This document shows positions 1 through 64,000 of a stretch of 64,000 nt of DNA, one piece after another; the stretch's first letter is position 1, and each line of letters begins with the position of its first letter. The stretch comes from Deltaproteobacteria bacterium (lineage in GTDB: Bacteria; Desulfobacterota; JBBIRW01), in NCBI GenBank assembly GCA_037441565.1, contig JBBIRW010000007.1:43297-107296 (forward strand). The letters are read 5' to 3'. The notes beneath the pieces are model-generated. The model worked only from the letters and a program-made list of their open reading frames with translations, ran no database searches and had not been told where the DNA came from. The translations under genes were made by a program, and so were the position numbers.

Positions 1-186
1 TAGCTGCATCAACTCTTTTTCCCTTAACCTTGAGGCGAGGTCGTAGATATTACATGCCCTCTTTTCCATTGTCTGGAGGAGCTCTAATTCATGTTTTATT
101 GTGTTTGAAATCTCGCTCCAGATATAATTCTCCAGCTCTCTTATTGCCTCCTCCCTGCTTCTTTTGAAAATCTTTATCTCATTCAT
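1..186 (-). CDS. hypothetical protein, 5' fragment (gene continues past window start)
   Basis: Minus-strand frame opens with ATG at 184-186 (MNEIKIFKRSREEAIRELENYIW...) and stays open to position 1. No recognisable domain. Confidence 0.3.
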   Translation of the reverse strand, partial: MNEIKIFKRSREEAIRELENYIWSEISNTIKHELELLQTMEKRACNIYDLASRLREKELMQL

Positions 187-252
187 ACATTAAAAGCACT
201 TATATTCTATATCATTCTTATAATACAGTCCAACCTATAAAAATTGACACCA

Positions 253-1305
253 TTACGGTTGTTTTTCAGACTTGGAATTTGATCTCAGATAAACTGTCCT
301 TATGGGAAATGGGATTTCAATACCTTCCTCTCTGAAACGCCTGAATATTCTCTTTCTCATCTCATGCTGAACATAATACTGATCCACAAACTCTTTTACC
401 TGGCAGATTAGCGTAAAATTGAGTGAAAAATCGCCAAAGCCCGGAATAAATCTTACAAACGGCTCTGACTCTTCAACCATTCCTGGAATCTCCTTTGTCG
501 CCTTTTTTGCCTCATCAATAAGAATCCTTTCGATTCTTTCAGGATCGCTCTCATAGCTTACAGAAATCGGTATGAGAAGGGACATCCTTTTTTCAGGAAG
601 GTAGTAGTTCGTAATTATGGATTGGGAAAGTTTCGCATTGGGGATTATTACAAGATTATTTGGGAGAGTCCTTATCCTTGTTGCCCTCCAACCAATATCA
701 ACAACATAGCCTTCATCTCCTGTGTCAAGTTTTATGTAATCACCAACCCTTATCTGTTTTGATACCGTTATGTAGATACCTGCAAAAAGGTTTGAAAGGG
801 TATCCTGAAGACCGAGGGCAACTGCAAGACCGCCAACACCGAGCGCTGTAAGGATGGGTGTTATTGAGATATCGAGCATGTTCAGTATTATTAAGAGACC
901 TATTATGATAATTACCCATCGAGAGATATTTCTTGTAAGTGTCGTTATTGGCATTATTCCTTCAAATCTCTCTCCGTAAGATTCAATGAAATCACCGACT
1001 ATCTTTGCAGTAACAAGAGAAACACTGAAGATAAGGAGTGATATTAACACCTTCTCAATAAGGAGAGAAGTTCTCAATTCAAGATCCATCGTTCTTACTG
1101 TCATGTATATAGCAAGAAGAACAATCCAGATGATCGATGCCCTGCCTGTGGCATTGAGTATTATATCATCTAACTTTGACTCTGTTTTTTTCGCCCATTT
1201 ATGAAGGATGTTAAAAAGCAGATGCCTTATGATATATCCTATAATAAGAACAGCAAGGGCGGTCAGTATGGTTAAAGAGGGCTCCGGAATCATCTTTGAT
1301 GACAT
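253..1305 (-). CDS. mechanosensitive ion channel, MscS family
   Basis: 350 aa; N-terminal TM helices followed by an MscS-type beta domain (GLQDTLSNLFAGIYI, IRVGDYIKLDTGDEGYVVDIGWRATRIRT). Confidence 0.85.
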   Translation of the reverse strand: MSSKMIPEPSLTILTALAVLIIGYIIRHLLFNILHKWAKKTESKLDDIILNATGRASIIWIVLLAIYMTVRTMDLELRTSLLIEKVLISLLIFSVSLVTAKIVGDFIESYGERFEGIMPITTLTRNISRWVIIIIGLLIILNMLDISITPILTALGVGGLAVALGLQDTLSNLFAGIYITVSKQIRVGDYIKLDTGDEGYVVDIGWRATRIRTLPNNLVIIPNAKLSQSIITNYYLPEKRMSLLIPISVSYESDPERIERILIDEAKKATKEIPGMVEESEPFVRFIPGFGDFSLNFTLICQVKEFVDQYYVQHEMRKRIFRRFREEGIEIPFPIRTVYLRSNSKSEKQP

Positions 1306-1385
1306 TTCTTCTCCCCGCCCGGTTTTTTCAGAGGCATAAAATAAGTATCAATCTTACTCTACCTCAAAGTGAACGGGATCTTTGA

Positions 1386-2876
1386 TCAAAAATGAAGGAT
1401 CTTTTCCACCTCTTCACGATCACACTCCATAACGTATGGGATACCCGAAATCTCCGAAGCCTCTTTTGTGAGTGCAAAGATATCATCTCTCGAGATGTGA
1501 TCAATCGTAAACTTCCTTGCCCCAGCCATAAGCTGCTGGAGTCCTGTTTTTATCCTGTCTATATATGTGTAGAGACCTAAAGCACCAGGAGGGATCATCC
1601 TGAATCTATTTCCATATTTGCTTTCAAGGATCTCTGCAGTAACGAATATGTGTTCTATGTCTGTACCAAATTGTGAGATGTTTTTTGGAAGTTTCCCCTC
1701 TTTTATCCAGATACCTATATTCTTTCCAACCATTGCAGGGATCATGGTTGCCCTTCCCATGCAAACGGCCTTAACGAATGGAGCACCAAGGGCAAGGGCT
1801 TTAAATATATGATCCTCAAAAGAAATCCCGCCACCTATTGCAAGGGAAGGTATATATTTACCCTTTTCGTGAAGCCTCTTTGCATACTCATAAAGGAGAC
1901 ATTCGATATACACAGTCGGGATACCCCATTCATTCATCATTCTCCATGGACTCATTCCTGTTCCTCCACCTGCGCCATCAACAGTAAGGAGATCAACCTT
2001 TGCTATGGAACAGAGCTTAAGTGCCAGAGCAAGGTCCCTTGGTCTGTAGGCACCGGTTTTAAGGGATACGAACTTAACACCTATCTTCCTCAGATGCTCT
2101 ACTTCCTTAATGAACTCCTCCTCATTAACCATGCCAAGTCTTGAATGCCTTTCAAATTCTTTAAAAACACCATCCCTGAATGCCTTCTGAATCACCCCAT
2201 CCTCAGGGTCAGGAAGCACCACATATCCCCTTTCCTTTAATCTGAGTGCAGATTCCAGGGTGGGAAGCTTTACCTCTCCACCTATATCCTTTGCACCCTG
2301 CCCCCATTTTATCTCGATTGCCTTAACACCGAGTTTTTCAACCGCATATTCAGGCACTCTTGCCCTTCCATCCTCCACATTGTGTTGAACCAGAACCTCT
2401 CCGTAACCCTCATACCAGTCCTGAAAAAGCCTCACCCTTCTTTCCAGCTCGGGCGATTTTATAACCCTCCCGTTTCTGAATTCTGCATCAGGGTCCATAC
2501 CACATACATTCTCACCTATTACAAGTGCAATACCGGATAATGCTGATCCAATGGCCATACCCTCCCAGTTGTTCCTTGCAATATCGGTGGATCCAAGGGC
2601 ACCTGTAAAAATGGGAACCTGTAACTTTATCCTGTAGCCCCCCTTTCCGATTATGGTCTCCACATTTACATTGGGAAAGACCGCCTTATCGGGGTCTGCC
2701 TCAATACCATATGCACCCACACATGAGCCGTGGATATTGAAATGGGAAAAATCAACAGGATAATCCTTTGTTGCACCTGCTGTAACCTTGCCAAATGGTT
2801 CTGGGTATATAACTTCTCTGCCTCTGAATGATGATTTTGCTATCTCACATGTGCCGGGGCAGCCATCAAGGCACAC
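1386..2876 (-). CDS. FMN-dependent glutamate synthase domain family protein (GltB central-domain homolog)
   Basis: 496 aa; Cys-rich N-terminus (CLDGCPGTC) and conserved FMN-domain motifs (LKTGAYRP, DGAGGGTGMSP, AIGGGI). Confidence 0.8.
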   Translation of the reverse strand: MCLDGCPGTCEIAKSSFRGREVIYPEPFGKVTAGATKDYPVDFSHFNIHGSCVGAYGIEADPDKAVFPNVNVETIIGKGGYRIKLQVPIFTGALGSTDIARNNWEGMAIGSALSGIALVIGENVCGMDPDAEFRNGRVIKSPELERRVRLFQDWYEGYGEVLVQHNVEDGRARVPEYAVEKLGVKAIEIKWGQGAKDIGGEVKLPTLESALRLKERGYVVLPDPEDGVIQKAFRDGVFKEFERHSRLGMVNEEEFIKEVEHLRKIGVKFVSLKTGAYRPRDLALALKLCSIAKVDLLTVDGAGGGTGMSPWRMMNEWGIPTVYIECLLYEYAKRLHEKGKYIPSLAIGGGISFEDHIFKALALGAPFVKAVCMGRATMIPAMVGKNIGIWIKEGKLPKNISQFGTDIEHIFVTAEILESKYGNRFRMIPPGALGLYTYIDRIKTGLQQLMAGARKFTIDHISRDDIFALTKEASEISGIPYVMECDREEVEKILHF

Positions 2877-3086
2877 AGAACAGATGCCCGAAGATGGGGA
2901 AGCCTCAGGAATCCTTAATCTTGTGGATGTTACAGAACCCCTATTGATATCCCTGCTAAAACTTATTACTATTCCTCCTTATTAGTTTAGTTTATCTATG
3001 AAATAAATCTTCTTTTATAAATTTTGTCAACAATTTTCTTTAAAAATATTCTTTAAAAAAGGCAATTTATATAATACCGTTTTATT

Positions 3087-3920
3087 TTAAAATAGACTCC
3101 TGAGTACCTTGAGGTTCTCCATGTCCATGTCGCCTTCTTTTGGTGTTTCTATAATCATTGGCATATCCTCGAATATTTCGTTTGAAAGGATTACTCGGAA
3201 GGGCTCAGTTCCGATAAAGCCCCTTCCTATGTGCTCGTGGCGATCGACCTTTGAATTAAAAGGCATTTTTGAATCATTAAGATGAAAAACTTTTAATTTT
3301 GCAAGGCCAACAATTGAATCGATTGCTTTGAAGATCCTATCCCACCCTTTATGGTCAAGCCTGTATCCAGCAGCAAAAAGATGGCATGTATCGAAGCATA
3401 TACCCAATCTTTCGGTATTTTTTACACTATCGAATAGATCAAGGATCTCCTCCAGGCTTGATCCAATGGCGGAGCCCTGTCCTGCTGTATTTTCAAGAAG
3501 GATTATGGTTGAAGTATCCTGTGTTTCATCAATGATTTCAGCAATAGCTGAGCTGCACCTCCTGATCCCCCACCTCACTCCCATTCCCCCATGAGAACCG
3601 CAATGGACAATCCAGTAAGGGATCCCTAATCGTGAGCATCTCTTTATCTCTTCGACGGATGCATCTATGGACCTCTTCCACAATTTTGCATCAGGGGATG
3701 CCAGGTTTATAAGGTAGCTTGAATGGGCAATGACCTGCTTTATCCCTGTTTCCTTCCATGCCCTATCAAAAAGTGCAATCTGGGATTCTTCAAGCGGTGG
3801 AAAATCCCACCTTACCTGATTCCGCAAGAATATCTGAACTGCATCACATCCGAGTTTTTTACCCCTTATAAGTGCCCTCCAGAGCCCACCCGCAATAGAG
3901 ATATGAGCACCAAGATTCAA
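3087..3920 (-). CDS. nfo: deoxyribonuclease IV (AP endonuclease family 2)
   Basis: 277 aa; hallmark Nfo motifs HSSYLINL, ENTAGQG, CFDTCH, HLNDSK. Confidence 0.85.
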   Translation of the reverse strand: MNLGAHISIAGGLWRALIRGKKLGCDAVQIFLRNQVRWDFPPLEESQIALFDRAWKETGIKQVIAHSSYLINLASPDAKLWKRSIDASVEEIKRCSRLGIPYWIVHCGSHGGMGVRWGIRRCSSAIAEIIDETQDTSTIILLENTAGQGSAIGSSLEEILDLFDSVKNTERLGICFDTCHLFAAGYRLDHKGWDRIFKAIDSIVGLAKLKVFHLNDSKMPFNSKVDRHEHIGRGFIGTEPFRVILSNEIFEDMPMIIETPKEGDMDMENLKVLRSLF

Positions 3921-3944
3921 CCTTTCTCCCTTAGAAATCTTAGA

Positions 3945-4661
3945 TTAAAATTTCCATATTACACTTGCCATAAAAGATGTTTCCGCTCCTACATCAATTT
4001 CAGCAAGGAGGGATGCAAAGGGTGAGATTCTGTACTCGACCCCTCCGAATACCTTTATAAGCTCATCCTGCCTGTAATCCCTGTCAGGGAGACCCTCAAT
4101 CTTAAGGGTTCCCTCCACACCACTTAATGCAATTCCCATATACGGTGTAATGGGAGAAGTCCTTCCAACCTGATGGAACTGAACTCCTGTTGAAATCTCC
4201 CAGTTAAGTTGCTTTATCTTTCCACTGAGCGAACCTATAAAATCTTCGTCCTCGCTTTCAAAATAAAAAAGTTCAGCTTTTATACCCCAGAAGGGCTTCC
4301 CCTCAATCTCAAGAAGATTTACTGCAGCACCACCACCGATTCCCAATCCCACATCACCATTGAAATCACTGCCAAGGATGCTGTTGTCAGACTCTGCTCT
4401 TGCAGCACCTATTGAAAAAAATAGTTCAAGGTTTTTGTCTATTGTAAATGATGGCTTTATAAAGAATCGCTGCACGAGGATATCCTCACTGGGGATCTCA
4501 TCAAAATCCATTTCCCTTATAGAGAAATCATAACCCATTTCAAGCTGTGCCTTACCATAGGGTAGAGAAACAGTCGGCTTACCAATTCCCATTGCGTATC
4601 CATTTTCTGAAATCATTAAACACAGTATTGAAAATAGTAGGATCAGAATGGACCTCTTCAT
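3945..4661 (-). CDS. putative outer-membrane beta-barrel protein
   Basis: 238 aa; N-terminal signal peptide, alternating hydrophobic beta-strand pattern, C-terminal aromatic residue (WKF). Confidence 0.5.
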   Translation of the reverse strand: MKRSILILLFSILCLMISENGYAMGIGKPTVSLPYGKAQLEMGYDFSIREMDFDEIPSEDILVQRFFIKPSFTIDKNLELFFSIGAARAESDNSILGSDFNGDVGLGIGGGAAVNLLEIEGKPFWGIKAELFYFESEDEDFIGSLSGKIKQLNWEISTGVQFHQVGRTSPITPYMGIALSGVEGTLKIEGLPDRDYRQDELIKVFGGVEYRISPFASLLAEIDVGAETSFMASVIWKF

Positions 4662-4732
4662 CTCTGTACCTCCATTGCTTATAATTCGATAGATGATTGA
4701 TTAATGATAGCAGATAAAATAAAAATAAGTAA

Positions 4733-5206
4733 ATGTTACACACGCAGAGACACCTTATTTTCTTACTCATCTTTGTTTTCCTCATTTCGTGCTCGAAAAA
4801 ATACACCCCTGATGAGGAGCTTATAAGCCGGACAATAAGAGAAGCAGCTCAGGCAACACAGGCAAAGGATCTAAAAGGTCTTCTTAAACATATTTCAACA
4901 TCCTACAAGGATCCCATGGGAAATGACAGGGATGGTATAAAAGGCATTCTTCTCTATCATTTTACGAGAAATGAAAAGATATCAATTTTTATAGTAAAGG
5001 AGGAGATAGAGGCAGGCAGAGAAAAGGGAAAGGCAATAATTAAGGTCATCTTCACAGGTGAAAAAAAGCCGTCGCAGGAGATAAAGGAGCTTATCAAGAG
5101 TGCACTCGGTATCTATATGTTCGAAATCTCCTTTAAAAAGGAAAGGGGTAGATGGCTTGCCATATCAGCAACATGGACAGAGATCGGACTAAAGGAGTTG
5201 CTCTAA
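4733..5206 (+). CDS. putative lipoprotein, unknown function
   Basis: 157 aa; signal peptide with lipobox-like LISCS, then a soluble domain. Confidence 0.5.
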   Translation: MLHTQRHLIFLLIFVFLISCSKKYTPDEELISRTIREAAQATQAKDLKGLLKHISTSYKDPMGNDRDGIKGILLYHFTRNEKISIFIVKEEIEAGREKGKAIIKVIFTGEKKPSQEIKELIKSALGIYMFEISFKKERGRWLAISATWTEIGLKELL

Positions 5207-5895
5207 CCCTTAAATAATTTTTCAAGCTGCGAAAGGCTTATCTCTCTCAGCGAATCAATAACAATAAGGGGGGAGAGTTTCTCAAGCCTCTCCCTGGGGT
5301 AGGAGTTCGTAACAGCTATACAGAACATGCCAGCCTCCTTCGCAGCCTTTATCCCATGGATTGAATCCTCTATAACAACGCACTCTGAAGGGATTATGGG
5401 TGGGTTTAATTTTAAAAGTTTATTAAGAAGATCAAGTGCTTTTATATAAGATTCGGGATCCGGTTTGCCCCTTTCCACATCATCAGCAGAAACGATAACG
5501 GAGAAGCAATCCTTAATACCACCTTTTTCCAATAAAAAGACTATCTCCTTTCTCATTGCGCCCGATGCAATTCCAAGCGGAAATCTTTTTGAGGCATCTT
5601 TAATGAAATCGATCGATCCTTCATAAAATCTCACACCTTCCTTCATAGCCTCCTCAAAGTATAACCCCTTTTTCTCAATAAGCTCCCTGATTTTTTCATC
5701 GCTAATTTCCCTTCCATGTGATAGGAAAACCTCCCTGAAACACCCCTTATCATCAAGGGCAAGATATTTTTCATAATATTCCTTTTCTGGAAGCTCAATA
5801 CCCTCCTGCTTTAATGTCTTCTGGAATGCTGTGAGATGTAGTGCCTCTGTATCAGCAATCACCCCATCAAAGTCAAATATGATTGCCCTGAGCAT
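5203..5895 (-). CDS. HAD-superfamily hydrolase (subfamily IA, phosphatase/beta-phosphoglucomutase-like)
   Basis: 230 aa; N-terminal FDFDGVIADTE (DxDG motif) and a later GIASGA motif. Confidence 0.8.
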   Translation of the reverse strand: MLRAIIFDFDGVIADTEALHLTAFQKTLKQEGIELPEKEYYEKYLALDDKGCFREVFLSHGREISDEKIRELIEKKGLYFEEAMKEGVRFYEGSIDFIKDASKRFPLGIASGAMRKEIVFLLEKGGIKDCFSVIVSADDVERGKPDPESYIKALDLLNKLLKLNPPIIPSECVVIEDSIHGIKAAKEAGMFCIAVTNSYPRERLEKLSPLIVIDSLREISLSQLEKLFKG

Positions 5896-5919
5896 GAAAT
5901 ACCCTCAGTTTAAAATTGT

Positions 5920-6783
5920 TTGAATGTCCTTCCTTTTTACATTATGATTTTTTTTGCTTCAATAGTTTTTTTCACTGAGAGGGAAAAGATGTATAGAATT
6001 CATGTCCACATCCCTTTTGATATGCTCACAGGATATATGGAAAACATATTGAAAATGAGAATCAATCTTGAAATCGCCTTTAACGCAAGATCCCTCGATA
6101 AGGTGAAAAAATGGGAATTCCAGAAGATCATCAGCACCTTTAATTATAAACCTTCGATCACCTTCCATGCGCCCTTTATGGACCTCTCGGCAGGTGCCCT
6201 TGATGAGAAAATAAGGAAGGTATCGGAAAAAAGAATCCTTCAGGTCCTGAACCTCTCAAAGGTTCTACATCCTGCACTCATAGTTGTCCACACCGGTTAT
6301 GAGAAATGGAGGTATGCGGGGCTTTATGATAAGTTCTTCAGGAGTAGTAAAAAAACATGGAAAAGGATTATCAGTGAGGCAGAAAAGTTAGATATCCCGA
6401 TTGCACTTGAAAATGTCTTTGAAGAGGATACCTCACTTATAAAAAATCTTATCCAGGAGATAGGTTCAAAAAAGATGGGGCATTGTTTTGATGTGGGGCA
6501 TTTCCATATATTCGGTAAGATTCCTATTGAAAAGTGGTTTGATGATCTCGGCGAATTTATAATGGAGGTTCATCTTCACGATAATAGGGGAAAATGGGAT
6601 GAACATCTCGCACCAGGAAGTGGAAATATTGATTTCAAGACCCTTTTCTCCCTCATCTCAAAACTCCCATCAAAACCTATCCTCACACTTGAGGCGCATT
6701 CAAGGGAGGATGTGGAAATAGGAATGGAGAAAATCAAGAGATTTATAGAGGCAATGGATCATAAGGGTGGATTTTCTATATAG
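5920..6783 (+). CDS. sugar phosphate isomerase/epimerase (xylose isomerase-like TIM barrel)
   Basis: 287 aa ORF; conserved His/Glu/Asp pattern (ALENVFEE, HCFDVGHFH, HLHDNRG). True start is probably the internal ATG near 5989 (MYRIHVHIP). Confidence 0.7.
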   Translation: MNVLPFYIMIFFASIVFFTEREKMYRIHVHIPFDMLTGYMENILKMRINLEIAFNARSLDKVKKWEFQKIISTFNYKPSITFHAPFMDLSAGALDEKIRKVSEKRILQVLNLSKVLHPALIVVHTGYEKWRYAGLYDKFFRSSKKTWKRIISEAEKLDIPIALENVFEEDTSLIKNLIQEIGSKKMGHCFDVGHFHIFGKIPIEKWFDDLGEFIMEVHLHDNRGKWDEHLAPGSGNIDFKTLFSLISKLPSKPILTLEAHSREDVEIGMEKIKRFIEAMDHKGGFSI

Positions 6784-8441
6784 TAAGATATGGACTTCAA
6801 TGCCTCCTTGAGTTCGCCGCCGCTGGAAAATCTTTCCTTCACATTCTTCCTGAGGCACTTCATTATGATATTGTCTAGCTCCTCTCTAATTGACGGGTCA
6901 ATGACCATGGGTCTCTCAGGCTCCTCTTCAAGGATTTTATCCATAAGGTTTTTTTCAACAGGATCATAAAATGGAAGTCTCCCTGTATGAATCTGATACA
7001 TGATAACCCCCAGTGCCCATATATCACTCCTCTTTTCACTTTTCCCCAGTATCTGTTCCGGTGCCATATATGGTCTTGTCCCTATAACGGTTTTGCTTAT
7101 CTCCTCATCCCGTAGCTCCTTTGCTGTTCCATAATCAAGTAACTTCAGTATGCCATCGTTCCTTATCAGTATATTCTCAGGCTTTATGTCCCTATGAACA
7201 ACGTTTCTGCTGTGGGCATGGGAAACAATATCCACAAGCTGACTGATATAAAACCTCTTTTCACCTTCACTCATTCCAATCTTCATTTTATCACTAAGTG
7301 TTATTCCATCGACAAACTCCTGAACGATGATTATCCTTTCATTGTGCTTCAATATATCCTTAACTGATACAGCATTTCTGTGTGGCTCAAGTTTCTTGCA
7401 TATCAATGCCTCCTTTAAAAATCTTCTATTGTATTTTTCGCTCCTTGGTATCTTCAGCACACAAAATTCATCCCTGTTCATATTCATGATATTCCTTGCC
7501 TTCCATATCTCCGAGAAAGTCCCATCACCAAGCTTCTCAATCTTTTCGTACCTATCAGCAATAAGTTCTGACATCCTTTTGATACATATAAAATTCCTCT
7601 CGATGGGAATGAGATTGCTCAGTATATTTAAAAGAAACCTCCTTACCCTTCCACCTTTTTCTTTTGATTCCACCCACATGTTGCTTTCGGAATCCAGGCC
7701 TATGTTTATACCCTCATAACCGATGATCTCGCCTTTCTCATCCTTAACAAGCTGACCCGAGATAAGAACCGTAATGATACTTCCGTCCTTTCTTTTGAAG
7801 TTGACTTTGAAGTCATTAACAAAACCGTTCTTCTCTATGAGATATTGGAAGAGTTTTCTGTCATCAGGATTCACATATATATCCTTTGGAATATTTACCT
7901 TCATCAATTCATTCTTACTTTCATATCCCAGCATACGTACAAGGGCATCATTGCATTCAATAAACCTTCCATCCCTGCTACTCAGAAAAACGCCTTCCCT
8001 TATGGACTCAAGGATAAGCCTGTATTTTCTCTCAAATTCAGATAATCTTTTCCTTTGAAGGGCGAGATTTGAGAGTATCCTTATCTTTGATAACAGTTCA
8101 TAAGGTTTCAATGGCTTTTTCAAATAATCGGAAGTTCCGTGCTGGATAATCTTTTCGATGGTCTCATCGGTTATGCCCTCATTTAAAAGCATGAGCATCG
8201 GGATCCGAGAAATGGGTGGAATTGATATCAACCTGAGATAAAGTTCATTCAGCATGTCCGTCTCTTTGGGAGAATCAATTACAAGCAGATCAACACCCCC
8301 TTTTTCCACCTCTTCGAAGACTTCATCCAGTATAGCTAAGACAGAAAGCTTATAGTCCTTGCCCTTCAGAACCTCCATAAATAGGGCTTCACAATCTCGA
8401 TCTTCATCCAGAAGCAATATTCTTACAAGCTCGCCGCTCAT
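6759..8441 (-). CDS. response-regulator receiver / PAS / Hanks-type Ser/Thr protein kinase fusion
   Basis: 560 aa; REC domain (LLLDED, DLLVID, YLKKP), PAS domain (GVFLSSRDGRFIECNDALVRMLGY), kinase domain with HRDIKPENIL catalytic loop, DYG and TRPYMAPE motifs. Confidence 0.8.
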   Translation of the reverse strand: MSGELVRILLLDEDRDCEALFMEVLKGKDYKLSVLAILDEVFEEVEKGGVDLLVIDSPKETDMLNELYLRLISIPPISRIPMLMLLNEGITDETIEKIIQHGTSDYLKKPLKPYELLSKIRILSNLALQRKRLSEFERKYRLILESIREGVFLSSRDGRFIECNDALVRMLGYESKNELMKVNIPKDIYVNPDDRKLFQYLIEKNGFVNDFKVNFKRKDGSIITVLISGQLVKDEKGEIIGYEGINIGLDSESNMWVESKEKGGRVRRFLLNILSNLIPIERNFICIKRMSELIADRYEKIEKLGDGTFSEIWKARNIMNMNRDEFCVLKIPRSEKYNRRFLKEALICKKLEPHRNAVSVKDILKHNERIIIVQEFVDGITLSDKMKIGMSEGEKRFYISQLVDIVSHAHSRNVVHRDIKPENILIRNDGILKLLDYGTAKELRDEEISKTVIGTRPYMAPEQILGKSEKRSDIWALGVIMYQIHTGRLPFYDPVEKNLMDKILEEEPERPMVIDPSIREELDNIIMKCLRKNVKERFSSGGELKEALKSISYYIENPPL

Positions 8442-8473
8442 CTTCCAATCCCCTCAAAATTAATTATATAATA

Positions 8474-9145
8474 ATGACAAACATGAAGGCATCATCATTA
8501 AGCAAAATCAACAGGATCATATCTATCATAAGAAAGGAAACAGAAGATTTCGAAATACCTGCCGTCTCAAGGGTCGCCCGCTCAAGGGATCCATTCAGAA
8601 TCCTCATCTCCTGTATCCTTTCTCTTCGAACCAAAGACAACATAACCCGTGACTGCTCAACACGTCTCTTTCAGCTTGCATCAGATCCATATAAAATGAG
8701 CTCGCTTTCCATTGAGGAGATTGAAAAGGCGATATATCCCTGTGGATTTTACCGACAGAAGGCACGCTTCATCAAATCGATCTGTAGAAGCCTTATTGAG
8801 AAATACAATGGAAAGGTTCCTGATAACCTCAAAGATCTTATGGAACTCAAAGGTGTTGGAAGAAAAACCGCCAATCTTGTAATCACCCTTGGTTATAATA
8901 AATTTGGCATATGCGTCGATACACATGTCCATCGTATAGTTAACAGGTGGGGCTATGTTAAAACAAATAATCCAGAAGAGACAGAATTTGAGCTTAGAAA
9001 GAAGCTCCCTAAAAGATACTGGAAAGAATTCAACAGTCTGCTTGTAAGCTACGGTCAGCATATCTGTAAACCCGTAATTCCACTATGCAGTATCTGCAAG
9101 ATATCACGATTCTGCCTGAAGGAGGGTGTTAAAAAATCCAGGTAG
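8474..9145 (+). CDS. nth: endonuclease III (HhH-GPD DNA glycosylase with [4Fe-4S])
   Basis: 223 aa; HhH motif LKGVGRKTANLV, DTHVHR, and the C-terminal Cx6Cx2Cx5C cluster (CKPVIPLCSICKISRFC). Confidence 0.85.
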   Translation: MTNMKASSLSKINRIISIIRKETEDFEIPAVSRVARSRDPFRILISCILSLRTKDNITRDCSTRLFQLASDPYKMSSLSIEEIEKAIYPCGFYRQKARFIKSICRSLIEKYNGKVPDNLKDLMELKGVGRKTANLVITLGYNKFGICVDTHVHRIVNRWGYVKTNNPEETEFELRKKLPKRYWKEFNSLLVSYGQHICKPVIPLCSICKISRFCLKEGVKKSR

Positions 9146-10096
9146 CAATGGCTGGAGCGGATCTTTTTCTGCAATCAAAAATTTTTGCGGCAGAGCATTA
9201 CATGGCTCCCCATCAAAATCTGGATTTTTGCAGATACAGATATGTGCCTCAATCCCTGAATGCCTTGAAATGTCTTTTATAAACCCGTATATACTTTTCC
9301 TTTTTGTAAAAGGAACAAGCTTTGTTTTTTTAGAAGTGCAAACCTCCCTCCAGGGCTCATCCACAAAATATGAAAGTATCCTGGTTAGTTCTCTCTTTCC
9401 CAGTTTGCTCCTCATTTCATAAATGATATTTGGCCTTAGATGAAGGCAGCTAATCGAAATCTTCTTTACACCATGTTCGTTTAAGACAGACACAAGTCTC
9501 TTTATTTCGAAAAAACTGTCGGTTACAGATGGAATAATCGGATCAATCCTCACCTCAACATCGATACCTGCTTCCTTTAGCATCTTTATGTTCTTCAATC
9601 TTTCATATGGCGTTGATGTATTTGGCTCAAATACATCATGATAATAATCGGAAAGGCTCACAATTCCTATACGGGCATGAATAAGATGCGGCTTTAATCT
9701 GAAGAGCCCGATAAAATCTTCAGGTATATTGCCCTTTGTTAGAAAGGAAAATGGTATATTCCTTTCAATAAGGATACGCATCGCCTTATAGGTAATTTCA
9801 AGAATTTCAGCTGCTGGCTGAAAGGAATCCGATGCAGTGTTAAAGATAACATAAATCGAGCGCGATCTTCTTATCAGTGAATCCAGATCTTTTTCAAGCA
9901 TTGTTTGTATATTCTTGTAAAGATAGACTGAGTATGGAGGAGGTGAGTTGCTATATGATTTTGCGTAACAATAAATACAATCATGGATACATCCAGATGT
10001 GATGTTTATCGCATAAAGACCCTTCATGCAGCCAAATGTAAATTTTTTGAGAGCGGATGTTTTCTTATCACATTTAATAATCTTCCACACTTTCAT
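9104..10096 (-). CDS. radical SAM protein, SplB-like (DNA-repair photolyase/spore-photoproduct-lyase family)
   Basis: 330 aa; CxxxCxxC motif (CIHDCIYCYA) near the N-terminus. Confidence 0.7.
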   Translation of the reverse strand: MKVWKIIKCDKKTSALKKFTFGCMKGLYAINITSGCIHDCIYCYAKSYSNSPPPYSVYLYKNIQTMLEKDLDSLIRRSRSIYVIFNTASDSFQPAAEILEITYKAMRILIERNIPFSFLTKGNIPEDFIGLFRLKPHLIHARIGIVSLSDYYHDVFEPNTSTPYERLKNIKMLKEAGIDVEVRIDPIIPSVTDSFFEIKRLVSVLNEHGVKKISISCLHLRPNIIYEMRSKLGKRELTRILSYFVDEPWREVCTSKKTKLVPFTKRKSIYGFIKDISRHSGIEAHICICKNPDFDGEPCNALPQKFLIAEKDPLQPLLPGFFNTLLQAES

Positions 10097-10098
10097 AT

Positions 10099-12090
10099 CT
10101 AACTCATAACAATCCTTGCATCAAGCACTTTATATCCCTTTTCAAAGGATGCCACAGGGTTCAGATCTATCTCATCAATGGATTGATCCTCCATCATGAT
10201 CTTCGAAATCTCAACAATAAGATTAGCTAATGCCCCTTTATCCCTCATCCCCTTTCCTCTAAAATCATGTAGAACCTTTGATCCCTTAATCTCATCGATC
10301 ATTTCGAGTGCATCCCTTTCACTCAGAGGCGCAATCCTGAATGAAACATCGCGTATCACCTCTACCATTATGCCACCCAGACCAAACATCGCAACAGGCC
10401 CAAACTGCTGATCCCTGAAGGCACCTACTATTACCTCGACATCAGATTTCACCATCTCCGATATGAGTAAACCATCCGTTTCCAAGCCAAGTGAGATCAG
10501 TTTTGAAAAGCCACTTCTTAGAGCAATATCGTCCCTTATATCGAGAATAACTCCTCCAACATCACTCTTATGACTGACCGATTTTGAATTTATCTTCAAT
10601 ACAACAGGATAACCAACATTTGATGCAAAGGACAATGCATCTTCCAGAGTGCTTACCTTAAAGCTATTTGCAGTAATAATACCCCTTGATGAGAGAAATT
10701 GAAGTGCCTCATAAGGTGAAAGAAGTTTTTTCCCCTTCGCTGTGGGCGTAACCTTTGGAATCGTGATTGTCTTTTTCCTTGTTGGTAAATGATGTGAGGC
10801 TGCCTTTATCCCTCTCTCAGGTGTTGGAAACACAGCAACCTTGTTCATGTGCATAATCTCCTTCTCCCTTCTTTCCACATCAGCTCCTCCGAGGAATATC
10901 ACAAGCTCACAACGATCCCTGTTTACAACAGATGAAGCATTCTCTATGGGATCGCCAAAAATAATGGTAACAATATCGTAATATGGAGCTGCCTCCTGGA
11001 TCACTCTTTTGTATGTTTGAGCATCAGCATCACCTGTAAGATCCAGTGGATTTGATATGATAAAGTGTGGAGGAAGCATCTCCCTCAATTTCTTCTCCAG
11101 TTCCTCTGGAAGAGGAGCTACATCAAATCCACACTCTTCAGCAGTGTCAGTCGCAATAATGCCAGAGCCCCCGGAGCTCGTTACAATAAGCATCCTTCTC
11201 CCCTCTGGCTTCTTAACATAAGCAAGTGCCTTGGAGATATCGTAAAGCTCTTCAAGATCCAACGCCCTATGTATACTAAACTGCTTGAATAATGCATCGT
11301 AAACCTCATCCCTTCCAGCAAGCGATTTTGTGTGCGATTCTGCAGCTATAATTCCTCTTTCTGTCCTTCCAGATTTTAATATTACAATGGGTTTTCTACA
11401 GTTCTTCATCACACGGAGAAATTTCTCTGCATCTTTAATACCTTCAATATACAGTGCTATCACTTTTGTGTTTGTATCCTGGGAAAAATATTCTATAAGA
11501 TCCGATTCATCAACATCTGCCCTGTTTCCCATACTTACAAATGCAGAAAAGCCCAGTTTTTCCTGAGATGCCCAGTCGATAAGTGCTGCACCAACAGTTC
11601 CACTCTGTGAAATGATTGCAATATCACCTCTCAGTGTTATCAATGGCCAGGATGCGCAAAGGTGATGGTACGGGTAATTAACACCCTGACAGTTTGGACC
11701 GATCAGCCTCATACCGAAATCCCGCGCATTCCTCAACACATCCTGCTGCAGAACCTCTCCTTCCCTTCCTGCCTCACTGAAACCACCTGTTATGATGATT
11801 GATGCCTTTACCCCCCTTTTTCCACAGCGCATAATCGCATCGGGGACAGCCTTCGCCGGAATTATAATAACAGCAAGATCAACACCCTCCGGCAGTTCAT
11901 CAACAGACCGCAGGCTTCTTTTCCCCAGTATCTCCTCTCCTTTCGGGTTTACCGGAAAAACCTCCCCCTGAAAACCTGCATCGAGTATGTTTTTAAAAAT
12001 TTTGTATCCGAATTTTTCCGGATTACTGGATGCACCAACTACTGCGATACGATCAGGTCTGAAAATGCAATCAAGCTCGTGTCTGCTCAT
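10099..12090 (-). CDS. acd: acetyl-CoA synthetase (ADP-forming), fused alpha/beta
   Basis: 663 aa; N-terminal CoA-binding domain (IAVVGASSNPEKFGYKIF), succinyl-CoA-synthetase-like flavodoxin domain, C-terminal ATP-grasp. Confidence 0.85.
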   Translation of the reverse strand: MSRHELDCIFRPDRIAVVGASSNPEKFGYKIFKNILDAGFQGEVFPVNPKGEEILGKRSLRSVDELPEGVDLAVIIIPAKAVPDAIMRCGKRGVKASIIITGGFSEAGREGEVLQQDVLRNARDFGMRLIGPNCQGVNYPYHHLCASWPLITLRGDIAIISQSGTVGAALIDWASQEKLGFSAFVSMGNRADVDESDLIEYFSQDTNTKVIALYIEGIKDAEKFLRVMKNCRKPIVILKSGRTERGIIAAESHTKSLAGRDEVYDALFKQFSIHRALDLEELYDISKALAYVKKPEGRRMLIVTSSGGSGIIATDTAEECGFDVAPLPEELEKKLREMLPPHFIISNPLDLTGDADAQTYKRVIQEAAPYYDIVTIIFGDPIENASSVVNRDRCELVIFLGGADVERREKEIMHMNKVAVFPTPERGIKAASHHLPTRKKTITIPKVTPTAKGKKLLSPYEALQFLSSRGIITANSFKVSTLEDALSFASNVGYPVVLKINSKSVSHKSDVGGVILDIRDDIALRSGFSKLISLGLETDGLLISEMVKSDVEVIVGAFRDQQFGPVAMFGLGGIMVEVIRDVSFRIAPLSERDALEMIDEIKGSKVLHDFRGKGMRDKGALANLIVEISKIMMEDQSIDEIDLNPVASFEKGYKVLDARIVMS

Positions 12091-12099
12091 ATGGACCTC

Positions 12100-13347
12100 C
12101 TAAATTAATAATTTCATGGAGGCATTCAAGATTTTCCCATAGTTGAGAGTGGATCTATGAAGGACCTCCTTCCAGATACCGAGACCTATACCCCTCTTTG
12201 ATAGTGTATATAAAATACCGGCATCCGAGGACGCATTCAAGAATAAGCCACCGATAATCCTGTCATCCCTGAAAACCAACTTCCTGTAAATGAGCCCTTC
12301 ACTGTTTTCATAAACCCTGAAATCGTCTTCATCTTCAATATATCCAAAGGATGCTATCTCAAGATTAAAAACTCTAAGTGTGCTCCAGGGAATGGCTCCT
12401 TCATATAAAAAATCATTCCCAGCCATATTTTCACCTGCAACCTTCCCCTGTTCCACTGCGATACTCCATAGCCCGTGAACTTCCTTTCTGCCCGTTATCA
12501 TATCAGTTGACTCAGCAACATCCCCTGCTGCAAATATGTTATTAATGCTGCTCCTCATCCTCTCATCAACAACAATTCCCTTTCCTGTTTGCACTCTCTC
12601 TCCTGTGAATTCGGGAAAATTCGGTTTTGCGCCAACAGCAACAATAACTGCATCAACAACAATTTCATCACCACCTGAAAGAATTACCATGTTTTTCCTT
12701 CCTCTTCTCTTTATTTCCATAACCCTTTCTTTTTTTCTTAAGTGAATGCCAATGCCCTTCAGGAAATCCTCGATTATATTGGAAAGCCTTCTGTCAGCAA
12801 TTCTTGAGAGCAGCTGTTCTGTTGCTTCAATAATATATACCTCCTTCCCTTGATTGATGAATGCCTGCATTGCCTGGATACCAATAAGTCCGCCTCCGAT
12901 AATCGCAACACTCTCTATCCTTCCAATCCTCCTTTTTATCCTCTTTACATCATCAAGACTCCAGAACGTATATAAATCTTTTCCGCTGATACCTGGTATA
13001 TCAGGAATAATGGGAGAAGCTCCTGTTGCAATGAGTAACTGGTCAAATGAAATTTCCTTGCTGCTGTCAATGAAAATTTTTGATCGCAAAGGATCGATAG
13101 AGAGAACTTTTCCATTTATGTATTTTACTTTCTGATCTTTGAAAAAGGATCTATCCCTTATATAAAGCACATCTTCAGTTATAGAATCATCAAGGAAGTA
13201 GTGGAGAAAGACCCTTGTGTATGGTGGGTATTTTTCCTTTGTAATAAGTATTACTTCCGAATGTTTGTCATGGAGTCTGAAGCTCTCAAGGGCACTTAAA
13301 CCTGCTGCGCTCTGACCGATAATAACAACCCTTTTTGCGCCCTTCAT
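12100..13347 (-). CDS. FAD/NAD(P)-binding pyridine-nucleotide-disulfide-family oxidoreductase (AorC-like)
   Basis: 415 aa; two Rossmann dinucleotide motifs (VIIGQSAAG, VAIIGGGLIG); 4-nt overlap with the upstream AOR gene. Confidence 0.7.
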   Translation of the reverse strand: MKGAKRVVIIGQSAAGLSALESFRLHDKHSEVILITKEKYPPYTRVFLHYFLDDSITEDVLYIRDRSFFKDQKVKYINGKVLSIDPLRSKIFIDSSKEISFDQLLIATGASPIIPDIPGISGKDLYTFWSLDDVKRIKRRIGRIESVAIIGGGLIGIQAMQAFINQGKEVYIIEATEQLLSRIADRRLSNIIEDFLKGIGIHLRKKERVMEIKRRGRKNMVILSGGDEIVVDAVIVAVGAKPNFPEFTGERVQTGKGIVVDERMRSSINNIFAAGDVAESTDMITGRKEVHGLWSIAVEQGKVAGENMAGNDFLYEGAIPWSTLRVFNLEIASFGYIEDEDDFRVYENSEGLIYRKLVFRDDRIIGGLFLNASSDAGILYTLSKRGIGLGIWKEVLHRSTLNYGKILNASMKLLI

Positions 13348-15149
13348 CCACTCAGACCAAGCCTCCTTAATGTTTCTTCCCTGGGAATGCCATTCTCATC
13401 CCACCCTCTTATTTCATAGTAACTATTGAGCATAGGATCAAGCTCAACCACCTGCCCCTTAGCTGCACCTGAAGGGAGTGGTTCCATCAAGAATCTTGGT
13501 GGAAGGGTGTCGTCCCTCCTGCTGAATCCACATCGGATGTTAAATAACCTTTCAAGATTCCAGATCCTTTCCCCGATAATTGAGATCTCCTCAGATGTAT
13601 AATTAAATCCTGTTGCTGTATTGAGAAGATTCAGTATATCCTTCTGCCCTATTGCAAATGTGCTGAAAATGCAAAGACCTGTTGAATCCACAACAGATGT
13701 ATAATCCTGAAATCCCTTTACCCAGTTATGCTTCCCCTCAATTGCAAAGGGATCGAGCTTCTCCGGAAGGCCAAGTATTTCAGGTGAAATCGTATAGCTT
13801 CTTAAATGGCATGCTCCCCTGTTTGCAGTTGCATATCCGAGACCCATCCCTTTTGCCCCCCTTGGATCATATGCAGCAAGTTCCTGTCGTTTTACTGTTA
13901 TGGATAACTCAGGATATCCAAAGCGCTCCGCCATCCTGTATGAGCCCTCAGCAAGGATATCGCCAAAACCCTCCCTCTTTCCTATCATCTTTATGAGATT
14001 TATCAGAAGATCTGCATCACCAAATCTCAGTGGAAGACCTGCTGTTTTTTCATCTATATTTCCCTTCTCAAACAGTTCCATTGCGCATGATATTGTTGCA
14101 CCTGCAGATATAGGATCAATCCCAAGTTCATTGCACAAATAGTTAGCCTTTGCAATTGCTTCAAGGTCAGATACACCAACACATGACCCGAGACCAAATA
14201 TGTTTTCATACTCGGGTCCTTCACCCTTCATCTTATGACCATCAGTTTTTACTTCAGTTATCCTGCCACACCCTATGCTGCATGCAAAGCATGCCTTGTT
14301 TCTGATGAGAATAGTCTCTGCCATGGTTTCGCCACTTATCTTTGATGCTTCTTCAAAAACACCTCTTTGAAAGTTATTTGTTGGAAAGAGACCGCACTCA
14401 TTAATTATATTAACAAGTATTGCAGTTCCATATGCAGGAAGCCCTTTTGATGTAACAGGGGATGCATATATCTTTTCATTTGCTGCCTTCACAGCCTGCA
14501 GGAACCCATCAGGATCAAAAACCTTTATCCCCCGTGATCCCCTCACTGCAATCGCCTTCAAGTTCTTTGACCCCATTACAGCACCAACACCAGATCTACC
14601 TGCAGCCCTGTGTTTATCATTTATTATGGACGAGAACCTCACGAGTTTCTCACCTGCAGGACCGATACTTGCTATCTTTGCATCAGGATCCGTCTCATCT
14701 CTTATGATATCCTCTGTTTGATGTGTGCTCTTCATAATCAACTTTTCCGCATTTCTTATCTCAACCTTTCCATTCTTTATCCATAAATAAACAGGACTCT
14801 GTGATTTCCCTTCCACGATCAAAGCATCATAGCCTGCAAACTTTAATTCCGGACCAAAGTATCCACCAGAATTTGAGCATGCGATTGTTCCTGTCAACGG
14901 TGATTTTGTAACAACCATATATCTTCCACCAGTGGGAGCAAGGGTAGCTGTAAGGGGTCCAGTAACTATAATAAGTTTGTTTCTTTCATCAAATGGATCA
15001 ATTGCGGGATCTATTTCATCAAAAAGGAGCTTGCTTCCAAAACCCCTTCCCCCGATAAACTTCCTCGCAACATCATAATTTATCTCCTCCTCTCTTATAT
15101 CTCCGCTGGAAAGATCGACCCTTAAAATCCTTCCTGCATAACCCCTCAT
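13344..15149 (-). CDS. aor: tungsten-containing aldehyde:ferredoxin oxidoreductase family catalytic subunit (AorB-like)
   Basis: 601 aa; typical AOR N-terminus (MRGYAGRILRVDLSSG...GGRGFGSKLL) and conserved pterin/FeS segments. Confidence 0.9.
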   Translation of the reverse strand: MRGYAGRILRVDLSSGDIREEEINYDVARKFIGGRGFGSKLLFDEIDPAIDPFDERNKLIIVTGPLTATLAPTGGRYMVVTKSPLTGTIACSNSGGYFGPELKFAGYDALIVEGKSQSPVYLWIKNGKVEIRNAEKLIMKSTHQTEDIIRDETDPDAKIASIGPAGEKLVRFSSIINDKHRAAGRSGVGAVMGSKNLKAIAVRGSRGIKVFDPDGFLQAVKAANEKIYASPVTSKGLPAYGTAILVNIINECGLFPTNNFQRGVFEEASKISGETMAETILIRNKACFACSIGCGRITEVKTDGHKMKGEGPEYENIFGLGSCVGVSDLEAIAKANYLCNELGIDPISAGATISCAMELFEKGNIDEKTAGLPLRFGDADLLINLIKMIGKREGFGDILAEGSYRMAERFGYPELSITVKRQELAAYDPRGAKGMGLGYATANRGACHLRSYTISPEILGLPEKLDPFAIEGKHNWVKGFQDYTSVVDSTGLCIFSTFAIGQKDILNLLNTATGFNYTSEEISIIGERIWNLERLFNIRCGFSRRDDTLPPRFLMEPLPSGAAKGQVVELDPMLNSYYEIRGWDENGIPREETLRRLGLSG

Positions 15150-15628
15150 TTTTGCACCTCCCTGTATGCATCCATAAGTTTCATGCTGTAAATCTTCCTC
15201 TTCCGCTGAAGTGTTAGATCTTCCTCCCTGTATTCAATAGCCTTCGTAGGACATATCCTTGCGCAGGCAGGATTACCCCTGCAGAGATCGCATTTGAATA
15301 CCTTGCCTTTCTCGGGGGAATAAAACATAACACCAAAAGGACACGCCATGGTACACATCCTGCAACCCGTGCATCTTGTTTCATTTAATTCAACAATACC
15401 CAGTTCACGATTTCTTGTTAGAGCAACAGATGGGCATACTTTCAAACACCATGCCTCATCACACTGGTAGCATACCACAGGTATGTAGAATGCCTCCTCG
15501 AGGAGCACAACCTCCCTGATACATGATTTTTCAGGGTTGAATTCACGAAATTTTTCAAAGGAGCAGGCAAGTTCACAAAGCCTGCAAGCGGTGCATTTTG
15601 AAGGATCGATCTGAAGAAAGGCAGGCAT
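15146..15628 (-). CDS. ferredoxin with four [4Fe-4S] motifs (AorA-like electron-transfer subunit)
   Basis: 160 aa with four Cys clusters (CTACRLCELAC, CYQCDEAWCLKVCP, CTGCRMCTMACP, CDLCRGNPACARICP); 4-nt overlap with aor. Confidence 0.8.
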   Translation of the reverse strand: MPAFLQIDPSKCTACRLCELACSFEKFREFNPEKSCIREVVLLEEAFYIPVVCYQCDEAWCLKVCPSVALTRNRELGIVELNETRCTGCRMCTMACPFGVMFYSPEKGKVFKCDLCRGNPACARICPTKAIEYREEDLTLQRKRKIYSMKLMDAYREVQK

Positions 15629-15708
15629 GGGGTCCTCCTTTTAAAACCATTTTCTATTTTCAAGAATTATACATTTTAATCCCGCCCCTTACCAGAATTT
15701 TCTTTTAA

Positions 15709-16362
15709 TTAAAAATCCTTTGATCTATCAATAATTATAACCTGGTAACCTTTTGATGCTAACTTTGTAGCCGTTGACCTTGCCTTTCCATAATCGCTGA
15801 AGAATCCAACCCTTACCCTGTAGAAGGTCCTCCCACCTATGACCTTCTCCTCCATATAAGCACCTTTGAACTCGACCTCAAGCTCATTCTTAAGTCTCAC
15901 TGCATACTCGTATGATATGAATGATCCCACCTGAAGTGTGTATCTCTCCTTTTTAATACTCTCGGACTCAAGGGATGAAGGAACACTCACAGGTTGAACG
16001 ATCACAGGAACAACACCCTTACCAATCATTTCAAGTTGTTTCGCAGCTGCATAGGAAAGGTCAATTATTCTCCCTTCTACAAAAGGTCCAAAATCATTTA
16101 TCCTAACAACAACGCTCTTTCCATTCTCAAGATTTGTTACCATTGCATAGCTACCCAGAGGAATTGTTCTTGATGCTGCTGTCAATTCATACATATCGAA
16201 TACCTCACCGGAAGCTGTTCTCTTTCCATGGAATCCCGGTCCGTACCATGATGCATACCCTCTTTCTTCATAAGGAACAACAGGTTTGTATCTGATTAAA
16301 GAACAGGAACTGAAAAAAACAGCAAGGAGAATCAAAAAGGTGGTATTGATTTTCATCCTCAA
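15709..16362 (-). CDS. rlpA: septal ring lytic transglycosylase RlpA family protein (DPBB + SPOR domains)
   Basis: 217 aa; signal/lipobox, DPBB motif [17 protein letters not shown]-terminal SPOR-like domain. Confidence 0.8.
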
Positions 16363-16426
16363 ATATTTACTTTTACGGAAGGATTTTCGTATATAATATA
16401 ATTAAAGTCCGTATAAGAAAAGAAAA

Positions 16427-17113
16427 TTGATGAAAAACAAGGCCCTTTCTTTTATCTATCTTAAAAAGGCACTTTCCATGATCGAAAGCGGAGATTATTC
16501 ACAAGCTGTTGATCTGCTCCAGGAGGCAATTCATTACAATCCCGACTGTTTTGAGGCACATATGAATCTTGGAATAATCTATCACAGGATGCAGAAGTAT
16601 AATCTTGCAATAGATGAATTCCTCGAGGCAATTCGTATAAATCCTGATGCCTCTGCGGGCCATCTCTGCCTCGGTATAGCCTATTCAGACAATGGTCAGC
16701 TCAGTGAAGCCCTTGGAGAGCTAAATGAGGCCCTCCGAATTTCCCCTACAGCCGAGGTCTATACAAACCTTGGTGTTGTCTTTCTACGTATGGGGATGCT
16801 TGATGAAGCCCTGAATGCACAGATGAACGCAGTAAAACTTGATCCAGGACATTTTCTTGCATACTATAATATGGGCGTTATTTATAGCATGAGGGATGAG
16901 CATGAGTATGCCATCAGGGCGTTCGAAAGGGCAAAGGATATAAGGCCAAATTCTATCATTGCAAAGGTAAATCTCGGCGTTGCATATGCAAGGGTTGGAA
17001 GATTGAATGATGCGCTGTCTGAATTTCAGGATGTCCTTGAACTTGATCCTGAAAATCTCCTTGCAAGAAAAAATATAGAGATACTGAAAAGGGAGATAGG
17101 AAAACAAAACTGA
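16427..17113 (+). CDS. tetratricopeptide-repeat protein
   Basis: 228 aa; tandem 34-residue TPR units (repeated A..Y/F..G..Y...A pattern). Confidence 0.8.
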   Translation: MMKNKALSFIYLKKALSMIESGDYSQAVDLLQEAIHYNPDCFEAHMNLGIIYHRMQKYNLAIDEFLEAIRINPDASAGHLCLGIAYSDNGQLSEALGELNEALRISPTAEVYTNLGVVFLRMGMLDEALNAQMNAVKLDPGHFLAYYNMGVIYSMRDEHEYAIRAFERAKDIRPNSIIAKVNLGVAYARVGRLNDALSEFQDVLELDPENLLARKNIEILKREIGKQN

Positions 17114-17246
17114 ATTCTTTAAAGGAACCAGGTGGGGATCTTGTCTTTTACAGCAAAAAGTGAAATAAAGTTCGGAATGAAATTGTCGGCGGATCTTAAA
17201 CTACGGTAAAGAGGATCGATAGGATTTTATTCGGGGAAAGGAAGGT

Positions 17247-18476
17247 TTGAAAAAAAGGCAAATTCTTTTATATGCTGTTATTTTTTTGTTCACATTCTCC
17301 TGTCCCGTTCCATGGGTTGTCGTAAGATTCCTTAATTATCATCCGGGAGCCTTTGCTGAGGTCCTTTTAAGCGGGCTTGCAATTGTAGGTGCATCTTTTC
17401 TCATCTCTTGGGCATCTGAACTCGCGCAGTTTGATCTGTCAAGATCCTTTGCAATGGCATTAATTGCATTGATTGCTGTTTTCCCTGAATATGCAGTTGA
17501 TATATACCTTGCCTGGAGTGCAGGAAAGGATTCCCATTATATCCCCCTTGTTTCAGCAAATATGACAGGCGCAAACAGACTGCTCATAGGAATTGGATGG
17601 TCCGTTACCACATTCCTGAGCTGGTGGGCACTCCGATCAAGGGGAAAGATCAACAGGTATACATTCCATATACTCCTTGAAAAGGATCTCTTCACAGAGA
17701 TAGGTTTTTTGAGTATCGCAACATTTTACTGTTTTATCCTTCCCATCAAAGGAACTATTTCGCTTCTGGATACAGTTCTCCTCTCGTCCATATTTTTCCT
17801 CTACATACTAACTGCCCTGCGTATGCCTCATAAAGAGCCTGAAATAGAGGGTATGCTCCACCTGTTTTCCATGCTTAAACCACTATGGAGGAGGATTGTG
17901 ATCATTACGATATTTATATACTCCGCCTCCATAATATTTATATCAACGGAGCCCTTTGCAGAAGGTCTGATAGATATAGGGAAGATGGCTGGAGTTGATG
18001 AATTCTTACTCATCCAGTGGATTGCCCCACTTGCATCAGAATCGCCCGAACTCATAATAATCTCCTACTTTGCCCTGAAGGGTTTCTCAACATCATCGAT
18101 GACAACTGTGATATCTTCAAAGATCAACCAGTGGACATTACTTATTGCTTCCCTTCCGCTTGCCTTCAGCATATCCTCAGGAGGCCCATCCTCGATCCCA
18201 CTTCTGGAAAGGGCAAGGGAGGAGGTCTTGCTTACAGCTGCGCAATCCCTTTTTGCATTGAGCATACTGATAAACCTCAGAATCTCCATCCTTGAGGTTA
18301 CAGCCCTCTTCATGCTCTTTGTAACTCAGCTTTTTGTTACATCGGTTCATAATCGCTACATATACTCTTCTATCTACCTGGCCCTTTCTACCATCATAAT
18401 ACTCAAACAGAAGAACCACTTCTTTGAACTTTTCAGGTATCTCAAAAGGAATCTCTTTTACCGTGAAATGCATTAA
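17247..18476 (+). CDS. CaCA-family cation/Ca2+ exchanger-like membrane protein
   Basis: 409 aa polytopic membrane protein with two alpha-repeat-like segments (IAVFPEYAVD and LASESPELII). Confidence 0.55.
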   Translation: MKKRQILLYAVIFLFTFSCPVPWVVVRFLNYHPGAFAEVLLSGLAIVGASFLISWASELAQFDLSRSFAMALIALIAVFPEYAVDIYLAWSAGKDSHYIPLVSANMTGANRLLIGIGWSVTTFLSWWALRSRGKINRYTFHILLEKDLFTEIGFLSIATFYCFILPIKGTISLLDTVLLSSIFFLYILTALRMPHKEPEIEGMLHLFSMLKPLWRRIVIITIFIYSASIIFISTEPFAEGLIDIGKMAGVDEFLLIQWIAPLASESPELIIISYFALKGFSTSSMTTVISSKINQWTLLIASLPLAFSISSGGPSSIPLLERAREEVLLTAAQSLFALSILINLRISILEVTALFMLFVTQLFVTSVHNRYIYSSIYLALSTIIILKQKNHFFELFRYLKRNLFYREMH

Positions 18477-19294
18477 AAACAGAAAATCGCTTTTTTGTTA
18501 ATCTCATGATGGGCACACCTTTCTCTGAAAATTGCCTTTATCCTCTTTGCATAAAGCCTTCTTATATTAATGTCATAAAGCACACCCCTCATATTATCCA
18601 AGGCGCGAGGGTATCTACTAAGAAGGACCCCCTTCATCGATGACCAGATCTGCCAGTGAGGGTTCATTATATCAACAAAGAAGAAATCAACACCTGTGCC
18701 TTTCACAAGTTCTACCATTGCATCAATTTCATCCCTGGTGTCAGAAATACCTGGAAGGAGAGGACCGAAAAATATGTAGGTCTTAAGACCAGCTGACCTT
18801 AATTCTTTTAAAACAGCTACTCTATCAAATACAGATGAGGCATGTGGTTCAAAATCCTTCCGCACAGAATCATTAAGCGTTGTTATCGTTACACCTATCT
18901 CACAGTTCCTGTATCCTGATAGAATATCCATATCCCTTATAATAAGGGAACTTTTTGTGAGTATCCTTACAGGAAAGCCATGTTCTTTTAAGATCTCCAG
19001 ACATCTTCTCGTCAAACTGAACTTCTCCTCAAGCGGTTGCCACCCATCACACACACTGCTTATAAAAACTGTTCCTCTTCTCGATTTTACAATCTCTCTT
19101 TTAAGCACATCGGGTGCATTTATTTTTACATCGACAAAGCTTCCCCATGGATCTGTATATCCTTTAAACTTCATCATGAAACGTGCGTAGCAGTAGATAC
19201 ATCCATGCTGGCATCCGGTATAACAATTTATGGTATAATCGGCAAGCGCAGATCTCGTAAGGATGGACCTGCAGATGACTTCCTTAATCTTCAT
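18473..19294 (-). CDS. radical SAM protein, SplB-like (paralog of 9104-10096)
   Basis: 273 aa; CxxxCxxC motif (CQHGCIYCYA). Confidence 0.7.
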   Translation of the reverse strand: MKIKEVICRSILTRSALADYTINCYTGCQHGCIYCYARFMMKFKGYTDPWGSFVDVKINAPDVLKREIVKSRRGTVFISSVCDGWQPLEEKFSLTRRCLEILKEHGFPVRILTKSSLIIRDMDILSGYRNCEIGVTITTLNDSVRKDFEPHASSVFDRVAVLKELRSAGLKTYIFFGPLLPGISDTRDEIDAMVELVKGTGVDFFFVDIMNPHWQIWSSMKGVLLSRYPRALDNMRGVLYDINIRRLYAKRIKAIFRERCAHHEINKKAIFCF

Positions 19295-19389
19295 ATCAGT
19301 AATATTATGTTAAATATGGAGATCCTTCAAGGAGCGGGCTTTACATCTTAAAAAAATTTTTTTATAAGCCAGGTCCCCAGGCAATTAAA

Positions 19390-19650
19390 ATGGAAAGAGA
19401 TAATATTAAAGCATCCCCCGGAAAATCGATCCCTTTATGGAAAATCATTTCAGGCATAATACTTATCTGGATAAGCTTTCTCATATATCCTTTATATGCA
19501 GTCATCCCTTTCCTCCCTTTTTCCTCAACCATAAAGATTGTAGTAGCAACTGCAGGTTTTTTAATAAGCTGGGCACTTTTCTCAGCAGGTGTATTCCTTG
19601 CCGGTAAGGGATGGTGGCAGTGGATATCTAAAAGAAAAGGATGGTTTTGA
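19390..19650 (+). CDS. small membrane protein, unknown function
   Basis: 86 aa with two predicted TM helices; no recognisable motif. Confidence 0.4.
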   Translation: MERDNIKASPGKSIPLWKIISGIILIWISFLIYPLYAVIPFLPFSSTIKIVVATAGFLISWALFSAGVFLAGKGWWQWISKRKGWF

Positions 19651-19695
19651 TATGAGTAGTTGTGATCATGTGGTATACTTACTAAAAATGATGGA

Positions 19696-20073
19696 ATGGA
19701 TGTAATAATGGATAAGAAAGAGCAGATATTTCACGACTGGATGGTAGAACACCTTGCAGAAAGACTCTCACGGGATTTCAATGACATAAAGGTAAATGTG
19801 ACAGGGATGAAAAAGCATGAGATCAAGGGGTATTTTCCGGATCTTATCCTTGGAAATTATGGTGTAACCCTGGCTGTTATGGAAGTTGAAACTGCCCATT
19901 CTATAGACCCTGAAAAGATATCACAGTGGAAGAGTCTCTCACATCTTGGGGTAAAGCTCATTATTATGATCCCGAAGGATCTTAAAAGCAAAGTTATGGA
20001 TATATTATGGAAGGAAGCGCTGGTCAGTAAGGTTTCGCTGGGAACATATGATATAAATATCAATATACCTTAA
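19696..20073 (+). CDS. hypothetical protein
   Basis: 125 aa soluble ORF in coding-like context; contains FPDLILGN...VMEVE, a weak PD-(D/E)xK-like pattern. Confidence 0.45.
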   Translation: MDVIMDKKEQIFHDWMVEHLAERLSRDFNDIKVNVTGMKKHEIKGYFPDLILGNYGVTLAVMEVETAHSIDPEKISQWKSLSHLGVKLIIMIPKDLKSKVMDILWKEALVSKVSLGTYDININIP

Positions 20074-20083
20074 AGATCCATCT

Positions 20084-21466
20084 CTAAAAAACTTTTGACA
20101 ATTCAGAAAACAGATATACAAAACTTTTAATGCCGCCGCTTGCCTGTCCCCAATCGAAGTTTTCATTGGGACCATGGTAGTTGTGCTCTGGTAAACTAAG
20201 ACCCATAAATATCACGGGTGCCTTAAGATATCTTTTCAAGGAAAGCACTGCTCCTATTGAACCTCCCTCGCGGACAAAAACCGGCCTTTTTCCAAATCCA
20301 TATTTAATAGCCCTCGCCACAGCATCCGCATATACACCGCTCCTTTCTCCAGAAAAGGGGTGGAGAAAGGCAAGACCACGAAGTTTTATGTCGGGATTTA
20401 ATCTCTTTACATGACCCTTTAAGATTCTAAATATGCTATGTGGATCCTGATCAGGAACAAGCCTCATGCTTATCTTTGCCTCTGCCCAAGAGGGAACGAC
20501 TGTTTTAAGGGCTGGACCGGGATAGGAACTGTTAATGACATGGACCTCAAAGGTTGGACTTCCCCATATTCTTAGAAGTGTTTCCCTCCTCTCCCTGGAT
20601 CTGAGAGACCTTAGACCATGAACCCGCATGAATTCCCTTAAACTGAATCCTGATGAGATAAAATCCCTCATCTCCCTCTCACTCACCCTTCTTACATCTT
20701 TATAAAATCCTGGAATTTTAACTCTTCCAGAATGCGCATCGTGAAGTTTTGAAATGACATCGCAAAGCTCTGCTAAAGGGTTCCTTGCAGCTCCTCCAGT
20801 TAACCCTGAGTGACTTTCTCTTTCCGCAGTCTCAAGTCTCATCGACACAGCAAGAAGACCGCGCAGAAAATAGGAGATAGCAGGCCTCTTCCTTGAGATC
20901 CATACAGTATCGGAAATAATAATACAATCAGACCTCAACATCCCTCTGTGCGTCTCAAGGAAATCCTCAAAGGAAGGGCTCCCAATTTCCTCCTCACACT
21001 CCCAGAGCAGCCTTATGTTTACAGGAATTCTCTTTTCAAATGCAAATCTTGCAGCAAAGAGTGCAGTAAGTGCAGGACCTTTATCATCCGTGCAACCCCT
21101 CCCATAATAGACATCGCCCTTTTTATAGAAATTAAAAGGATCGGTTTCCCAGCCCTCTTCGCCTGCTGGCTGGACATCCAAATGATTATATATGGTTATC
21201 CATGGTGCTTTTTCCGAAATCTGAAATGACCCAACAACAACTGGATTCCCATCTGTATCATATCGGTCTCCATGACCTCCAAAATTCTTTATTATATCAA
21301 CAGCAAAATCCGCTGCTCGATCGATGTTTCTTCTACAGGCAGGATCAGCGCTTACTGTAGGAATCCCCACCATCATGGAAAGCAACTCTTCAAAAGACAT
21401 CCGGGAAGATGATATATAACGGTCAAGATCGTGGAATATCTTTTCAGTATTAAAGTGCGATCTCAT
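20084..21466 (-). CDS. M20-family metallopeptidase (dipeptidase-like)
   Basis: 460 aa; M20 motifs NHLDVQPAG, GRGCTDDKG, ECEEEIGS. Confidence 0.8.
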   Translation of the reverse strand: MRSHFNTEKIFHDLDRYISSSRMSFEELLSMMVGIPTVSADPACRRNIDRAADFAVDIIKNFGGHGDRYDTDGNPVVVGSFQISEKAPWITIYNHLDVQPAGEEGWETDPFNFYKKGDVYYGRGCTDDKGPALTALFAARFAFEKRIPVNIRLLWECEEEIGSPSFEDFLETHRGMLRSDCIIISDTVWISRKRPAISYFLRGLLAVSMRLETAERESHSGLTGGAARNPLAELCDVISKLHDAHSGRVKIPGFYKDVRRVSEREMRDFISSGFSLREFMRVHGLRSLRSRERRETLLRIWGSPTFEVHVINSSYPGPALKTVVPSWAEAKISMRLVPDQDPHSIFRILKGHVKRLNPDIKLRGLAFLHPFSGERSGVYADAVARAIKYGFGKRPVFVREGGSIGAVLSLKRYLKAPVIFMGLSLPEHNYHGPNENFDWGQASGGIKSFVYLFSELSKVF

Positions 21467-21907
21467 ATCGCATTTAAGTAAATCCCCATTTTCGGAGGTC
21501 TAATAATAGCATAAAATATTTGATAATTGGAGCACCCGTCCATATAATTTAATAGATTTATTAAGCTCTCACCCCCTGAGGAGAATACAAAATGAGAAAA
21601 ATAATTCATGTGCTGATTTCTTAATAACGGGCTCAATCACTGCCCTTGAAATTCAAGCATCTGGAATAGGTGGAGGTGGTTTATTTGTCCCACTCCCATT
21701 TATAGGAGGGGTTGGTCTTAAAGCAGGAAAAAGCGAAGCACATATAGGGCTCGACATGAGGGTAATAAGGGTTAAGGATGCAAAGATTGCCGTCAATAAA
21801 GCAGTGCTTATCATTACAGATAGCCTTGCAAAAAAGCATATAACAGGAAGCATAGAAATTCCCTCAGCGGAAAAAGAAGAGAAGTAAACAATATTCATAG
21901 GTGAATT

Positions 21908-22447
21908 ATGAAGATGAGCAAAAGAATCAATGATTCGGTTATTGAAATTGTAAAAGGAGATATTACAAAACAGGATACAGAGGCAGTAGTTAATGCAGCC
22001 AATAAGGCTCTCGCACCTGGAGGTGGAGTAGCAGGAGCTATACACCGTGCAGCAGGACCGGAGCTCTGGGAGGAGTGCAGAACTCTTGGAGGGTGTGAAA
22101 CAGGAGAGGCAAAGATTACATCTGCCTACAGACTTCCTAACAGGTATGTAATACACACGGTGGGTCCTGTTTACAGCGGATCAGAGCAGGATGAGAAAGA
22201 TCTGAGATCGTGCTATATAAATTCACTTAAGCTTGCAAACTCCCGTGGTATAAAAACAATAGCATTTCCTGCAATTAGCACAGGTGCATTTGGATATCCC
22301 ATGGAGGATGCGGCAAGGGTTGCCATCAGGGCTGTAATCGATTTTCTAAAGGAAAACGAAGGAATAGAGCTTGTCCGCTTTGTTCTCTATGATGATAAGG
22401 CATTTTCTATACACAAAGCGGTTCTCGAAGAGATAACAAGCAGTTAA
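21908..22447 (+). CDS. macro-domain protein (O-acetyl-ADP-ribose deacetylase-like)
   Basis: 179 aa; macro-domain motifs VVNAAN, GGGVAGAIHRAAG, FPAISTGAFGYP; AGGTGA ribosome-binding site 7 nt upstream. Confidence 0.85.
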   Translation: MKMSKRINDSVIEIVKGDITKQDTEAVVNAANKALAPGGGVAGAIHRAAGPELWEECRTLGGCETGEAKITSAYRLPNRYVIHTVGPVYSGSEQDEKDLRSCYINSLKLANSRGIKTIAFPAISTGAFGYPMEDAARVAIRAVIDFLKENEGIELVRFVLYDDKAFSIHKAVLEEITSS

Positions 22448-22449
22448 AT

Positions 22450-23523
22450 TTACCTCCCGCTCTCCCTCGCCTCCCTCAATCCCCTCTCGAACGCAGCCCA
22501 GAAGGGATCTACTTTCGGGTGCTCAAGCTTCCTCTTTATCCCGCCGTCCATAATATGGATCCCCTCCTCTCTTGGAAGAACCTCGCCAACTATCGATGAA
22601 GGGATCCCTTTTTCATGGAGCCTTTGCAACACTTCCTTTGCCCGATGTGGTCTTACCGTGACGATGAGTGTCCCCTCACTTATTGAGCTGTAAGGATCTA
22701 TCTGAAACAACTCACATATCTTCTTTACCGAATCTTTCACAATTATCTTATCCTTATCCACAATCATCCCAACTCCTGATGCCTCTGCGATCTCGTAGAG
22801 ACCTCCAAGAACTCCACATTCCGTTGCATCATGCATCGCAGTGACACCCTGATCCCTCACACCGACTTCAACAGCCGTCAATGCATCCTCAACAACACTC
22901 ATCTCATAAAATATATCCTGAGCCTCCCTTGCAAAAGCCTCCCCAAAGACGCTTGCTATTTTATCACCAAAAGTTACTGCAAACAATCCCGATGCCTCAA
23001 TTGCTGCACCTTTTGTGATTATTATGAGATCCCCAACCCTTGCATCCTTCGGTGTTATGAATCTATCCTTTCTTCCTATGCTTATTACCGTTGCACCGCC
23101 AATCATCGGATATGAGCAGCCATAGTATCTTCCTGTATGACCTGCAACTATGGCAATCCCCAGTTTTTCACACTCCTCATGAATCATCATCCACATCAGC
23201 TTGAACTGCTCTGTATCCATCTCCATGGGAAGATTAAGATCAAAAGTGATGTATGCTGGCTTCAACCCTGATGTTGCTGCATCCGAAGCAAGAATGTGAA
23301 CAGCAAACCATGCCGACCTCTCCCATCCATATTCGGGAACAATGAAAACAGGATCAGTTGTCAATGCCATTACGTGATTCCCATCTATCTCAACAATACC
23401 AACATCAACCCCATGCATCGGACCCACAAGGACTTCCTTCCTCTTTCTGCCAAGATGAGGCAGTATTATCCCATCAAAGATCTCGCGTGATATCTTCCCG
23501 ATCTCAGGCATTCTGTATTTCAT
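22450..23523 (-). CDS. AIR-synthase-related (PurM-like) protein
   Basis: 357 aa; PurM-like N- and C-terminal domain pattern (GVDVGIV, HTGRYYG, ATECGVLGGL). Confidence 0.7.
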   Translation of the reverse strand: MKYRMPEIGKISREIFDGIILPHLGRKRKEVLVGPMHGVDVGIVEIDGNHVMALTTDPVFIVPEYGWERSAWFAVHILASDAATSGLKPAYITFDLNLPMEMDTEQFKLMWMMIHEECEKLGIAIVAGHTGRYYGCSYPMIGGATVISIGRKDRFITPKDARVGDLIIITKGAAIEASGLFAVTFGDKIASVFGEAFAREAQDIFYEMSVVEDALTAVEVGVRDQGVTAMHDATECGVLGGLYEIAEASGVGMIVDKDKIIVKDSVKKICELFQIDPYSSISEGTLIVTVRPHRAKEVLQRLHEKGIPSSIVGEVLPREEGIHIMDGGIKRKLEHPKVDPFWAAFERGLREARESGR

Positions 23524-23532
23524 TGTTTTTGA

Positions 23533-24111
23533 CTACTTTAACCTTTCTTCAACAACATCCCAGTTTATATTTCTGAAAAATGCCTCAATGTAATCGGCCC
23601 TCTTTAATCCATAATCAATCATGAATGCATGCTCAAAGACATCCATTATGAGGATGGGATTACATCCTGCAGGATGAGAAACATCATGTTCGTTTATCCA
23701 GAAATTTATCAGCCTTCCATTTGCAGGATCCTGATAAAGGATCACCCAGCCAATGCCTCTCATTGTCCCGCATGATTTGAAATCTTTCTCCCACTGCTCA
23801 TAGCTTCCAAAATCCTCGGCAATCTTTCTTGCTATCCTGCTTTCCTTCTTTATTCCACCCTTGCCACCGAGATTTTCAAAGTAATATTCATGAAGCCTCA
23901 TCCCGTTAAACTCCCATCCCAGTCTCCTTTTTAGCTCCGCATATTCGGGAGTCCCTGCCTTTCCATCTCTCAACATACTGTTTAACGTATCGATTAATTT
24001 GTTTGTGTTTGTTACATAACCCTGATAAAGGGTGAAGTGATTTTTGAGCAGTGTTTCGCTGAATCCTTCAATACCTATAAGCTTGCTGTAATCTTTTGGA
24101 TTGTAGCTCAT
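23533..24111 (-). CDS. sod: superoxide dismutase, Fe/Mn family
   Basis: 192 aa; Fe/Mn-SOD fold motifs (HFTLYQGYV, GWVILYQD, DVFEHAFMIDY). Confidence 0.85.
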   Translation of the reverse strand: MSYNPKDYSKLIGIEGFSETLLKNHFTLYQGYVTNTNKLIDTLNSMLRDGKAGTPEYAELKRRLGWEFNGMRLHEYYFENLGGKGGIKKESRIARKIAEDFGSYEQWEKDFKSCGTMRGIGWVILYQDPANGRLINFWINEHDVSHPAGCNPILIMDVFEHAFMIDYGLKRADYIEAFFRNINWDVVEERLK

Positions 24112-24238
24112 AAGATCCTCCTTTTGATTCTTTGTTCTTTACTGAGCGATAGAAAATAAAAACTTAAGATAATTAATACCAATGGATCTCTCTAAATTCA
24201 ATACCTTCTCTTGAATTAATGAGTTTTAATGTAGGGGA

Positions 24239-24274
24239 AGGAGGGGTCCATATCTCTCTTAATGGATCCCTCCT
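24239..24274. repeat. inverted repeat, 13-bp arms with 10-nt loop
   Basis: AGGAGGGGTCCAT / ATGGATCCCTCCT (one G-U-compatible mismatch) lying 5-40 nt beyond the bacterioferritin-like stop and about 130 nt upstream of sod; no U-tract follows. Confidence 0.4.
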
Positions 24275-24279
24275 GCTGA

Positions 24280-24717
24280 TCATTGTTCTTCTGCGAAGGT
24301 CTTGATTTGAAGGATGGCGCTGAATTTATCATCATGCCCTTCTTCATCCATTATAATCTCTTCAAGAATCCTCCTCGTCACAGGGTCACCCGCTTCCTCT
24401 GCGAGCTTTAGATGTTCTTTGTACAGTTTTATTGCCATCCTTTCACCATCGATGTCATCTTTTATCATCTTTTTGAGATCACCACCAACTTTTATCTCCC
24501 CCGGTTTTGTAACGGGTGTTCCACCAAGATAGTTTATCCTCTCCGCGAGTTTCTCAGCATGTTTCATCTCGTCGATGGCAATCTTTCTAAACATCTCGGA
24601 AATTTCGGGGCTTTCCAAACCTTCTGCCATAACATGATGCCACATATATTGTGTTATAGCAGCAAGTTCAAGTGCGAGATCATCATTTAGTGCCTTTATA
24701 AGTTTTTCTTTTGACAT
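24280..24717 (-). CDS. bacterioferritin / ferritin-like diiron protein
   Basis: 145 aa from internal ATG at 24717 (MSKEKL...), which has an AAGGAGG site upstream; two ExxH diiron motifs (DEMKHAE, DEEGHDD). Confidence 0.75.
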   Translation of the reverse strand: MSKEKLIKALNDDLALELAAITQYMWHHVMAEGLESPEISEMFRKIAIDEMKHAEKLAERINYLGGTPVTKPGEIKVGGDLKKMIKDDIDGERMAIKLYKEHLKLAEEAGDPVTRRILEEIIMDEEGHDDKFSAILQIKTFAEEQ

Positions 24718-24835
24718 GGATACCTCCTTTCTTCCTGTATACAAATATATACTTCTGATAGAATACGCCACACATTATAGCAGGAGATATCCATATCATT
24801 CAATATCAATTTTTTATCTGCAACGAATCTCTCCC

Positions 24836-25399
24836 TCAGTGATGCTCACCAAGGTAGACTTCACTTAGATGATGTAAAAGCTTATGATATTCCTCATGTT
24901 TTCCTGGGCCAATCCTCTCCCTCTCGATCCTTTCAAAGTTCTCCAAAAGCTCCTTTTCCTTTTCTACTGAAATGCGCATCTCGCCCATAGGGTAAAGGAT
25001 GTTGTCTTCCTTGTAGATGTGATCCGTAAGAAGTGAAATATAGCCCCTTGCGTTTTTTACAAAATCTACGGAAGCCTTTTCATCACCAGTCCTGTATCTC
25101 GAAAAAGCATCATTCATACCCCTCAGATAACTCCGACCCATTTCATGTTCACTAAGCATAACACCGATTGGACCCCCTTCCTTTGGAATACCCAACTCCT
25201 CAAAAGCAGGGAATAGAAGGTCTTCCTCCTTCCCATGGTGACACCTATCGGCAAATGTTCTGATGAAATCGATAATCTTTTCGATATCATCGGGCTTTAC
25301 TCTCTCGTTTTTCTGAAGCATCTCACAAACCTTCTCCAGGACTTTTAGCATAAGCTTTATTGCCTTATGTTCCTCTTTAAGTTGTTCAGTTGGTTTCAT
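24836..25399 (-). CDS. hemerythrin-like (HHE cation-binding) domain protein
   Basis: 187 aa; His/Glu-rich hemerythrin-type pattern (HHGKEEDLLFP, LSEHEMG, HIYKEDNILYP). Confidence 0.75.
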   Translation of the reverse strand: MKPTEQLKEEHKAIKLMLKVLEKVCEMLQKNERVKPDDIEKIIDFIRTFADRCHHGKEEDLLFPAFEELGIPKEGGPIGVMLSEHEMGRSYLRGMNDAFSRYRTGDEKASVDFVKNARGYISLLTDHIYKEDNILYPMGEMRISVEKEKELLENFERIERERIGPGKHEEYHKLLHHLSEVYLGEHH

Positions 25400-25479
25400 G
25401 GTGATAACCTCCCATTCTGAAATTTCCTATATATTAAATCCATCACCGGCAAAAATCTATGAGCGAAATCATATTCTGA

Positions 25480-25653
25480 TTATATTTCGCATACAAATTC
25501 GCTCTTAGGTGCACCGCATATGGGACAGACCCAGTCTTCGGGTAGTTGATCAAATGGTGTCCCTTCCCCAATATTTGATTCCGGATCTCCCTTCTCAGGA
25601 TCATAAATATATCCACAGACTGTGCACCTGTATCTTAAAAATGTATCGATCAT
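25480..25653 (-). CDS. rub: rubredoxin
   Basis: 57-aa ORF below the track cut-off: [53 protein letters not shown]. Two CxxCG knuckles and conserved YIYDPE and [11 protein letters not shown] segments. Its ATG overlaps the upstream stop (ATGA). Confidence 0.85.
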
Positions 25654-26909
25654 CCTTTTACCTTCATGTTTTTTGGAAGTATTAATCTTATCGCCCTTTC
25701 ATAAAAAATATAATCCCATGCCCAGTTTATCAAAACTATAAGCCTGTTTCTGAATCCGATAAGGTTAAAAAGATGGACACTAAGCCATATTACCCATGCA
25801 GGGAAACCAGTAAATCCAAAACCTCTCAGGTGTGCAACAGCTTTATTACGACCTATTGTAACCATCGTTCCCTTATCTATATATCTGAAAGGAAGGGGAT
25901 CATCACCACGCAACTGACGGGCTATGTTTCTTCCTGCCCAATGTCCCTGCTGAATTGCAACAGGTGCAATCATAGGGAGAACTTTTCCATCTTCCTCCAG
26001 ATAAGCAAGGTCACCTATAACATAAATCCTTTGATCTTCCATCACCTGGAGTGTGGGAAGAACAGGAACCCTTCCACCTTTAATAGTTCTCAAACCTGAT
26101 TCCTCTGCTAATCTACTTCCACGAACACCTGCTGTCCATACAACGGTTCCTGTATCAATCCTCTTTCCTTCCTTTAACAAGATATGATCTTCCGCTATCT
26201 CAGTAACAATACTGTTCAATCTCACATCAACACCCATTGATTTAAGCCTATCAGCTGTATAAAGGGATAGTTTCTCAGGAATGCCAGGGAGAATAAAACC
26301 ACTAGCCTCAATAAGGATCAGTTTTACTTCACTTATATCAATGGTTGGAAAATCCTTTACAATAGGACCCCTTATAAGCTCTGCCAGCGCTCCTGCAAAC
26401 TCCACACCTGTTGGGCCACCTCCAACTATACAGAATGTAAGCATCCTTCCTCTCTTTCCACTATCCCTTTCATGAACTGCATGTTCAAAGCATGAGAGTA
26501 TATGATTCCTGAGGTAAATGGCATCATCCAATGTCTTTAAGGGAAAACTATATTCGGCTGCACCCTTCACATTAAAAAAATTTGATATACTTCCTGAGGC
26601 GATTATCAGGTAATCATAGCCAATAGTGAAGTCATCACCAACGACCATCCTTCTCCTTATGTCAATACCCTCTACCTCCCCCATTATAAACCTTACTGAT
26701 TGAAATTTTCTCAGGATACTCCTTACAGGATAGACAATATCCTCTGGCTCAAGCTCTGAGGCAGCAATTTGATATAGAAGCGGAAAAAAGGTATGATAAT
26801 TATTCCTGTCTATAAGAACTATCTCTCCATCTATCTTGCTCAGCGATTTCAGTGCCCACAGTCCACCAAAACCAGCACCTATTATAACAATCCTTGGGGC
26901 TTCAGGCAT
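25650..26909 (-). CDS. type II NADH dehydrogenase-family flavoprotein (NDH-2-like)
   Basis: 419 aa; two dinucleotide-binding motifs ([21 protein letters not shown]) and an amphipathic C-terminal anchor. Confidence 0.8.
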
Positions 26910-27334
26910 CAGGATTCTCCTTTATATCCTTTCAAATATCTATAATCCAGACTCAAAGGATCAGGTTCAGCATAGAGATACATTAACAGACCACCCATTA
27001 TCGCAAGATTTTTTAAAAACATGATTATCTGAAGTCTCTGAGAGAAGTCTGTATGGAAAATTATTGTTGTTGGTATTAAAAAGATCAGCAGCATTAAACT
27101 TCCCCATTTTGCCTTTATTCCAAGCAGAAGGGAAAGACCTCCGATTCCCTCGAGTAAAATTGCACCTATTAAGAAAAAACCAGGGTAAGGCATTCCATAC
27201 GCCCTCATATAGTTTATCGTCCCTGATGGGTCGATTATCTTTGTTATACATGAAATGATAAAGATAATCGAAATAAATACCCTTGAAAGTAACAAAACTA
27301 CACCCTTCATGAAAACCTCCTTTTCCAGCAGCAA
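26909..27334 (-). CDS. DoxX-family membrane protein
   Basis: 141 aa with four predicted TM helices; 1-nt stop/start overlap with the NDH-2 gene. Confidence 0.65.
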   Translation of the reverse strand: MLLEKEVFMKGVVLLLSRVFISIIFIISCITKIIDPSGTINYMRAYGMPYPGFFLIGAILLEGIGGLSLLLGIKAKWGSLMLLIFLIPTTIIFHTDFSQRLQIIMFLKNLAIMGGLLMYLYAEPDPLSLDYRYLKGYKGES

Positions 27335-27388
27335 CTCAATTTTTTATTATATGATACGATCCTCCTCAATTAAATAACCTCCTTGCCA

Positions 27389-27416
27389 GTGATTGATTCT
27401 GGGTGATTCAGTGATT
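27389..27416 (+). promoter_or_regulatory. three direct GTGATT repeats upstream of the sco-cox operon
   Basis: GTGATTgattctggGTGATTcaGTGATT ends about 10 nt before the SCO1 start at 27427, in the divergent region shared with the DoxX-NDH2-rubredoxin operon. Confidence 0.25.
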
Positions 27417-27426
27417 ATATTAATCT

Positions 27427-28236
27427 TTGGAGATGCGAATAGTATTTTTGCGAAGAATCTTTGCCTTCTTAGGAAAATATCTGCCCATAATAACTATTCT
27501 GTTAATCTCTTCCACATATCCGTTAAAGGCACATACAGATGCGATGGAAGAGAGGAAAGAGGTAATTATAGAGGATAGAACAGGTAAATTTATCCCTCTT
27601 GATCTGGATTTTACCGATGAGAATGGGAAGGTTGTTTCGATCAAGGAACTCTTTAAGAAGCCGGTGATACTTTCTCCTGTTTACTTCAGCTGTCCCAATG
27701 TTTGCAATCTCCTTCTTGAAGAGATTGCCCGTCTTATTGATAAGATGGAAGCAGAACCAGGAAGGGACTACTCCATAATAACATTTAGTTTTGATGAAAA
27801 TGATAAGCCGGAAAAGGCACTTGAAAAAAAGAGGATTTTTCAAAAGATCATCAAGAAAAAAATTCCTGATGATTCATGGAAATTCCTCACAGGAGATAGA
27901 GAATCAATTAAAAGACTCACCGATGCAATCGGGTTTAATTTCAAAAGAAAGGGCGATGAATTTATACATCCTGTTTCACTGGTTGTTCTTTCAAGTGACG
28001 GTAAGATTATCCGTTATGTTCCTGGAAAGGCACTCCTTCCATTCGATCTGAAAATGGCTATTGCGGAGGCATCTGAAGGAAGAACGGGGGCAACTATAAA
28101 TAAAGTGCTTCTTCTCTGCTACAGTTATGATCCCCAAGGCAGGAGATACGTGCTTAATATAACAAGGATTGGAGGTGTAATTATACTACTTTCACTTGCT
28201 GGATTCTCAATATTTCTTCTGAGAAACAGGAGTTAA
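27427..28236 (+). CDS. SCO1/SenC-family copper chaperone (thioredoxin-like, CxxxC)
   Basis: 269 aa; signal peptide, thioredoxin-like domain with CPNVC, conserved C-terminal YDPQGRRYV segment followed by a TM helix. Confidence 0.8.
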   Translation: MEMRIVFLRRIFAFLGKYLPIITILLISSTYPLKAHTDAMEERKEVIIEDRTGKFIPLDLDFTDENGKVVSIKELFKKPVILSPVYFSCPNVCNLLLEEIARLIDKMEAEPGRDYSIITFSFDENDKPEKALEKKRIFQKIIKKKIPDDSWKFLTGDRESIKRLTDAIGFNFKRKGDEFIHPVSLVVLSSDGKIIRYVPGKALLPFDLKMAIAEASEGRTGATINKVLLLCYSYDPQGRRYVLNITRIGGVIILLSLAGFSIFLLRNRS

Positions 28237-28238
28237 TT

Positions 28239-29858
28239 ATGACGCAGGGCTCTATTCTCCTGAAAACTCACACGATTAGCTTTCTTGAAGAAAAAGGGAG
28301 ATATAAAGGTATACTTTCCTGGATCATGTCAACGAACCATAAGAGGATAGGTCTACTCTACCTTCTCTCCATGCTTTCTTTCTTCATTATCGGTGTTATC
28401 CTCGGACTTCTTATGAGACTTGAGCTTATTGCGCCGGGAAGAACCATAATGGGTCCGCAGACGTATAATTCCATATTCACCCTTCATGGAGTTATAATGA
28501 TATTTTTATTTGTTATCCCTGGAATACCTGCTGCGTTCGGGAATTTCTTCCTTCCCATACACATAGGTGCAAGGGATGTATCATTCCCGAGAATAAATCT
28601 TCTGTCCTGGTACTTCTTCATAGGCGGAGCAACACTTGTTGTGATATCGCTTTTTACAGGTGGAGGGCCTATTGATACAGGATGGACGTTCTATGCTCCA
28701 TATAGCATAAGAACAGGAACAAATGTGTCCCTCGCTGTCCTGGGCGCTTTTTTAATCGGATTTTCCTCAATACTAACAGGGCTTAATTTTGTGACGACCA
28801 TACACAGATTGAGGGCACCTGGAATGGGGTGGTTCCGCATGCCACTTTTCGTATGGTCCCTTTATGCAACAGGCTGGGTCCAGCTTCTTGCAACACCTGT
28901 CGTTGGAATAACACTAATTCTTATCATATGTGAGAGATTTTTTGGTGTCGGTTTTTTCGATCCAGCAAAAGGGGGTGATCCTCTGTTGTTTCAGCATCTC
29001 TTCTGGATCTACTCACACCCTGCTGTTTACATAATGATCCTTCCTGCGATGGGTGTTATCTCAGAAATAATCCCTGTTTTCTCAAGGAAGAATATATTTG
29101 GATATAAGGCAATAGCATTCTCAAGTCTTTCCATAGCTCTCGTTGGATATCTTGTATGGGGACACCATATGTTCACAAGCGGTATGAGTGATACTGCAAA
29201 GTGGGTATTTTCCCTATTAACATTTCTCGTGGCAATACCAAGTGGAGTTAAAACATTCAACTGGGTTGCAACAATGTATGGAGGATCAATTGAAATTGCC
29301 CCTCCATTGCTATATGCGCTCTCGTTTATATTTGCATTTTCAATAGGCGGTTTAACAGGTCTTATAAATGGAGCAATTGCCACTGATATTCACATACATG
29401 ATACATATTTTGTTGTTGGTCATTTCCATTATACCATGTTTGGTGGAACTGCCTTTGCTTTTTTTGGTGCACTTCACTACTGGTTTCCTAAGATGTTTGG
29501 AAAGATGTATAGCATAAGACTTGCAAATATTGCCTGGCTCATCCTTTTTACAGGTTTTAATATTTTATACTTTCCCATGTTTATCCTTGGATGGGAGGGG
29601 ATGCCGAGGAGATATTATGACTATCTTCCAAGATTCCATATGCTTCATCTCATATCAACCATCGGCTCCTGGATCCTTGCAACTGGTCTTATCCTTATGT
29701 TTTACAATTTTCTACGTTCCCTGAAATATGGTGAAAGGGCAGAACATAACCCCTGGGGTGGAAGCACACTGGAATGGCAGATACAGTCCCCTCCACCCCC
29801 AGAGAACTTCGAGCATATACCTGCTGTCAGCGCAGGACCTTATGATTTCAAAAGGTGA
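28239..29858 (+). CDS. ctaD: cytochrome c oxidase subunit I (heme-copper oxidase, A-type)
   Basis: 539 aa; 12 TM; SHPAVYIMILP (His-Tyr region) and WGHHMF (CuB histidines). Confidence 0.9.
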   Translation: MTQGSILLKTHTISFLEEKGRYKGILSWIMSTNHKRIGLLYLLSMLSFFIIGVILGLLMRLELIAPGRTIMGPQTYNSIFTLHGVIMIFLFVIPGIPAAFGNFFLPIHIGARDVSFPRINLLSWYFFIGGATLVVISLFTGGGPIDTGWTFYAPYSIRTGTNVSLAVLGAFLIGFSSILTGLNFVTTIHRLRAPGMGWFRMPLFVWSLYATGWVQLLATPVVGITLILIICERFFGVGFFDPAKGGDPLLFQHLFWIYSHPAVYIMILPAMGVISEIIPVFSRKNIFGYKAIAFSSLSIALVGYLVWGHHMFTSGMSDTAKWVFSLLTFLVAIPSGVKTFNWVATMYGGSIEIAPPLLYALSFIFAFSIGGLTGLINGAIATDIHIHDTYFVVGHFHYTMFGGTAFAFFGALHYWFPKMFGKMYSIRLANIAWLILFTGFNILYFPMFILGWEGMPRRYYDYLPRFHMLHLISTIGSWILATGLILMFYNFLRSLKYGERAEHNPWGGSTLEWQIQSPPPPENFEHIPAVSAGPYDFKR

Positions 29859-30484
29859 TTTTCATGATTAGTATTACTTCTTTCTCTGTTGAAAAACACA
29901 CTGATTATACTGGTTCAAAGATCGGTATGTGGTTATTTCTATTCACAGAAATGCTTCTTTTTGGGGGTCTCTTTCTCATTTATTCCACATACAGGGCAAA
30001 GTATCCCATCTCCTTCCATGTTGCAGCAAAAGATCTTAACATACAGATAGGTACGCTAAATACAATACTTCTTCTTACAAGCAGTCTCACAATGGCTATA
30101 TCGATATTATCAATAAAAAATGGAAGTAGAAGAGGGTCTGCTTCCTTTCTCATGATTACTATCATTTTCGGACTTTTATTCCTTTTCAACAAATACTTTG
30201 AATGGGGAGAAAAGATTGCGCACGGTATCTATCCGGGATCAGAAGCACTCTCCGTTATAGATTCATCCATTGTCCTTTTTTACAATCTATACTTTGTTAT
30301 GACAGGGCTTCATGCCTTACATGTCCTTGCGGGGATCTTCGTGCTTTTCATAATGTTTGTTTTACTCCTTAAGAAAAATATAAACAGGCATGATTTTGTC
30401 AAACTTGAAAATACAGGGCTATACTGGCATTTTGTAGATATAATCTGGATATACCTCTTTCCCCTTTTTTATCTGATAACATGA
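29855..30484 (+). CDS. ctaE: cytochrome c oxidase subunit III
   Basis: 209 aa polytopic protein with subunit-III C-terminal motif (LYWHFVDIIWIYLF); 4-nt overlap with subunit I. Confidence 0.8.
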   Translation: MIFMISITSFSVEKHTDYTGSKIGMWLFLFTEMLLFGGLFLIYSTYRAKYPISFHVAAKDLNIQIGTLNTILLLTSSLTMAISILSIKNGSRRGSASFLMITIIFGLLFLFNKYFEWGEKIAHGIYPGSEALSVIDSSIVLFYNLYFVMTGLHALHVLAGIFVLFIMFVLLLKKNINRHDFVKLENTGLYWHFVDIIWIYLFPLFYLIT

Positions 30485-30774
30485 GGTTTGCTATGCAAAA
30501 CAAGAGAAATGAAGCAGGTTTTTTGACATATCTTTTTGTGTGGATATCTCTCATTGTTCTCACTGCATTTACAGTTACAGTCGCGGCTCTTAATCTCGGA
30601 AAAATTGCTGTTCTCACAGCGCTATCAATTGCATCATTCAAATCGTTGATGGTTCTTAACTTCTTTATGCATCTGAAATATGAGGATCGTCTATTCCATT
30701 TCATGCTCCTTCTCTCTGTTATTACCCTTTCGATAATTATAGGATTCACATTTTTTGACATCTCTTTCAGATAG
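30481..30774 (+). CDS. cytochrome c oxidase subunit IV (bacterial small subunit)
   Basis: 97 aa, three TM helices; position between subunits III and II; 4-nt overlap. Confidence 0.6.
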   Translation: MRFAMQNKRNEAGFLTYLFVWISLIVLTAFTVTVAALNLGKIAVLTALSIASFKSLMVLNFFMHLKYEDRLFHFMLLLSVITLSIIIGFTFFDISFR

Positions 30775-30782
30775 GGTTAATT

Positions 30783-31391
30783 ATGGAAAATTTTGCAGAA
30801 AGAGTAGATAACACATTCTTCTACATAGCTGGTATCTCAGTTTTTCTTCTCTTTTCCATCACAGTTTTCATGATCTACTGTCTTATCAGGTTCAACAGAA
30901 GGAGAAATCCGATGCCCGCTGATATCTCGGAAAATCTCTACCTCGAGATAGCATGGACAATTATCCCGATAATCCTTGTACTGTCCATGTTCTATTATGG
31001 ATGGACAGGATACAGGGTTCTGGGTAAAATACCCGAAGGATCGATGGATGTAAATGTTACGGCACGCATGTGGTCATGGACATTCAGGTACGAAAATGGA
31101 AAAGAAAGCGACCAACTTTATGTGCCAGCTGGCAAGCCAGTAAAATTAACGATCACATCAATGGATGTAATCCACTCCCTATATATACCCGCCCTAAGAA
31201 TAAAACAGGATGCAGTCCCCGGTATGAAAACGCACCTCTGGTTTAAAGCAGACATAAAGGGAGAATACGATATATTATGTGCTGAGTACTGTGGTCTCAG
31301 GCACTCCTATATGCTATCAAAGCTTATTGTTATGCCTGAAGAGGATTTCGTAAAATGGTATGATGGCAGGGATATTAAAAAATTAAAATAG
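30783..31391 (+). CDS. ctaC: cytochrome c oxidase subunit II (CuA, no fused cytochrome c)
   Basis: 202 aa; two TM helices plus cupredoxin domain with CuA ligands (VIHSLYIP, CAEYCGLRHSYM). Confidence 0.85.
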   Translation: MENFAERVDNTFFYIAGISVFLLFSITVFMIYCLIRFNRRRNPMPADISENLYLEIAWTIIPIILVLSMFYYGWTGYRVLGKIPEGSMDVNVTARMWSWTFRYENGKESDQLYVPAGKPVKLTITSMDVIHSLYIPALRIKQDAVPGMKTHLWFKADIKGEYDILCAEYCGLRHSYMLSKLIVMPEEDFVKWYDGRDIKKLK

Positions 31392-31394
31392 GGA

Positions 31395-32705
31395 TTGAAT
31401 TTCGATCTGCTTTTAGAATATAAAATCCTAATGATGCAGGATTATCTCGCTGTTATCAAAGCTGAACATATAGAAACGCTTCGATATATTTCGACAGTTG
31501 CATTTGTTATCTTCTACCCCTTCATATCCATTATTCTCGGATATTTGATCCTCTCCTTCCTTTTCCTTCTCAGGGGGAGGGGAACCAATCACTTCTCATC
31601 CGAACTAACTTCATCCATAATACATACCATTACAAAGAGCAAGGGTCTTCTGTTTCTTGCAGGACTGCTTCCACCACTTACTGCATCCCTCGTTTTTATT
31701 GAAACAGGTCTTATGGAGAATAAGCATCTCGTTAATCTCTCATTACTCTCCCATATCCTTCTCTTCATTTCATTCATGTTTCTTTATCTTTATCGATCAA
31801 CAATAAACTTTATTCGCACAAAACCCGCAATCACACTCCTGTCATCTATCTTTTCAATCCTGACACTGCTTTTTTCCCTTTATATCCTCTCGTCTGTTCT
31901 TTCATCAGTATCAAACAGAGAAAAGGCTAATCTATTTTTGAATGCCATTGATCCGCTTATATCATGGAATGCCGTTGTAAGATACCTGAGGATTATTGTT
32001 CTTGCGCTTTCATTTGCTTTTTCGACCTTTATAGTTTTTTTTAAATATTTTTATAAAAGTAAAACAGTGGATGATCCTTCCCTCAGAAATGCCATAATCT
32101 ATTCCTCACTCGTATTGCTTATCCTTATACCTCCGCTTTCCCTATGGTATATCTATACCCTCCCTGAGCCTTCCCTATCACCTTTTATATTTCTGTTATC
32201 AATAATCTTAACGATTGCATCCTCTATCATTATATGGCTCCTTTACAGCTGCCTTGATGGAATAAAATCGAAATACAAATATAGCATACTCATCCTTTTC
32301 ATATTGCAGTTTATGTTTATTTCAGGTATGGAATATATCGAAAGAGAAACATCACATAGAGAAAATACCATGTTATTATTATCAAAAGCACAGGTTGTTA
32401 AAGAAGGGATAAGGACTGAAAAGAAAAAAGTTGAGATGGATGAGAAGGCAACCCTTGAAAAGGGGGAGAAGGTTTTCAAAACGGTTTGCTCAGCCTGTCA
32501 CAGCTTCACTCAAAGGGTTGTTGGTCCTCCTTTAAATGCTGTTATTCCATCTTACAGGAATAAGGTTGATGAGCTAAAAAACTTCATAAAGAATCCTGTG
32601 AAAAAAGATCCCTCCTATCCTCCAATGCCGAATCTGGGACTTCCAGATGATGAAATAGAGGCTGTCTCATTATATCTCCTGAAGGAGATAGGAGAGAAAA
32701 AGTAG
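31395..32705 (+). CDS. polytopic membrane protein with C-terminal monoheme cytochrome c domain
   Basis: 436 aa; about 8-10 TM helices, then a soluble C-terminus with CSACH heme-binding motif and PPMP (likely Met ligand). Start uncertain. Confidence 0.6.
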   Translation: MNFDLLLEYKILMMQDYLAVIKAEHIETLRYISTVAFVIFYPFISIILGYLILSFLFLLRGRGTNHFSSELTSSIIHTITKSKGLLFLAGLLPPLTASLVFIETGLMENKHLVNLSLLSHILLFISFMFLYLYRSTINFIRTKPAITLLSSIFSILTLLFSLYILSSVLSSVSNREKANLFLNAIDPLISWNAVVRYLRIIVLALSFAFSTFIVFFKYFYKSKTVDDPSLRNAIIYSSLVLLILIPPLSLWYIYTLPEPSLSPFIFLLSIILTIASSIIIWLLYSCLDGIKSKYKYSILILFILQFMFISGMEYIERETSHRENTMLLLSKAQVVKEGIRTEKKKVEMDEKATLEKGEKVFKTVCSACHSFTQRVVGPPLNAVIPSYRNKVDELKNFIKNPVKKDPSYPPMPNLGLPDDEIEAVSLYLLKEIGEKK

Positions 32706-32714
32706 GAGAGGAAT

Positions 32715-33227
32715 GTGAGAAGATCCCTTGTTCTTGCAACCATTTCATGCTATGCATCGATCTTCTCCATCATATTTTTATCAATAGGCTATTATAACTA
32801 TTACCATGATGGGCCACCCATTCAGCCCATCGCCTTCAGCCATCGTATACATGTTGCAAAGGTTGGCCTTCCCTGCAACTTTTGCCATGTTTATGCTGAT
32901 AAATCAAAAAATGCCGGAATCCCTCATATCCAGAAATGCATGGATTGTCACAGGGCTGTTGCTGTAGAAAAGCCTGAAATAAAGAAACTTACTTCATACT
33001 GGGAACAGCGTAAACCCATAGAATGGATCAAGATTTACAAACTTCCCGATCATGTTTATTTTTCACATAAGAGACATATAAAGAAGGGGGTAGAATGTTC
33101 ACAGTGCCATGGTGAAGTACAGGTCATGGACAGGGTAAGAAGGGTAAGAACTTTAAAGATGGGGTGGTGTGTGAGATGTCACAGGGTAAATGATGCACCA
33201 ACTGATTGTCTCACATGCCATAAATGA
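32715..33227 (+). CDS. actA: Alternative Complex III subunit ActA (pentaheme cytochrome c)
   Basis: 170 aa; N-terminal TM helix and five CxxCH motifs (CNFCH, CMDCH, CSQCH, CVRCH, CLTCH). Confidence 0.8.
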   Translation: MRRSLVLATISCYASIFSIIFLSIGYYNYYHDGPPIQPIAFSHRIHVAKVGLPCNFCHVYADKSKNAGIPHIQKCMDCHRAVAVEKPEIKKLTSYWEQRKPIEWIKIYKLPDHVYFSHKRHIKKGVECSQCHGEVQVMDRVRRVRTLKMGWCVRCHRVNDAPTDCLTCHK

Positions 33228-33239
33228 ACGGAGTGTTAT

Positions 33240-36056
33240 ATGAATAGAAGAAACTTCATGAAGTTCCTTGGCTTCATTACAGGATCAACATTTCTTTCAT
33301 CATGTGGCATTGACAAAGGTTTAAGAAAAATCATATCTTATGCCATACCACCAGAAAAGGAGATCATACCTGGTGAGCCATTATTTTTTAACACAACCTG
33401 CACAGAATGCCCTGCCCTCTGCGGGATTCAGGTTAAGGCATATGAAAAGATCTTTGATACGGAAAGGGGTATCTACCCTGTAAAGCTTGAAGGTATACCG
33501 GATCATCCCATCAATTATGGCACACTATGTATAAGGGGTCAGGCATCCATAACACGACTCTACAATCCCCATCGTATAAAAGATCCCTTAATTAAGGAAA
33601 GGGATGGAGTTTTCAGATCGATAAGCTGGGATCAAGCATTCCAGACCATAATTTCAGAAATCGAAAAACATAAAGCCGAGAAAAGATATAACTTCTTCAT
33701 TTCATCAAGAACAACGGGTTCCCTCTCATTACTTATTGATGAATTCTGTCACGAATTCAATATAAAGAGACTTCCGGAATTTGAAATATATAATTATTCT
33801 GCAATCAGAAAAGCAAACTCATTCCTTTTCGGAAAATATTCAATACCTCATTACAACATAAAGGACGCTGATTTTCTTTTAACAATGGGTGCTGATATTT
33901 TTGAGACTTTTATCAGTCCTGTTTCACACGCAGTTCAATTCTCTATTGCACGGAAAAACAATAATCTAAAGTGGTTTCATGTTGAACCACATCTTTCATT
34001 AACAGGAATATGTTCTGATAAAAGATTTACAATCAATCCTGGAACAGAAATATATCTTCTTATTTATATCCTGACTTCTATTCAAAAAAGAAAAATAAGC
34101 AGCAACATTCCTGCTTCAGTTGGTCAATTAATTCCCTCTCTGCCTTTGGATATTCTGAAAGAAAAAACAGGGCTAAAAGAGGAAGAAATCCTTCTCATAA
34201 GGGATGCTTATCTTAATTCAAAAAGACCCCTCATTATAACAGGTGGCGTCTCAACCAGAAGTGGCAGTGGATTCGAAGTGGCTGTTCTCTCAGGATTAAT
34301 CAATTGGGCTTCCGGATCTATCGGTAGCCTTGTTGATTTCAGCAGAGAAGAGAACTACTTAAGGGTAGGAACAATAGAGGAATTTGTTAATTTCCTTAAA
34401 ACAATTGATGAGAATAACACAGGTTTGCTCTTTCTCCTTAAAACAGATCCTGTTTCCATCTTTCCTCAGCATCTTGGAGTTAAAGAAAAACTCATCAGGG
34501 CGAGATTTAAGGTCTCCCTTTCGGACTCATTCAATGAGACAACAAAAATTTGTGATCTTATCCTCCCCCTTTCTCACTCTCTTGAATCGTGGGGAGATGC
34601 AAATCCAAGAAGAGGACTTGTTAATCTCATCCAGCCTGCAACAAAAACAATTTTCAATACAAAATCGCATGGTGACATAATTATCGAGATTATGAAAAGA
34701 AAGGGAAAAGTTGTTTCTGAAGATTTTAAATCCTTTGTTATGAGTAATTATCAGAAAAGATATGGAAAAGATTCATTAAATATGTTTATTGAAAAAGGCT
34801 TTCATGAAGAAAACCCCTCCCCTGTAAGGGTATCATTCAACGAAGAGAATGCGCAACTGTTCTTGAGGAAGCTCAAATATCCTGAAGCTATGAAAACTCC
34901 CCTTCTTATTCTTTCTCCTTCGTTGAGGTTTTTTGATGGAAGATCTTTTGATCTTGAACTCTTAAAAGAAATCCCGGATCCTTTAAGCACGATATCCTAT
35001 GGGAGCTGGATCTCCCTTTCAGAGGAGACAGCAAAAAAATTGAACATCTCAGAAAGGGATGAGCTCGAAATTACTAAGGACCGATGGTCTATAAGAGTTC
35101 CTGCAAAGATTCAGAAAGGTATAGGAAAGGATATATTTATCGTCCAGATCGGAGGACCGATAAATTATAGTGGCATGACCGATCCCAGAAGCGGTGAAAT
35201 CCTCTCATACATTGAAGGTATAAATATAAGAAAAACGGGAAAGAATGTTTCCATACCAATCCTTTCAGGCTCAATGTCACAGGAAGGAAGGGGTATAATA
35301 CCTTATCCCATACATAGAACTGAAAATAATAAAAAACACAAAGAGAGTTTATATCCTGAACATAAACATGAAAATTACCGATGGGCTATGACTATAGATC
35401 TCGATCTCTGTATAGGATGCTCGGCATGTGTTGCTGCATGTTATATTGAGAACAATGTTCCTATTGTAGGGATTGATGAACATCTCAAAGGAAGAGAGAT
35501 GTCCTGGATCAGGGTCGAGCCATTTTATGATGAAAAGGATGGAATAAGATTCCTGCTCATGCTATGCCAGCAATGTGATTATGCTCCGTGTGAACCTGTC
35601 TGCCCTGTTTATGCAACATATCATAATCCTGAAGGAATAAATGCACAGGTCTATAACAGATGTGTTGGAACAAGGTACTGCTCAAATAACTGTCCGTATA
35701 AGGTCAGAAGATTTAACTGGTATCCTCATGAATGGGAATTCCCAAGGGACAGGATGTTAAATCCTGAGGTATCAGTAAGACAGGCAGGCGTAATGGAAAA
35801 GTGCACATTCTGCATACAACGTATAAGAAGAGCACATGATATCGCAAAGGATGAAGGCAGGTCCATAAGGGATGGTGAAGTAATGCCTGCATGTGCCCAG
35901 ACATGCCCCACCCGTGCAATTACATTTGGTAATATTCTTGATAAGAATTCATCTGTATATAAGCTTTCAAAGTCCGACCGTTCATATCGCATCTTTGAGC
36001 AACTCGGAACAGAACCATCGATATATTATCTTGGAAAGAGGAGAGGAGATGAATAA
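33240..36056 (+). CDS. actB: Alternative Complex III subunit ActB (molybdopterin-oxidoreductase-like + FeS domains)
   Basis: 938 aa; twin-arginine signal (RRNFMKF), large molybdopterin-like domain, C-terminal 4Fe-4S ferredoxin domains (CIGCSACVAAC, CQQCDYAPCEPVCP). Confidence 0.85.
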   Translation: MNRRNFMKFLGFITGSTFLSSCGIDKGLRKIISYAIPPEKEIIPGEPLFFNTTCTECPALCGIQVKAYEKIFDTERGIYPVKLEGIPDHPINYGTLCIRGQASITRLYNPHRIKDPLIKERDGVFRSISWDQAFQTIISEIEKHKAEKRYNFFISSRTTGSLSLLIDEFCHEFNIKRLPEFEIYNYSAIRKANSFLFGKYSIPHYNIKDADFLLTMGADIFETFISPVSHAVQFSIARKNNNLKWFHVEPHLSLTGICSDKRFTINPGTEIYLLIYILTSIQKRKISSNIPASVGQLIPSLPLDILKEKTGLKEEEILLIRDAYLNSKRPLIITGGVSTRSGSGFEVAVLSGLINWASGSIGSLVDFSREENYLRVGTIEEFVNFLKTIDENNTGLLFLLKTDPVSIFPQHLGVKEKLIRARFKVSLSDSFNETTKICDLILPLSHSLESWGDANPRRGLVNLIQPATKTIFNTKSHGDIIIEIMKRKGKVVSEDFKSFVMSNYQKRYGKDSLNMFIEKGFHEENPSPVRVSFNEENAQLFLRKLKYPEAMKTPLLILSPSLRFFDGRSFDLELLKEIPDPLSTISYGSWISLSEETAKKLNISERDELEITKDRWSIRVPAKIQKGIGKDIFIVQIGGPINYSGMTDPRSGEILSYIEGINIRKTGKNVSIPILSGSMSQEGRGIIPYPIHRTENNKKHKESLYPEHKHENYRWAMTIDLDLCIGCSACVAACYIENNVPIVGIDEHLKGREMSWIRVEPFYDEKDGIRFLLMLCQQCDYAPCEPVCPVYATYHNPEGINAQVYNRCVGTRYCSNNCPYKVRRFNWYPHEWEFPRDRMLNPEVSVRQAGVMEKCTFCIQRIRRAHDIAKDEGRSIRDGEVMPACAQTCPTRAITFGNILDKNSSVYKLSKSDRSYRIFEQLGTEPSIYYLGKRRGDE

Positions 36057-37362
36057 GGCGATTTCCAAAGCCATTGAGTTTCGTTACCGGATTGAAAAGG
36101 ATGTTCTCGCTGCAATGAAGAAACCCCATATCCAGTACTGGATCTTCCTTTTTATCTCAGTCATCTTGTTTGTAACTGGCATGTCCCTCTGGTACTACCA
36201 GATAAAAACAGGGATGGGTGTCTCCGGTAAAACGCATCCTGTCGGATGGTACATGTATATAACAAATTTTGTATTCTGGGTTGGAATCGCCCATTCAGGA
36301 ACACTTATATCAGCTGTTCTTTTTCTATTCCGGGCAGGATTCAGGAGCAGTTTCAACAGATCTGCAGAAGCAATGACCGTCTTTGCCATTATGACTGCAG
36401 GGCTCTTCCCCATAATACATCTTGGAAGACCATGGCTTTTCTACTGGTTGCTTCCATACCCGAATGAGAGGCTACTCTGGGTTAACTTCAGATCACCGCT
36501 TATATGGGATGTCTTCGCTGTTGGGACATATTTTACGGTAAGTCTTATCTTCTTTTATGTTGGTATGATTCCCGATCTTGCCATTGCAAGGAGATATGCA
36601 ACAGGATGGAAGAGGCGCCTGTACTCCTTCCTTTCACTCGGATGGCAGGGAACACCGGATCAATGGAGGCACTATAACAGACTATATATGTTTCTTGCAT
36701 CATTTGCAACTCCGCTTGTTGTTTCAGTCCACTCTGTTGTTTCATGGGATTTCGCTATGAGCATTATCCCAGGATGGCATACAACCATATTTGCCCCATA
36801 TTTTGTTGCAGGTGCTATATTTTCTGGAACAGCGATGGTAATAACGCTTGTTGTTCCAATGAGAAAGTTTTTTTCCCTTGAAAAATATATAACTTTAGAT
36901 CACTTTGATAGCATCGCTAAAATATTACTTCTTACATCTCTCATAGTGAGCTATTCATATATCGTGGAATTCTCCATGGCATTTTATGGTGGAAATATAT
37001 TCGAAATGGAAGTATTCAGGTACAGGGCATTTGGTGATTTCTGGATATTCTTCGCCATAATGATTATATGCAACTCCATTATTCCCCTCTTTCTATTCAT
37101 AAGAAAGCTAAGAAGAAATATAAAATTTCTTTTCATATCATCCCTTTTTGTTAATGTGGGTATGTGGATGGAAAGATTCGTAATCATAGTTACTTCCCTT
37201 TCCAGAGACTTTGATCCTTACGCATGGGGACTTCCATCATTCAGCACTGTTGCTATAGGAATCACGCTTGGCAGTTTCGGAATGTTTTTCATGCTTTTTC
37301 TTATATTTGTAAAGGTCCTTCCAATCCTTTCCATTACAGAATTAAAAGAGGTTCACGAATGA
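36049..37362 (+). CDS. actC: Alternative Complex III subunit ActC (NrfD/PsrC-like membrane subunit)
   Basis: Polytopic NrfD-like protein; start set at internal ATG 36049 (MNKAISKA), 8-nt overlap with actB; the track ORF begins at 35893 inside actB. Confidence 0.8.
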   Translation: MNKAISKAIEFRYRIEKDVLAAMKKPHIQYWIFLFISVILFVTGMSLWYYQIKTGMGVSGKTHPVGWYMYITNFVFWVGIAHSGTLISAVLFLFRAGFRSSFNRSAEAMTVFAIMTAGLFPIIHLGRPWLFYWLLPYPNERLLWVNFRSPLIWDVFAVGTYFTVSLIFFYVGMIPDLAIARRYATGWKRRLYSFLSLGWQGTPDQWRHYNRLYMFLASFATPLVVSVHSVVSWDFAMSIIPGWHTTIFAPYFVAGAIFSGTAMVITLVVPMRKFFSLEKYITLDHFDSIAKILLLTSLIVSYSYIVEFSMAFYGGNIFEMEVFRYRAFGDFWIFFAIMIICNSIIPLFLFIRKLRRNIKFLFISSLFVNVGMWMERFVIIVTSLSRDFDPYAWGLPSFSTVAIGITLGSFGMFFMLFLIFVKVLPILSITELKEVHE

Positions 37363-37814
37363 AAAAGGAATATCTGTTTGAAGACAAACACGAATTTGTC
37401 GAAAAATTGAAAGATCTTTTAAAAAAGGGGGTGCCTGTTGATCGAATGCAAATATACCTCCCTTTCCCTGTCGAAGAAGTAGAAGAGATTCTTGGAAGAC
37501 CGGTTAGTAAACTGAATTTCATTACCCTTCTCGGTGCAATCACTGGAACTATTACGGGCTTCGGATTCACAGCTTATACAGTTTTAAGCTGGCCTCTTAT
37601 AACGGGAGGAAAGCCACTGATATCCATCCCTGCATTTGTTATTATAGCATTTGAATTGACAATTCTTTTTGGATCGATCACATCGTTTCTCGGATTCCTT
37701 TCACTCTCACGCCTCCCTGATATTAGAAGGATTCTGAATCCCATGGAATTTGACAACAGATTTGCAATAGTGATAGATGATGGAGAAGATGATGGAAAAA
37801 GGGATGAGGATTAA
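37359..37814 (+). CDS. actD: Alternative Complex III subunit ActD-like small membrane protein
   Basis: About 151 aa from internal ATG 37359 (MKKEYLFEDK), ATGA overlap with actC; one or two TM helices; position matches ActD. Confidence 0.6.
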   Translation: MKKEYLFEDKHEFVEKLKDLLKKGVPVDRMQIYLPFPVEEVEEILGRPVSKLNFITLLGAITGTITGFGFTAYTVLSWPLITGGKPLISIPAFVIIAFELTILFGSITSFLGFLSLSRLPDIRRILNPMEFDNRFAIVIDDGEDDGKRDED

Positions 37815-38811
37815 CCATTACTTCTTATATCTCTTTATTGGTGGATTTTTTATTGTTGCTGTTGAGTTTTTTGCAGGAATAACAAAGGGTTCACTTCTCT
37901 TCACTCTTTCGTATTGGATTGCCATCACTCATGGCTGCATTGCACTTGTTACAGCAGCTAATATTGCAAAGGCTAAATGGATAACTCCACTAAAGAGATA
38001 CCTTCTTTCCGTTTACCCGTTGCTATTGCTTCACTCAATCCTTTTTCTTTTTGTTACTTATGAGCTGGATATATATCCATGGGTTAAAAGTGAAGGATTA
38101 TGGTTAAACAGGCCATTCTTTATAGCAAGAAACTTCTTCCTGCTCTTTCTTTCCTTTTTATCTGCACGAAAATTCTCCAAGGAATCATTAATTGATAGTG
38201 AAAGAAAAAACATCTATGGCTCAATTTATATCGCATTCTTTGTTGCATCACAATCAATGATTGCATTCGACTGGATAATGTCTCTCGAATATCCCTGGTA
38301 CAGCACACTCTTTGGAGGTTATTTTTTCATTGAATCCATATACTCCGGTATTGCAATTTCAGGGATTGTATGTCTATTTCTTATGAGAAAAACTGGGAGC
38401 CAAATCAGTGAAGACCTGGTCAAGACTTTGAGGGATATTGCTACACTAATTTTCGGGTTCAGCTTACTCTGGGCAGGGCTTTTCTATGCGCAGTTCCTTG
38501 TTATCTGGTATGGAAACATTCCTGAGGAGGTAAGCTTTCTGTTTGTAAGGACTAAATTATCACCTTACCGGGAAATCTCGCTTGTTATACTCCCCTCACT
38601 ATTCTTCTTCCCCTTTCTAACACTCCTTTCAAGAAAGACAAAAACGATCCCATTGATCGTCTCAATTATATCGGTATCGATACTTATGGGTATATTTCTT
38701 GAAAGACTGCTATTCCTCCTTCCATCCGTTAAGCTAAATCCTGTAAAGGTAATCTCTCAATCAATCATTATGGCAGCACTGATTATTCTAACGATCAAGA
38801 GAAATAATTAG
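37777..38811 (+). CDS. actF: Alternative Complex III subunit ActF-like polytopic membrane protein
   Basis: 344 aa, about 9 TM helices, immediately after actD; assigned by position and topology only. Confidence 0.55.
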   Translation: MMEKMMEKGMRINHYFLYLFIGGFFIVAVEFFAGITKGSLLFTLSYWIAITHGCIALVTAANIAKAKWITPLKRYLLSVYPLLLLHSILFLFVTYELDIYPWVKSEGLWLNRPFFIARNFFLLFLSFLSARKFSKESLIDSERKNIYGSIYIAFFVASQSMIAFDWIMSLEYPWYSTLFGGYFFIESIYSGIAISGIVCLFLMRKTGSQISEDLVKTLRDIATLIFGFSLLWAGLFYAQFLVIWYGNIPEEVSFLFVRTKLSPYREISLVILPSLFFFPFLTLLSRKTKTIPLIVSIISVSILMGIFLERLLFLLPSVKLNPVKVISQSIIMAALIILTIKRNN

Positions 38812-38824
38812 ATTTTGTGCTTGT

Positions 38825-40708
38825 TTATGTCCCTTTCACAACGAGAATGGGAATATCACCTATATCATGTTGAACAGCAGAAACTGTTGAACCGTATATC
38901 CAGTCTTTTATGTGCTTGTGACCGTGACTCCCAAGAACAAGGAGATCCAGATTCTCTTCTTTTGCTATTTTTACAACCCCTTTTGCTGCATTTCCAAATC
39001 CTATTCGGAAACTTGCCCTTATTCCCTGTGCCCTGATCTTTTCTGAAAGTTTTATTAGGTAATCCTCGTCCCCTGTTCTCTCCCTATCCTCCGCTGTTCC
39101 GCCCCACACCTGAGCAGTTGCACTCTCAACAATATGAATGAGAACAATCTCTGCATCGTATCTCAGTGCAAGGGCAAGTGCATGTTTGAGTATCTTTTGG
39201 TCCGTTTCCTTCACCTCAAGAGCAACCCCTATCTTCCCATATCCAGTGTCCTCCTGAATGGATGGTATCACGGGTTCCGGTACAGAAGTTGGTCTCCTTT
39301 CTAATAATTTCTTGATAAATGGTCCAAATCCCATATACCCTAATAATAGCATCAAAAACGCACCGATTGGAATTACTATAAAATCAACCCACATAGCTGT
39401 CATCCTCCATTCAGACACCGTCTCCCAGACAAGCCAGAGGTTAAGACCTATGATAAAAAGTGCAACAAGCCATGAGAGGATTCTTACCCATAAAGGGTTG
39501 GCAAATTTACCCATCCATTCACGATCACTTGTAAACTGGATAAGGGGGACAATTGCAAAGGGAAGCTGCAGAGATAGAATTACCTGGCTCAGTATGAGAA
39601 GCCTGTATGTACCATGGCTTCCGCTTATTGCAATAACAATAACTGCGGGGATGACAGCAAGTAATCGAGAAATGAGCCTTCTTGCCCATGGCTGAATCTT
39701 TATCCGAATAAATCCCTCCATTACAATCTGCCCTGCTAGTGTTCCTGTGAGTGTTGAAGATTGACCTGCAGCAAGAAGTGCAACAGCAAAGGCAGTGGAG
39801 GCGAGACCTGTTCCCAGCAGTGGTGAGAGAAGTTCGTGCGCCTGCTGAATTTCAACCACCTGAATGCCTCGAGAATAAAAAACAGAAGATGAGAGAACAA
39901 GTATTGCTGAATTCACAAAGAAAGCGGCATTGAGGGCAATAACAGTATCTATAAGATTAAAGCGCGCTGCCGCCTGGATACCCTTGTCCGTTCGCTCAAC
40001 TGCCCTGCTCTGAACAAGCGCTGAATGAAGGTAAAGGTTGTGCGGCATAACAGTTGCTCCCAGCATGCCAAGTGCAACGTAAAGGCTATCACTATCAATT
40101 GTGGGAATAAAACCACCCATAATTGATCTGAAATCAGGTTTAGCAAGAAAGATCTCAACTACAAAACAACAACCTACAATAAATATCAAACCGAGGATTA
40201 TTCCTTCAAATTTGCGAATACCATATCGTTGAATCAGAAGCAGAAGCATTGTATCAAGAGCTGTTAAACTTACACCGATTATAAGTGGAATTCCAAATAA
40301 GAGATTTAAACCTATCGCTGTTCCAAGGACTTCAGCGAGATCGCATGCGGCTATCGCAAGCTCACAGATGATCCACAGAGGATAGTATACAAAAGGCGGA
40401 TATGCTTCACGACATGCCTGAGCGAGATCGCATCTTGCAACAAGACCCAGACGGGCGGAAAGCGTTTGCAGGAGAACAGCCATCAGATTGCTCGCAAGTA
40501 GAACCCATATGAGCCTGTATCCAAACCTTGCTCCCCCTTCGAGATCCGTCGCCCAGTTACCCGGATCCATGTATCCCACAGAAACAAGATATGCAGGACC
40601 AAGGAAAGCAAAGAGGCGCTTCCACCATTTCCAGTAGTGTGGAATCTTCACTGATTCGTAAATTTCAGGAAGGGATACGGTTTCTGTCTTATTGAATTTC
40701 GACCACAT
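38825..40708 (-). CDS. mntH: NRAMP-family divalent metal transporter with C-terminal UspA domain
   Basis: 627 aa; NRAMP motifs (DPGNWATDLEGG, GATVMPHNLYLHS), then a cytoplasmic universal-stress-protein domain (LVLGSHGH...IPILVV). Confidence 0.8.
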   Translation of the reverse strand: MWSKFNKTETVSLPEIYESVKIPHYWKWWKRLFAFLGPAYLVSVGYMDPGNWATDLEGGARFGYRLIWVLLASNLMAVLLQTLSARLGLVARCDLAQACREAYPPFVYYPLWIICELAIAACDLAEVLGTAIGLNLLFGIPLIIGVSLTALDTMLLLLIQRYGIRKFEGIILGLIFIVGCCFVVEIFLAKPDFRSIMGGFIPTIDSDSLYVALGMLGATVMPHNLYLHSALVQSRAVERTDKGIQAAARFNLIDTVIALNAAFFVNSAILVLSSSVFYSRGIQVVEIQQAHELLSPLLGTGLASTAFAVALLAAGQSSTLTGTLAGQIVMEGFIRIKIQPWARRLISRLLAVIPAVIVIAISGSHGTYRLLILSQVILSLQLPFAIVPLIQFTSDREWMGKFANPLWVRILSWLVALFIIGLNLWLVWETVSEWRMTAMWVDFIVIPIGAFLMLLLGYMGFGPFIKKLLERRPTSVPEPVIPSIQEDTGYGKIGVALEVKETDQKILKHALALALRYDAEIVLIHIVESATAQVWGGTAEDRERTGDEDYLIKLSEKIRAQGIRASFRIGFGNAAKGVVKIAKEENLDLLVLGSHGHKHIKDWIYGSTVSAVQHDIGDIPILVVKGT

Positions 40709-40734
40709 TACTACTCATCATTCTATAAATGTTT

Positions 40735-42048
40735 CTAAACATCAAGAATAACACGCGCTGTCCATCCATTATTATCTTTCCTCACCTCAAGCATGTGCAG
40801 GGTCACTGCCTTCACATCAAGATGAAGTATATGTTTTTCCGGATCGATCCTCTCCCCTGCTGCCTTCATCCTCGCCAGCCAGTTATCACCCTTCCTTCCG
40901 ATTTTCACATTAAACTCTCCAAAGATCAGTTTTTCTGTATCTTTGAAAAAGATTATTTCCTGAAGAAGATTAAAAAGGAGAAGATCCAGTTCTTCAGCCT
41001 CAATCTCTATCAGCCTTCTTTCTTTAAGATCGATTGTGCCTGTTTCAAGTATCATGATATTTGTCGTTGCAAGCGCAGAGGAAATAAAAAGTTCCTCAAT
41101 CGTATCACCCTTTGCCTCAAATGCTACATCGGCTGTAACAAAATCTTCAAGAAATCTGTACTTAAATCTCAATGTCATGTTCTCTAACTGGGAAATAACC
41201 CGATCCTTTATCTCATAAGCTCGATCGCCAATAAATACAAGACGCGTTTCTTCCGATTCAAATTCTTCAAAATCCCATCGATCAGAGACATAATTGAACA
41301 GGTAGGAGCCATCGGGAAATTTTACAAATCCCTTTGCCCTGTATATCTTTCCAGAAAAATCATTTAGCATCTCTTCAAATCTTTCCCTCTGGATTGTCCC
41401 TTTTGTACAGAAAGTAAAGTAATCCATGCTATGTGAGTGATGAACAGCATTTGATAAATATCTTTCTACTCCCATCCCGGATAAAAGCTCTGTATCTATA
41501 TTGCAGAATGAAGTTCTGAAAAGGGTCGCCCTTTTGTTAATCTCTTTTACCTTCTCCTCAACCCCTAAGAGATCTTCTTCATCGACCAGGTCTATCTTGT
41601 TTATCAGAATTACATCGGCTGATTCAATCTGTATCCTCCCTGTATAGCCTGTTTCCGGAAATCTAATCATGGCATCAGCATCAACAACAGTAACTACTGT
41701 ATCAAGCTTCACCATTGTTAGTGCCTCACCTATAATCTCTATGAGTGAATCTGGCTCTGCAAGACCTGTGGTTTCAACAAAAATTATATCAGGCCTTATT
41801 TCATTTACTATCTCCTCAATTGCCGCCTCAAATTCTCCCGATAGTGAACAACATACGCATCCTCCGGCAAGTTCAGCCATCCTTATATTTTTCCCCTCAA
41901 GAACCTTGCCATCTATGGGTATCTCTCCAAATTCGTTTACCACAATGGCGATCTTTTTCCTTGAATCCCTTATGATATTCCTCAGAAGGGTTGTCTTACC
42001 ACTGCCGAGATATCCTGTTATCAAAATAAGAGGTGTTTTTGTGATCAT
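40735..42048 (-). CDS. COG0523/CobW-family GTPase (putative metallochaperone) with extended C-terminus
   Basis: 437 aa; P-loop GYLGSGKTT, GCVCC metal-binding motif, CobW_C-like region plus extra C-terminal sequence. Confidence 0.8.
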   Translation of the reverse strand: MITKTPLILITGYLGSGKTTLLRNIIRDSRKKIAIVVNEFGEIPIDGKVLEGKNIRMAELAGGCVCCSLSGEFEAAIEEIVNEIRPDIIFVETTGLAEPDSLIEIIGEALTMVKLDTVVTVVDADAMIRFPETGYTGRIQIESADVILINKIDLVDEEDLLGVEEKVKEINKRATLFRTSFCNIDTELLSGMGVERYLSNAVHHSHSMDYFTFCTKGTIQRERFEEMLNDFSGKIYRAKGFVKFPDGSYLFNYVSDRWDFEEFESEETRLVFIGDRAYEIKDRVISQLENMTLRFKYRFLEDFVTADVAFEAKGDTIEELFISSALATTNIMILETGTIDLKERRLIEIEAEELDLLLFNLLQEIIFFKDTEKLIFGEFNVKIGRKGDNWLARMKAAGERIDPEKHILHLDVKAVTLHMLEVRKDNNGWTARVILDV

Positions 42049-42108
42049 ATCTATAAAATGGACCTTAAAACCATAAGATCCTGGGCTCTCTTCCTTTTCC
42101 TTTTGTAT

Positions 42109-43611
42109 TTAACCCTTAATGTTTCCAACCGGAATGAATCTCACAACCTTTTTTGAAAGTCCTGCAAGCTCTGTGGTATCGACTACTTCATCTATGTTTT
42201 TGTAAGCAGCACCAGCCTCCTCAGCAAGACCAGAAAAGGACGCCGTTCTTACATAAATACCCGTCTCCTCCATCTTCCTCTGGAGAGCCTTTCCATCAAA
42301 TAGTTTCCTTGCCTTCGTTCTGCTCATTGTCCTTCCACTACCATGTGCTGTTGAAAAGAAACTCTTTGTTCCCGAACCTATCCCCGCAAGTAGATAGCTC
42401 CCCGTCTCCATACTTCCGCCAATAATAACAGGCTGACCTGTTTCCTTATATATACCAGGCAATCCTTCCATTCCAGGAGCAAAGGCTCGTGTAGCTCCCT
42501 TTCTGTGAACAATAAGCTGCATCTCCTTTCCATTAACAAAATGTTTTTCAAGCTTTGCTGTATTGTGTGAAACATCGTAAACCATTTGCATCCCGAGCTT
42601 CCTTGCATCCTCCTTGAATACCTTTTCAAAAACCTCTCTTATTCTATGGGTTATTACCTGTCTGTTTGCAAATGACATATTTATCCCGCACTTCATGGCG
42701 GCGAAATAATCCTGACCTTCAGGGGAATCAAAGGGTGCACAGGCAAGTTCCCTATCCCTCACACTAATTCCATATTTCTTCTCCATAACCTTAAGAAAAA
42801 TTTGAAGATAATCAGTTGCAACCTGATGCCCGAATCCACGACTACCACAGTGAAACATCACTACAACCTGATCAGGTATTGATATACCGAAGATCTTTGC
42901 CAGTCTTTCATCGTATATGTTTTCCGGTTTCGCTATCTGAATCTCAAGATAGTGATTGCCTGATCCAAGGGTTCCAATTTGATTTATGCCCCTTTCAACT
43001 GCCTTCTCACTGATCTTTGATGGATCCGCACCCTGAATACACCCCCCTTCTTCTGTCCTTTCAAGATCCTCCTCCCAGCCAAAACCCTTTCTTACACACC
43101 ACCTTGCCCCTTCAGAAAGGACCTCCATGAATTCATTTCTATTAAGTTTCAGAAATCCGGTGCTTCCCACACCACATGGAACCCTCTCAAATAATAGATC
43201 AACAATCTCCTTGATCCTTGGTTTAATATCATTAAATGTCAGGGAAGTAAGGACAAGCCTCATTCCACAGTTTATATCAAAACCAATACCACCCGGTGAT
43301 ATTACACCTACCTTGGCATCCATTGCAGCAACACCACCGATGGGAAATCCATAGCCGGAATGTGCATCTGGCATGCAGAGGGCGTAATTTACAATACCCG
43401 GAAGTGTTGCTACATTTGTTATCTGTTCAAAGACCTGCCAGTCCATCTCGCTTATCAGCTTCTCTGTTCCATATATCCTGGCTGGAGCTCGCATCCCATC
43501 CTTGAACTCCTCAGGGATCTCATAGATAAAATCGCTTATCCTTCTGAATGGTATCGGATGTGCCATAAAGACCTCCCTCAGTAAATAACTTAAACCCTCA
43601 TATGTGGACAT
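42109..43611 (-). CDS. rtcB: RNA-splicing ligase RtcB
   Basis: 500 aa ORF; conserved RtcB segments (CMPDAHSGYGFPIGGV, HCGSRGFGHQ); start may be the internal ATG near 43566. Confidence 0.85.
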   Translation of the reverse strand: MSTYEGLSYLLREVFMAHPIPFRRISDFIYEIPEEFKDGMRAPARIYGTEKLISEMDWQVFEQITNVATLPGIVNYALCMPDAHSGYGFPIGGVAAMDAKVGVISPGGIGFDINCGMRLVLTSLTFNDIKPRIKEIVDLLFERVPCGVGSTGFLKLNRNEFMEVLSEGARWCVRKGFGWEEDLERTEEGGCIQGADPSKISEKAVERGINQIGTLGSGNHYLEIQIAKPENIYDERLAKIFGISIPDQVVVMFHCGSRGFGHQVATDYLQIFLKVMEKKYGISVRDRELACAPFDSPEGQDYFAAMKCGINMSFANRQVITHRIREVFEKVFKEDARKLGMQMVYDVSHNTAKLEKHFVNGKEMQLIVHRKGATRAFAPGMEGLPGIYKETGQPVIIGGSMETGSYLLAGIGSGTKSFFSTAHGSGRTMSRTKARKLFDGKALQRKMEETGIYVRTASFSGLAEEAGAAYKNIDEVVDTTELAGLSKKVVRFIPVGNIKG

Positions 43612-44692
43612 TCAAGCATCCCTATTTTCTGGTATATTAGTGAGTATGATAGTGATAGATGGAAGCTATGGTGAAGGTGGAGGGCAGATCCTGAGAACCG
43701 CACTCAGTATCTCCTGTATAACAGGAAAACCCTTCAGAATATTTAACATAAGGAAGGGGAGGGAAAAACCAGGCCTCATGCCTCAGCATCTCGCCTCCAT
43801 AATGGCAGCAAGGGAGATCTCTGATGCAGATATTGAAGGAGCTTTCATAGGCTCAACAGAACTGATCTTTTCACCCCGAAGGATAAAGGCAGGAGAGTAC
43901 TCATTTAATATAGGTACCGCTGGATCAACAATACTGCTTCTTCAGACCCTCATACCTCCTCTTATCTTTGCTGGAGATCTATCAAGGATCTTAATAAAGG
44001 GCGGAACGCATGTGCCTTTCAGTCCCATTTACGATTATACGGAGAAAGTGTTTGCAGAGTTCTTAAACATGTTAGGAATCAGGATCAGTTTAAGGATCAG
44101 ATCATACGGCTTCTACCCTAAAGGAGGTGGTTCAATAGAGGCTGAAATATATCCTGTAGAGTCGATCTTACCAATAGAGATTCTCGAGAAGGGGAGGTTA
44201 AAAAGGATCGGAGGCTGTTCATCCGTTGCCAATCTCCCCATATCCATTGCAGAGAGACAGCGCACATCCGCTATTAAATATATGAAAGAAAGACTCGGTG
44301 ATGAAGTTCCCATTCATCTTGAAACTATGAATGTTCCAACCCCATCTGAGGGAACATTTCTATTCCTCAAGTGCGAATTTGATCTTTCTATTGCAGGTTT
44401 CTCTTCCCTTGGAAGGAGGGGAAAGAGTGCGGAAAAGGTCGGTGAGGAAGCTGCCTCAGGGCTGATATCATTTCTCAGAACTGATGGTGCAATTGATCCC
44501 CATCTTGCTGACCAGATAGTTCTCTATCTCTCAATGGCCTCAGCTCCATCCCGATTCACTGTATCCTCCATAACGGATCACCTGTTAACGAATCTCTACA
44601 CAATAAGGCATTTCTTTAAAATTAGATACTCCGTTAATGGAGAAAAGGGAGGAGTTGGCCTGATTGAAATAAATCCTGTTCTTCAAAATTAA
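43604..44692 (+). CDS. rtcA: RNA 3'-terminal phosphate cyclase RtcA
   Basis: 362 aa ORF; RtcA N-terminal motif ([19 protein letters not shown]); start may be the internal ATG near 43646. Confidence 0.8.
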
Positions 44693-45582
44693 AGATCGAT
44701 CAGCATGGAGAGGAATATCAATGAGAGATAAACTATCGAATATCTGAAAAGCGTCCTGTCAATTTTCTTTCCTGACAGTTTCATAAAAAAGATAACAAAA
44801 TATATTACATTGAGAAGAATAGAAACCCAGAGGTAAAATGATCCGCAAAATTCTAAAACGAATGGAAGTATGCTTGCCATTGAAAGAAGAACAAGATAGA
44901 TTAACATTAATTCTGATGTCTTCCTTTCGGATATAGCAGGCATTACAGGTATTCCTGCTTTTATATAATCATCTCTGTAGAGACTTGCAAATGACCAGAA
45001 GTGAAGAGGTTGCCAGATCAGGATAATCAGGAATAAAACAAACGCCTCAGCATCAATACCGTTCTTAACCGCAGCGCATCCTATAAGCGGTGGAAGGGCT
45101 CCCGCAATACCGCCAATCTCAGTAGCATGCGGAGTTTTTCTTTTTAGAAATCTTGTATAGAGAAAATAGTAGATGAATGCACCGATCATGGATAGAAATG
45201 CTGACAGTAAATTCACAAAAATGGATAGAAAAATGAATGATAGAATTATGAGAAGCATGCCGAATTTTGTTGCACTCCTTATATCAATTCTTCCGAGAGG
45301 TATTGGCCTGTTTTTTGTCCTTTCCATAACTGCATCTATATCTGCATCATAGCAGTTGTTTAATATTGTTGAGCCGGAGCAGCAAAGTGCAAGACCGGTT
45401 AATGTCCAGAACAGGAGCGATGTATTTATCGCCCCCTTTGATGCAATCCATATACTGGAAAAGGCTGTAATGAGCATAAGGAGTGTTATGCCAGGACCTG
45501 TTACTGAAATATAGTCCCGGAAAACACCCCTTCCAATGCTTTGAGAAACAATAACCCTACTTCTTAGCCCTTCCGTATTCAT
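44689..45582 (-). CDS. ctaB: protoheme IX farnesyltransferase (heme O synthase, UbiA family)
   Basis: UbiA-type polytopic protein with Asp-rich motif (NCYDADIDAVMERTKNRP); start set at internal ATG 45582 to limit overlap with coxI. Confidence 0.8.
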   Translation of the reverse strand: MNTEGLRSRVIVSQSIGRGVFRDYISVTGPGITLLMLITAFSSIWIASKGAINTSLLFWTLTGLALCCSGSTILNNCYDADIDAVMERTKNRPIPLGRIDIRSATKFGMLLIILSFIFLSIFVNLLSAFLSMIGAFIYYFLYTRFLKRKTPHATEIGGIAGALPPLIGCAAVKNGIDAEAFVLFLIILIWQPLHFWSFASLYRDDYIKAGIPVMPAISERKTSELMLIYLVLLSMASILPFVLEFCGSFYLWVSILLNVIYFVIFFMKLSGKKIDRTLFRYSIVYLSLIFLSMLIDL

Positions 45583-47134
45583 AAGGTCCTGATGTAACAA
45601 CAGGTATCCTTTCGAAATTATAACATGGCGGTGGGGAAGGAATCGTCCATTCAAGCGATAGTGCATTCCATGGATTATCAGACGCCTTTTCCCCCACAAA
45701 CGCTGAACGAACAACATTGAAAACGGAAAGCAGGAAACCAGCTATCAGTATATACCCTCCGATAACTGTTACCCTGAATAGCACAGTAAACTCTGGAGGA
45801 TAGCTCCAGTACCTCCTCGGCATGCCCATGAGTCCCAGCTGGAAAAGGGGTATGAAAGCGAAAAGGGAACCGATCATGATCAGCCAGAATGAAAGCCTTG
45901 CCATGCGCTCATTATACATGCGCCCTGTGAATTTTGGAAACCAGAAATAAATACCCGCAAAAGCCACAGATGTCATGGCAAGTGATAGAACCATATGGAA
46001 ATGGGCAACAACCCAGTATGTATCATGAACATGGAGGTCAATTGCAATAAGCCCATTTCCAACGCCCGTAACACCGCCGATAACAAAAAGACTTATAAAA
46101 CCTATCACATAGAGCATAGGCGCCCTGAATTCTATTGCTCCCCTATGCATCGTTCCAAGCCAGTTGAATACCTTTATACCCGTTGGAACAGCAATGAGTA
46201 TTGTAAGCATCGATTGCATGATCCTTGCCCAATCCTCTACACCTTTTGTGAATAGATGATGAATCCATACGGAAAACCCGAGGATGGTAATTGACATAAT
46301 TGCAATGACCATACTCCTGTATCCAAATATCTTTTTCCTTGAAAAGGTTGATACAATTTCCGATACAATTCCAAATGCAGGAAGCGCAACAACATAAACA
46401 GCAGGGTGTCCGTAAAACCAGAATAGATGCTGATAAAGCATCGGAGATCCACCCATTGAAGGATTATAGAAATTTGTTCCCAAGTATCGATCAAAAAGAA
46501 GGAGTGTTACAGCTCCCGCAAGAACAGGTATTCCAAAAAGCTGAATTATAAAAGCACTGAGCATCCCCCATATAGCGAGATTGAGTCTTCCCCATGTCAT
46601 ACCTGGTGCCCTCATACAGATTATAGTTGTTATAAAGTTCACAGCAGATGCGAGGGCAGATCCACCGAGAAGATGAACGGAGAAAACATAAAGCGAAGTA
46701 TTCGCATCCGTGATTATTGAATACGGTGGATAACCTGTCCAGCCGATATCGATCCTTCCAGGTGTTACGAGTGCAAGAACTGCCATAACCGTTGCACCTG
46801 CAAAAAGCCAGTAGCTCAGGGCATTGAGCCTTGGAAATGCAACATCCTTTGCACCTATCATAAGCGGGATAAGGAGATTGGCAAAGAAACCTGTAAAAAC
46901 TGGAATCATCCACCATAAAATCATTGCTGCTCCATGAATTGTGAAGAATACATTGTATGTTTTTGCACCTATTATATCCATTCCTGGGGACCACTGTTCT
47001 GCCTTAATAAAGATGGCAAGGATAAGTCCGAGCACAAAAGCAGTAAGACTTGTTATAAGATAGAGAACTGCAATCCTTTTATGGTCTGTTGTAAATATCC
47101 ATTCCTTTATACTAAAGCCCTTTTTTTCTGACAT
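45557..47134 (-). CDS. ctaD: cytochrome c oxidase subunit I (second copy)
   Basis: 525 aa; GHPAVYVVALP and WIHHLF motifs; 12 TM. Confidence 0.9.
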   Translation of the reverse strand: MSEKKGFSIKEWIFTTDHKRIAVLYLITSLTAFVLGLILAIFIKAEQWSPGMDIIGAKTYNVFFTIHGAAMILWWMIPVFTGFFANLLIPLMIGAKDVAFPRLNALSYWLFAGATVMAVLALVTPGRIDIGWTGYPPYSIITDANTSLYVFSVHLLGGSALASAVNFITTIICMRAPGMTWGRLNLAIWGMLSAFIIQLFGIPVLAGAVTLLLFDRYLGTNFYNPSMGGSPMLYQHLFWFYGHPAVYVVALPAFGIVSEIVSTFSRKKIFGYRSMVIAIMSITILGFSVWIHHLFTKGVEDWARIMQSMLTILIAVPTGIKVFNWLGTMHRGAIEFRAPMLYVIGFISLFVIGGVTGVGNGLIAIDLHVHDTYWVVAHFHMVLSLAMTSVAFAGIYFWFPKFTGRMYNERMARLSFWLIMIGSLFAFIPLFQLGLMGMPRRYWSYPPEFTVLFRVTVIGGYILIAGFLLSVFNVVRSAFVGEKASDNPWNALSLEWTIPSPPPCYNFERIPVVTSGPYEYGRAKK

Positions 47135-47150
47135 ATAAAATCACCTCCAG

Positions 47151-48926
47151 TTATTTCAGCGATTTAAGATATGCGATTATGGAATATATCTGTCTTTCGG
47201 AAAGCCTGTATGGTGGCATTGCTGCAGGATAACCTTTAACAATCTTCTCTGAGGGATAAAGTATTGAGTGTTCTATATACTCCTCATCAACCTTCATGCT
47301 TCCACCATCCTCGAACCTTGTTTCCCTCCCAAATATTCCTTTAAATGTTGGACCTGTTGATTCCTCCCCCGTAACTGTGTGACATCCCAGACATCCCAGG
47401 ATCTCAACAAGCCTCCTTCCCTCATTGATATCGGGTAAAGCTTCTCCCTCACTCTTCGCCTTTGATATCCATGCATTGAAATCCTCCCTCTTCATTGCTA
47501 TCACCTTTGCAATCATCATAGAATGACCATTTCCGCAGAACTCCGTGCAGAATGCCCTGTATAATCCTGGCTTTTCCGCATTAAACCACAGATACGTTAT
47601 CCTTCCCGGAATTGCTTCCTCCTGAATATGGAAATCTGGAAGGAAAAATCCATGAAGCACATCCCTGCTTGTAAGGCTGATCCTTACAGGAATTCCGGCA
47701 GGAATAACAATCTCATTTACCCCTTTTATTCCTTCAGGGTAGGTAACATTCCATCCCCACATGAACCCCTCGACGCTGATCTCATATGCATTGGATGGAA
47801 CACCTCTGAATTTCTGATAAATACTCCATGTCTGGATCCCTAAGAAAATAACAATCACAAGAGGAATAACAGTCCATATAATTTCAACAAGTGAATTCCC
47901 CTCAATGTAATCCCCTTCTTCCCTTCCTCTTCCCTTTCTGTAACGGATGCAAATATAAATTAACGGAATCGTTACAACTAACCAGACGGCGAACATAAGT
48001 ATAAGATAGATACCGAAGTGCTGATCCCACAGCCTCGATGGATTGCTTGCATCAGATGCGAGTGCATCTTTTCCGGAAATGAAAGTTATGAAAGGGATCA
48101 GTAGCAGTAACTCTGATCTCCTTTTCTTTACATAAATAACAATGGAGAGCAACCCGGTAATAACCCCCATAAAAATTCCAGCTGCAATAAAAAGAAGCGG
48201 AATGTTTATCACATATGTTCGTGATCCTGGATCGTATTTATAGCATGCAAATGTAATCATGCTCGCTATCGAAACACTTCCAGAAATCCCCTTCATTGAT
48301 TCAAGTATTGCTAACCGAACGTTGAATGGATCAGGTTTTGATCCATAAAGATATCTTGTTATCCTTCCTTCGGGAGAGATAAATATGTAAACAGATGGAT
48401 GTACAAACATTCCATCTTGAATTGAATAGAAGAACCGATATCCCGTGCTCTCGACCAGCTTATTTATATTTTCATCTGTCGTTGTTGCAAATTTCCATTG
48501 ATTAAATACTTCTGATCTCTTTTTATTAAAAACTCTTTCATAGAATTCTAATGCTTTTGATGGTGTATCCTTGCTGTTAAAGCTCAAAATAAGAACATGG
48601 TAATCTTTTCCATTTTTTAAATCCCTTATCTCATTCAATGCATCAAAAAGTCCCTCAACAAGAAGCGGGCAGATATGTGGACAATCATAATAAACAAGCG
48701 TAAGGATCAGGACTTTGCCCTTGAATTGCGAAATAGAAAATTCTTTCCTGCTTTTATCCGTAAAAGTTATTTCTGCAACGGATCTTCCGAGATGTTTTTC
48801 TTCTTCTATCTTTAAAATCGCCGGATTGAAATCCGAGGTTGATATAGTAGGAATCTTTGCCTCTAAATCAGCATTAAATGAAAGTATAAAGAAGATCAAA
48901 ATAACCAATCTTCCAATCGATACCAT
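47151..48926 (-). CDS. SCO1/SenC domain fused to cytochrome c oxidase subunit II with C-terminal cytochrome c domain
   Basis: 591-aa single frame: signal peptide, SCO1-like thioredoxin domain (CPHICP, YDPGSRTYV + TM), two CoxII TM helices, cupredoxin domain with CuA site (FCTEFCGNGHSMM), C-terminal heme c motif CLGCH. Confidence 0.8.
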   Translation of the reverse strand: MVSIGRLVILIFFILSFNADLEAKIPTISTSDFNPAILKIEEEKHLGRSVAEITFTDKSRKEFSISQFKGKVLILTLVYYDCPHICPLLVEGLFDALNEIRDLKNGKDYHVLILSFNSKDTPSKALEFYERVFNKKRSEVFNQWKFATTTDENINKLVESTGYRFFYSIQDGMFVHPSVYIFISPEGRITRYLYGSKPDPFNVRLAILESMKGISGSVSIASMITFACYKYDPGSRTYVINIPLLFIAAGIFMGVITGLLSIVIYVKKRRSELLLLIPFITFISGKDALASDASNPSRLWDQHFGIYLILMFAVWLVVTIPLIYICIRYRKGRGREEGDYIEGNSLVEIIWTVIPLVIVIFLGIQTWSIYQKFRGVPSNAYEISVEGFMWGWNVTYPEGIKGVNEIVIPAGIPVRISLTSRDVLHGFFLPDFHIQEEAIPGRITYLWFNAEKPGLYRAFCTEFCGNGHSMMIAKVIAMKREDFNAWISKAKSEGEALPDINEGRRLVEILGCLGCHTVTGEESTGPTFKGIFGRETRFEDGGSMKVDEEYIEHSILYPSEKIVKGYPAAMPPYRLSERQIYSIIAYLKSLK

Positions 48927-48939
48927 TTTTTCCTCCTCA

Positions 48940-49683
48940 TCAAGCTTTTAGAAAGCTATACGGGAGGATATAAACCAATGAAAGAATGAGAAGCCATAGA
49001 CCATCAACAAAATGCCAGTAGTATCCGCAAATCCTTACAACACTTCTACGAATTCCTCCAGCTCCTTTTCTAATTGAAAGAAGCAGAATATAAAGCTGAA
49101 ACAAAACACCCACAAGAACATGGGAGCCGTGAAGACCTGTTATCAGATAAAAATATGTTCCGTAGGAGTTACTTGTAATAGTTAATCCTTCAGATATAAG
49201 CCTGCTCCATTCCCTTGCCTGTCCCATAAGAAAAAGAAGGCCAAGCACAATTGTCAAGGAAAGCCATTGCTTCATGTATTTCCTTTCAGCCATCTGAATT
49301 GTTACACTCGAGGAAATAAGAATGACTGTCAGGATCATTGCAAAACCAAGTGGTGGAATGTCTGCTGGTATTCCTGGAGATATCCATTCCCCTTTGGGAA
49401 GCATGCTGTATAAGTATGCGCTTAAAACTCCGCTAAAGAGTGCGATCTCAGATAGGATAAAAACCACCATTGCCGTAGTGCTGATCCTTTCTTCTGAATC
49501 CGATTCGAATACCTCGGATACCCATCCTGTGAGGCTTATGATTGTGCCCGCAGCACCCAGACAGGCTGTAAAAAGGCCTCCGACAGGAATCTTCCACTGA
49601 AATGAGATCATAAAACCCATCATGATGAGGAATGATGAAAAAGCTGTAAAAAATGGCCAGATGCTTACAAATTGAGTATGCAT
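48940..49683 (-). CDS. ctaE: cytochrome c oxidase subunit III (second copy)
   Basis: 247 aa polytopic protein; subunit-III C-terminal pattern (GLHGSHVLVGV, YYWHFVDGLWLL). Confidence 0.75.
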   Translation of the reverse strand: MHTQFVSIWPFFTAFSSFLIMMGFMISFQWKIPVGGLFTACLGAAGTIISLTGWVSEVFESDSEERISTTAMVVFILSEIALFSGVLSAYLYSMLPKGEWISPGIPADIPPLGFAMILTVILISSSVTIQMAERKYMKQWLSLTIVLGLLFLMGQAREWSRLISEGLTITSNSYGTYFYLITGLHGSHVLVGVLFQLYILLLSIRKGAGGIRRSVVRICGYYWHFVDGLWLLILSLVYILPYSFLKA

Positions 49684-49736
49684 CCTTCACCCCCATAAAA
49701 TGGGATAATATTTGTCCAGTTTAAACACAAAAATTT

Positions 49737-50138
49737 TTATATTCTATTAGAAAGCATTTTGAAGTTTATCCTGCTAAGTCTTCCTTCCATTTCCTTCCTC
49801 ATTTCAACCCATACTGGATGAACAGAACAGCTGTTGCTAAGAGTGCACAATCTTTTGTTGATAGCACACCTGTTAAATGCAACGGGGCCATCTATTGCCT
49901 GGATTACATCCAGAAGATTTATCTCCTCCAGCCTTCTTGCCAGCTGAAAACCCCCCTTTATGCCACGGTATGATCTCACCAGCCCTACCCTTGTAAGTTT
50001 TTGCAGAATCTTTGAAAGAAAATCCCTGGGGATCCTTTTCGCCCTTGCAATCTCCTTCGCCATTGTTATCTTTCCCTCATTCTCAGCAAGGTATAACACA
50101 CATCTGATAGCGTAATCTGCCTGCCTTGTAATCTGCAT
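49737..50138 (-). CDS. Rrf2-family transcriptional regulator (IscR/NsrR-like, three conserved Cys)
   Basis: wHTH N-terminus (ADYAIRCVLYLA) and Cys triad (CAINKRLCTLSNSC); start moved to ATG 50138 because the track start at 50150 is a TTG. Confidence 0.8.
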   Translation of the reverse strand: MQITRQADYAIRCVLYLAENEGKITMAKEIARAKRIPRDFLSKILQKLTRVGLVRSYRGIKGGFQLARRLEEINLLDVIQAIDGPVAFNRCAINKRLCTLSNSCSVHPVWVEMRKEMEGRLSRINFKMLSNRI

Positions 50139-50325
50139 AATACAGGACAAAATTTATCCTCTTTTGATCAATTATGTCAAGAAAATTATTTTTTAAGGAT
50201 GCCTCCTAATTAACCGGGTAATTTCTGTAGGTTAAAAATAAAGGGATGGGCTAATTTTTTTTACCCCCTGGAAGTAAAAATTTTATATAATAAAAGATGG
50301 CAGATGGAAAGGAAAGGATCCTTCC

Positions 50326-50886
50326 ATGGTAGAGATAAGATTTCATGGGAGAGGGGGACAGGGTGCGGTCACCAGCGCGGAACTACTTGCACTTGCTGCC
50401 ATTGAAGAAGGAAAATTTGCACAGGCCATACCAAGTTTTGGTCCTGAAAGGAGAGGCGCTCCTGTTGCTGCATATGTAAGGATAAGCAGAAACAGGATAA
50501 AATATAGATTCGGGATTTACAATCCCGATATAGTCGTTGTTCTTGATCCAAGCCTTTTAGGTCTTCCTATTGTCAAATCAGGCCTTAAAGAGGATGGTGT
50601 CCTCGTTGTCAACACTCATGAATCGGAAGATGAGGTCAGGGAAAGTATTAAGTATGATGGCACGCTTGCCATTGTTGATGCCTCTTCTATTGCAATAAAG
50701 ACCCTTGGAATCCCTGTCACCAATACCTGTATGCTTGGGGCGCTTCTGAAAGCCTCAGAAGTTGTTTCCCTTGAATCCTTTTTTAACCCTATGAAACAGA
50801 AGTTCAAAGGGGCAGCGGAGAAAAATCTCGATGCAATGAAACAGTCCTATAATGAAACAATAATTTTTAAAAAGAGGCTCTTATGA
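50326..50886 (+). CDS. porG: pyruvate/2-oxoacid:ferredoxin oxidoreductase gamma subunit
   Basis: 186 aa; typical gamma N-terminus (IRFHGRGGQGAVTSAELLA). Confidence 0.85.
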   Translation: MVEIRFHGRGGQGAVTSAELLALAAIEEGKFAQAIPSFGPERRGAPVAAYVRISRNRIKYRFGIYNPDIVVVLDPSLLGLPIVKSGLKEDGVLVVNTHESEDEVRESIKYDGTLAIVDASSIAIKTLGIPVTNTCMLGALLKASEVVSLESFFNPMKQKFKGAAEKNLDAMKQSYNETIIFKKRLL

Positions 50887-51179
50887 AATTTAAACCTGCT
50901 CATGAATTAGGATGGAAGGAACTTAAGCCGGGATATATAATAGATGATCCCGGCAATTCAATTCATTATAAAACGGGAAGCTGGAGATCGCGCCTTCCTG
51001 TCTGGGATTACTCCCGATGCATCAAATGTGGTATATGTTACATTTTCTGTCCTGACAACGCTGTTATCCAGAGATCAGATAGATACTTTGAAGTTGATCT
51101 CGATTTCTGCAAAGGTTGCGGAATCTGTGCCAGAGAATGCTACACCCAATGTATAACAATGAAAGAGGAAAGGGTTTAG
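50883..51179 (+). CDS. porD: pyruvate/2-oxoacid:ferredoxin oxidoreductase delta subunit (2x[4Fe-4S])
   Basis: 98 aa; two ferredoxin motifs (CIKCGICYIFCP, CKGCGICARECY); 4-nt overlap with porG. Confidence 0.85.
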   Translation: MKFKPAHELGWKELKPGYIIDDPGNSIHYKTGSWRSRLPVWDYSRCIKCGICYIFCPDNAVIQRSDRYFEVDLDFCKGCGICARECYTQCITMKEERV

Positions 51180-51181
51180 AT

Positions 51182-52357
51182 ATGGGAAAGGTTGTCGGGA
51201 TGGAGATAAGTATTGCTGCTGCTGAGGCTGTAAAGCAGTGCAATGTGGATGTTATCTCAGCATATCCTATAACCCCCCAAACACATATAGTTGAAAAATT
51301 AAGTGAATTTGTAGCAAATGGTGAGCTTGATGCAGAATTTATACCGGTTGAGAGCGAACATAGTGCATTGAGTGTTTGTGTTGGTTCATCTGCATGTGGG
51401 GCAAGGACATTTACCTGCACAAGTTCTCAAGGCCTCATTTTGATGAGTGAAATCGTCTATATAACCTCTGCAATGAGGCTTCCGGTTTTTATGATCCTTG
51501 CAAACAGATCCCTTTCTGCACCTCTTTCCATATGGGTTGATCATTCTGATGTTATGTCAATAAGGGATTGTGGATGGATTCAGGTCTTTGCAGCCAATGG
51601 TCAGGAGGTTTACGATCATGTATTTCATGCATTCAAAGTAAGCGAAAATGAATCTGTTCTTCTTCCATATATACTCAACATAGATGGATTCATACTCACC
51701 CATGTTGTTGAACCGATAGAACTCATTGATCAGGAAATTGTAGATAAATATCTTCCTCCATTTAATCCACCATACAGGCTTGATCCTGATAGACCATTAA
51801 CGATGGGTGCTTATGGTGTTCCTGAAGTTTATATGGAATCAAAGATGGCACAGGACATGGCATTGAAAAATGCTTTTCCTTATATCATTAATGCATGGAA
51901 AGAATTCGGAGACCTCACTGGAAGATACTATAATCCCGTTGAAACATATAGATCTGAAGATGCAGACATACTTCTTGTGACAATGGGTTCTATGGGTGAA
52001 ACAGCAGAGGTTGCTGTTGATGAATTAAGGGAAGACAATATTGCTGCAGGTATTGTGAAAATAAGGCTATGGAGGCCATTCCCTTACGAGGATTTTATAA
52101 ACAAGGTATCAAGGGCGCAGATCCTTGTTGTTGTTGACAGATCACTTTCCTATGGAGGACCTGGTGGTCCAGTGGCATCAGAAATAAGGGGTGCACTCTA
52201 CCACCTTGATAAGAGACCATATGTTATGAATTTTATTGCCGGTCTTGGGGGAAGGGACATCACGATTAATGATTTCAAAGAAATGATCGATCATGCAATC
52301 AAAAATGCACATAAATCAAGGCAGGAAGATTATATTTTATTTGGGACAAGGGAGTGA
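51182..52357 (+). CDS. porA: pyruvate/2-oxoacid:ferredoxin oxidoreductase alpha subunit
   Basis: Start at internal ATG 51182 (MGKVVGMEISIAAAEAV); conserved alpha motifs (ISAYPITPQT). Confidence 0.85.
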   Translation: MGKVVGMEISIAAAEAVKQCNVDVISAYPITPQTHIVEKLSEFVANGELDAEFIPVESEHSALSVCVGSSACGARTFTCTSSQGLILMSEIVYITSAMRLPVFMILANRSLSAPLSIWVDHSDVMSIRDCGWIQVFAANGQEVYDHVFHAFKVSENESVLLPYILNIDGFILTHVVEPIELIDQEIVDKYLPPFNPPYRLDPDRPLTMGAYGVPEVYMESKMAQDMALKNAFPYIINAWKEFGDLTGRYYNPVETYRSEDADILLVTMGSMGETAEVAVDELREDNIAAGIVKIRLWRPFPYEDFINKVSRAQILVVVDRSLSYGGPGGPVASEIRGALYHLDKRPYVMNFIAGLGGRDITINDFKEMIDHAIKNAHKSRQEDYILFGTRE

Positions 52358-52364
52358 AACAAAA

Positions 52365-53303
52365 ATGATAAATTATACTGTATATGTTCCAAACCTCTTA
52401 ACAAAAAAAGAATACTTCGCTGCAGGACATAGAGCATGCCAGGGATGTGGCCTTGCTCTTGCTGTGCGCTACACAATGAAAGCTGCTGGTGAGAATGTTA
52501 TTGTTGCAAATGCAACTGGATGTCTTGAAATCATATCAACCCCTATCCCTTACACATCATGGTGCGTTCCCTGGATACATGTTGCCTTTGAAAATGCAGC
52601 AGCTGTTATATCAGGTGTTGAGGCTGCTTATAAGGTGATGGAAAGAAAAGGAAGAATAAAAAAGAGAAAGATATATTTCCTTACCCTTGCAGGAGACGGA
52701 GGAACAACGGATATAGGTCTTCAGGCACTGAGTGGTGCGATGGAGAGGTTTCACAATTTTACCTATATCTGCTTCGATAATGAGGCATACATGAATACGG
52801 GAATTCAGAGATCAGGCTCAACCCCATTTGGTGCACATACAACAACATCACCTGCTGGAAGTGTAAAACGCGGTCAGAGCACCTGGAAAAAGGATATGCC
52901 GGCAATATGCGTTGCTCACAATATTCCTTATGTTGCAACAGCAAACATCAGTTATCCCTTTGATCTTATGGAAAAGATTAAAAAGGCACTTGAAACAGAG
53001 GGCCCATCATATGTTCATGTGCTTTCTGTTTGCCCAACTGGATGGGGACATCCTCCTGATGATACCATTAAAATTGGAAGGCTTGCAACAGAAACAGGTA
53101 TATTTCCACTCTATGAAGTAGTAAATGGGAGATATAGATTAACAATTGATTTTCCGGATCTCAAGCCTGTTGAAGAATATCTCCATGCACAGGCAAGATT
53201 CAAACATCTCAGGGATGAGGAAATAAGATATATTCAGGAGAGGGTTCATAAGGAATATAAAAAATTAAGAAGACTTCAGGAAATAACACAAAAGATGGAA
53301 TAA
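52365..53303 (+). CDS. porB: pyruvate/2-oxoacid:ferredoxin oxidoreductase beta subunit (TPP-binding)
   Basis: Start at internal ATG 52365 (MINYTVYVP); Cys ligands CQGCG and TPP-binding GDGG motif. Confidence 0.85.
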   Translation: MINYTVYVPNLLTKKEYFAAGHRACQGCGLALAVRYTMKAAGENVIVANATGCLEIISTPIPYTSWCVPWIHVAFENAAAVISGVEAAYKVMERKGRIKKRKIYFLTLAGDGGTTDIGLQALSGAMERFHNFTYICFDNEAYMNTGIQRSGSTPFGAHTTTSPAGSVKRGQSTWKKDMPAICVAHNIPYVATANISYPFDLMEKIKKALETEGPSYVHVLSVCPTGWGHPPDDTIKIGRLATETGIFPLYEVVNGRYRLTIDFPDLKPVEEYLHAQARFKHLRDEEIRYIQERVHKEYKKLRRLQEITQKME

Positions 53304-53307
53304 GAAT

Positions 53308-53781
53308 ATGATCAAGCTTACAAATATCAGGGGAAAGGTTGACAGAATTATTGACATTTATAACGGCGACAGGGGTCAGATCGTTTCAATCCTTCAGGAT
53401 ATTCAGGAAGAATATCTTTATCTTCCCAGAAAAGCACTTGAGTATATAAGTGAAAGATTAAACATTCCACTTTCTCAGCTATACAGTGTGGCAACTTTTT
53501 ATCGGGCAATGAGGCTAAAGCCCCGGGGAAGATATCTCATACGTGTTTGTCTCGGAACAGCATGTCATATAAGGGGTGGTCCATTAATACTGGAGAGAAT
53601 CGAGAGGGAGCTCGGCATTAAGGCTGGAGATACAAGCAGTGATATGAAATTTACCGTTGAAACAGTAAACTGTGTTGGAGCCTGTGCCCTTGGTCCTATA
53701 GTAATCTGCAATGACGAACTACGCTCTCATATGACAACAGTAAAGGCATTATCACTTATAAAAAAGCTCAAGAAGGATTGA
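53308..53781 (+). CDS. NuoE/HoxE-like [2Fe-2S] thioredoxin-like subunit
   Basis: 157 aa; two Cys pairs (CLGTACH, CVGACALGP) in the NuoE arrangement. Confidence 0.8.
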   Translation: MIKLTNIRGKVDRIIDIYNGDRGQIVSILQDIQEEYLYLPRKALEYISERLNIPLSQLYSVATFYRAMRLKPRGRYLIRVCLGTACHIRGGPLILERIERELGIKAGDTSSDMKFTVETVNCVGACALGPIVICNDELRSHMTTVKALSLIKKLKKD

Positions 53782-53784
53782 AAT

Positions 53785-55635
53785 ATGGAAAAGATAATAA
53801 AAACTCCTGATGATCTCGAAAGGAGAAGGAAAAAACTCCTGGAAGAGAGGCAACCTTCCAGAAAATGGATTGCAGTGCCCTGCGGAACATGCGGACTTGC
53901 AAATAGATCTGACCAGATACTTGAGGGATTGAAAACCTATATCAAAAAGGCGAAAGTTGATGTTGAAGTTAAGAAAACCGGATGTCAGGGGCTCTGCGAA
54001 TCACTTCCAAAGATAATCATCCATCCGGAAAAGATATTCTATCAGCATGTAAAACCATCTGATATCAAGAATATTGTTGAAGAAACATTGAAGAAAAACT
54101 CCTTGGTGGAGGAGCTCCTGTTCAGGGATCCTGGAACGGGTAATACCATCGTAAAATTTGACGATATCCCTATTATGAAAAAGCAACACAGGCTCCTCCT
54201 ATCCTATCACGAATGGATAGATCCTGAAGATATAGATGATTATATCGCATTATCCGGATATACATCCCTTGCAAAAGTTCTCTTTACCATGAAACCGGAT
54301 GAAGTTATCGAGATAATAAAGAAATCAGGATTGCGCGGAAGAGGAGGAGCAGGATTTCCAACAGGGATCAAATGGGAATCATGCAGAAAGGCGACGGGCG
54401 ACATAAAATATGTAATCTGTAACGCTGATGAAGGTGATCCCGGTGCATACATGGACAGGGCATTACTCGAGGGAAATCCACATCTTGTTATAGAAGGGAT
54501 GATCATAGGAGCCTATGCAATAGGTGCACAGCAAGGCTATGTTTATGTAAGGTGGGAATATCCTCTGGCTTTGAAGAATCTTATTAAAGCTATAAATAGC
54601 GCCAGGGAATACGGGCTTCTTGGTAAAAACATACTTGGAAGCGGTTTTGATTTTGATATAGGAGTAAACAGAGGTGGAGGTGCATTTGTTTGTGGTGAAT
54701 CAACTGCACTTATGGCATCAATGGAAGGAAAGCCAGGAGAGCCAAGGGCAAAATATATTCATACCGTTGAAAAGGGGCTCTACAATAGACCAACAACACT
54801 CAACAATGTTGAGACATGGGCGAATGTCCCGATAATAATAGAAAGGGGTCTTGAATACTACACCTCAATCGGCAATGAAAATAATAAGGGAACAAAGATC
54901 TTTTCGCTTGCCGGCAAAGTCAACTATACAGGTCTTATCGAGGTCCCCCTTGGAATAAAACTGAGAGATATCATATTTGATATTGGCGGTGGAATAAAGG
55001 AAAATAGAAAATTTAAGGCAGTTCAGACAGGAGGCCCTCTCGGCGGTATCCTTGGAGAGAAGCATCTCGATCTTCCTGTTGATTTTGACAGTTTAAGCAA
55101 GGTTGGTTCAATGATGGGAAGCGGAGGAATGATTGTAATGGATGAAACAAACTGTATGGTTGATGTCGCAAAGTACTTCCTTAGATTCCTTGAGGAGGAA
55201 TCATGTGGAAAGTGCGTTCCTTGCAGGGAAGGAGTCAGGAGAATGAGAGAAGTTCTTGATGAAATCTCATCAGGGCGAGGGAACGATGCATATATTCAGC
55301 TTCTTGAGGAGATGGGAAGTGCAATCATGGATGGAAGTCTCTGTGCTCTGGGCGGTTCTGCACCCAATCCTGTTATGACAACAATAAAATATTTTCCCGA
55401 AGAATACCATTCACATATTTACAACAGAAAATGTCCTGCAGGTGTTTGCAAAGATCTCATTACATACTCTATCGATCCCGATAAATGCAACGGATGTGCT
55501 GCCTGCATTCCCGTATGTCCTGAAAAATGTATAACTGGGGTGAAGAACAAACCCCATATCCTTGATCCTGTTAACTGCATAAAGTGTGGATCCTGTTATG
55601 ATGTATGTAGATATGATGCTGTTCTCAGGCATTAG
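53785..55635 (+). CDS. NuoF/HoxF-like NAD(P)H-binding FMN flavoprotein with extra FeS domains
   Basis: 616 aa; N-terminal thioredoxin-like Cys domain, FMN/NADH motif GRGGAGFPTGIKWE, cluster motif ESCGKCVPCREG, C-terminal 2x[4Fe-4S] ferredoxin (CNGCAACIPVCP, CIKCGSCYDVC). Confidence 0.85.
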   Translation: MEKIIKTPDDLERRRKKLLEERQPSRKWIAVPCGTCGLANRSDQILEGLKTYIKKAKVDVEVKKTGCQGLCESLPKIIIHPEKIFYQHVKPSDIKNIVEETLKKNSLVEELLFRDPGTGNTIVKFDDIPIMKKQHRLLLSYHEWIDPEDIDDYIALSGYTSLAKVLFTMKPDEVIEIIKKSGLRGRGGAGFPTGIKWESCRKATGDIKYVICNADEGDPGAYMDRALLEGNPHLVIEGMIIGAYAIGAQQGYVYVRWEYPLALKNLIKAINSAREYGLLGKNILGSGFDFDIGVNRGGGAFVCGESTALMASMEGKPGEPRAKYIHTVEKGLYNRPTTLNNVETWANVPIIIERGLEYYTSIGNENNKGTKIFSLAGKVNYTGLIEVPLGIKLRDIIFDIGGGIKENRKFKAVQTGGPLGGILGEKHLDLPVDFDSLSKVGSMMGSGGMIVMDETNCMVDVAKYFLRFLEEESCGKCVPCREGVRRMREVLDEISSGRGNDAYIQLLEEMGSAIMDGSLCALGGSAPNPVMTTIKYFPEEYHSHIYNRKCPAGVCKDLITYSIDPDKCNGCAACIPVCPEKCITGVKNKPHILDPVNCIKCGSCYDVCRYDAVLRH

Positions 55636-55650
55636 GAGAAGGAGATTGGC

Positions 55651-56370
55651 ATGTCTGATGGAAAAACAGTAACTTTAACAATAGATGGAAAGACGATAAG
55701 ATCAAGGGAAGGAATGTATGTTCTTGAAGTTGCAAGGGAGAACAATATTCAAATTCCAACACTTTGCTATCATGAATCATTAGCACCATCCGGCTCATGC
55801 AGACTCTGTGTTGTTGAGGCAAAACGCGATAATTCATCAAGGATTGTTGCATCATGTCTTTATCCTGTTTCAGATGGTCTCGAAATATTAACAAATAGTG
55901 AAAGAGTTCTGGCCGTAAGAAAGCTTGTTGTAGAACTCCTTTATGCAAGATGCCCGAATGTTCCGTTTGTAAAAAATCTTGCAAATGAGTTTGGAATAAA
56001 GGAACCAAGGTTTGCAAAGGAGAATGATGACTGCATACTGTGCGGCCTCTGCGTTCGCGCATGCGATGAAATCGTGGGTGTTAAGGCTATCTCTATGGTA
56101 AGCAGAGGGGCAAAAAAAGAGGTAAACACACCCTTTGGAACCGCATCGGATGTATGCATAGGTTGTGCAACGTGCGCATATATATGTCCTACAAAGAGAA
56201 TAAAGGTTGAGGAGAAGGATGGATACAGGAAGATCTGGTATAAGAAATTTAAAATTGTCAATTGCAGGAAGTGCGGATTTCCCATAGGTCCGAAAGAACA
56301 GCTTTCTTACTTTATTAAAATTGCCAAACTACCTGATAATTTTTACGACCTTTGTCCGAGCTGCAGGTGA
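55651..56370 (+). CDS. HoxU / NuoG-N-terminal-like FeS subunit ([2Fe-2S] + [4Fe-4S])
   Basis: 239 aa; plant-type 2Fe-2S pattern (CYH...CRLC...C), then CILCGLCVRAC and CIGCATCAYICP; no molybdopterin domain. Confidence 0.75.
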   Translation: MSDGKTVTLTIDGKTIRSREGMYVLEVARENNIQIPTLCYHESLAPSGSCRLCVVEAKRDNSSRIVASCLYPVSDGLEILTNSERVLAVRKLVVELLYARCPNVPFVKNLANEFGIKEPRFAKENDDCILCGLCVRACDEIVGVKAISMVSRGAKKEVNTPFGTASDVCIGCATCAYICPTKRIKVEEKDGYRKIWYKKFKIVNCRKCGFPIGPKEQLSYFIKIAKLPDNFYDLCPSCR

Positions 56371-56888
56371 CGTAAATACCATATGAGAAAGGCATGATAT
56401 ATGAAATTTTTCTTTGAGACAGAATCAGCGAAGGCATCTTCTTCCTCAAAAGGAAGCGAGTCAAAATTCCTCAATAGATAAGCAGAAAAGACCCCACTTC
56501 CCGATCCCACCATATCACCATTTCTGTTGTAAATAGCCACATTCCTAAGCCCACAACTTGGCGATTTACTCTTAAGTATAAATCCGCAAATACCCATACT
56601 CTCAAGCTCCTTAGACTTCCCTATCATATATTTCCGAAAAATATCACTTAAATCCCTATTTTCACGGATAGTTATAATCCTTATACCACCTCTTCCTTTT
56701 ACAAGATGAATAGGCTCCCTCGGCACACCCAAACCTGCTTCCTCTTCGGGACAGAAAGGAATCCATCTGAATATTTTTCCAAGAACTTCAACTATGAAGG
56801 GGTTATACCTGTGTGTTCCATCATATCTAACCCTGTTCCCAAGCAAACATGAAGAGATGGCAATTGGGATCAAAATATTCTTTTTCAT
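56343..56888 (-). CDS. DUF523-family protein (TudS-like)
   Basis: 181 aa; N-terminal ISSCLLGNRVRYDG pattern typical of DUF523. Confidence 0.55.
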   Translation of the reverse strand: MKKNILIPIAISSCLLGNRVRYDGTHRYNPFIVEVLGKIFRWIPFCPEEEAGLGVPREPIHLVKGRGGIRIITIRENRDLSDIFRKYMIGKSKELESMGICGFILKSKSPSCGLRNVAIYNRNGDMVGSGSGVFSAYLLRNFDSLPFEEEDAFADSVSKKNFIYHAFLIWYLRHLQLGQRS

Positions 56889-56913
56889 ATATTAATAGGA
56901 TTTCCGTCGGTAA

Positions 56914-57708
56914 TTATTCTCCGATCTTCGGTATTGTTCCCCTCTCAAGCGCGTTCCTCCAGCTCTGATAAAAAATTCTAAGGGAAATTAAAATGTAGAT
57001 CCCATTCAACACCGCAGCAGTAAGCATCAGCTTAAATGGGAATGGAGATCCGTTTATCACAATCCTCATCGCTTCAAATGAATAGGAAGAAGGGATAATC
57101 ATTGCAATAACCCTTAAAAATCCTGGAAGTGTATCCACAGGGTAAAAGACAGCTGAAAAAGGCATAAAAAGAAAAGCAAGCGCCCATGCAAGCACCTCTG
57201 CCTCCTGACCAAATCTCAGTATAAGAGAAACCGTTATGATACCTATTGACCAACCCATAGCAACAAGGTTTACCGTTAAGGGAAGGAGTGATAATCCCAT
57301 TTTAAATATATTAAAAGAGTAAAGTATGCCTGCTATGAAGGACATCATAAAGAAGGCAATAATAACTTTCAAGACACTGACGAGTATAAGTCCAAGGAGA
57401 TATTCACTAATTGTCAGGGGAGATATGAAGACATTAACAAGATTCCTCGCCCATATGTCTTCAAGGAAGGAGAGCGATATTCCCTGCTGGGCCCTGAAAA
57501 GGATGTCCCAGAGTATAAGTGCACCAAGGAAAAATGAAACAAAAGGAGGCAGTTCCTTTGAGCTCCTTAAAAGATAAACAGTAACAAAACCCCAGAGAAG
57601 TATATCAATTGCAGGCCAGTAGAAAACCTCGAGTATCCTTGCAAAACTCCTTCTGTAAAGGAATGCCTGTCTGATAACCACTGCACCAACCCTTTTAAAA
57701 TTCATCAT
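56914..57708 (-). CDS. ABC-2-type transporter permease
   Basis: Six-TM permease; start set at internal ATG about 57708 (MMNFKRVGA), small overlap with the ATPase gene. Confidence 0.7.
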   Translation of the reverse strand: MMNFKRVGAVVIRQAFLYRRSFARILEVFYWPAIDILLWGFVTVYLLRSSKELPPFVSFFLGALILWDILFRAQQGISLSFLEDIWARNLVNVFISPLTISEYLLGLILVSVLKVIIAFFMMSFIAGILYSFNIFKMGLSLLPLTVNLVAMGWSIGIITVSLILRFGQEAEVLAWALAFLFMPFSAVFYPVDTLPGFLRVIAMIIPSSYSFEAMRIVINGSPFPFKLMLTAAVLNGIYILISLRIFYQSWRNALERGTIPKIGE

Positions 57709-58414
57709 AGAGACTCCTGAAAAAGAATCCCTCAAGTGTTCCATATCTTTGTATAAGAACTGATTTCTCCTCGATAGCGACGATCTTCCCTTTCTCAAGA
57801 AAGAGTATCCTGTCCGAAATCTCTTCAATATCCCTGAGATTGTGTGATGTATATATTATCGAAACGCCCTTCTCAATGCACATCCTTCTGAGAAGCTTCC
57901 TTATCCTTAATGCTATTTCGGGATCCAGACTTGCTGCAGGCTCATCAAGAAGAAGTATCTGAGGATCGTTGATCATACATTTTGCAAGGGCAAGTCTCAT
58001 CATCTGTCCCGATGAAAGTCTTCGTGATGGTCGATTGGATACATCTGTCAGTTCAAAGAGTTCCAGAACCTCTCTGCACCTTTTTTCAGGATGATTAACA
58101 TTATAAACCAATGCATAAACAAGAAGATTCTCCCACGGTGTTAGCGAAAGAGGTAGACTTACATAGTTTGAGGCAAAGTTTACATGATGAAGGATTTCTG
58201 CTCTGTTCTTTTTAAGATCCTTACCGAATACCTCCACATATCCCTCATCAGGGGTTATCAATCCAAGGAGGATATGTATGAGTGTTGTTTTTCCTGCGCC
58301 ATTAGGACCGATAACACCAAGAACCTCCCCTTTCTTCAATTCAAAACTCACATTATCAAGTGCAACTGTTCCATTAAAGACCTTTCTTATCCTTTCTGCC
58401 TTTAAGATGACCAT
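57695..58414 (-). CDS. ABC transporter ATP-binding protein
   Basis: 239 aa; Walker A GPNGAGKTT, signature LSSGQ, Walker B LLLDEP. Confidence 0.85.
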   Translation of the reverse strand: MVILKAERIRKVFNGTVALDNVSFELKKGEVLGVIGPNGAGKTTLIHILLGLITPDEGYVEVFGKDLKKNRAEILHHVNFASNYVSLPLSLTPWENLLVYALVYNVNHPEKRCREVLELFELTDVSNRPSRRLSSGQMMRLALAKCMINDPQILLLDEPAASLDPEIALRIRKLLRRMCIEKGVSIIYTSHNLRDIEEISDRILFLEKGKIVAIEEKSVLIQRYGTLEGFFFRSLYDEF

Positions 58415-58426
58415 AAACGCCTCACA

Positions 58427-59455
58427 TCAATCTATGATAAGGACCTTTGCCCCTTTTATCCTCCCTTCCTTTAACTCAAGGATAGCACGATTTGCATCAC
58501 GCAATGCGAATAGCTGATATTGGGGTTTTATAGGGATCTGTGATGCCATATATAGAAACTCACGAACATCCTCTCTTGTTACATTAGCAACACTCTTTAT
58601 TTCCTTCTCAAGCCATAGATCGCGGGGATAATTGAGTCTGAGAAGCGCATCCTTATCCATCTCCTCCTTCCTTATCGCATTGATAACAAGCCTTCCACCT
58701 GCTTCGATATTCTTCATCACTTCAACAACAGGTCTCCATACAGGTGTTGTATCTATTGCAGAATGGATCTTTTCAGGCGATTCTTCCTCGATTCGACCTG
58801 TCCATACTGCACCAAGTTCCTTTGCAAACTCCCTTTCCCTCTCCCCCCTTGCAAAGACAAAAACCCGGGAGTTCGGGTAGTGGAATCTTATCAACTGGAT
58901 AACAAGATGTGCAGAGGCACCAAAACCAACAAGTCCGATATTCTGTCCATCCCTGTGTCCTGAAAGCCTCAACGAGCGATAACCTATTGCACCTGCACAG
59001 AGAAAAGGGGCTGCCTCTGCATCTGAAAACACCTCTGGAATCTCATAGGCAAAATCCTCTCTTACCTTTGTATATTCTGCATAACCCCCATGGGCATCCC
59101 TTCCTGTTGCCTCAAATCTTTCGCACAGGTTCTCCATGCCAATGATACAGAATCTGCATCTTCCACAAACACCGTGAATCCAAGCTACCCCAACCCTATC
59201 CCCTATTTTGAATCTTTTTACACCCTTTCCTACCTCTACGACCCTTCCCACAATCTGATGACCGGGTATCATGGGGATTGTTGAAGGAGGGGTCCTTCCC
59301 TCTATTTCATCGATCTCTGTATGACATACCCCGCATGCATTAACCCTGATTACGATCTCCCCTTCCTCAGGCACAGGATCCGGCATGTCGCAGAATTCCA
59401 ATGGTTCCCTGGTCTCAGTTAAACTGGATATCCTCCTGATAACCATTGCCTTCAT
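58427..59455 (-). CDS. adh: zinc-dependent alcohol dehydrogenase (MDR family)
   Basis: 342 aa; catalytic-Zn motif CGVCHTE, structural-Zn Cys cluster (CGRCRFC), Rossmann GLVGFGASAH. Confidence 0.85.
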   Translation of the reverse strand: MKAMVIRRISSLTETREPLEFCDMPDPVPEEGEIVIRVNACGVCHTEIDEIEGRTPPSTIPMIPGHQIVGRVVEVGKGVKRFKIGDRVGVAWIHGVCGRCRFCIIGMENLCERFEATGRDAHGGYAEYTKVREDFAYEIPEVFSDAEAAPFLCAGAIGYRSLRLSGHRDGQNIGLVGFGASAHLVIQLIRFHYPNSRVFVFARGEREREFAKELGAVWTGRIEEESPEKIHSAIDTTPVWRPVVEVMKNIEAGGRLVINAIRKEEMDKDALLRLNYPRDLWLEKEIKSVANVTREDVREFLYMASQIPIKPQYQLFALRDANRAILELKEGRIKGAKVLIID

Positions 59456-59595
59456 TTCCGCCTCCGATCAACATACAAAAACTCTATCATGAATCCAGAA
59501 TTTTATTATAATTAATAATTTGAAAAGACACCTCTTTAATCTCCTGATCTTTTAATCAGTTGATGTAGAACATTTTCAAAGAGGGAGGGATTGGT

Positions 59596-60663
59596 ATGAA
59601 AATCGCCCAGATCTCGCCCCTTTTTGAAAGTGTCCCGCCGAAGTATTACGGTGGCACTGAGCGCGTTGTATCATACCTAACGGAAGAGCTCATACGCCAG
59701 GGTCATGATGTAACACTCTGTGCAAGTGGAGATTCCCTAACAAAAGCAAGGCTTATTGCGCCATGCAAGAAATCACTACGCCTTGATAAAAACTGCATAG
59801 ATCGAATGGCCCATCATATCCTGATGCTGGAGATGTTATTACAGAGGTTTGAGGAGTTTGATATCATCCATTTTCATATCGACTATCTGCACTTCCCCAT
59901 TTCACGTCGTATGCACGCACCTCATATAACTACCCTTCATGGAAGACTCGACATACCTGATCTTGTTCCTTTATACAGGGAGTTCTCAGATATTCCACTG
60001 GTATCCATCTCAAATGCGCAGCGAGAGCCCCTTCCCTGGGTAAACTGGAAAAGAACAATCTATCACGGCATTCCAGCAGATCTTTACACCTTCAGACCGG
60101 AATCTGGAAAATATCCTGCCTTTCTTGGCCGGATATCCCCTGAAAAAAGGGTTGACAGGGCGATAGAGGTGGCAAGACGTGTGGGAATGCCTTTAAAGAT
60201 AGCTGCAAAGGTGGATGTAGCTGATAAAGAATATTTTGAATTTGCTATAAAGCCACTTCTTAAATCAAAGGATGTAGAATACCTTGGAGAGATAAATGAG
60301 GCTGAGAAGAATGAGTTTCTTGGAAATGCCTATGCCTTACTCTTTCCTATCGACTGGCCAGAGCCCTTTGGACTTGTCATGATCGAGGCGATGGCATGTG
60401 GAACTCCCGTAATTGCGTTCCGTAAAGGCTCTGTCCCTGAGGTGATGGTGGATGATGTAACAGGAAAAATCGTGCATAATATTGGTGAAGCAGTGCGCGC
60501 CGTATATGAGCTATCCAATTTCAATCGCCTTAGATGCAGGAAACTCTTTGAGGAACGGTATACCTCTGAAAGGATGGCAAGGGATTATTTAGAGGTTTAT
60601 CGGGAGATTATCAATGAATGGAGGTGTAATCGCTGGACCGACCCATTCGGAAGGGCAGCATGA
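59596..60663 (+). CDS. glycosyltransferase, GT4 family
   Basis: 355 aa; GT-B fold with GT4-type C-terminal motif (EPFGLVMIEAMACGTPVIA). Confidence 0.8.
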   Translation: MKIAQISPLFESVPPKYYGGTERVVSYLTEELIRQGHDVTLCASGDSLTKARLIAPCKKSLRLDKNCIDRMAHHILMLEMLLQRFEEFDIIHFHIDYLHFPISRRMHAPHITTLHGRLDIPDLVPLYREFSDIPLVSISNAQREPLPWVNWKRTIYHGIPADLYTFRPESGKYPAFLGRISPEKRVDRAIEVARRVGMPLKIAAKVDVADKEYFEFAIKPLLKSKDVEYLGEINEAEKNEFLGNAYALLFPIDWPEPFGLVMIEAMACGTPVIAFRKGSVPEVMVDDVTGKIVHNIGEAVRAVYELSNFNRLRCRKLFEERYTSERMARDYLEVYREIINEWRCNRWTDPFGRAA

Positions 60664-62828
60664 AGGAGGTCATCAGGATTGATGAACATTATTATATCTT
60701 AGCCACCTCCCCCAGGGTTGATGATATAACAAGGGTGCTTAAGGAGGGGGAGACCTTTGCAGTATTTGATAGAAGAGGGGATATACAACCTTTCGGTCTC
60801 GGCGAACAGGGACTTTATTCAGGTGGAACGCGATTCCTTTCAAGACTGGAATTTCACCTGGGGGACCAGAGACCTCTCCTCCTTAGCTCCACAATCCGTG
60901 ACGATAACGCACTCCTTTCCGTTGACCTCACAAACCCCGACATCCCTGGTAAAGACGGATCTATCATTCTAAGAGGGACCCTTCACTTTTTTAGATCAAA
61001 GCTCCTCTGGAAGGGTTGCTGCTATGAGCATCTTCGTATAACCAACTACGGGGAGCGCCCTGTTCGGATAAGATTTGGATGGAATTTTGGATCAGACTTT
61101 GCTGATATCTTCGAAATCAGGGGAGTAAAAAGGGAGAGGCGGGGCAAATTCCTCGAAGACAGAGTCACAACAGACGCTGTTATACTATCTTACGAGGGTC
61201 TGGATGGAAAGATAAGGAGAACACAGATAGAATTCAATCCTCCGCCAGAGATTTTAACCCGGGATGAAGCATCATACACAATTACCATAGATCAGAGGGA
61301 GGAGAAATCCTTCTTCCTCACCGTAAGGTGTTTTAACCCGGATACAGATCAACCCGAGATACTCACCTATCACAAGGCCCTCTCATTCACAAAGGAAGCA
61401 CTCACCTCAGTGCGATCATCACATTGTGAAATATTTACATCAAATGAGCAGTTCAATGACTGGATCAACAGATCACTATCAGATCTTTATATGATGCTAA
61501 CAAAAACACCCTCGGGTCCATATCCCTATGCAGGCGTGCCATGGTTCAGCACTGCCTTTGGTCGCGATGGAATTATCGCATCATTAGAATGGCTATGGGC
61601 AAATCCAGATATAGCAAGGGGCGTTCTTAAATTTCTCTCAGAAACACAGTCAAAGAAATTTGATCCTGATATCGAAGCAGAACCAGGTCGTATCCTTCAT
61701 GAGATCAGGAAGGGAGAAATGGCATCGCTTAATGAAATCCCCTTTGGAAGATACTACGGAAGCGCAGATGCTACTCCACTTTTCGTGATTCTCGCCTCTG
61801 AGTATTATGAACGCACCGCTGACCTTGAACTGATAAAGGAGATATGGCCCAATATAGAGCTTGCTCTTGAGTGGATGGAAAAATATGGAGATATCGATGG
61901 AGATGGGTATGTGGAATACAGATCGCACTCGTCGAAGGGGCTTATTCATCAAGGCTGGAAGGACTCAATGGATGCTGTATTCTATGAAAATGGATTTCCG
62001 GCAGAGGGACCAATTGCCGTTGTAGAAGTTCAGGCCTATGTCTATGCTGCACGCATAGGTGCTGCGAAACTTTCAAGAGCCCTTGGTAATGAGGAAAAGA
62101 GCCTTCAGTTTATTCAAAGTGCGCAAGCACTGAGGGAGAAATTTGAAAGGGATTTCTGGTCAGAGGAGCTTTCAACATACATCCTTGCGCTTGATGGTAA
62201 GAAGCACCCCTGTAAGGTAAAGGCATCCAATGCTGGACACTGTCTCTTCTGTGGGATCGCGAGCCCTCAGAGGGCGTTTCAGGTTGCAAAAACCCTCCTT
62301 TCAGAAGAATTCTTCTCAGGATGGGGTATAAGGACGCTCTCTTCGCGCGAAAAGCGATATAACCCCATGTCCTACCACAATGGCTCAGTATGGCCCCATG
62401 ACAATGCCATTATTGCTGCGGGATTCTCCAGATACGGCATTAAAAAAGGGGTTCTGAAAATCTTAACAGGACTTTTCGATGCAAGCCTCTTCTTTGATCT
62501 CCACAGGATGCCAGAACTGTTTTGCGGTTTTCCGAGAAGGCCGGGCGAAGGTCCAACCCTCTACCCCATCGCATGTTCTCCGCAATCCTTGTCAGCATCC
62601 TCTGTATTCCTTCTTCTTCAGGCATGCCTCGGACTTCACACCGATGCCATACATCTCAGCATAAAATTTATAAATCCAACACTCCCACCATTCCTCCAGG
62701 AAGTTACCATAAAGAATCTACGGATCCGGGATTCATCCATTGATATTGTGCTGAGAAGATATCCCGATGATGTTGGGGTCGAAATATTAAGAAGGGATGG
62801 TCCTGTTGATGTGATCGTTAAAAAGTAG
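60660..62828 (+). CDS. amylo-alpha-1,6-glucosidase / glycogen-debranching-enzyme-like protein
   Basis: 722 aa; N-terminal GDE_N-like beta domain and C-terminal six-hairpin glycosidase-like domain; ATGA overlap with the GT4 gene. Confidence 0.7.
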   Translation: MKEVIRIDEHYYILATSPRVDDITRVLKEGETFAVFDRRGDIQPFGLGEQGLYSGGTRFLSRLEFHLGDQRPLLLSSTIRDDNALLSVDLTNPDIPGKDGSIILRGTLHFFRSKLLWKGCCYEHLRITNYGERPVRIRFGWNFGSDFADIFEIRGVKRERRGKFLEDRVTTDAVILSYEGLDGKIRRTQIEFNPPPEILTRDEASYTITIDQREEKSFFLTVRCFNPDTDQPEILTYHKALSFTKEALTSVRSSHCEIFTSNEQFNDWINRSLSDLYMMLTKTPSGPYPYAGVPWFSTAFGRDGIIASLEWLWANPDIARGVLKFLSETQSKKFDPDIEAEPGRILHEIRKGEMASLNEIPFGRYYGSADATPLFVILASEYYERTADLELIKEIWPNIELALEWMEKYGDIDGDGYVEYRSHSSKGLIHQGWKDSMDAVFYENGFPAEGPIAVVEVQAYVYAARIGAAKLSRALGNEEKSLQFIQSAQALREKFERDFWSEELSTYILALDGKKHPCKVKASNAGHCLFCGIASPQRAFQVAKTLLSEEFFSGWGIRTLSSREKRYNPMSYHNGSVWPHDNAIIAAGFSRYGIKKGVLKILTGLFDASLFFDLHRMPELFCGFPRRPGEGPTLYPIACSPQSLSASSVFLLLQACLGLHTDAIHLSIKFINPTLPPFLQEVTIKNLRIRDSSIDIVLRRYPDDVGVEILRRDGPVDVIVKK

Positions 62829-62852
62829 TGGTAAAATGTTTATGGAATCTCC

Positions 62853-63740
62853 ATGGAAGGGGAGAATATAAGGATTGGAACTTCTGGATGGTCCTATCCC
62901 ACGGGGAAGGGAAGGTGGGCTGATCTATTCTATCCGGAAAGGGTGAGGGATGAACTTTATTTCTATTCAAGGATATTCAACACAGTGGAGGTAAACTCAA
63001 CCTTTTACCGCCCTATACCATTCCAAGTGGCTAAATCATGGTTAAGAAGGGTCCCTTCTGACTTTGAATTTACCATAAAGCTCTGGAACAGATTCACGCA
63101 TCCTATGATGGGGGAGGAGGCGGGTGAGAGGGAATATGATCTCTTCAAAAGCGGGGTGGATCCCATAGTGGAGGGTGGTAAATTTGGATGTCTGCTCATT
63201 CAGTTCCCGCCGAGCTTTGCATATTCACCACAATCCGTTGAAAAGCTCTGCCATATCTTAAATAAATTTGCCTCCTACAGGAAAGTGGTTGAACTCAGGA
63301 ACAGAACATGGAGCGATAGCATGGATGACACAATCCGGATTCTCAAGGAAATGGATGCCTCGCTTGTATACATAGATGAGCCAAAGTTCAGATCTTCCAT
63401 TAGACAGGAACTCAAGCCCTCCGGTGAGATCCTCTACATACGCTTTCACGGCAGAAACAGGGAAAAGTGGTGGAACCATGAGAATGCAGAGGAGAGGTAC
63501 GACTATCTTTACTCCATAGATGAACTAAAGCCTTTTGCGGTGGAAATCAGGAAGATCGCAGAGAGTGGTTCGATAAAAAGCATCTACGTATTCTTCAATA
63601 ATCATCCCAGAGGACAGGCACCCGCAAATGCACTCATGATGAAAAACCTCCTCAACATCGAATCTAAAGCTCCTCTCTATGAAAAATTCCTCGACTCCTT
63701 TCCCATCCTGAGGGAGATACTATCAGTAGAACAGGGTTAA
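62853..63740 (+). CDS. DUF72-family protein
   Basis: 295 aa; hallmark IGTSGWSY near the N-terminus. Confidence 0.75.
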   Translation: MEGENIRIGTSGWSYPTGKGRWADLFYPERVRDELYFYSRIFNTVEVNSTFYRPIPFQVAKSWLRRVPSDFEFTIKLWNRFTHPMMGEEAGEREYDLFKSGVDPIVEGGKFGCLLIQFPPSFAYSPQSVEKLCHILNKFASYRKVVELRNRTWSDSMDDTIRILKEMDASLVYIDEPKFRSSIRQELKPSGEILYIRFHGRNREKWWNHENAEERYDYLYSIDELKPFAVEIRKIAESGSIKSIYVFFNNHPRGQAPANALMMKNLLNIESKAPLYEKFLDSFPILREILSVEQG

Positions 63741-64000
63741 GCCCTTTCCAGCCTTACCCTTGATGCACCCTTTGCTTTCCTCAAAATCTTTGGATTACCC
63801 AGAATCCTTCCCACTATATTGACCTTACTTGCGGGCACTGGTTTTTCACCACTGCTTGCAGGGGTCGGGCCAAAAAATATCGCCATTGCCCTTCCAGGTG
63901 GCCAGTATCCTATATCACCAACATTAACATCCGTTGTTGCAGTTTCATCAAGACCCATCTTTACAGGAATCGTGAAGTAGAATTCATCCCCCCATTCCTG
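63737..64000 (-). CDS. cyclophilin-like-fold hypothetical protein, 3' fragment (gene starts beyond window end)
   Basis: Minus-strand frame is open from the window end (...QNGGDEFYFTIPVKMGLDETATTDVNVGDIGYWPPGRAMAIFFG...) to the stop at 63737. Confidence 0.4.
   Translation of the reverse strand, partial: QEWGDEFYFTIPVKMGLDETATTDVNVGDIGYWPPGRAMAIFFGPTPASSGEKPVPASKVNIVGRILGNPKILRKAKGASRVRLERA

Follow-up and report, generated by a model that had tools for sequence, protein, structure and literature searches.

An A2-type oxidase and an ActE-less Alternative Complex III encoded together with a membrane cytochrome c in one eleven-gene cluster

Analysis of a 64-kb stretch of bacterial DNA (the window) revealed a contiguous eleven-gene module that joined an A2-type heme-copper oxidase to an Alternative Complex III (ACIII) without ActE. 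The ACIII belonged to a distinct, horizontally spread clade, whose unit Mcc-actA-B-C-D-F begins with the gene of a polytopic membrane monoheme cytochrome c (Mcc). The locus is likely to encode a menaquinol:O2 chain, in which ACIII would pass electrons to Mcc and Mcc would pass them to a CoxII that lacks heme c, with Mcc doing the job of ActE.

Gene content and layout of the cluster

All eleven open reading frames of the initial annotation were recovered on the + strand at the same positions (27427-38811), and family matches agreed with its description of a module joining an A-type oxidase to ACIII. The genes, in order, and two motifs were as follows:

27427..28236, +, sco: SCO1/SenC copper chaperone (PF02630, E 5.9e-10; CPNVC motif)
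28239..29858, +, coxI: heme-copper oxidase subunit I, A2-type (TIGR02891, 685.5 bits; cutoff 670.75)
29855..30484, +, coxIII: PF00510, E 4.5e-19
30481..30774, +, coxIV: caa3-type subunit IV family (TIGR02229, 61.3 bits; cutoff 37.25; PF03626)
30783..31391, +, coxII: 202 aa (TIGR02866, 185.3 bits; cutoff 147.7)
31431..32705, +, mcc: polytopic membrane monoheme cytochrome c, 424 aa (436 aa from an upstream TTG start at 31395)
32487..32501, +, CSACH heme c attachment motif of Mcc (C353/C356/H357 invariant)
32715..33227, +, actA: pentaheme cytochrome c, 170 aa, N-terminal TM anchor, five CxxCH
33240..36056, +, actB: B1 (molybdopterin-like) fused to B2 (four-cluster ferredoxin), by Pfam; Tat signal RRNF
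33399..33530, +, FS0-type Cys motif in ActB1 (C54-x2-C57-x3-C61...C97)
36049..37362, +, actC: NrfD-like quinol-binding membrane subunit (PF03916)
37359..37814, +, actD: 151 aa (PF11821, ActD, E 4.9e-36)
37792..38811, +, actF: second NrfD-like membrane subunit, 339 aa (alternative start 37777)

In the NCBI gene call (L001/L002), sco started 6 nt further downstream. On the oxidase side, the intervals were +2 nt (sco-coxI), -4 nt (coxI-coxIII), -4 nt (coxIII-coxIV) and +8 nt (coxIV-coxII); on the act side, they were +9 nt (mcc-actA), +12 nt (actA-actB), -8 nt (actB-actC), -4 nt (actC-actD) and -23 nt (actD-actF). The coxII-mcc interval was +3 nt, or +39 nt with the ATG start of mcc. Counting it as +3 nt, neighbouring genes overlapped by 4-23 nt or were separated by at most 12 nt. 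The tight spacing that had been claimed was thus found throughout, but the overlaps were not confined to the claimed 4-8 nt, that of actD and actF being 23 nt. Minus-strand genes flanked both ends of the cluster, encoding DoxX (26909-27334) and Nramp-Usp (38825-40708).

No excess of terminator-like sites was found in the intergenic gaps, and promoter-like sites were not in excess either (35, versus 37.7 +/- 6.1 in shuffled controls). The tight spacing without a terminator excess suggested that the eleven genes probably form one co-transcribed operon, as initially proposed. The identical eleven-gene order was shared by L012, a related Thermodesulfobacteriota MAG, and by the Acidobacteriota MAGs L041 and L045, and this recurrence indicated that the order is conserved rather than accidental. 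The placement of the oxidase genes before the act genes, also pointed out initially, recurred within the Mcc-type clade (L013-15, L037, L041 and L045).

On sequence grounds, the oxidase is classed as an A2-type aa3 (or ao3/oo3) enzyme. CoxI carried the helix-VI motif WIYSHPAVY, in which YSHPAV is of the A2 type. The CuA ligands of CoxII were in place (H..CxEyC..H..M; motif DVIHS...CAEYCGLRHSYM), and a sequence scan of its 202 residues revealed no CxxCH, so that CoxII had no fused heme c domain, as noted in the initial annotation. No heme A synthase was seen within the window.

The ACIII genes, Mcc and the Mcc-type clade

Apart from ActD, which was recognised by its Pfam family, the Act subunits matched chains of four cryo-EM ACIII structures far more strongly than Psr. 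ActA matched 8k9e_A (1.4e-39) and 6f0k_A (5.2e-39), and was ~39 aa shorter than 8k9e_A between heme motifs 4 and 5. ActB matched 6lod_B (3e-102) and 6f0k_B (1.1e-95), versus 3.5e-20 for PsrB; ActC matched 6btm_C (1.7e-133) and 6f0k_C (9e-133); and ActF matched 6btm_F (4.9e-25) and 6f0k_F (3.9e-19). A Pfam search with ActF gave no match, and its profile aligned with that of ActC at 98.5% probability (hhalign). Judged by these matches, the act genes are those of a true ACIII and not of Psr, Nrf or Qrc, and the initial reading of 36049-38811 as ACIII was borne out.

No ActE-like ORF lay between actD and actF, and no canonical ActE was found within the window, where the only genuine CxxCH proteins were Mcc, ActA and a Sco-CoxII-cytochrome c fusion (47151-48926, - strand). 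Mcc was the sole monoheme c protein of the putative operon. The initial statement that ActE is missing was correct for the position between actD and actF, but the subunit set was not incomplete, Mcc being present in its stead. Nor was the set newly non-canonical, since Mcc-actABCDF defines an ActE-less ACIII clade across several phyla; what had been listed as a bystander 'membrane cytochrome c gene' is the conserved first gene of this unit.

At least 25 species-level genomes, none of them with ActE, had Mcc immediately before actA; these genomes were labelled Thermodesulfobacteriota, Calditrichaceae, Deferrimicrobiaceae, Acidobacteriota, Desulfuromonadales and others. The mcc-actA distance was 9-40 nt throughout the clade. 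ActC identity was 59-100% inside the clade and 49-56% to the ActDE-type ACIII, and the two non-overlapping identity ranges place ActC of the Mcc-actA loci in a separate clade. Its members shared a short ActA, ActD and ActF. The FS0 four-cysteine motif in ActB1 was kept across the clade and was absent from the ActB of Rhodothermus marinus and Roseiflexus. The ActE-less Mcc-type arrangement is widespread and known, being already annotated in Pelobacter carbinolicus, and the variant is uncharacterised. According to PMC8552683, ACIII clusters that lack ActE had been noticed by Refojo 2010.

Mcc followed cox-ctaB in Ignavibacteria, Bacteroidota, Kapabacteria and Kryptoniota, where the cluster encoded an additional monoheme c as well as a fused ActD-ActE. 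Because Mcc co-occurs with ActE in these clusters, it is not strictly an ActE replacement; since it follows cox-ctaB there, it is best read as a fixed-stalk linker between ACIII and oxidase.

Mcc began with an 8-TM domain, continued as a stalk of ~40 residues and ended in a periplasmic class-I cytochrome c domain, which Pfam matched (aa 353-429) in the 436-aa form only. The AF2 model contained eight TM helices, a long helix and the cytochrome c domain (pLDDT 77.5). Its loops fitted the positive-inside rule, with the Arg/Lys-rich loops predicted to be cytoplasmic and the heme domain outside. The family comprised 606 clusters at 50% identity; one or two CxxCH were present in 122 of the 123 full-length representatives, and the linker length was 32-40 residues (5th-95th percentile, 122 representatives). 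The heme domain scored only 5-24 bits against ActE and the CoxII heme c domains, indicating no specific similarity. The fold of the modelled membrane domain was cytochrome-bd/NrfD-like, with no detectable homology at the sequence level.

Other readings of the cluster and of Mcc

The act-like genes can hardly be those of a Qrc-, Psr- or Nrf-type complex. The top NCBIfam names for ActA, ActB and ActC were the QrcA, QrcB/C and DsrP/QrcD models, but the scores were far under the cutoffs (101.6/180, 223.4/400, 163.9/440 and 25.8/570), and NCBIfam gave no ACIII-named model for ActA-D and nothing for ActD or ActF. No Psr/Nrf membrane-subunit chain appeared at E<=1e-3 among the ActC matches listed. 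Moreover, the locus carried both ActD (PF11821) and ActF, which to our knowledge are ACIII-specific and absent from Qrc. It seemed possible, though somewhat unlikely, that the cox and Mcc-act genes are two adjoining units with separate transcripts and an internal promoter before mcc. The six-gene Mcc-act unit stands alone in many genomes, coxII and mcc of Calditrichaceae are 5 kb apart with ctaB and 2-oxoacid dehydrogenase E1/E2, unrelated genes, between them, and the ATG start would leave 39 nt between the two genes here. However, the coxII-mcc gap contained no terminator-like site, the promoter-like matches did not rise above the shuffled controls, and the tight junction was kept in L012 and the Acidobacteriota loci. 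We therefore prefer the single operon.

Mcc might also be an oxidase subunit that replaces the CoxII heme c in trans, with the ActE-less ACIII donating electrons as to any acceptor. Approximately 20 loci of the Ignavibacteria/Bacteroidota group, in which Mcc follows sco-coxI-III-IV-coxII-ctaB, CoxII is free of heme c and ActE is encoded, are consistent with this, as are loci with cox and Mcc only (L036, L039, and L049 and L060, with no act genes within the flank) and the grouping of seven genes after ACIII as 'cytochrome c oxidase genes' in the Melioribacter paper (PMC3534657). We considered an oxidase subunit unlikely, given that many Mcc-actA loci, among them at least 11 with Mcc-actABCDF (L005, L010, L016, L017, L019, L023, L024, L026, L031, L043 and L061), had no cox genes in the flanking DNA retrieved, which extended up to 10 kb, that the Acidobacteriota L041 and L045 carry a heme-c CoxII plus Mcc, and that mcc stays so close to actA throughout the clade. 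Very unlikely is a role of the 8-TM domain as a quinone-interacting CydB/NrfD-like module, which would open a second quinol-oxidising route to heme c and CuA. In the Murali et al. 2021 preprint, members of the OR-C cytochrome bd group are likewise described as having eight TM helices and, at the C terminus, a periplasmic region with heme c; conserved polar or aromatic residues of Mcc are located near the periplasmic face (H/Q/N13, Q91 and W166) and near the predicted cytoplasmic end of TM3 (Y121), and the loci with cox and Mcc but no act genes would also fit. On the other hand, Mcc aligned with the ActF and ActC profiles at hhalign probabilities of 1.6% and 0.2%, and no Pfam family matched its membrane domain, the bd families included (E<=10). 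In comparison with OR-C, CydA and CydB, no heme b/d ligand was conserved in Mcc, whose conserved residues were mostly Gly, Pro and Ser, with no invariant His, Met, Glu or Cys; and Mcc adjoined act or cox genes across the ~20-kb loci examined. In addition, folds of two four-helix bundles can converge, and the fold here is a prediction (pLDDT as above).

Comparison with known systems and the proposed electron path

In Pelobacter (Syntrophotalea) carbinolicus, Pcar_2549-2554 were annotated as actE-actA-actB-actC-actD-actF (Aklujkar 2012, PMC3543383), an order identical to that of Mcc-actABCDF. Pcar_2549 (actE) was described as a 'membrane protein and cytochrome c subunit' with one heme and eight predicted TM segments (PMC3543383); its likeness to Mcc is by annotation and position, and a Desulfuromonadales MAG (L061) had an Mcc-family gene at this position. 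As in the window, actD and actF have no ActE gene between them, and ActA has five hemes. However, the P. carbinolicus cox genes are ~20 genes away (Pcar_2529), whereas those of the window are in the same co-directional cluster, and a cysteine-lined channel was proposed for Pcar_2549, whereas the membrane domain of the window Mcc has one Cys and none is conserved in the family.

The ACIII-caa3 system of R. marinus (6f0k; Sousa 2018, PMC5928083) has a homologous five-heme ActA, fused ActB, ActC, ActD and ActF, and an A2-type oxidase encoded beside the act genes; electrons are transferred directly from ACIII to the oxidase (PMC5928083). It differs in having a lipoprotein ActE and a CoxII heme c domain, both absent here, where Mcc is the only monoheme c. 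Its B1 domain is free of cofactor and lacks the FS0 cysteines, which ActB1 of the window has, and its oxidase genes follow the act genes instead of preceding them. ActG and ActH were not found in this comparison. In the ACIII-aa3 system of Flavobacterium johnsoniae (6btm; Lorencik 2021, PMC8552683), CoxII is likewise without heme c, and 6btm chains were the best PDB matches of ActC and ActF. Its 444-aa ActA bridges to the oxidase by a sixth heme on a mobile N-terminal domain, whereas ActA of the window has 170 aa and five hemes, and the extra heme is on a separate 8-TM protein. ActE of F. johnsoniae can be deleted and is dispensable for electron transfer to aa3 (PMC8552683). The ActDE-fusion ACIII-cox clusters of Ignavibacteria and Melioribacter (PMC3534657) share with the window an Mcc-family gene, sco-coxI-III-IV-coxII and a CoxII without heme c. 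In these clusters, however, Mcc is last, after ctaB, ActD is fused to ActE, an extra ~310-aa cytochrome c is present, and ActC is only 49-56% identical to that of the window's clade.

Cytochrome c_y and Paracoccus c552, which connect complex III to oxidases, are cytochromes c anchored in the membrane by one TM segment with a flexible linker. They are functional analogues of Mcc, in that their class-I heme c domain is tethered in the periplasm and carries electrons to CuA, and Mcc gave a weak PDB match to cytochrome c_y (6xkw_Y). Mcc differs from them in its 8-TM domain and in the conserved length of its linker.

The identities of the ACIII and A2-type oxidase genes agreed with the initial proposal of a complete quinol-to-O2 chain in one locus. 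In this chain, ActC would oxidise quinol, and the electrons would be carried by the iron-sulfur clusters of ActB2 and then along the wire of five ActA hemes to Mcc, whose single heme c would reduce the CuA of CoxII. The eight TM helices of Mcc would be a cofactor-less scaffold, and the stalk would hold the cytochrome c domain. Mcc would thereby stand in functionally for ActE, filling the role of the Rhodothermus lipoprotein in the operon, and would also cover that of the Rhodothermus CoxII heme c domain or the sixth heme of Flavobacterium ActA; ACIII and oxidase may form a supercomplex. Neighbouring genes encoded rubrerythrin, rubredoxin, hemerythrin, Fe-SOD and an NDH-2-like flavoprotein, and the remaining window encoded anaerobe-type metabolism (AOR and PFOR). 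Given these neighbours and this metabolism, the chain probably serves microaerobic respiration or O2 removal.

Gene content of the cluster

The eleven plus-strand ORFs that the initial annotation had joined into one module at 27427-38811 were all present, and every product could be identified.

Genes of the cluster, in order, with their supporting matches
Gene 1, + strand: Sco, PF02630
Gene 2, + strand: CoxI, TIGR02891 (685.5 bits, cutoff 670.75)
Gene 3, + strand: CoxIII, PF00510
Gene 4, + strand: CoxIV, TIGR02229 (above cutoff)
Gene 5, + strand: CoxII, 202 aa, TIGR02866 (185.3, cutoff 147.7)
31431-32705, + strand: Mcc, polytopic membrane monoheme cytochrome c, 424/436 aa; family matches are class-I cytochrome c models at the C-terminus only
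32715-33227, + strand: ActA, 170 aa, five CxxCH motifs, N-terminal TM helix
Following gene, + strand: ActB, Tat signal RRNF, PF00384, PF04879 and Fer4 domains
Following gene, + strand: ActC, NrfD family
Following gene, + strand: ActD, PF11821 (DUF3341; E 4.9e-36, 124.4 bits, cutoff 25.7)
Last gene, + strand: ActF, 339/344-aa membrane protein, without a Pfam match

Gaps and overlaps between adjacent genes, in gene order, were +2, -4, -4, +8, +3/+39, +9, +12, -8, -4 and -23 nt, and the cluster was flanked on either side by minus-strand genes. The closest species-level relative, labelled as an uncultured Thermodesulfobacteriota bacterium, carried the identical eleven-gene set in the same order. 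The module is real and biologically coherent. The cluster is probably co-transcribed. A scan for promoters and terminators gave no excess over shuffled controls.

The oxidase genes encode an A-type heme-copper cytochrome c oxidase with a CtaD/CoxA-equivalog subunit I, a CuA subunit II and subunits III and IV. As had been claimed, CoxII lacked a heme c domain: the CuA ligands were present with zero CxxCH motifs, and the heme c domain fused to CoxII that defines the caa3 type was absent. In the Pereira-Santana-Teixeira classification, oxidases of the A2 subtype have a Tyr-Ser pair (YSHPxV) in helix VI where the D-channel glutamate (GHPEV) would otherwise stand. The helix-VI motif of CoxI was WIYSHPAVY (residue 260), which assigned the enzyme to this subtype.

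The act genes were compared with PDB chains and NCBIfam models. The reading of the genes at 36049-38811 as Alternative Complex III (ACIII) rather than Psr/Nrf genes, on which the initial annotation depended, held up. ActC matched the Flavobacterium johnsoniae ACIII chain 6btm_C at 1.7e-133, and no Psr/Nrf membrane-subunit chain was among its PDB matches listed at E<=1e-3. ActB matched ACIII B subunits at 3e-102 to 2e-84, the best being 6lod_B (3e-102, spanning residues 28-934), and PsrB only at 3.5e-20. ActA matched the ACIII ActA chains 8k9e_A of Chloroflexus (1.4e-39) and 6f0k_A of Rhodothermus marinus (5.2e-39), and ActF matched its counterpart in each of the four ACIII cryo-EM structures (6btm_F, 4.9e-25). 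The profiles of ActF and ActC aligned at an hhalign probability of 98.5%, as two paralogous NrfD-like membrane subunits. The Qrc menaquinone reductase was also considered. ActD and ActF are specific to ACIII, and Qrc is without both; both were present here, and the QrcA, QrcB, QrcC and QrcD models all scored far under cutoff. The PDB and NCBIfam scores thus ruled out a Psr, Nrf or Qrc identity. Compared with Chloroflexus ActA (8k9e_A), ActA (32715-33227), at only 170 aa, was also ~39 residues shorter between its fourth and fifth heme motifs; this region could be a lost docking surface for ActE, the monoheme cytochrome c lipoprotein whose canonical gene lies between actD and actF. As for the remaining subunits, the literature describes ActG as missing from many act clusters and ActH as Rhodothermus-specific.

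Absence of ActE from the window and the gene arrangements of the Mcc family

The missing ActE gene between actD and actF was borne out, since these two genes overlap by 23 nt. No ActE-like ORF was found in the 64-kb window, in which the only genuine CxxCH proteins were Mcc, ActA and the CoxII fusion of a second oxidase locus. Furthermore, an ActE query taken from locus L004 labelled no ORF in the three window-identical loci (L001-L003) nor in any other locus with Mcc first.

A word-indexed search retrieved 13 Mcc relatives, and an exhaustive HMM search with the Mcc membrane domain alone retrieved 606 clusters (50% identity), of which 452 were at E<=1e-10. Nearly all family members were 420-470 aa long, and one or two CxxCH motifs were found in 122 of the 123 full-length representatives. 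Mcc represents a previously unnamed family of ~600 clusters at 50% identity, whose membrane domain is without a Pfam or NCBIfam model.

About 60 loci were annotated locally, the queries being the proteins of the window and an ActE sequence from an ActD-ActE fusion, and two recurrent arrangements were distinguished. The Type 1 order was Mcc-actA-actB-actC-actD-actF, with a mcc-actA gap of 9-40 nt (9 nt in the window) and ActE in none of the loci. Besides the window, MAGs labelled Thermodesulfobacteriota, Calditrichaceae, Deferrimicrobiaceae, "Deltaproteobacteria", Acidobacteriota, Desulfuromonadales and Limnocylindria carried it, at least 25 species representatives in all. The sco-coxI-III-IV-II genes lay directly upstream of the Type 1 unit in the window, in the related Thermodesulfobacteriota MAG (L012) and in Acidobacteriota; in Calditrichaceae the cox genes were upstream, but with ctaB and 2-oxoacid dehydrogenase genes in between. 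Many Type 1 loci had no cox gene in the fetched flanks (up to 10 kb), and some had a NorB-like gene nearby. The Type 2 order was actB-actC-actD::actE-actF-cytochrome c(~310 aa)-sco-coxI-III-IV-coxII(no heme c)-ctaB-Mcc and was found in Ignavibacteria, Melioribacter, Bacteroidota, Kapabacteria and Kryptoniota. In a few loci the order was cox-ctaB-Mcc, and act genes were absent from the stretch covered. Two ActC proteins shared 59-100% identity if both were of Type 1, 67-99% if both were of Type 2 and 49-56% if they were of different types. This clean split indicated that the ACIII of the window is a member of a coherent clade, which appears to have spread horizontally and which, to our knowledge, has never been characterised, purified or imaged.

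With a gene for an ~8-TM monoheme cytochrome c upstream of actA, actABCDF and no ActE, the window carries the Mcc-type variant of ACIII. The initial annotation had treated the membrane cytochrome c gene as a bystander and the subunit set as non-canonical. The recurrence of Mcc directly upstream of actA across the Type 1 representatives spoke against the former, and the latter had to be given up: an incomplete or new set found no support, because the cluster belongs to a variant that is known, so far by annotation only. In the genome paper of Pelobacter carbinolicus, Pcar_2549 is annotated as "actE, membrane protein and cytochrome c subunit, 1 heme", with actA (5 hemes), actB, actC, actD and actF downstream, and eight TM segments are predicted for this ActE versus one in other species (PMC3543383). 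The gene order of P. carbinolicus is that of Type 1; the putative link between Mcc and Pcar_2549 comes from a Mcc-family gene at the exact Pcar_2549 position in a Desulfuromonadales MAG (L061). ActE can be deleted in F. johnsoniae (Lorencik et al., PMC8552683), and that paper cites Refojo 2010 for ActE being missing from some clusters and perhaps compensated in P. carbinolicus by another monoheme c protein. The Type 2 cluster is described in the Melioribacter paper, where the Mcc position is counted among the "oxidase genes" (PMC3534657). The combination of a polytopic cytochrome c with an act cluster that lacks ActE was thus already known at annotation level.

At four Deferrimicrobiaceae-like loci (L005 and L010, JGI 3300056880; L026; L040), the Mcc-actABCDF unit stood without an oxidase nearby, together with an opposite-strand NorB-like gene and its cytochrome c partner, and 5-heme and 9-heme cytochromes were encoded in the vicinity. 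The Deferrimicrobiaceae-like loci suggest that Mcc-type ACIII also feeds non-oxygen acceptors.

Architecture and identity of Mcc

An AF2 model of Mcc built on 13 homologues (pLDDT 77.5, pTM 0.69) contained eight TM helices; the last ran on beyond the membrane as a long periplasmic helix bearing the cytochrome c domain. When the sequence was set against the model helices, the loops on the predicted cytoplasmic side were rich in Arg and Lys and the heme domain lay outside, so that the positive-inside rule was satisfied. Across 122 representatives, a median of 34 residues (5th-95th percentile, 32-40) separated the CxxCH motif from the end of the membrane-domain profile. This tightly kept linker length suggests a fixed stalk rather than a floppy tether, which would fit contact with the far end of the ActA heme wire, the site that ActE occupies in Rhodothermus.

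The two domains were compared with several candidates. The heme domain was generic class-I, with Aquifex c555 and an R. marinus cytochrome c as best PDB matches; its similarity to ActE and to the CoxII heme c domain was just of this generic kind (5-24 bits), too little to assign it as a relocated ActE or a detached CoxII domain. The membrane domain gave no Pfam match at E<=10 for nine family members, and as a divergent ActF or ActC it reached hhalign probabilities of only 1.6% and 0.2%. Conservation in it was confined largely to Gly, Pro and Ser residues, with Q91, Y121, W166 and position 13 (His, Gln or Asn) in addition; neither a conserved ligand for heme or metal nor any invariant His, Glu or Met was found there. 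In Ignavibacteria Mcc follows ctaB, a position that would suit a heme A synthase or another assembly factor, but this role was rejected given the lack of a Pfam match and of a conserved His. A relationship with the cytochrome bd superfamily was weighed on similar grounds. Its OR-C members combine 8 TM helices with a C-terminal periplasmic heme c region (Murali et al.). The architecture of Mcc is alike, but its sequence and ligands are not: Mcc showed neither Cyt_bd_oxida_I/II homology nor the heme b/d ligands conserved in the first four helices of that superfamily, so membership among CydA, CydB or OR-C was rejected, and its membrane domain is bd/NrfD-like by predicted fold similarity only. 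His13 was considered as a heme ligand by analogy with His19 of CydA, and was rejected as weak, being Gln or Asn in many members and differently spaced from the conserved Pro. Likewise, the channel lined with cysteines that has been proposed for ActE of P. carbinolicus had no counterpart, since the Cys residues are not conserved across the Mcc family.

Proposed electron transfer and genomic setting

In the operon, Mcc is the only available heme carrier between ActA and CuA. ActE, a CoxII heme c domain and a sixth ActA heme are all absent there, so that one polytopic cytochrome c would have to close the gap. Set on the observed gene identities, synteny and Mcc architecture, the best-supported reading is a path in which ActC would oxidise quinol, the electrons would pass through the clusters of the ferredoxin domain of ActB (B2) and then the ActA heme wire, from there to the Mcc heme, and finally to the CuA of the heme-c-less CoxII; ACIII and the oxidase would presumably form a supercomplex. 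Mcc also occurs with ActE-containing ACIII and beside oxidase genes, which argues for an ACIII/oxidase adaptor cytochrome rather than a strict ActE orthologue.

In ActB, a motif of the form CxxCxxxC...C (CTECPALCG...LCIRGQ) was located at 33399-33530 (residues 54-97), within the molybdopterin-like B1 domain. Such an FS0 [4Fe-4S] motif is a feature of true molybdoenzymes and formate dehydrogenases. The four FS0 Cys were kept in the window and in all 25 Type 1 ActB sequences; besides the window, the loci bearing FS0 included L005, L010, L013-L017, L019, L023, L024, L026, L031, L035, L037, L041, L043, L045, L052, L055 and L061. Unlike these, R. marinus and Roseiflexus ActB had zero Cys at the FS0 position, and the B1 domain of R. 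marinus is described as cofactor-free (Sousa 2018, PMC5928083). Judging from these residues, Type 1 ACIII may hold a fifth Fe-S cluster.

A further reading goes beyond the adaptor role, and we consider it unlikely: the 8-TM domain of Mcc would be related by fold to cytochrome bd/OR-C subunits, though heme-less, and would have been recruited as a quinone-interacting scaffold with a c-type heme, feeding the aa3 oxidase directly from quinol or adding a third quinone site to ACIII, and together with the FS0 Cys would make a mechanistically distinct complex. Direct feeding from quinol through Mcc to aa3 would explain the cox-Mcc loci without act genes. If this were true, an additional Fe-S cluster and an additional membrane module would set Mcc-type ACIII apart from a simply subunit-swapped ACIII.

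The neighbourhood of the cluster was also surveyed. Divergent oxygen-stress genes at 23533-27334 (-) encoded DoxX, an NDH-2-like flavoprotein, rubredoxin, hemerythrin, a rubrerythrin/ferritin-like protein and Fe-SOD; the flavoprotein gene (PF07992 plus NDH2_C) overlapped the 57-aa rubredoxin gene, and this neighbourhood was kept in the related MAG (L008/L012). Downstream, 38825-44692 brought together a Nramp-Usp fusion (Mn2+-type transporter), a CobW-family GTPase-archease fusion, RtcB and RtcA, and could be a metal-supply plus RNA-repair cluster; a metallochaperone-archease fusion such as this one (437 aa) is unusual. A second heme-copper oxidase locus was found at 44689-50150 (-).

Genes of the second oxidase locus
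49737-50150, - strand: Rrf2 regulator
48940-49683, - strand: coxIII
47151-48926, - strand: Sco-CoxII-cytochrome c triple fusion, 591 aa, heme c domain present
45557-47134, - strand: coxI, YGHPAV motif
44689-45717, - strand: heme o synthase, ctaB

No gene for heme A synthase was noticed in the window, and Rfam and tRNA scans of the window gave no matches. Anaerobe-type energy genes lay at 10099-15628 and 50326-56370, encoding an ADP-forming acetyl-CoA synthetase, a rubredoxin-reductase-like flavoprotein, a tungsten-type aldehyde:ferredoxin oxidoreductase (AOR) with ferredoxin, a multi-subunit 2-oxoacid:ferredoxin oxidoreductase (PFOR) and a NuoE/NuoF-like module with 2Fe-2S/4Fe-4S proteins. At 6759-8441 (-), a 560-aa protein combined a weak receiver domain, a PAS domain and a eukaryotic-type Ser/Thr kinase domain. 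Judged by its gene context, the cluster probably serves in oxygen defence or under microaerobic conditions, in an organism that otherwise has the look of an anaerobe.

The chief alternative to the cytochrome bc1 complex is ACIII, and its way of delivering electrons to oxidases is still under debate; Flavobacterium can do without ActE, and Rhodothermus possibly cannot. The present locus is a clean natural case of ACIII-oxidase coupling that would have been rebuilt with a different adaptor, and the Type 1 solution is widespread in anaerobic and microaerophilic lineages. What remains of interest is the uncharacterised Mcc family, with its predicted bd/NrfD-like fold, and the retention of FS0 in ActB1.

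What the first reader, a model, noticed from the sequence alone, without database searches (positions are those of the whole stretch)
31395..32705. Polytopic membrane protein with a C-terminal monoheme cytochrome c domain sits between the cox and act genes
The protein has about 330 residues of strongly hydrophobic sequence (8-10 predicted helices, very few His, so not a heme A synthase) followed by a soluble domain with CSACH and a PPMP Met-ligand region. Its position between coxII (no heme c domain) and actA (ActE absent) suggests a dedicated electron carrier linking ACIII to the oxidase, standing in for ActE or the caa3 c-domain. I do not recognise the membrane domain as any known family.
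Basis: inference. Interest (0 to 1): 0.7.

Follow-up and report, generated by a model that had tools for sequence, protein, structure and literature searches.

The report
Membrane cytochrome c with bd-oxidase fold
The gene between the oxidase and alternative-complex-III genes encodes a one-heme cytochrome c on a long stalk above an eight-helix membrane domain shaped like a cofactor-less cytochrome bd oxidase subunit; it belongs to an unannotated family that almost always sits next to these respiratory genes and probably passes electrons between the two complexes.

Summary
Window 31395-32705 (+) is one ORF with 8 TM helices, a ~50-residue charged stalk and a class-I monoheme cytochrome c domain (C365SACH369, M411). 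It lies between a CoxII without a heme c domain and actA. No ActE is present in the window.

The family has 77 clusters at 50% identity and nearly always keeps this fused architecture. About 50 loci from many phyla show three layouts: cox-TARGET-actABCDF, TARGET-actABCDF, and actBC-actD/E fusion-actF-cyt c-cox-ctaB-TARGET. Wherever ActE is missing, the gene directly precedes actA.

Best reading: a membrane-integral cytochrome c, functionally like ActE, that links ACIII to the oxidase, with a bd-fold scaffold domain. It is not an ActE ortholog, and it does not generally replace the caa3 c-domain. I rate it a new variant of a known kind.

The parts
31395..32705 (+). Target ORF: 8-TM bd-fold membrane domain, stalk and monoheme cytochrome c (436 aa from TTG 31395; the likely true start is ATG 31431, giving 424 aa)
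31497..32339 (+). Eight-TM membrane domain (residues ~35-315) made of two four-helix bundles. Fold matches cytochrome bd subunits I/II. No conserved His/Cys/Met. Family-wide conserved residues are P42, G49, G90, P93, Y133, G151, P246, P257 and D/E313
32340..32444 (+). Highly charged linker (residues ~316-350), predicted as a helix continuous with TM8 (helix 292-363). The distance from D/E313 to the heme Cys is conserved at ~51 residues across the family
32445..32702 (+). Class-I monoheme cytochrome c domain (c551/c552-like), periplasmic
32487..32501 (+). Heme-binding motif C365-S-A-C368-H369
32625..32627 (+). Met411 in 'YPPMPNLGL', the probable sixth heme ligand (99% conserved)
27427..28236 (+). 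SCO1/SenC copper chaperone, first gene of the operon
28239..29858 (+). CoxI (A-type heme-copper oxidase subunit I)
29855..30484 (+). CoxIII
30481..30774 (+). CoxIV (prokaryotic)
30783..31391 (+). CoxII with a CuA site and no heme c domain (202 aa)
32715..33227 (+). ActA, a minimal pentaheme cytochrome c (170 aa, N-terminal TM helix)
33240..36056 (+). ActB (fused molybdopterin-like and FeS domains)
36049..37362 (+). ActC (NrfD-like quinol-binding subunit; start inferred from ortholog L002)
37359..37814 (+). ActD (not fused to a cytochrome, so no ActE)
37777..38811 (+). ActF (no Pfam hit; assigned by position and by homology to ActF of related loci, which match ActC at 99% by hhalign)

Best explanation
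The gene encodes a membrane-integral monoheme cytochrome c that acts as the periplasmic electron link of an ActE-less lineage of alternative complex III.

Proposed pathway (inferred): menaquinol is oxidised at ActC. Electrons pass through the ActB FeS clusters and the five ActA hemes to the target's c551-like heme. From there they go to CuA of the adjacent aa3-type oxidase. In this genome the transfer is direct, because CoxII has no c-domain. In relatives with a caa3-type CoxII it goes through that c-domain.

The heme domain is held on a length-conserved, ~50-residue charged helical stalk above an eight-helix membrane domain. That domain has the two-four-helix-bundle fold of cytochrome bd oxidase subunits, most like the heme-less CydB. 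In this protein it has no heme or proton-channel ligands. It therefore most likely serves as a cofactor-free scaffold that docks the cytochrome in the membrane next to ACIII and/or the oxidase, possibly stabilising a supercomplex.

Shown: architecture, topology logic, fold, lack of ligands, synteny. Inferred: electron path, docking role.
For: Architecture and periplasmic placement of the heme domain.

A Pfam-significant class-I cytochrome c with invariant CxxCH and Met. It is structurally c551-like (Foldseek TM 0.75).

Synteny over ~50 loci from Thermodesulfobacteriota, Calditrichota, Ignavibacteria/Kapabacteria, Deferrimicrobiaceae, Acidobacteriota, Krumholzibacteria-like and other MAGs. The gene is next to actA and/or the cox-ctaB genes in all loci with enough flank except L018 and L043. 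In every ActE-less actABCDF cluster it directly precedes actA and is the only monoheme c present.

The heme domain is most similar to the caa3 CoxII c-domain, the natural donor to CuA (hhalign 98%, E = 1e-13).

Only Gly, Pro, Tyr133 and Asp/Glu313 are conserved family-wide, and the window protein has Phe at the position of the bd heme-ligand His.

Stalk length is conserved at ~51 residues.

In R. marinus, ActE sits on top of the ActA heme wire and donates to caa3 (PMC5928083), which is the role proposed here.
Against: No experiment exists on any family member.

In Ignavibacteria-type clusters the gene coexists with ActE (as an ActD/E fusion) and another cytochrome c, and is encoded with cox/ctaB rather than act. 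The ActE-substitute role therefore cannot be the whole story.

Eight conserved TM helices are far more than an anchor needs. Conserved periplasmic-face polar residues (Q103, E176, W178, W191, N192, D313), and a His triad in one large clade, hint at an additional function that remains unexplained.

L018 and L043 carry the gene away from act/cox genes.

ActE could be encoded elsewhere in this genome, since only 64 kb was seen.
Confidence: 0.55

Rival explanations
1. It is a divergent catalytic member of the cytochrome bd superfamily, like the OR-C family (8 TM helices plus C-terminal heme c). Heme c would feed a membrane-embedded heme site that reduces O2 or another small oxidant, making TARGET plus ACIII a self-contained quinol-to-acceptor pathway.
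For: The architecture is the same as OR-C CydA: eight TM helices plus an extended C-terminal periplasmic heme c portion (bioRxiv 10.1101/2021.01.16.426971). The bd fold ranks first with two models. A weak but in-register alignment puts the family's His40 on CydA's heme-ligand His, and 11 members hit CydA HMM positions 13-73 at the same place. A large clade has a co-occurring periplasmic-side His25/His40/His324 plus Asp313 pattern. Type B loci have TARGET-actABCDF with no oxidase genes nearby.
Against: The window protein has Phe40 and Asn324. No His is conserved across the family, and the His pattern does not follow synteny type. There are no equivalents of E99/E107, H186 or M393. No OR-C1a/CydA-like partner gene is adjacent in any locus. 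The family-vs-CydA profile score is no higher than against unrelated membrane proteins. PF01654 is hit by only 3 of 70 members, and weakly. The family's taxa are absent from the published OR-C lists.
Confidence: 0.08
2. It is an oxidase biogenesis factor, for example supplying electrons or a scaffold for heme O/heme A or copper insertion into CoxI/CoxII, rather than a subunit in the steady-state electron path.
For: In type C, and in some type A loci, the gene directly follows the heme O synthase gene ctaB at the end of the SCO1-coxI-III-IV-II operon. That is a position typical of assembly genes. No canonical heme A synthase is seen in any of these clusters or in the window.
Against: At least 11 loci with 4-10 kb of upstream flank have TARGET-actABCDF and no cox or ctaB genes nearby. 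In Calditrichaceae L010 an unrelated insertion separates ctaB from the gene, yet the gene stays glued to actA. There is no similarity to CtaA, CtaG, Surf1 or SCO families. A canonical heme A synthase is reported for the related organism Caldithrix abyssi (PMC5317091), so a substitute is not needed there.
Confidence: 0.12
3. The membrane domain is a third, highly divergent NrfD-like subunit of ACIII (alongside ActC and ActF). It would bind quinol or conduct ions, and is fused here to the exit cytochrome.
Confidence: 0.1

Closest known systems
OR-C family of the cytochrome bd superfamily (OR-C1a/OR-C1b; Murali, Gennis & Hemp 2021)
   Same: Eight TM helices followed by a periplasmic C-terminal heme c domain. 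Many members are annotated only as 'cytochrome c'. The membrane domain has the bd-oxidase fold. The 'b'-type paralogs also lack the proton-channel glutamates.
   Different: OR-C1a keeps H19, E99 and E107 and is recognisable as CydA. OR-C genes occur as adjacent a/b pairs. The target family is always a single gene, has no family-wide His or Glu ligands, is not detectably similar to CydA in sequence, sits in act/cox clusters, and its taxa are absent from the published OR-C lists.
CydB (cytochrome bd oxidase subunit II)
   Different: CydB has nine helices, no cytochrome c domain, and always partners with CydA. There is no PF02322 match here and no adjacent CydA partner.
ActE (monoheme cytochrome c subunit of alternative complex III)
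   Same: A monoheme class-I cytochrome c encoded in the act cluster. It is present exactly where ActE is missing, with the expected position at the end of the ActA heme wire.
   Different: ActE is a small lipoprotein-type or ActD-fused protein encoded between actD and actF. The target has an 8-TM domain and is encoded upstream of actA. Its heme domain is less similar to ActE (hhalign 86%, 5e-6) than to the caa3 c-domain (98%, 1e-13). It coexists with ActE in Ignavibacteria-type clusters.
Cytochrome c domain of caa3-type CoxII, and small c551/c552 cytochromes
   Same: This is the closest sequence and structure class for the heme domain. These are the natural donors to CuA.
   Different: The domain is fused to a bd-fold membrane protein instead of CoxII. 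Several relatives have both a caa3-type CoxII and this protein.
Membrane-anchored cytochromes c such as cytochrome cy and CycM (from my own knowledge)
   Same: A tethered class-I cytochrome c that shuttles electrons between a quinol oxidoreductase and a terminal oxidase while staying at the membrane.
   Different: Those proteins use a single N-terminal TM helix and a flexible linker. Here the anchor is a conserved 8-TM domain at the N-terminus with a rigid-looking helical stalk.

Membership tests
Class I cytochrome c (PF00034 / PF13442) | Single CxxCH heme-attachment motif with a distal Met ligand; profile score above the Pfam gathering threshold | tested here: met
   CSACH at 365-369 and Met411 in PPMP. 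PF13442 scores 32.2 bits (cutoff 27) and PF00034 scores 28.1 (cutoff 21.3). CxxCH is invariant and Met is 99% conserved in the family. Foldseek TM is 0.75 to P. aeruginosa c551.
ActE (ACIII monoheme subunit) | Monoheme cytochrome c encoded within the act gene cluster | tested here: met
   It has one heme and is encoded 9 nt upstream of actA. However, it lies upstream of actA rather than between actD and actF.
ActE (ACIII monoheme subunit) | Sequence kinship with ActE heme domains | tested here: not met
   The family heme-domain HMM scores ActE domains at a median of 7.9 bits, against 27.6 for caa3 CoxII c-domains. hhalign gives 86% (5e-6) for ActE against 98% (1e-13) for the CoxII c-domain.
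ActE (ACIII monoheme subunit) | Small protein anchored by a lipobox/N-terminal segment or fused to ActD | tested here: not met
   The anchor is an 8-TM, 330-residue N-terminal domain. The description of R. marinus ActE is in PMC5928083.
Cytochrome bd superfamily, subunit I (CydA, including OR-C/OR-N) | Two-four-helix-bundle bd fold | tested here: met
Cytochrome bd superfamily, subunit I (CydA, including OR-C/OR-N) | Sequence match to Cyt_bd_oxida_I (PF01654) or a CydA profile | tested here: not met
   The target has no hit. Only 3 of 70 members hit, and weakly (best E = 0.0012). hhalign gives P = 0.037, no better than against CoxIII or UbiA controls. The test has little power, because CydA vs CydB scores the same.
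Cytochrome bd superfamily, subunit I (CydA, including OR-C/OR-N) | Active-site heme ligand His19 (E. coli numbering) in TM1 | tested here: not met
   The aligned position 40 is Phe in the window protein. It is His in about half of diverse members and is not family-wide.
Cytochrome bd superfamily, subunit I (CydA, including OR-C/OR-N) | Proton-channel Glu99/Glu107 and heme b558 ligands His186/Met393 | tested here: not met
   There are no conserved acidic residues in TM3 and no conserved His or Met in TM5/TM7. The reference residues come from Supplementary Table 6 of the bd-superfamily paper.
OR-C1 (a/b) bd-type enzymes | Eight TM helices plus a C-terminal periplasmic heme c domain | tested here: met
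   for the target; definition.
OR-C1 (a/b) bd-type enzymes | Adjacent pair of paralogous CydA-like genes (OR-C1a + OR-C1b) | tested here: not met
   No second bd-like gene is adjacent in about 55 loci. The only CydA hits are canonical CydAB pairs in L006, L051 and L060.
CydB (bd subunit II) | bd fold without heme ligands | tested here: met
CydB (bd subunit II) | PF02322 match and obligatory pairing with CydA | tested here: not met
   No PF02322 hit. No adjacent CydA.
NrfD-like subunits (ActC/ActF/PsrC; PF03916) | Sequence membership (PF03916, or profile similarity to ActC/ActF) | tested here: not met
   No PF03916 hit in 70 members. hhalign probability against ActC and ActF is below 1%, while ActC vs ActF gives 99%.
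NrfD-like subunits (ActC/ActF/PsrC; PF03916) | Eight-helix core of two four-helix bundles | tested here: inconclusive
Heme A synthase (CtaA/COX15) | Eight TM helices with conserved His pairs that ligate heme; PF02628 | tested here: not met

The most novel reading that the evidence does not exclude
The family is an exapted, cofactor-stripped descendant of cytochrome-bd-type (OR-C-like) oxidase subunits that has been recruited as an integral subunit of a distinct, widespread ACIII lineage. There it would replace ActE and physically bridge ACIII to A-type oxidases. In the clade that retains the periplasmic-side His triad, it may still bind a b-type heme, giving ACIII a bd-like redox module.
Probability: 0.2. 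Interest if true: 0.85.

Novelty: new variant of a known kind. Interest (0 to 1): 0.6.

Why it matters
ACIII is the least understood of the quinol:cytochrome c oxidoreductases. How electrons leave it is an open question, sharpened by the finding that ActE is dispensable in Flavobacterium. This work identifies a conserved, unannotated protein that marks an ActE-less ACIII lineage across at least seven phylum-level groups (Thermodesulfobacteriota, Calditrichota, Ignavibacteria/Kapabacteria, Deferrimicrobia, Acidobacteriota, Krumholzibacteria-like, Kryptoniota).

The family gives three things:
- A concrete candidate for the electron-exit and supercomplex-tethering subunit.
- An unexpected structural link between the cytochrome bd superfamily and ACIII/heme-copper oxidase systems.
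- A correction for genome annotation, where the protein is currently called just 'cytochrome c' or is counted as ActE.

It is directly testable by proteomics or cryo-EM of ACIII from carrier organisms. Close relatives of cultured genera such as Melioribacter carry it.

Tried and rejected
1. Pfam and NCBIfam scans of the target, and Pfam scans of 70 family members, found nothing for the membrane domain. The only signals were sporadic weak hits: PF01654 in 3 of 70 and DUF4131 in 6 of 70.

2. HMMER profiles against all PDB sequences were run with the full-length and the N-domain-only alignments. Only cytochrome c hits appeared, and nothing matched the membrane domain.

3. Profile-profile comparison with CydA looked encouraging at first, with an in-register alignment of His40 on the H19 equivalent. 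Controls showed the score is at background: CoxIII 23.2 and UbiA 21.6 against CydA 22.9. I therefore do not claim sequence homology. A forced-global hhalign run was meaningless.

4. I tested whether the His25/His40/His324 pattern separates cox-linked from act-linked members. It does not.

5. Heme A synthase or an alternative heme-A factor: rejected, as set out under the rivals.

6. The afdb50 fold library was unavailable.

7. The search for related loci with the 70-sequence alignment failed for lack of a conserved stretch. It worked with the 13-sequence alignment.

8. The second homologous-protein search, with the N-domain profile, was dominated by one clade because of the word index. It revealed no bd- or NrfD-annotated intermediates.

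9. Literature searches found no description of this protein. The MBNT15 genome paper counts a single 'actE' in its act clusters, which may be this gene.

Full report
OBSERVATION

The ORF is real and is as described. Window 31395-32705 (+) is a single open frame of 436 codons from a TTG. The database copy of the same protein (P0001, 100% identical, 424 aa) starts at Met13. The N-termini of relatives align there too, so ATG 31431 is the more likely start.

A hydropathy scan gives eight TM helices. The K/R-rich loops (54-83, 131-145, 217-229, 284-296) all fall on one side. Since the heme c domain must be periplasmic, the topology is N-out/C-out.

Residues 353-429 pass the Pfam thresholds for class-I cytochrome c: PF13442 scores 32.2 bits against a cutoff of 27, and PF00034 scores 28.1 against 21.3. 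Nothing in Pfam or NCBIfam matches residues 1-335.

The operon reads SCO1, CoxI, CoxIII, CoxIV, CoxII (202 aa, no CxxCH), TARGET, ActA (170 aa, five CxxCH), ActB, ActC, ActD, ActF. A motif scan of all six frames finds no other credible c-type cytochrome in the 64 kb, apart from the CoxII of a second oxidase operon. ActE is therefore absent locally.

IS THE FUSION REAL, AND HOW BIG IS THE FAMILY?

A word-indexed search returned 13 relatives with identical architecture. An exhaustive phmmer search with the membrane domain alone, against 1.84 billion cluster representatives, returned 77 clusters, nearly all 420-450 aa. Of 75 full-length database members, 74 carry a C-terminal CxxCH. The gene is therefore not two ORFs joined by a sequencing error. 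All sources name these proteins simply 'cytochrome c'.

CONSERVATION

Across the family, the heme motif, the Met ligand and the 'VGPP...NPxK..P.YPPMPNxGL' core are nearly invariant. In the membrane domain the conserved positions are almost all Gly/Pro/Ser (P42, G49, S/A54, G90, P93, G151, P246, P257). The others are Tyr133, Asp/Glu313 and, mostly, Gln103.

No His, Cys or Met is conserved family-wide. Three His (positions 25, 40, 324) co-occur in one large clade (pattern HHQYDH). The window protein reads H-F-E-Y-E-N at positions 25, 40, 103, 133, 313 and 324. The His pattern does not follow gene-context type.

FOLD

- After that come only generic four-helix bundles.

Foldseek independently ranks bd subunits first, led by the heme-less CydB (TM ~0.6 normalised to the target). 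It matches the heme domain to cytochrome c551 (TM 0.75).

The model shows TM8 continuing as one long helix (292-363) into the heme domain. The spacing from Asp/Glu313 to the heme Cys is conserved at ~51 residues in 145 sequences.

The two halves of the membrane domain show a weak internal-repeat signal (E = 6.6e-4).

SEQUENCE-LEVEL LINK TO BD OXIDASES: NOT DEMONSTRATED

A local hhalign of the family against a CydA profile aligns in register. Family His40 lands on the CydA heme-ligand His, G49 on 'LTMG', and G90/P93 on 'TGIPME'. A CydA HMM hits eleven members at the same place.

However, the score (22.9, P = 0.037) is no better than the scores against CoxIII (23.2) or UbiA (21.6). CydA vs CydB itself scores only 24.2, so the test has no power either way.

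ActC vs ActF is detected at 99%, while the family matches neither. It is therefore not an ordinary NrfD-family member.

CONTEXT

A scan of one genome per species (GTDB) gave 65 loci, of which about 52 are true family members. The closest is an uncultured Thermodesulfobacteriota MAG at 83% identity. I annotated neighbours with phmmer, using the window's own proteins as references, and found three layouts.
- Type A: SCO1-CoxI-III-IV-II-(CtaB)-TARGET-ActA-B-C-D-F. Found in the window, Thermodesulfobacteriota, Calditrichaceae, Acidobacteriota and the Krumholzibacteria-like clade.
- Type B: TARGET-ActA-B-C-D-F with no oxidase genes in up to 10 kb upstream. Found in Deferrimicrobiaceae and various 'Deltaproteobacteria' MAGs, with at least 11 clear cases.
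- Type C: ActB-ActC-ActD/E fusion-ActF-cytochrome c (~310 aa)-SCO1-CoxI-III-IV-II-CtaB-TARGET. Found in Ignavibacteria, Melioribacter, Kapabacteria, Kryptoniota and other Bacteroidota MAGs, with 16 full and about 7 partial cases.

In every type A and B locus, ActD is unfused and the target is the only monoheme cytochrome in the act cluster. In Calditrichaceae L010 an unrelated 2-oxoacid dehydrogenase insertion separates ctaB from the target, yet the target stays adjacent to actA. Several type A relatives have a caa3-type CoxII with its own heme c. Only L018 and L043 lie outside act/cox contexts.

WHICH CYTOCHROME IS THE HEME DOMAIN?

I built profiles from the cytochromes in these same clusters. 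The target domain is closest to the caa3 CoxII c-domain (hhalign 98.1%, 1e-13). The ~310-aa cytochrome comes next (94.7%), and ActE is last (86%, 5e-6). PDB sequence hits are c551/c552/c555-type cytochromes.

INTERPRETATION

The best-supported reading is a membrane-integral monoheme cytochrome c that provides the electron exit of an ActE-less ACIII lineage and connects it to the terminal oxidase. Here that is an aa3-type enzyme whose CoxII lacks a c-domain. The heme domain sits on a rigid, length-conserved stalk above a cofactor-free bd-fold (CydB-like) membrane domain, which probably docks it to ACIII and/or the oxidase.

The architecture, fold, lack of ligands and synteny are shown. The electron path and the docking role are inferred, by analogy with ActE on top of the ActA heme wire donating to caa3 in R. 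marinus (PMC5928083).

Four caveats apply.
- ActE is dispensable in F. johnsoniae (PMC8552683).
- The gene coexists with ActE in type C clusters.
- An eight-helix conserved domain, with conserved periplasmic-face polar residues, is more than an anchor needs.
- One clade keeps a His triad.

COMPARISON WITH KNOWN SYSTEMS

The nearest described architecture is the OR-C family of the bd superfamily, which has eight TM helices plus C-terminal heme c. OR-C1a retains H19/E99/E107 and is recognisably CydA. OR-C genes occur as adjacent a/b pairs. The published OR-C lists contain none of the taxa that carry this family.

The target is not ActE by descent or by anchor type. It is not a sequence member of the NrfD family. 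It is not a heme A synthase.

I found no paper describing it. Genome papers on related organisms either do not mention it or appear to count it as 'actE'.

VERDICT

I classify the feature as a new variant of a known kind: a membrane-tethered respiratory cytochrome c with an unprecedented bd-fold scaffold that marks a distinct ACIII lineage. Interest is 0.6.

Noticed in passing
window 44689-50150 (minus strand): There is a second A-type heme-copper oxidase operon: CoxIII (48940-49683), a 591-aa triple fusion of SCO1, CoxII and a cytochrome c domain (47151-48926), CoxI (45557-47134) and a bona fide heme O synthase CtaB (44689-45717). An unscanned ORF at 49737-50150 lies upstream and looks Rrf2-like from its sequence (my own reading). 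No heme A synthase was seen in the window.
   Followed up: partly
window 23533-27334 (minus strand): An oxygen-defence gene set is transcribed divergently from the SCO1-cox-target-act operon: Fe/Mn superoxide dismutase, a ferritin/rubrerythrin-like protein, hemerythrin, NDH-2 and DoxX. The ortholog locus L002 also has a rubredoxin here. This suggests the oxidase/ACIII system serves O2 detoxification or microaerobic respiration in a Thermodesulfobacteriota-type organism.
   Followed up: partly
window 38825-44692: Two unusual fusions sit next to each other. One is an Nramp transporter fused to a universal stress protein domain (38825-40708). The other is a CobW-type GTPase fused to Archease (40735-42048), next to RtcB (42109-43611) and an ORF at 43604-44692 that resembles RNA cyclase RtcA (my own reading of its sequence; not scanned).
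   Followed up: partly
window 32715-33227: ActA here is a minimal 170-aa pentaheme cytochrome, and NCBIfam's best hit is QrcA of the sulfate-reducer Qrc complex. It is much shorter than the 444-residue F. johnsoniae ActA chain (6btm_A). That makes an extra exit heme more plausible.
   Followed up: no
L008 1091-2704 (P0003); L013 4799-6433: Some family members carry two tandem cytochrome c domains (diheme variants) after the same 8-TM domain.
   Followed up: no
L018 9965-11236; L043 9965-11224: Two Ignavibacteria MAG copies of the family lie outside any act/cox context. L018 is next to molybdenum-cofactor genes MoeA/MobA, and L043 is next to an ABC-2 transporter gene. They may be paralogs with another partner.
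   Followed up: partly
L074 10001-11356, L075 10001-11350, L010 9965-11266 (and P0090-P0159): A large clade (Krumholzibacteria-like and some Calditrichaceae) retains a co-occurring, periplasmic-side His25/His40/His324 plus Asp313 pattern in the membrane domain. His40 aligns with the bd heme-ligand His. These members might still bind a heme, unlike the window protein.
   Followed up: partly
L051 and L060, downstream of the target; L006 9809-12219: Canonical cydAB genes lie directly beside the family gene in three Ignavibacteria-type loci. This is probably respiratory-gene clustering, but it is notable given the bd-like fold of the target.
   Followed up: no
window 50326-56370: Downstream on the plus strand are pyruvate:ferredoxin oxidoreductase-type subunits, a thioredoxin-like [2Fe-2S] ferredoxin, and NuoF-like and 2Fe-2S/4Fe-4S proteins. 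This gene set is typical of anaerobes and sits next to two oxidase operons.
   Followed up: no

Follow-up and report, generated by a model that had tools for sequence, protein, structure and literature searches.

RtcB, Archease and the COG0523 GTPases

In Pyrococcus horikoshii, as well as in diverse other archaea and bacteria, the genes for the RNA ligase RtcB and for Archease form a "tRNA splicing operon" (Desai et al. 2014, PMC3973293); Asp, Lys and Asp residues of Archease, together with its free C-terminal carboxylate, constitute an essential metal site (PMC3973293). Guanylylation of RTCB is supported by Mn2+ and abolished by equimolar Zn2+, and residues of Archease coordinate the metal, the identity of which in RtcB has been termed "debated" (PMC10944509). 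The same paper describes the binding of RTCB to Archease as dependent on GTP and Mn2+, and another (PMC12263435) describes the active-site cysteine of RTCB as prone to metal-induced oxidation.

The GTPases of COG0523 have been connected, by assignment or as candidates, with quite different partners: CobW with Co2+ insertion in cobalamin synthesis, ZigA, YciC, YeiR and YjiA with Zn, MigC with MurD, ZNG1 with METAP1, and others with nitrile hydratase as its activators (PMC2770081; PMC7895991; PMC12208494; PMC13001444). A full-text search for a link of COG0523/CobW with archease or RtcB, which did not cover the 2016 survey of RtcB neighbourhoods by Burroughs and Aravind (NAR 44:8525, PMC5062991), returned nothing relevant, and the 15 subfamily contexts distinguished in Haas 2009 (PMC2770081) include no rtcB-linked type, to the extent that main text and supplements of that study were searchable.

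A COG0523–Archease fusion encoded behind rtcB

The stretch of DNA analysed here (64,000 nt of contig JBBIRW010000007.1 of a deltaproteobacterium; "the window") had initially been annotated for two neighbouring genes, an NRAMP transporter with a universal-stress-protein (Usp) domain and a COG0523 GTPase with a GCVCC motif and an unusually long C-terminus, which were thought to form a metal-homeostasis pair. Both are present in the open reading frame list of the window, uninterrupted and on the minus strand (Table 1). Directly upstream of the GTPase gene, in the same orientation, lies rtcB, and the GTPase turned out to be a single polypeptide with Archease. The locus thus resembles the known rtcB–archease operon in that an Archease-dependent type of RtcB is followed by Archease on the same strand, with the metal-site residues and the free C-terminus of the latter conserved; it differs in that a COG0523 GTPase gene is placed in between, in the window fused in frame to Archease, a component not mentioned in PMC3973293. 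The cluster of rtcA, the divergent rtcB, the fusion gene and mntH-usp is best explained as an RNA-repair/ligation operon.

Table 1. Genes and encoded domains of the rtcB cluster (window positions)
Feature	Position	Strand	Description
rtcA	43646..44692	+	Divergent from rtcB; Pfam RTC (E=2e-77) and RTC_insert; 379 bits for TIGR03399 (cutoff 250)
rtcB	42109..43566	-	3'-phosphate/5'-OH RNA ligase, archaeal/eukaryal Archease-dependent type, 485 aa; Pfam RtcB E=1e-168
COG0523 G3E GTPase + CobW_C + Archease fusion gene	40735..42048	-	437 aa, single ORF; all three Pfam domains above gathering thresholds
G-domain (residues 6-176)	41521..42033	-	Walker A GYLGSGKT at 12; CVCC 64-67 (nt 41848-41859); NKID at 150
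CobW_C (residues 211-288)	41185..41418	-	Pfam E=2e-12; RxKG = R237-A-K239-G240
Archease domain (residues 297-437)	40738..41160	-	PF01951 E=2e-37; ends ...ILDV-COOH
mntH-usp	38825..40708	-	NRAMP divalent-metal (Mn2+/Fe2+) importer + C-terminal Usp, 627 aa; Nramp core nt 39497-40555; Usp nt 38834-39241

The start of rtcA was set after the gene calls of relatives (348 aa in loci L001, L094 and L095), the mechanical ORF start being 43604. The probable start of rtcB is preceded by the Shine-Dalgarno sequence GGGAGG, and the same length of 485 aa is called in relatives. The mntH-usp gene begins 26 nt past the stop codon of the fusion gene, so that co-transcription of the two is likely, and the intergenic gaps (14–60 nt between rtcB and the fusion gene in this lineage, and the said 26 nt) are compatible with a single transcript. 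An Rfam scan of positions 38000–45000 (E<=1) gave no hit at all, and hence no Mn riboswitch, the three intergenic regions contain no inverted repeats, and promoter and terminator scans gave counts at background. No Fur box with up to three mismatches was found in the window, where the operator consensus of the lineage itself may differ. A terminator-like hairpin at 42060–42081, between rtcB and the fusion gene, was dismissed as it is not conserved and the corresponding gap in L001 is just 14 nt; likewise, the element ATTT(T)ATAGA that both genes share in their upstream regions is not significant, being equalled in 25 of 100 shuffles.

The window RtcB scores 562 bits against Pfam RtcB and 557 bits against the P. 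horikoshii enzyme, and in the alignment of the two the metal ligands and the histidine nucleophile of the latter (D95, C98, N202/H203, H234, H329, H404) all have equivalents.

In the fusion protein, the G-domain (cobW, PF02492) reaches 163 bits with a threshold of 20.7 (E=6e-48) and CobW_C (PF07683) 47 bits with a threshold of 22. The GCVCC motif is indeed there, as GGCVCCS (C64, C66, C67), and this heptapeptide is invariant in all 30 aligned sequences of the subfamily (alignment A1), as well as at its loci (24 of 24). Invariant in the same alignment are the positions of Walker A, CVCC and NKID, and R237, K239 and G240 of the RxKG motif (30/30), described as the arginine finger that COG0523 proteins have in their C-terminal domain (PMC13001444). 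The long C-terminus is likewise real: it extends about 140 aa beyond unfused relatives of about 293 aa, and the additional part is a full Archease domain. Five contigs that were assembled independently encode the identical fusion protein, and another assembly an 88% identical version, which excludes an assembly error as the origin of the long reading frame.

The Archease domain covers profile positions 1–136 of the 136 of PF01951 (129 bits, threshold 25) and can be aligned at 89 bits to P. horikoshii Archease (4n2p), where its TAD, DVKAVT and terminal D-V correspond to TAD, EVKAIT and D-I of the latter. Counterparts of D12, K117, D141 and I142-COOH are thereby retained; the fusion ends in LDV followed by the stop codon, and the order of its domains leaves the C-terminal carboxylate of Archease free. 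His9 of the P. horikoshii protein is replaced by Val, as in MTH1598. By its adjacency to rtcB, the domain is predicted to be the activator of the RtcB encoded upstream.

Distribution of the rtcB-linked GTPases

Relatives of the GTPase part at 44–60% identity form a monophyletic subfamily, a clade separate from other COG0523 proteins. Its members are found in rtcB–cobW–archease operons of nine or more phyla, both bacterial and archaeal, one carrier being the cultured Scytonema sp. NUACC26 (L017). Among GTDB genomes, RtcB and/or Archease is encoded in the flank of 17 of 19 loci at >=44% identity; for the other COG0523 subfamilies the figure is 0 of 61 loci (Fisher p=1.7e-15). Where the relatives are unfused (about 293 aa, 50–60% identical), the operon order is rtcB–cobW–archease and the cobW stop and the archease start are 1–4 nt apart, and fused homologues lie directly downstream of rtcB in all cases examined (L001, L002, L003/L004, L093–L095). 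When 119 ORFs flanking 22 of the loci were scanned with Pfam, no fourth conserved partner emerged, nothing being recurrent in more than three; in this census VIT1 Fe/Mn transporters were seen in the flanks of two archaeal loci only. The rtcB–COG0523–archease operon is widespread and apparently undescribed.

Fusion is rare, as the best 150 proteins of a search of 50%-identity representatives include one fused representative (P0002). The fused proteins are polyphyletic: of 100 bootstraps, 0 recovered them as a single clade and 93 placed the window protein in a group with unfused members, which indicates at least two independent fusions to Archease. In 80 metagenomic loci with an RtcB 69–75% identical to that of the window, the GTPase follows rtcB directly in 53 and archease does so in 22, and the GTPase is present in about 70% of these loci. 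In the RtcB tree, two-gene rtcB–archease loci are scattered among those with three genes; the GTPase is thus an optional accessory, dispensable in close relatives.

With the known COG0523 metallochaperones the subfamily shares the G3E P-loop, the CxCC motif, a CobW_C domain with RxKG and the compact size of about 290 aa, and in being encoded in an operon with its presumptive client it is comparable to CobW and to the activators of nitrile hydratase. In contrast to them, it reaches no curated equivalog cutoff (CobW, TIGR02475, 125 bits of 332; YjiA-like, 109 of 361; ZigA, NF038288, 99.7 of 600 for the fusion protein), forms its own clade, and its inferred client is an RNA ligase with catalytic Mn2+. 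The fusion protein is no CobW of cobalamin synthesis: besides the low score, the window gene and its relatives lie outside cob operons. Fusion of a COG0523 protein to the activator protein of its client is new.

The MntH-Usp transporter

The transporter is a canonical NRAMP of the MntH type and has a 12th transmembrane helix; its Nramp domain (residues 52–404) is recognized by Pfam with E=6e-134 and by NCBIfam MntH (NF001923) with 596 bits, above the cutoff of 430, and it has the metal-site motifs DPGN (TM1) at 48 and MPHN (TM6) at 221. Compared with other NRAMP/MntH and Usp-fused transporters there is nothing unusual about it. The Usp domain (residues 490–625; Pfam E=4e-21, 76 bits with a threshold of 24) follows in the same frame, as had been proposed, with no intervening stop; this combination of two domains recurs in 119 of the 120 best homologues, which excludes a frameshift artefact. 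Two hydrophobic segments after the Nramp core (410–428, 438–456) place the Usp domain in the cytoplasm. The nucleotide-binding pattern G-x2-G-x9-G-[ST] was found as GSHGHKHIKDWIYGS at 593, which places the domain in the ATP-motif class. Homologues at 56–58% identity that carry a taxon name come from Bacteroidota and KSB1.

Given this distribution of the architecture, NRAMP-Usp is a common, ordinary protein type, of which only the position behind the rtcB module is specific to the lineage, and gating of transport by Usp, if it occurs, is not specific to this locus. This bears on the originally proposed pair, here taken as a model in which the transporter, gated by Usp, would import metal and the GTPase would distribute it as a general cytosolic chaperone, RtcB and Archease being bystanders. 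The two genes are indeed adjacent on one strand, an arrangement kept in L001 and L093–L095, both products are handlers of divalent metals and the Usp ATP motif is present. However, NRAMP-Usp is found beside a GTPase of the subfamily only in the lineage of the window (the window, L001, L093–L095), and the 27 other subfamily loci retrieved (L002–L028) lack it, as do the 80 related rtcB loci; conversely, relatives of the transporter at 70–71% identity are located in unrelated gene contexts. The GTPase, on the other hand, forms one covalent chain with Archease, and the distribution of its subfamily follows that of RtcB (p≈2e-15); the conserved partners are RtcB and Archease, NRAMP being a neighbour in one lineage. 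The distribution largely refutes the pair, which we consider very improbable.

A possible role in the metalation of RtcB

The fusion protein is very probably an accessory factor of RtcB, and would be a bifunctional one. Its Archease half may act in the manner of free Archease: the acidic tip (Asp, Lys, Asp and the C-terminal carboxylate) would enter RtcB's active site and, with GTP and Mn2+, promote guanylylation of the histidine. The COG0523 half would be a GTPase of the metallochaperone type which, by binding and hydrolyzing GTP, installs or maintains the correct metal, either in the binuclear Cys/His/Asp centre of RtcB or in a site bridged by Archease; the fusion would tether this metal-handling GTPase to the very domain that docks at the active site of the client. 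An action of the COG0523 part on the metalation of RtcB seems somewhat probable. An AlphaFold2 model of the fusion (mean pLDDT 77.6, pTM 0.52) has no defined inter-domain geometry and hence lends no support to a hand-off path.

A precedent for such a division of labour is found in nickel enzymes, where UreG with UreE and UreF-H, or HypB with HypA, combine a G3E GTPase with a small adaptor, which binds metal and docks on the apo-enzyme, for insertion of Ni. Archease, with its metal-coordinating tip, could serve as such an adaptor; unlike in these systems, it has an independently documented role as activator of guanylylation, and sequence subfamily, metal and client are different as well.

The metal handled is possibly Mn2+, although this is tentative: the CxCC thiolate sites of characterized COG0523 proteins favour Zn or Co, which counts against it, and to our knowledge a Mn2+ chaperone among COG0523 proteins would be unprecedented. 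In the lineage of the window, MntH-Usp may supply Mn2+ when the ligase is expressed, but a functional tie of the transporter to the rtcB module is put forward with reserve.

Alternatively, the COG0523 domain might handle Zn2+ or another thiophilic metal. It could either supply Zn2+ to an RtcB working with this metal or guard the Cys-containing site of RtcB, from which it would strip or sequester inhibitory Zn2+, Cu or Co and so make room for Mn2+; as a guard, it would be a functional analogue of the protection of the active-site cysteine of metazoan RTCB. The CxCC motif is typical of Zn- and Co-binding COG0523 proteins, and such a role would fit the block of Mn-dependent guanylylation by equimolar Zn2+ and the debate over the metal of RtcB (PMC10944509), as well as the metal-induced oxidation to which the active-site cysteine of RTCB is open (PMC12263435). 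This alternative is nevertheless rather unlikely; no Zur box was found in the window, where, as said, the operator consensus of the lineage may differ, a His-rich linker is lacking (there are three His in the first 292 residues of the fusion protein), the ZigA and YjiA scores are far below their cutoffs, and the neighbour in the lineage of the window is a Mn2+/Fe2+ importer and not a Zn system.

It is also conceivable that the domain carries no metal but is a GTP-dependent switch which times the engagement of RtcB by Archease, for example by coupling activation to the GTP level or by timing the release of Archease, with CxCC as an allosteric or structural metal sensor. A switch would be in keeping with the GTP and Mn2+ dependence of RTCB–Archease binding (PMC10944509) and with the covalent link to Archease, and nucleotides do move COG0523 proteins between open and closed states (PMC13001444). 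The strict invariance of GGCVCCS across the subfamily, however, argues for a central role of metal binding, and an intramolecular switch is less natural for a family most members of which are separate polypeptides; we regard a mere switch as improbable. Of the readings considered, that of a factor for maturation and activation of the RtcB metal centre, with MntH-Usp as a possible local source of Mn2+, is retained as a whole with modest confidence.

Implications

The subfamily provides COG0523 with an explicit candidate client, RtcB, by virtue of the operon order conserved across bacteria and archaea and of repeated fusion to the activator of RtcB. It is a good test case, since structures have been solved, with the tip of Archease placed in the RtcB site in 8ODO/8ODP, guanylylation and ligation are assayed simply, and the need for Mn2+ and the inhibition by Zn2+ are known (PMC10944509). 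A further-reaching proposal, which we consider doubtful, is that the subfamily is the first of G3E/COG0523 metallochaperones dedicated to a nucleic-acid enzyme, possibly the first for Mn2+, and loads or proof-reads the RtcB centre against Zn2+ with Archease as adaptor for docking and hand-off. The finding bears on the question of how the Cys/His/Asp site of RtcB acquires Mn2+ where cellular Zn2+ binds tighter, and on the purpose of the metal site of Archease; if the GTPase is a metallochaperone, the long-puzzling metal-binding tip of Archease would be part of a metal-delivery pathway in addition to being a catalytic aid.

An Archease domain fused to a COG0523 GTPase beside rtcB

The main finding is a COG0523–Archease fusion within a widespread rtcB–COG0523–archease operon. 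The initial annotation had described an NRAMP transporter with a Usp domain and, beside it on the same strand, a COG0523 GTPase with a cysteine motif and a long C-terminus. Both minus-strand ORFs are present exactly as described; what had gone unrecognised is that the long C-terminus is Archease and that rtcB lies directly upstream on the same strand (see table).

Coordinates of the features discussed
Feature	Location	Strand	Remarks
rtcB, RNA ligase	window 42109-43566	-	Pfam RtcB E=1e-168; next gene upstream of fusion gene
Terminator-like hairpin	window 42060-42081	-	rtcB–fusion spacer
COG0523–Archease fusion gene	window 40735-42048	-	ORF, 437 aa
mntH-usp	window 38825-40708	-	ORF, 627 aa
Respiratory operon 1	window 32715-38811	+	alternative-complex-III-like
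Respiratory operon 2	window 44689-49683	-	caa3-type oxidase
PAS-domain Ser/Thr kinase	window 6759-8441	-
Aldehyde:ferredoxin oxidoreductase	window 13344-15149	-
Second COX1	window 28239-29858	+
Pyruvate:ferredoxin oxidoreductase subunit	window 51116-52357	+
rtcB, two-piece	L023 3406-6312		archaeon GW2011_AR5; 969-aa ORF
VIT1-family gene	L023 9285-9989	-	Pfam VIT family, E=5e-59
VIT1-family gene	L026 3281-3964	-
DUF2127 gene	L007 5549-5998; L008 2497-2946		one unfused operon
rtcA	L012 8387-9445		Myxacorys chilensis MAG
PIF1-like helicase with WYL domain	L027 3404-4966		DPANN
NUDIX and DNA-alkylation-repair genes	L013 7949-9250		DPANN
ORF without Pfam match	L016 7918-8853		DPANN

Pfam assigns residues 6-176 of the fusion protein to the cobW G-domain (Walker A at 12, CVCC at 64-67, NKID at 150), 211-288 to CobW_C and 297-437 to Archease (PF01951, E=2e-37, full profile coverage). 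In alignments, CobW_C holds R237-A-K239-G240, invariant across the subfamily, that is, the close COG0523 relatives of the GTPase part; the RxKG arginine-finger motif is essential for GTP hydrolysis by COG0523 proteins (PMC13001444). An essential metal site of Archease is built from D12, D141 and the free carboxylate at its C-terminus, with K117 required as well (Desai et al., PMC3973293). Aligned with the Archease proteins of Pyrococcus horikoshii (4n2p) and M. thermautotrophicus (MTH1598), the fusion keeps the N-terminal T-A-D, the lysine of D-V-K-A-V-T and the C-terminal L-D-V-stop; the order GTPase-then-Archease leaves the carboxylate free. Every sequence feature that defines COG0523 and Archease is present, and the motifs are intact. 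Five contigs, assembled independently, encode the identical protein, and a sixth encodes one of 88% identity, so the fusion is no assembly artefact. AlphaFold2 folds all three domains (mean pLDDT 77.6) and leaves their arrangement undefined (pTM 0.52; CxCC loop <50); the model speaks neither for nor against a hand-off geometry. A conserved L-K-x-C-E motif forms the C-terminus of most unfused members of the subfamily (columns about 305-313 of A1, the subfamily alignment), and its cysteine could be an extra metal ligand or an Archease contact; it is retained in some fusions (P0003, P0004, P0005) and missing from the window's protein (…QLENMTL…).

The RtcB start is probably the ATG at 43566, preceded by GGGAGG, which yields 485 aa and matches the gene calls of relatives. 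The protein aligns with P. horikoshii RtcB at 557 bits and retains the equivalents of metal ligands D95, C98, H203, H234 and H329 and of the guanylylated H404. It also gives a score, confined to the extein part, with the NCBIfam model for intein-containing RtcB. At the archaeal locus L023, tblastn matches the RtcB encoded ahead of the COG0523 gene in two pieces (residues 16-115 and 114-500) about 1.4 kb apart inside a single ORF, which suggests an intein.

Distribution of the GTPase subfamily

Among the best 120 matches to the fusion protein in a search of 5.8 billion proteins, about 11 are fused (41-88% identity) and the remainder, about 293 aa long, match the GTPase part at 50-60% identity. 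On all contigs of fused homologues that were examined (L001, the contig of the 88% relative; L002; L003/L004), rtcB is immediately upstream of the fusion gene, and four unfused relatives (L005, L007, L009, L092) belong to rtcB–cobW–archease operons in which 1-4 nt separate the cobW stop and the archease start. A GTDB scan with one genome per species gave 80 COG0523 loci that fall into two well-separated identity classes, 19 at 44-55% and 61 at ≤35%; the window's RtcB and/or Archease were matched (tblastn) at 17 of the 19 close loci versus none of the 61 others (Fisher p=1.7e-15). Neighbour-joining recovers the close set as a single clade; it carries GGCVCCS in all 24 members, and occurs in Verrucomicrobiota, Cyanobacteria, Acidobacteriota, Gemmatimonadota, Latescibacterota, Tectomicrobia and one CPR bacterium as well as in the archaeal Woesearchaeota and Aenigmatarchaeota. 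The linkage is specific to this subfamily, which forms a clade of its own; the fusion protein falls below the NCBIfam cutoffs for CobW, YjiA-like and ZigA and, with its rtcB/archease neighbourhood, is no cobalamin CobW.

In the reverse approach, 80 metagenomic loci with RtcB 69-75% identical to the window's were fetched. The GTPase directly follows rtcB in 53 (then archease in 47, the other six contigs being too short to show it), archease does so in 22, one locus has neither arrangement and four contigs are too short to tell. Loci with and without the GTPase are interleaved in the RtcB tree; it is therefore an often gained or lost accessory of rtcB–archease, not an obligate part. None of these 80 loci is fused, and at the 50%-identity level one fused representative stands among the best 150, so that the fusion is rare and the operon common. 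Fused proteins formed one clade in 0/100 bootstraps of the GTPase-domain tree, and the window protein and its 88% relative grouped with unfused proteins in 93/100; hence the fusion arose convergently, at least twice. Repeated fusion and tight gene spacing are a classical signature of proteins acting together.

Variants of the operon include a DUF2127 gene between rtcB and the COG0523 gene, and a four-gene rtcB–cobW–archease–rtcA operon with rtcA on the same strand; in the window, rtcA (RNA 3'-phosphate cyclase) is divergent from rtcB. At some DPANN loci a helicase gene, a NUDIX and DNA-alkylation-repair pair or an ORF without Pfam match separates the COG0523 gene from archease, and nucleic-acid-repair genes appear to cluster around the module. 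A census of 119 flanking ORFs gave no recurrent fourth partner apart from VIT1-family genes at two DPANN loci.

Alternative-complex-III-like operons (here multihaem cytochrome, molybdopterin/FeS subunit, NrfD, ActD) and caa3-type oxidase operons (UbiA/CtaB, COX1, COX2, COX3) are often contiguous; the RNA-repair cluster, mntH included, lies between two such operons in the window and identically in L001, and so looks like an insertion. Aldehyde:ferredoxin oxidoreductase is a tungsten-type enzyme, and the mix of anaerobic-type and aerobic enzymes encoded in the window suggests a facultative or microaerophilic organism.

The NRAMP-Usp gene and regulation

As initially annotated, one ORF combines a full Nramp domain (residues 52-404, Pfam E=6e-134; DPGN at 48, MPHN at 221; 596 bits on the NCBI MntH model, cutoff 430) with a Usp domain (490-625, E=4e-21), in which the nucleotide-binding motif G-x2-G-x9-G-S was found at 593. 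Two hydrophobic segments after the Nramp core (410-428, 438-456) supply an extra helix, which would place Usp in the cytoplasm. The architecture is ordinary: 119 of the best 120 homologues share it at about 620 aa, many annotated as plain manganese transporters.

The proposed metal-homeostasis pair is only partly borne out: the genes are adjacent, with a 26-nt gap conserved in L001, for which reason co-transcription is likely; yet the adjacency is confined to the window's lineage (window, L001, L093-L095), while the subfamily tracks rtcB/archease. NRAMP-Usp was absent from 27 other subfamily loci (L002-L028) and the 80 rtcB loci, and its 70-71% identical relatives sit in unrelated neighbourhoods. 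Provision of Mn2+ by MntH-Usp would be chemically sensible, since RtcB needs Mn2+; gene neighbourhood argues for it weakly. The only other metal transporters near the module, a faint echo, are members of the VIT1 family of Fe2+/Mn2+ transporters, encoded about 1 kb from it in L023 (downstream of archease, beside an EamA transporter gene) and L026 (homologues of both L023 genes, 55-61% identical).

Of the metal-regulator boxes suggested for this locus, no Fur box was found; the cluster's intergenic regions hold no inverted repeats, promoter and terminator matches are at background level, and an Rfam scan gave no match, hence no Mn riboswitch. The 60 nt between rtcB and the fusion gene contain a weak terminator-like hairpin of 8 pairs, 3 being G-C, followed by a run rich in T. 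It is not conserved: the L001 spacer has 14 nt and no hairpin.

A possible role in RtcB metallation

The RtcB site comprises one cysteine and three histidines, and such ligands normally favour Zn2+ over Mn2+ (Irving-Williams series). We favour the reading that the subfamily is a nucleotide-driven maturation or proof-reading factor for the RtcB metal centre, working with Archease, which in the window would be a tethered docking domain. By coordinating GTP and metal ions inside the active site of RTCB, Archease promotes its guanylylation; activity is robust with Mn2+ and abolished by equimolar Zn2+, and RTCB–Archease binding depends on both GTP and Mn2+ (PMC10944509). The GTPase would then contact RtcB and transfer metal, either inserting Mn2+ or removing Zn2+, and MntH-Usp may contribute to the module.

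Those COG0523 proteins that have been characterised show high affinity for Zn or Co, and low affinity for Mn, at their CxCC sites; this is the main chemical objection to the favoured reading, and two others are retained for this reason. That the domain handles Zn or guards RtcB, rather than loading Mn2+, is a minority possibility; that it is a pure GTP switch is improbable.

The nearest described system, the "tRNA splicing operon" (PMC3973293), is given as two genes, rtcB and archease, without the GTPase that the operons described here contain. Among about 8 million papers searched in full text, no relevant one joined RtcB or archease with COG0523 or CobW, or RtcB with a metallochaperone role, and neither RtcB nor Archease comes up in the COG0523 survey of Haas et al. 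or in a metallostasis review of 2024; novelty is claimed subject to Burroughs & Aravind 2016, which is likeliest to mention the linkage and lies outside that coverage. The operon nominates a testable client, RtcB, for an orphan metallochaperone family, and the finding is relevant to the way in which RtcB obtains its metal.
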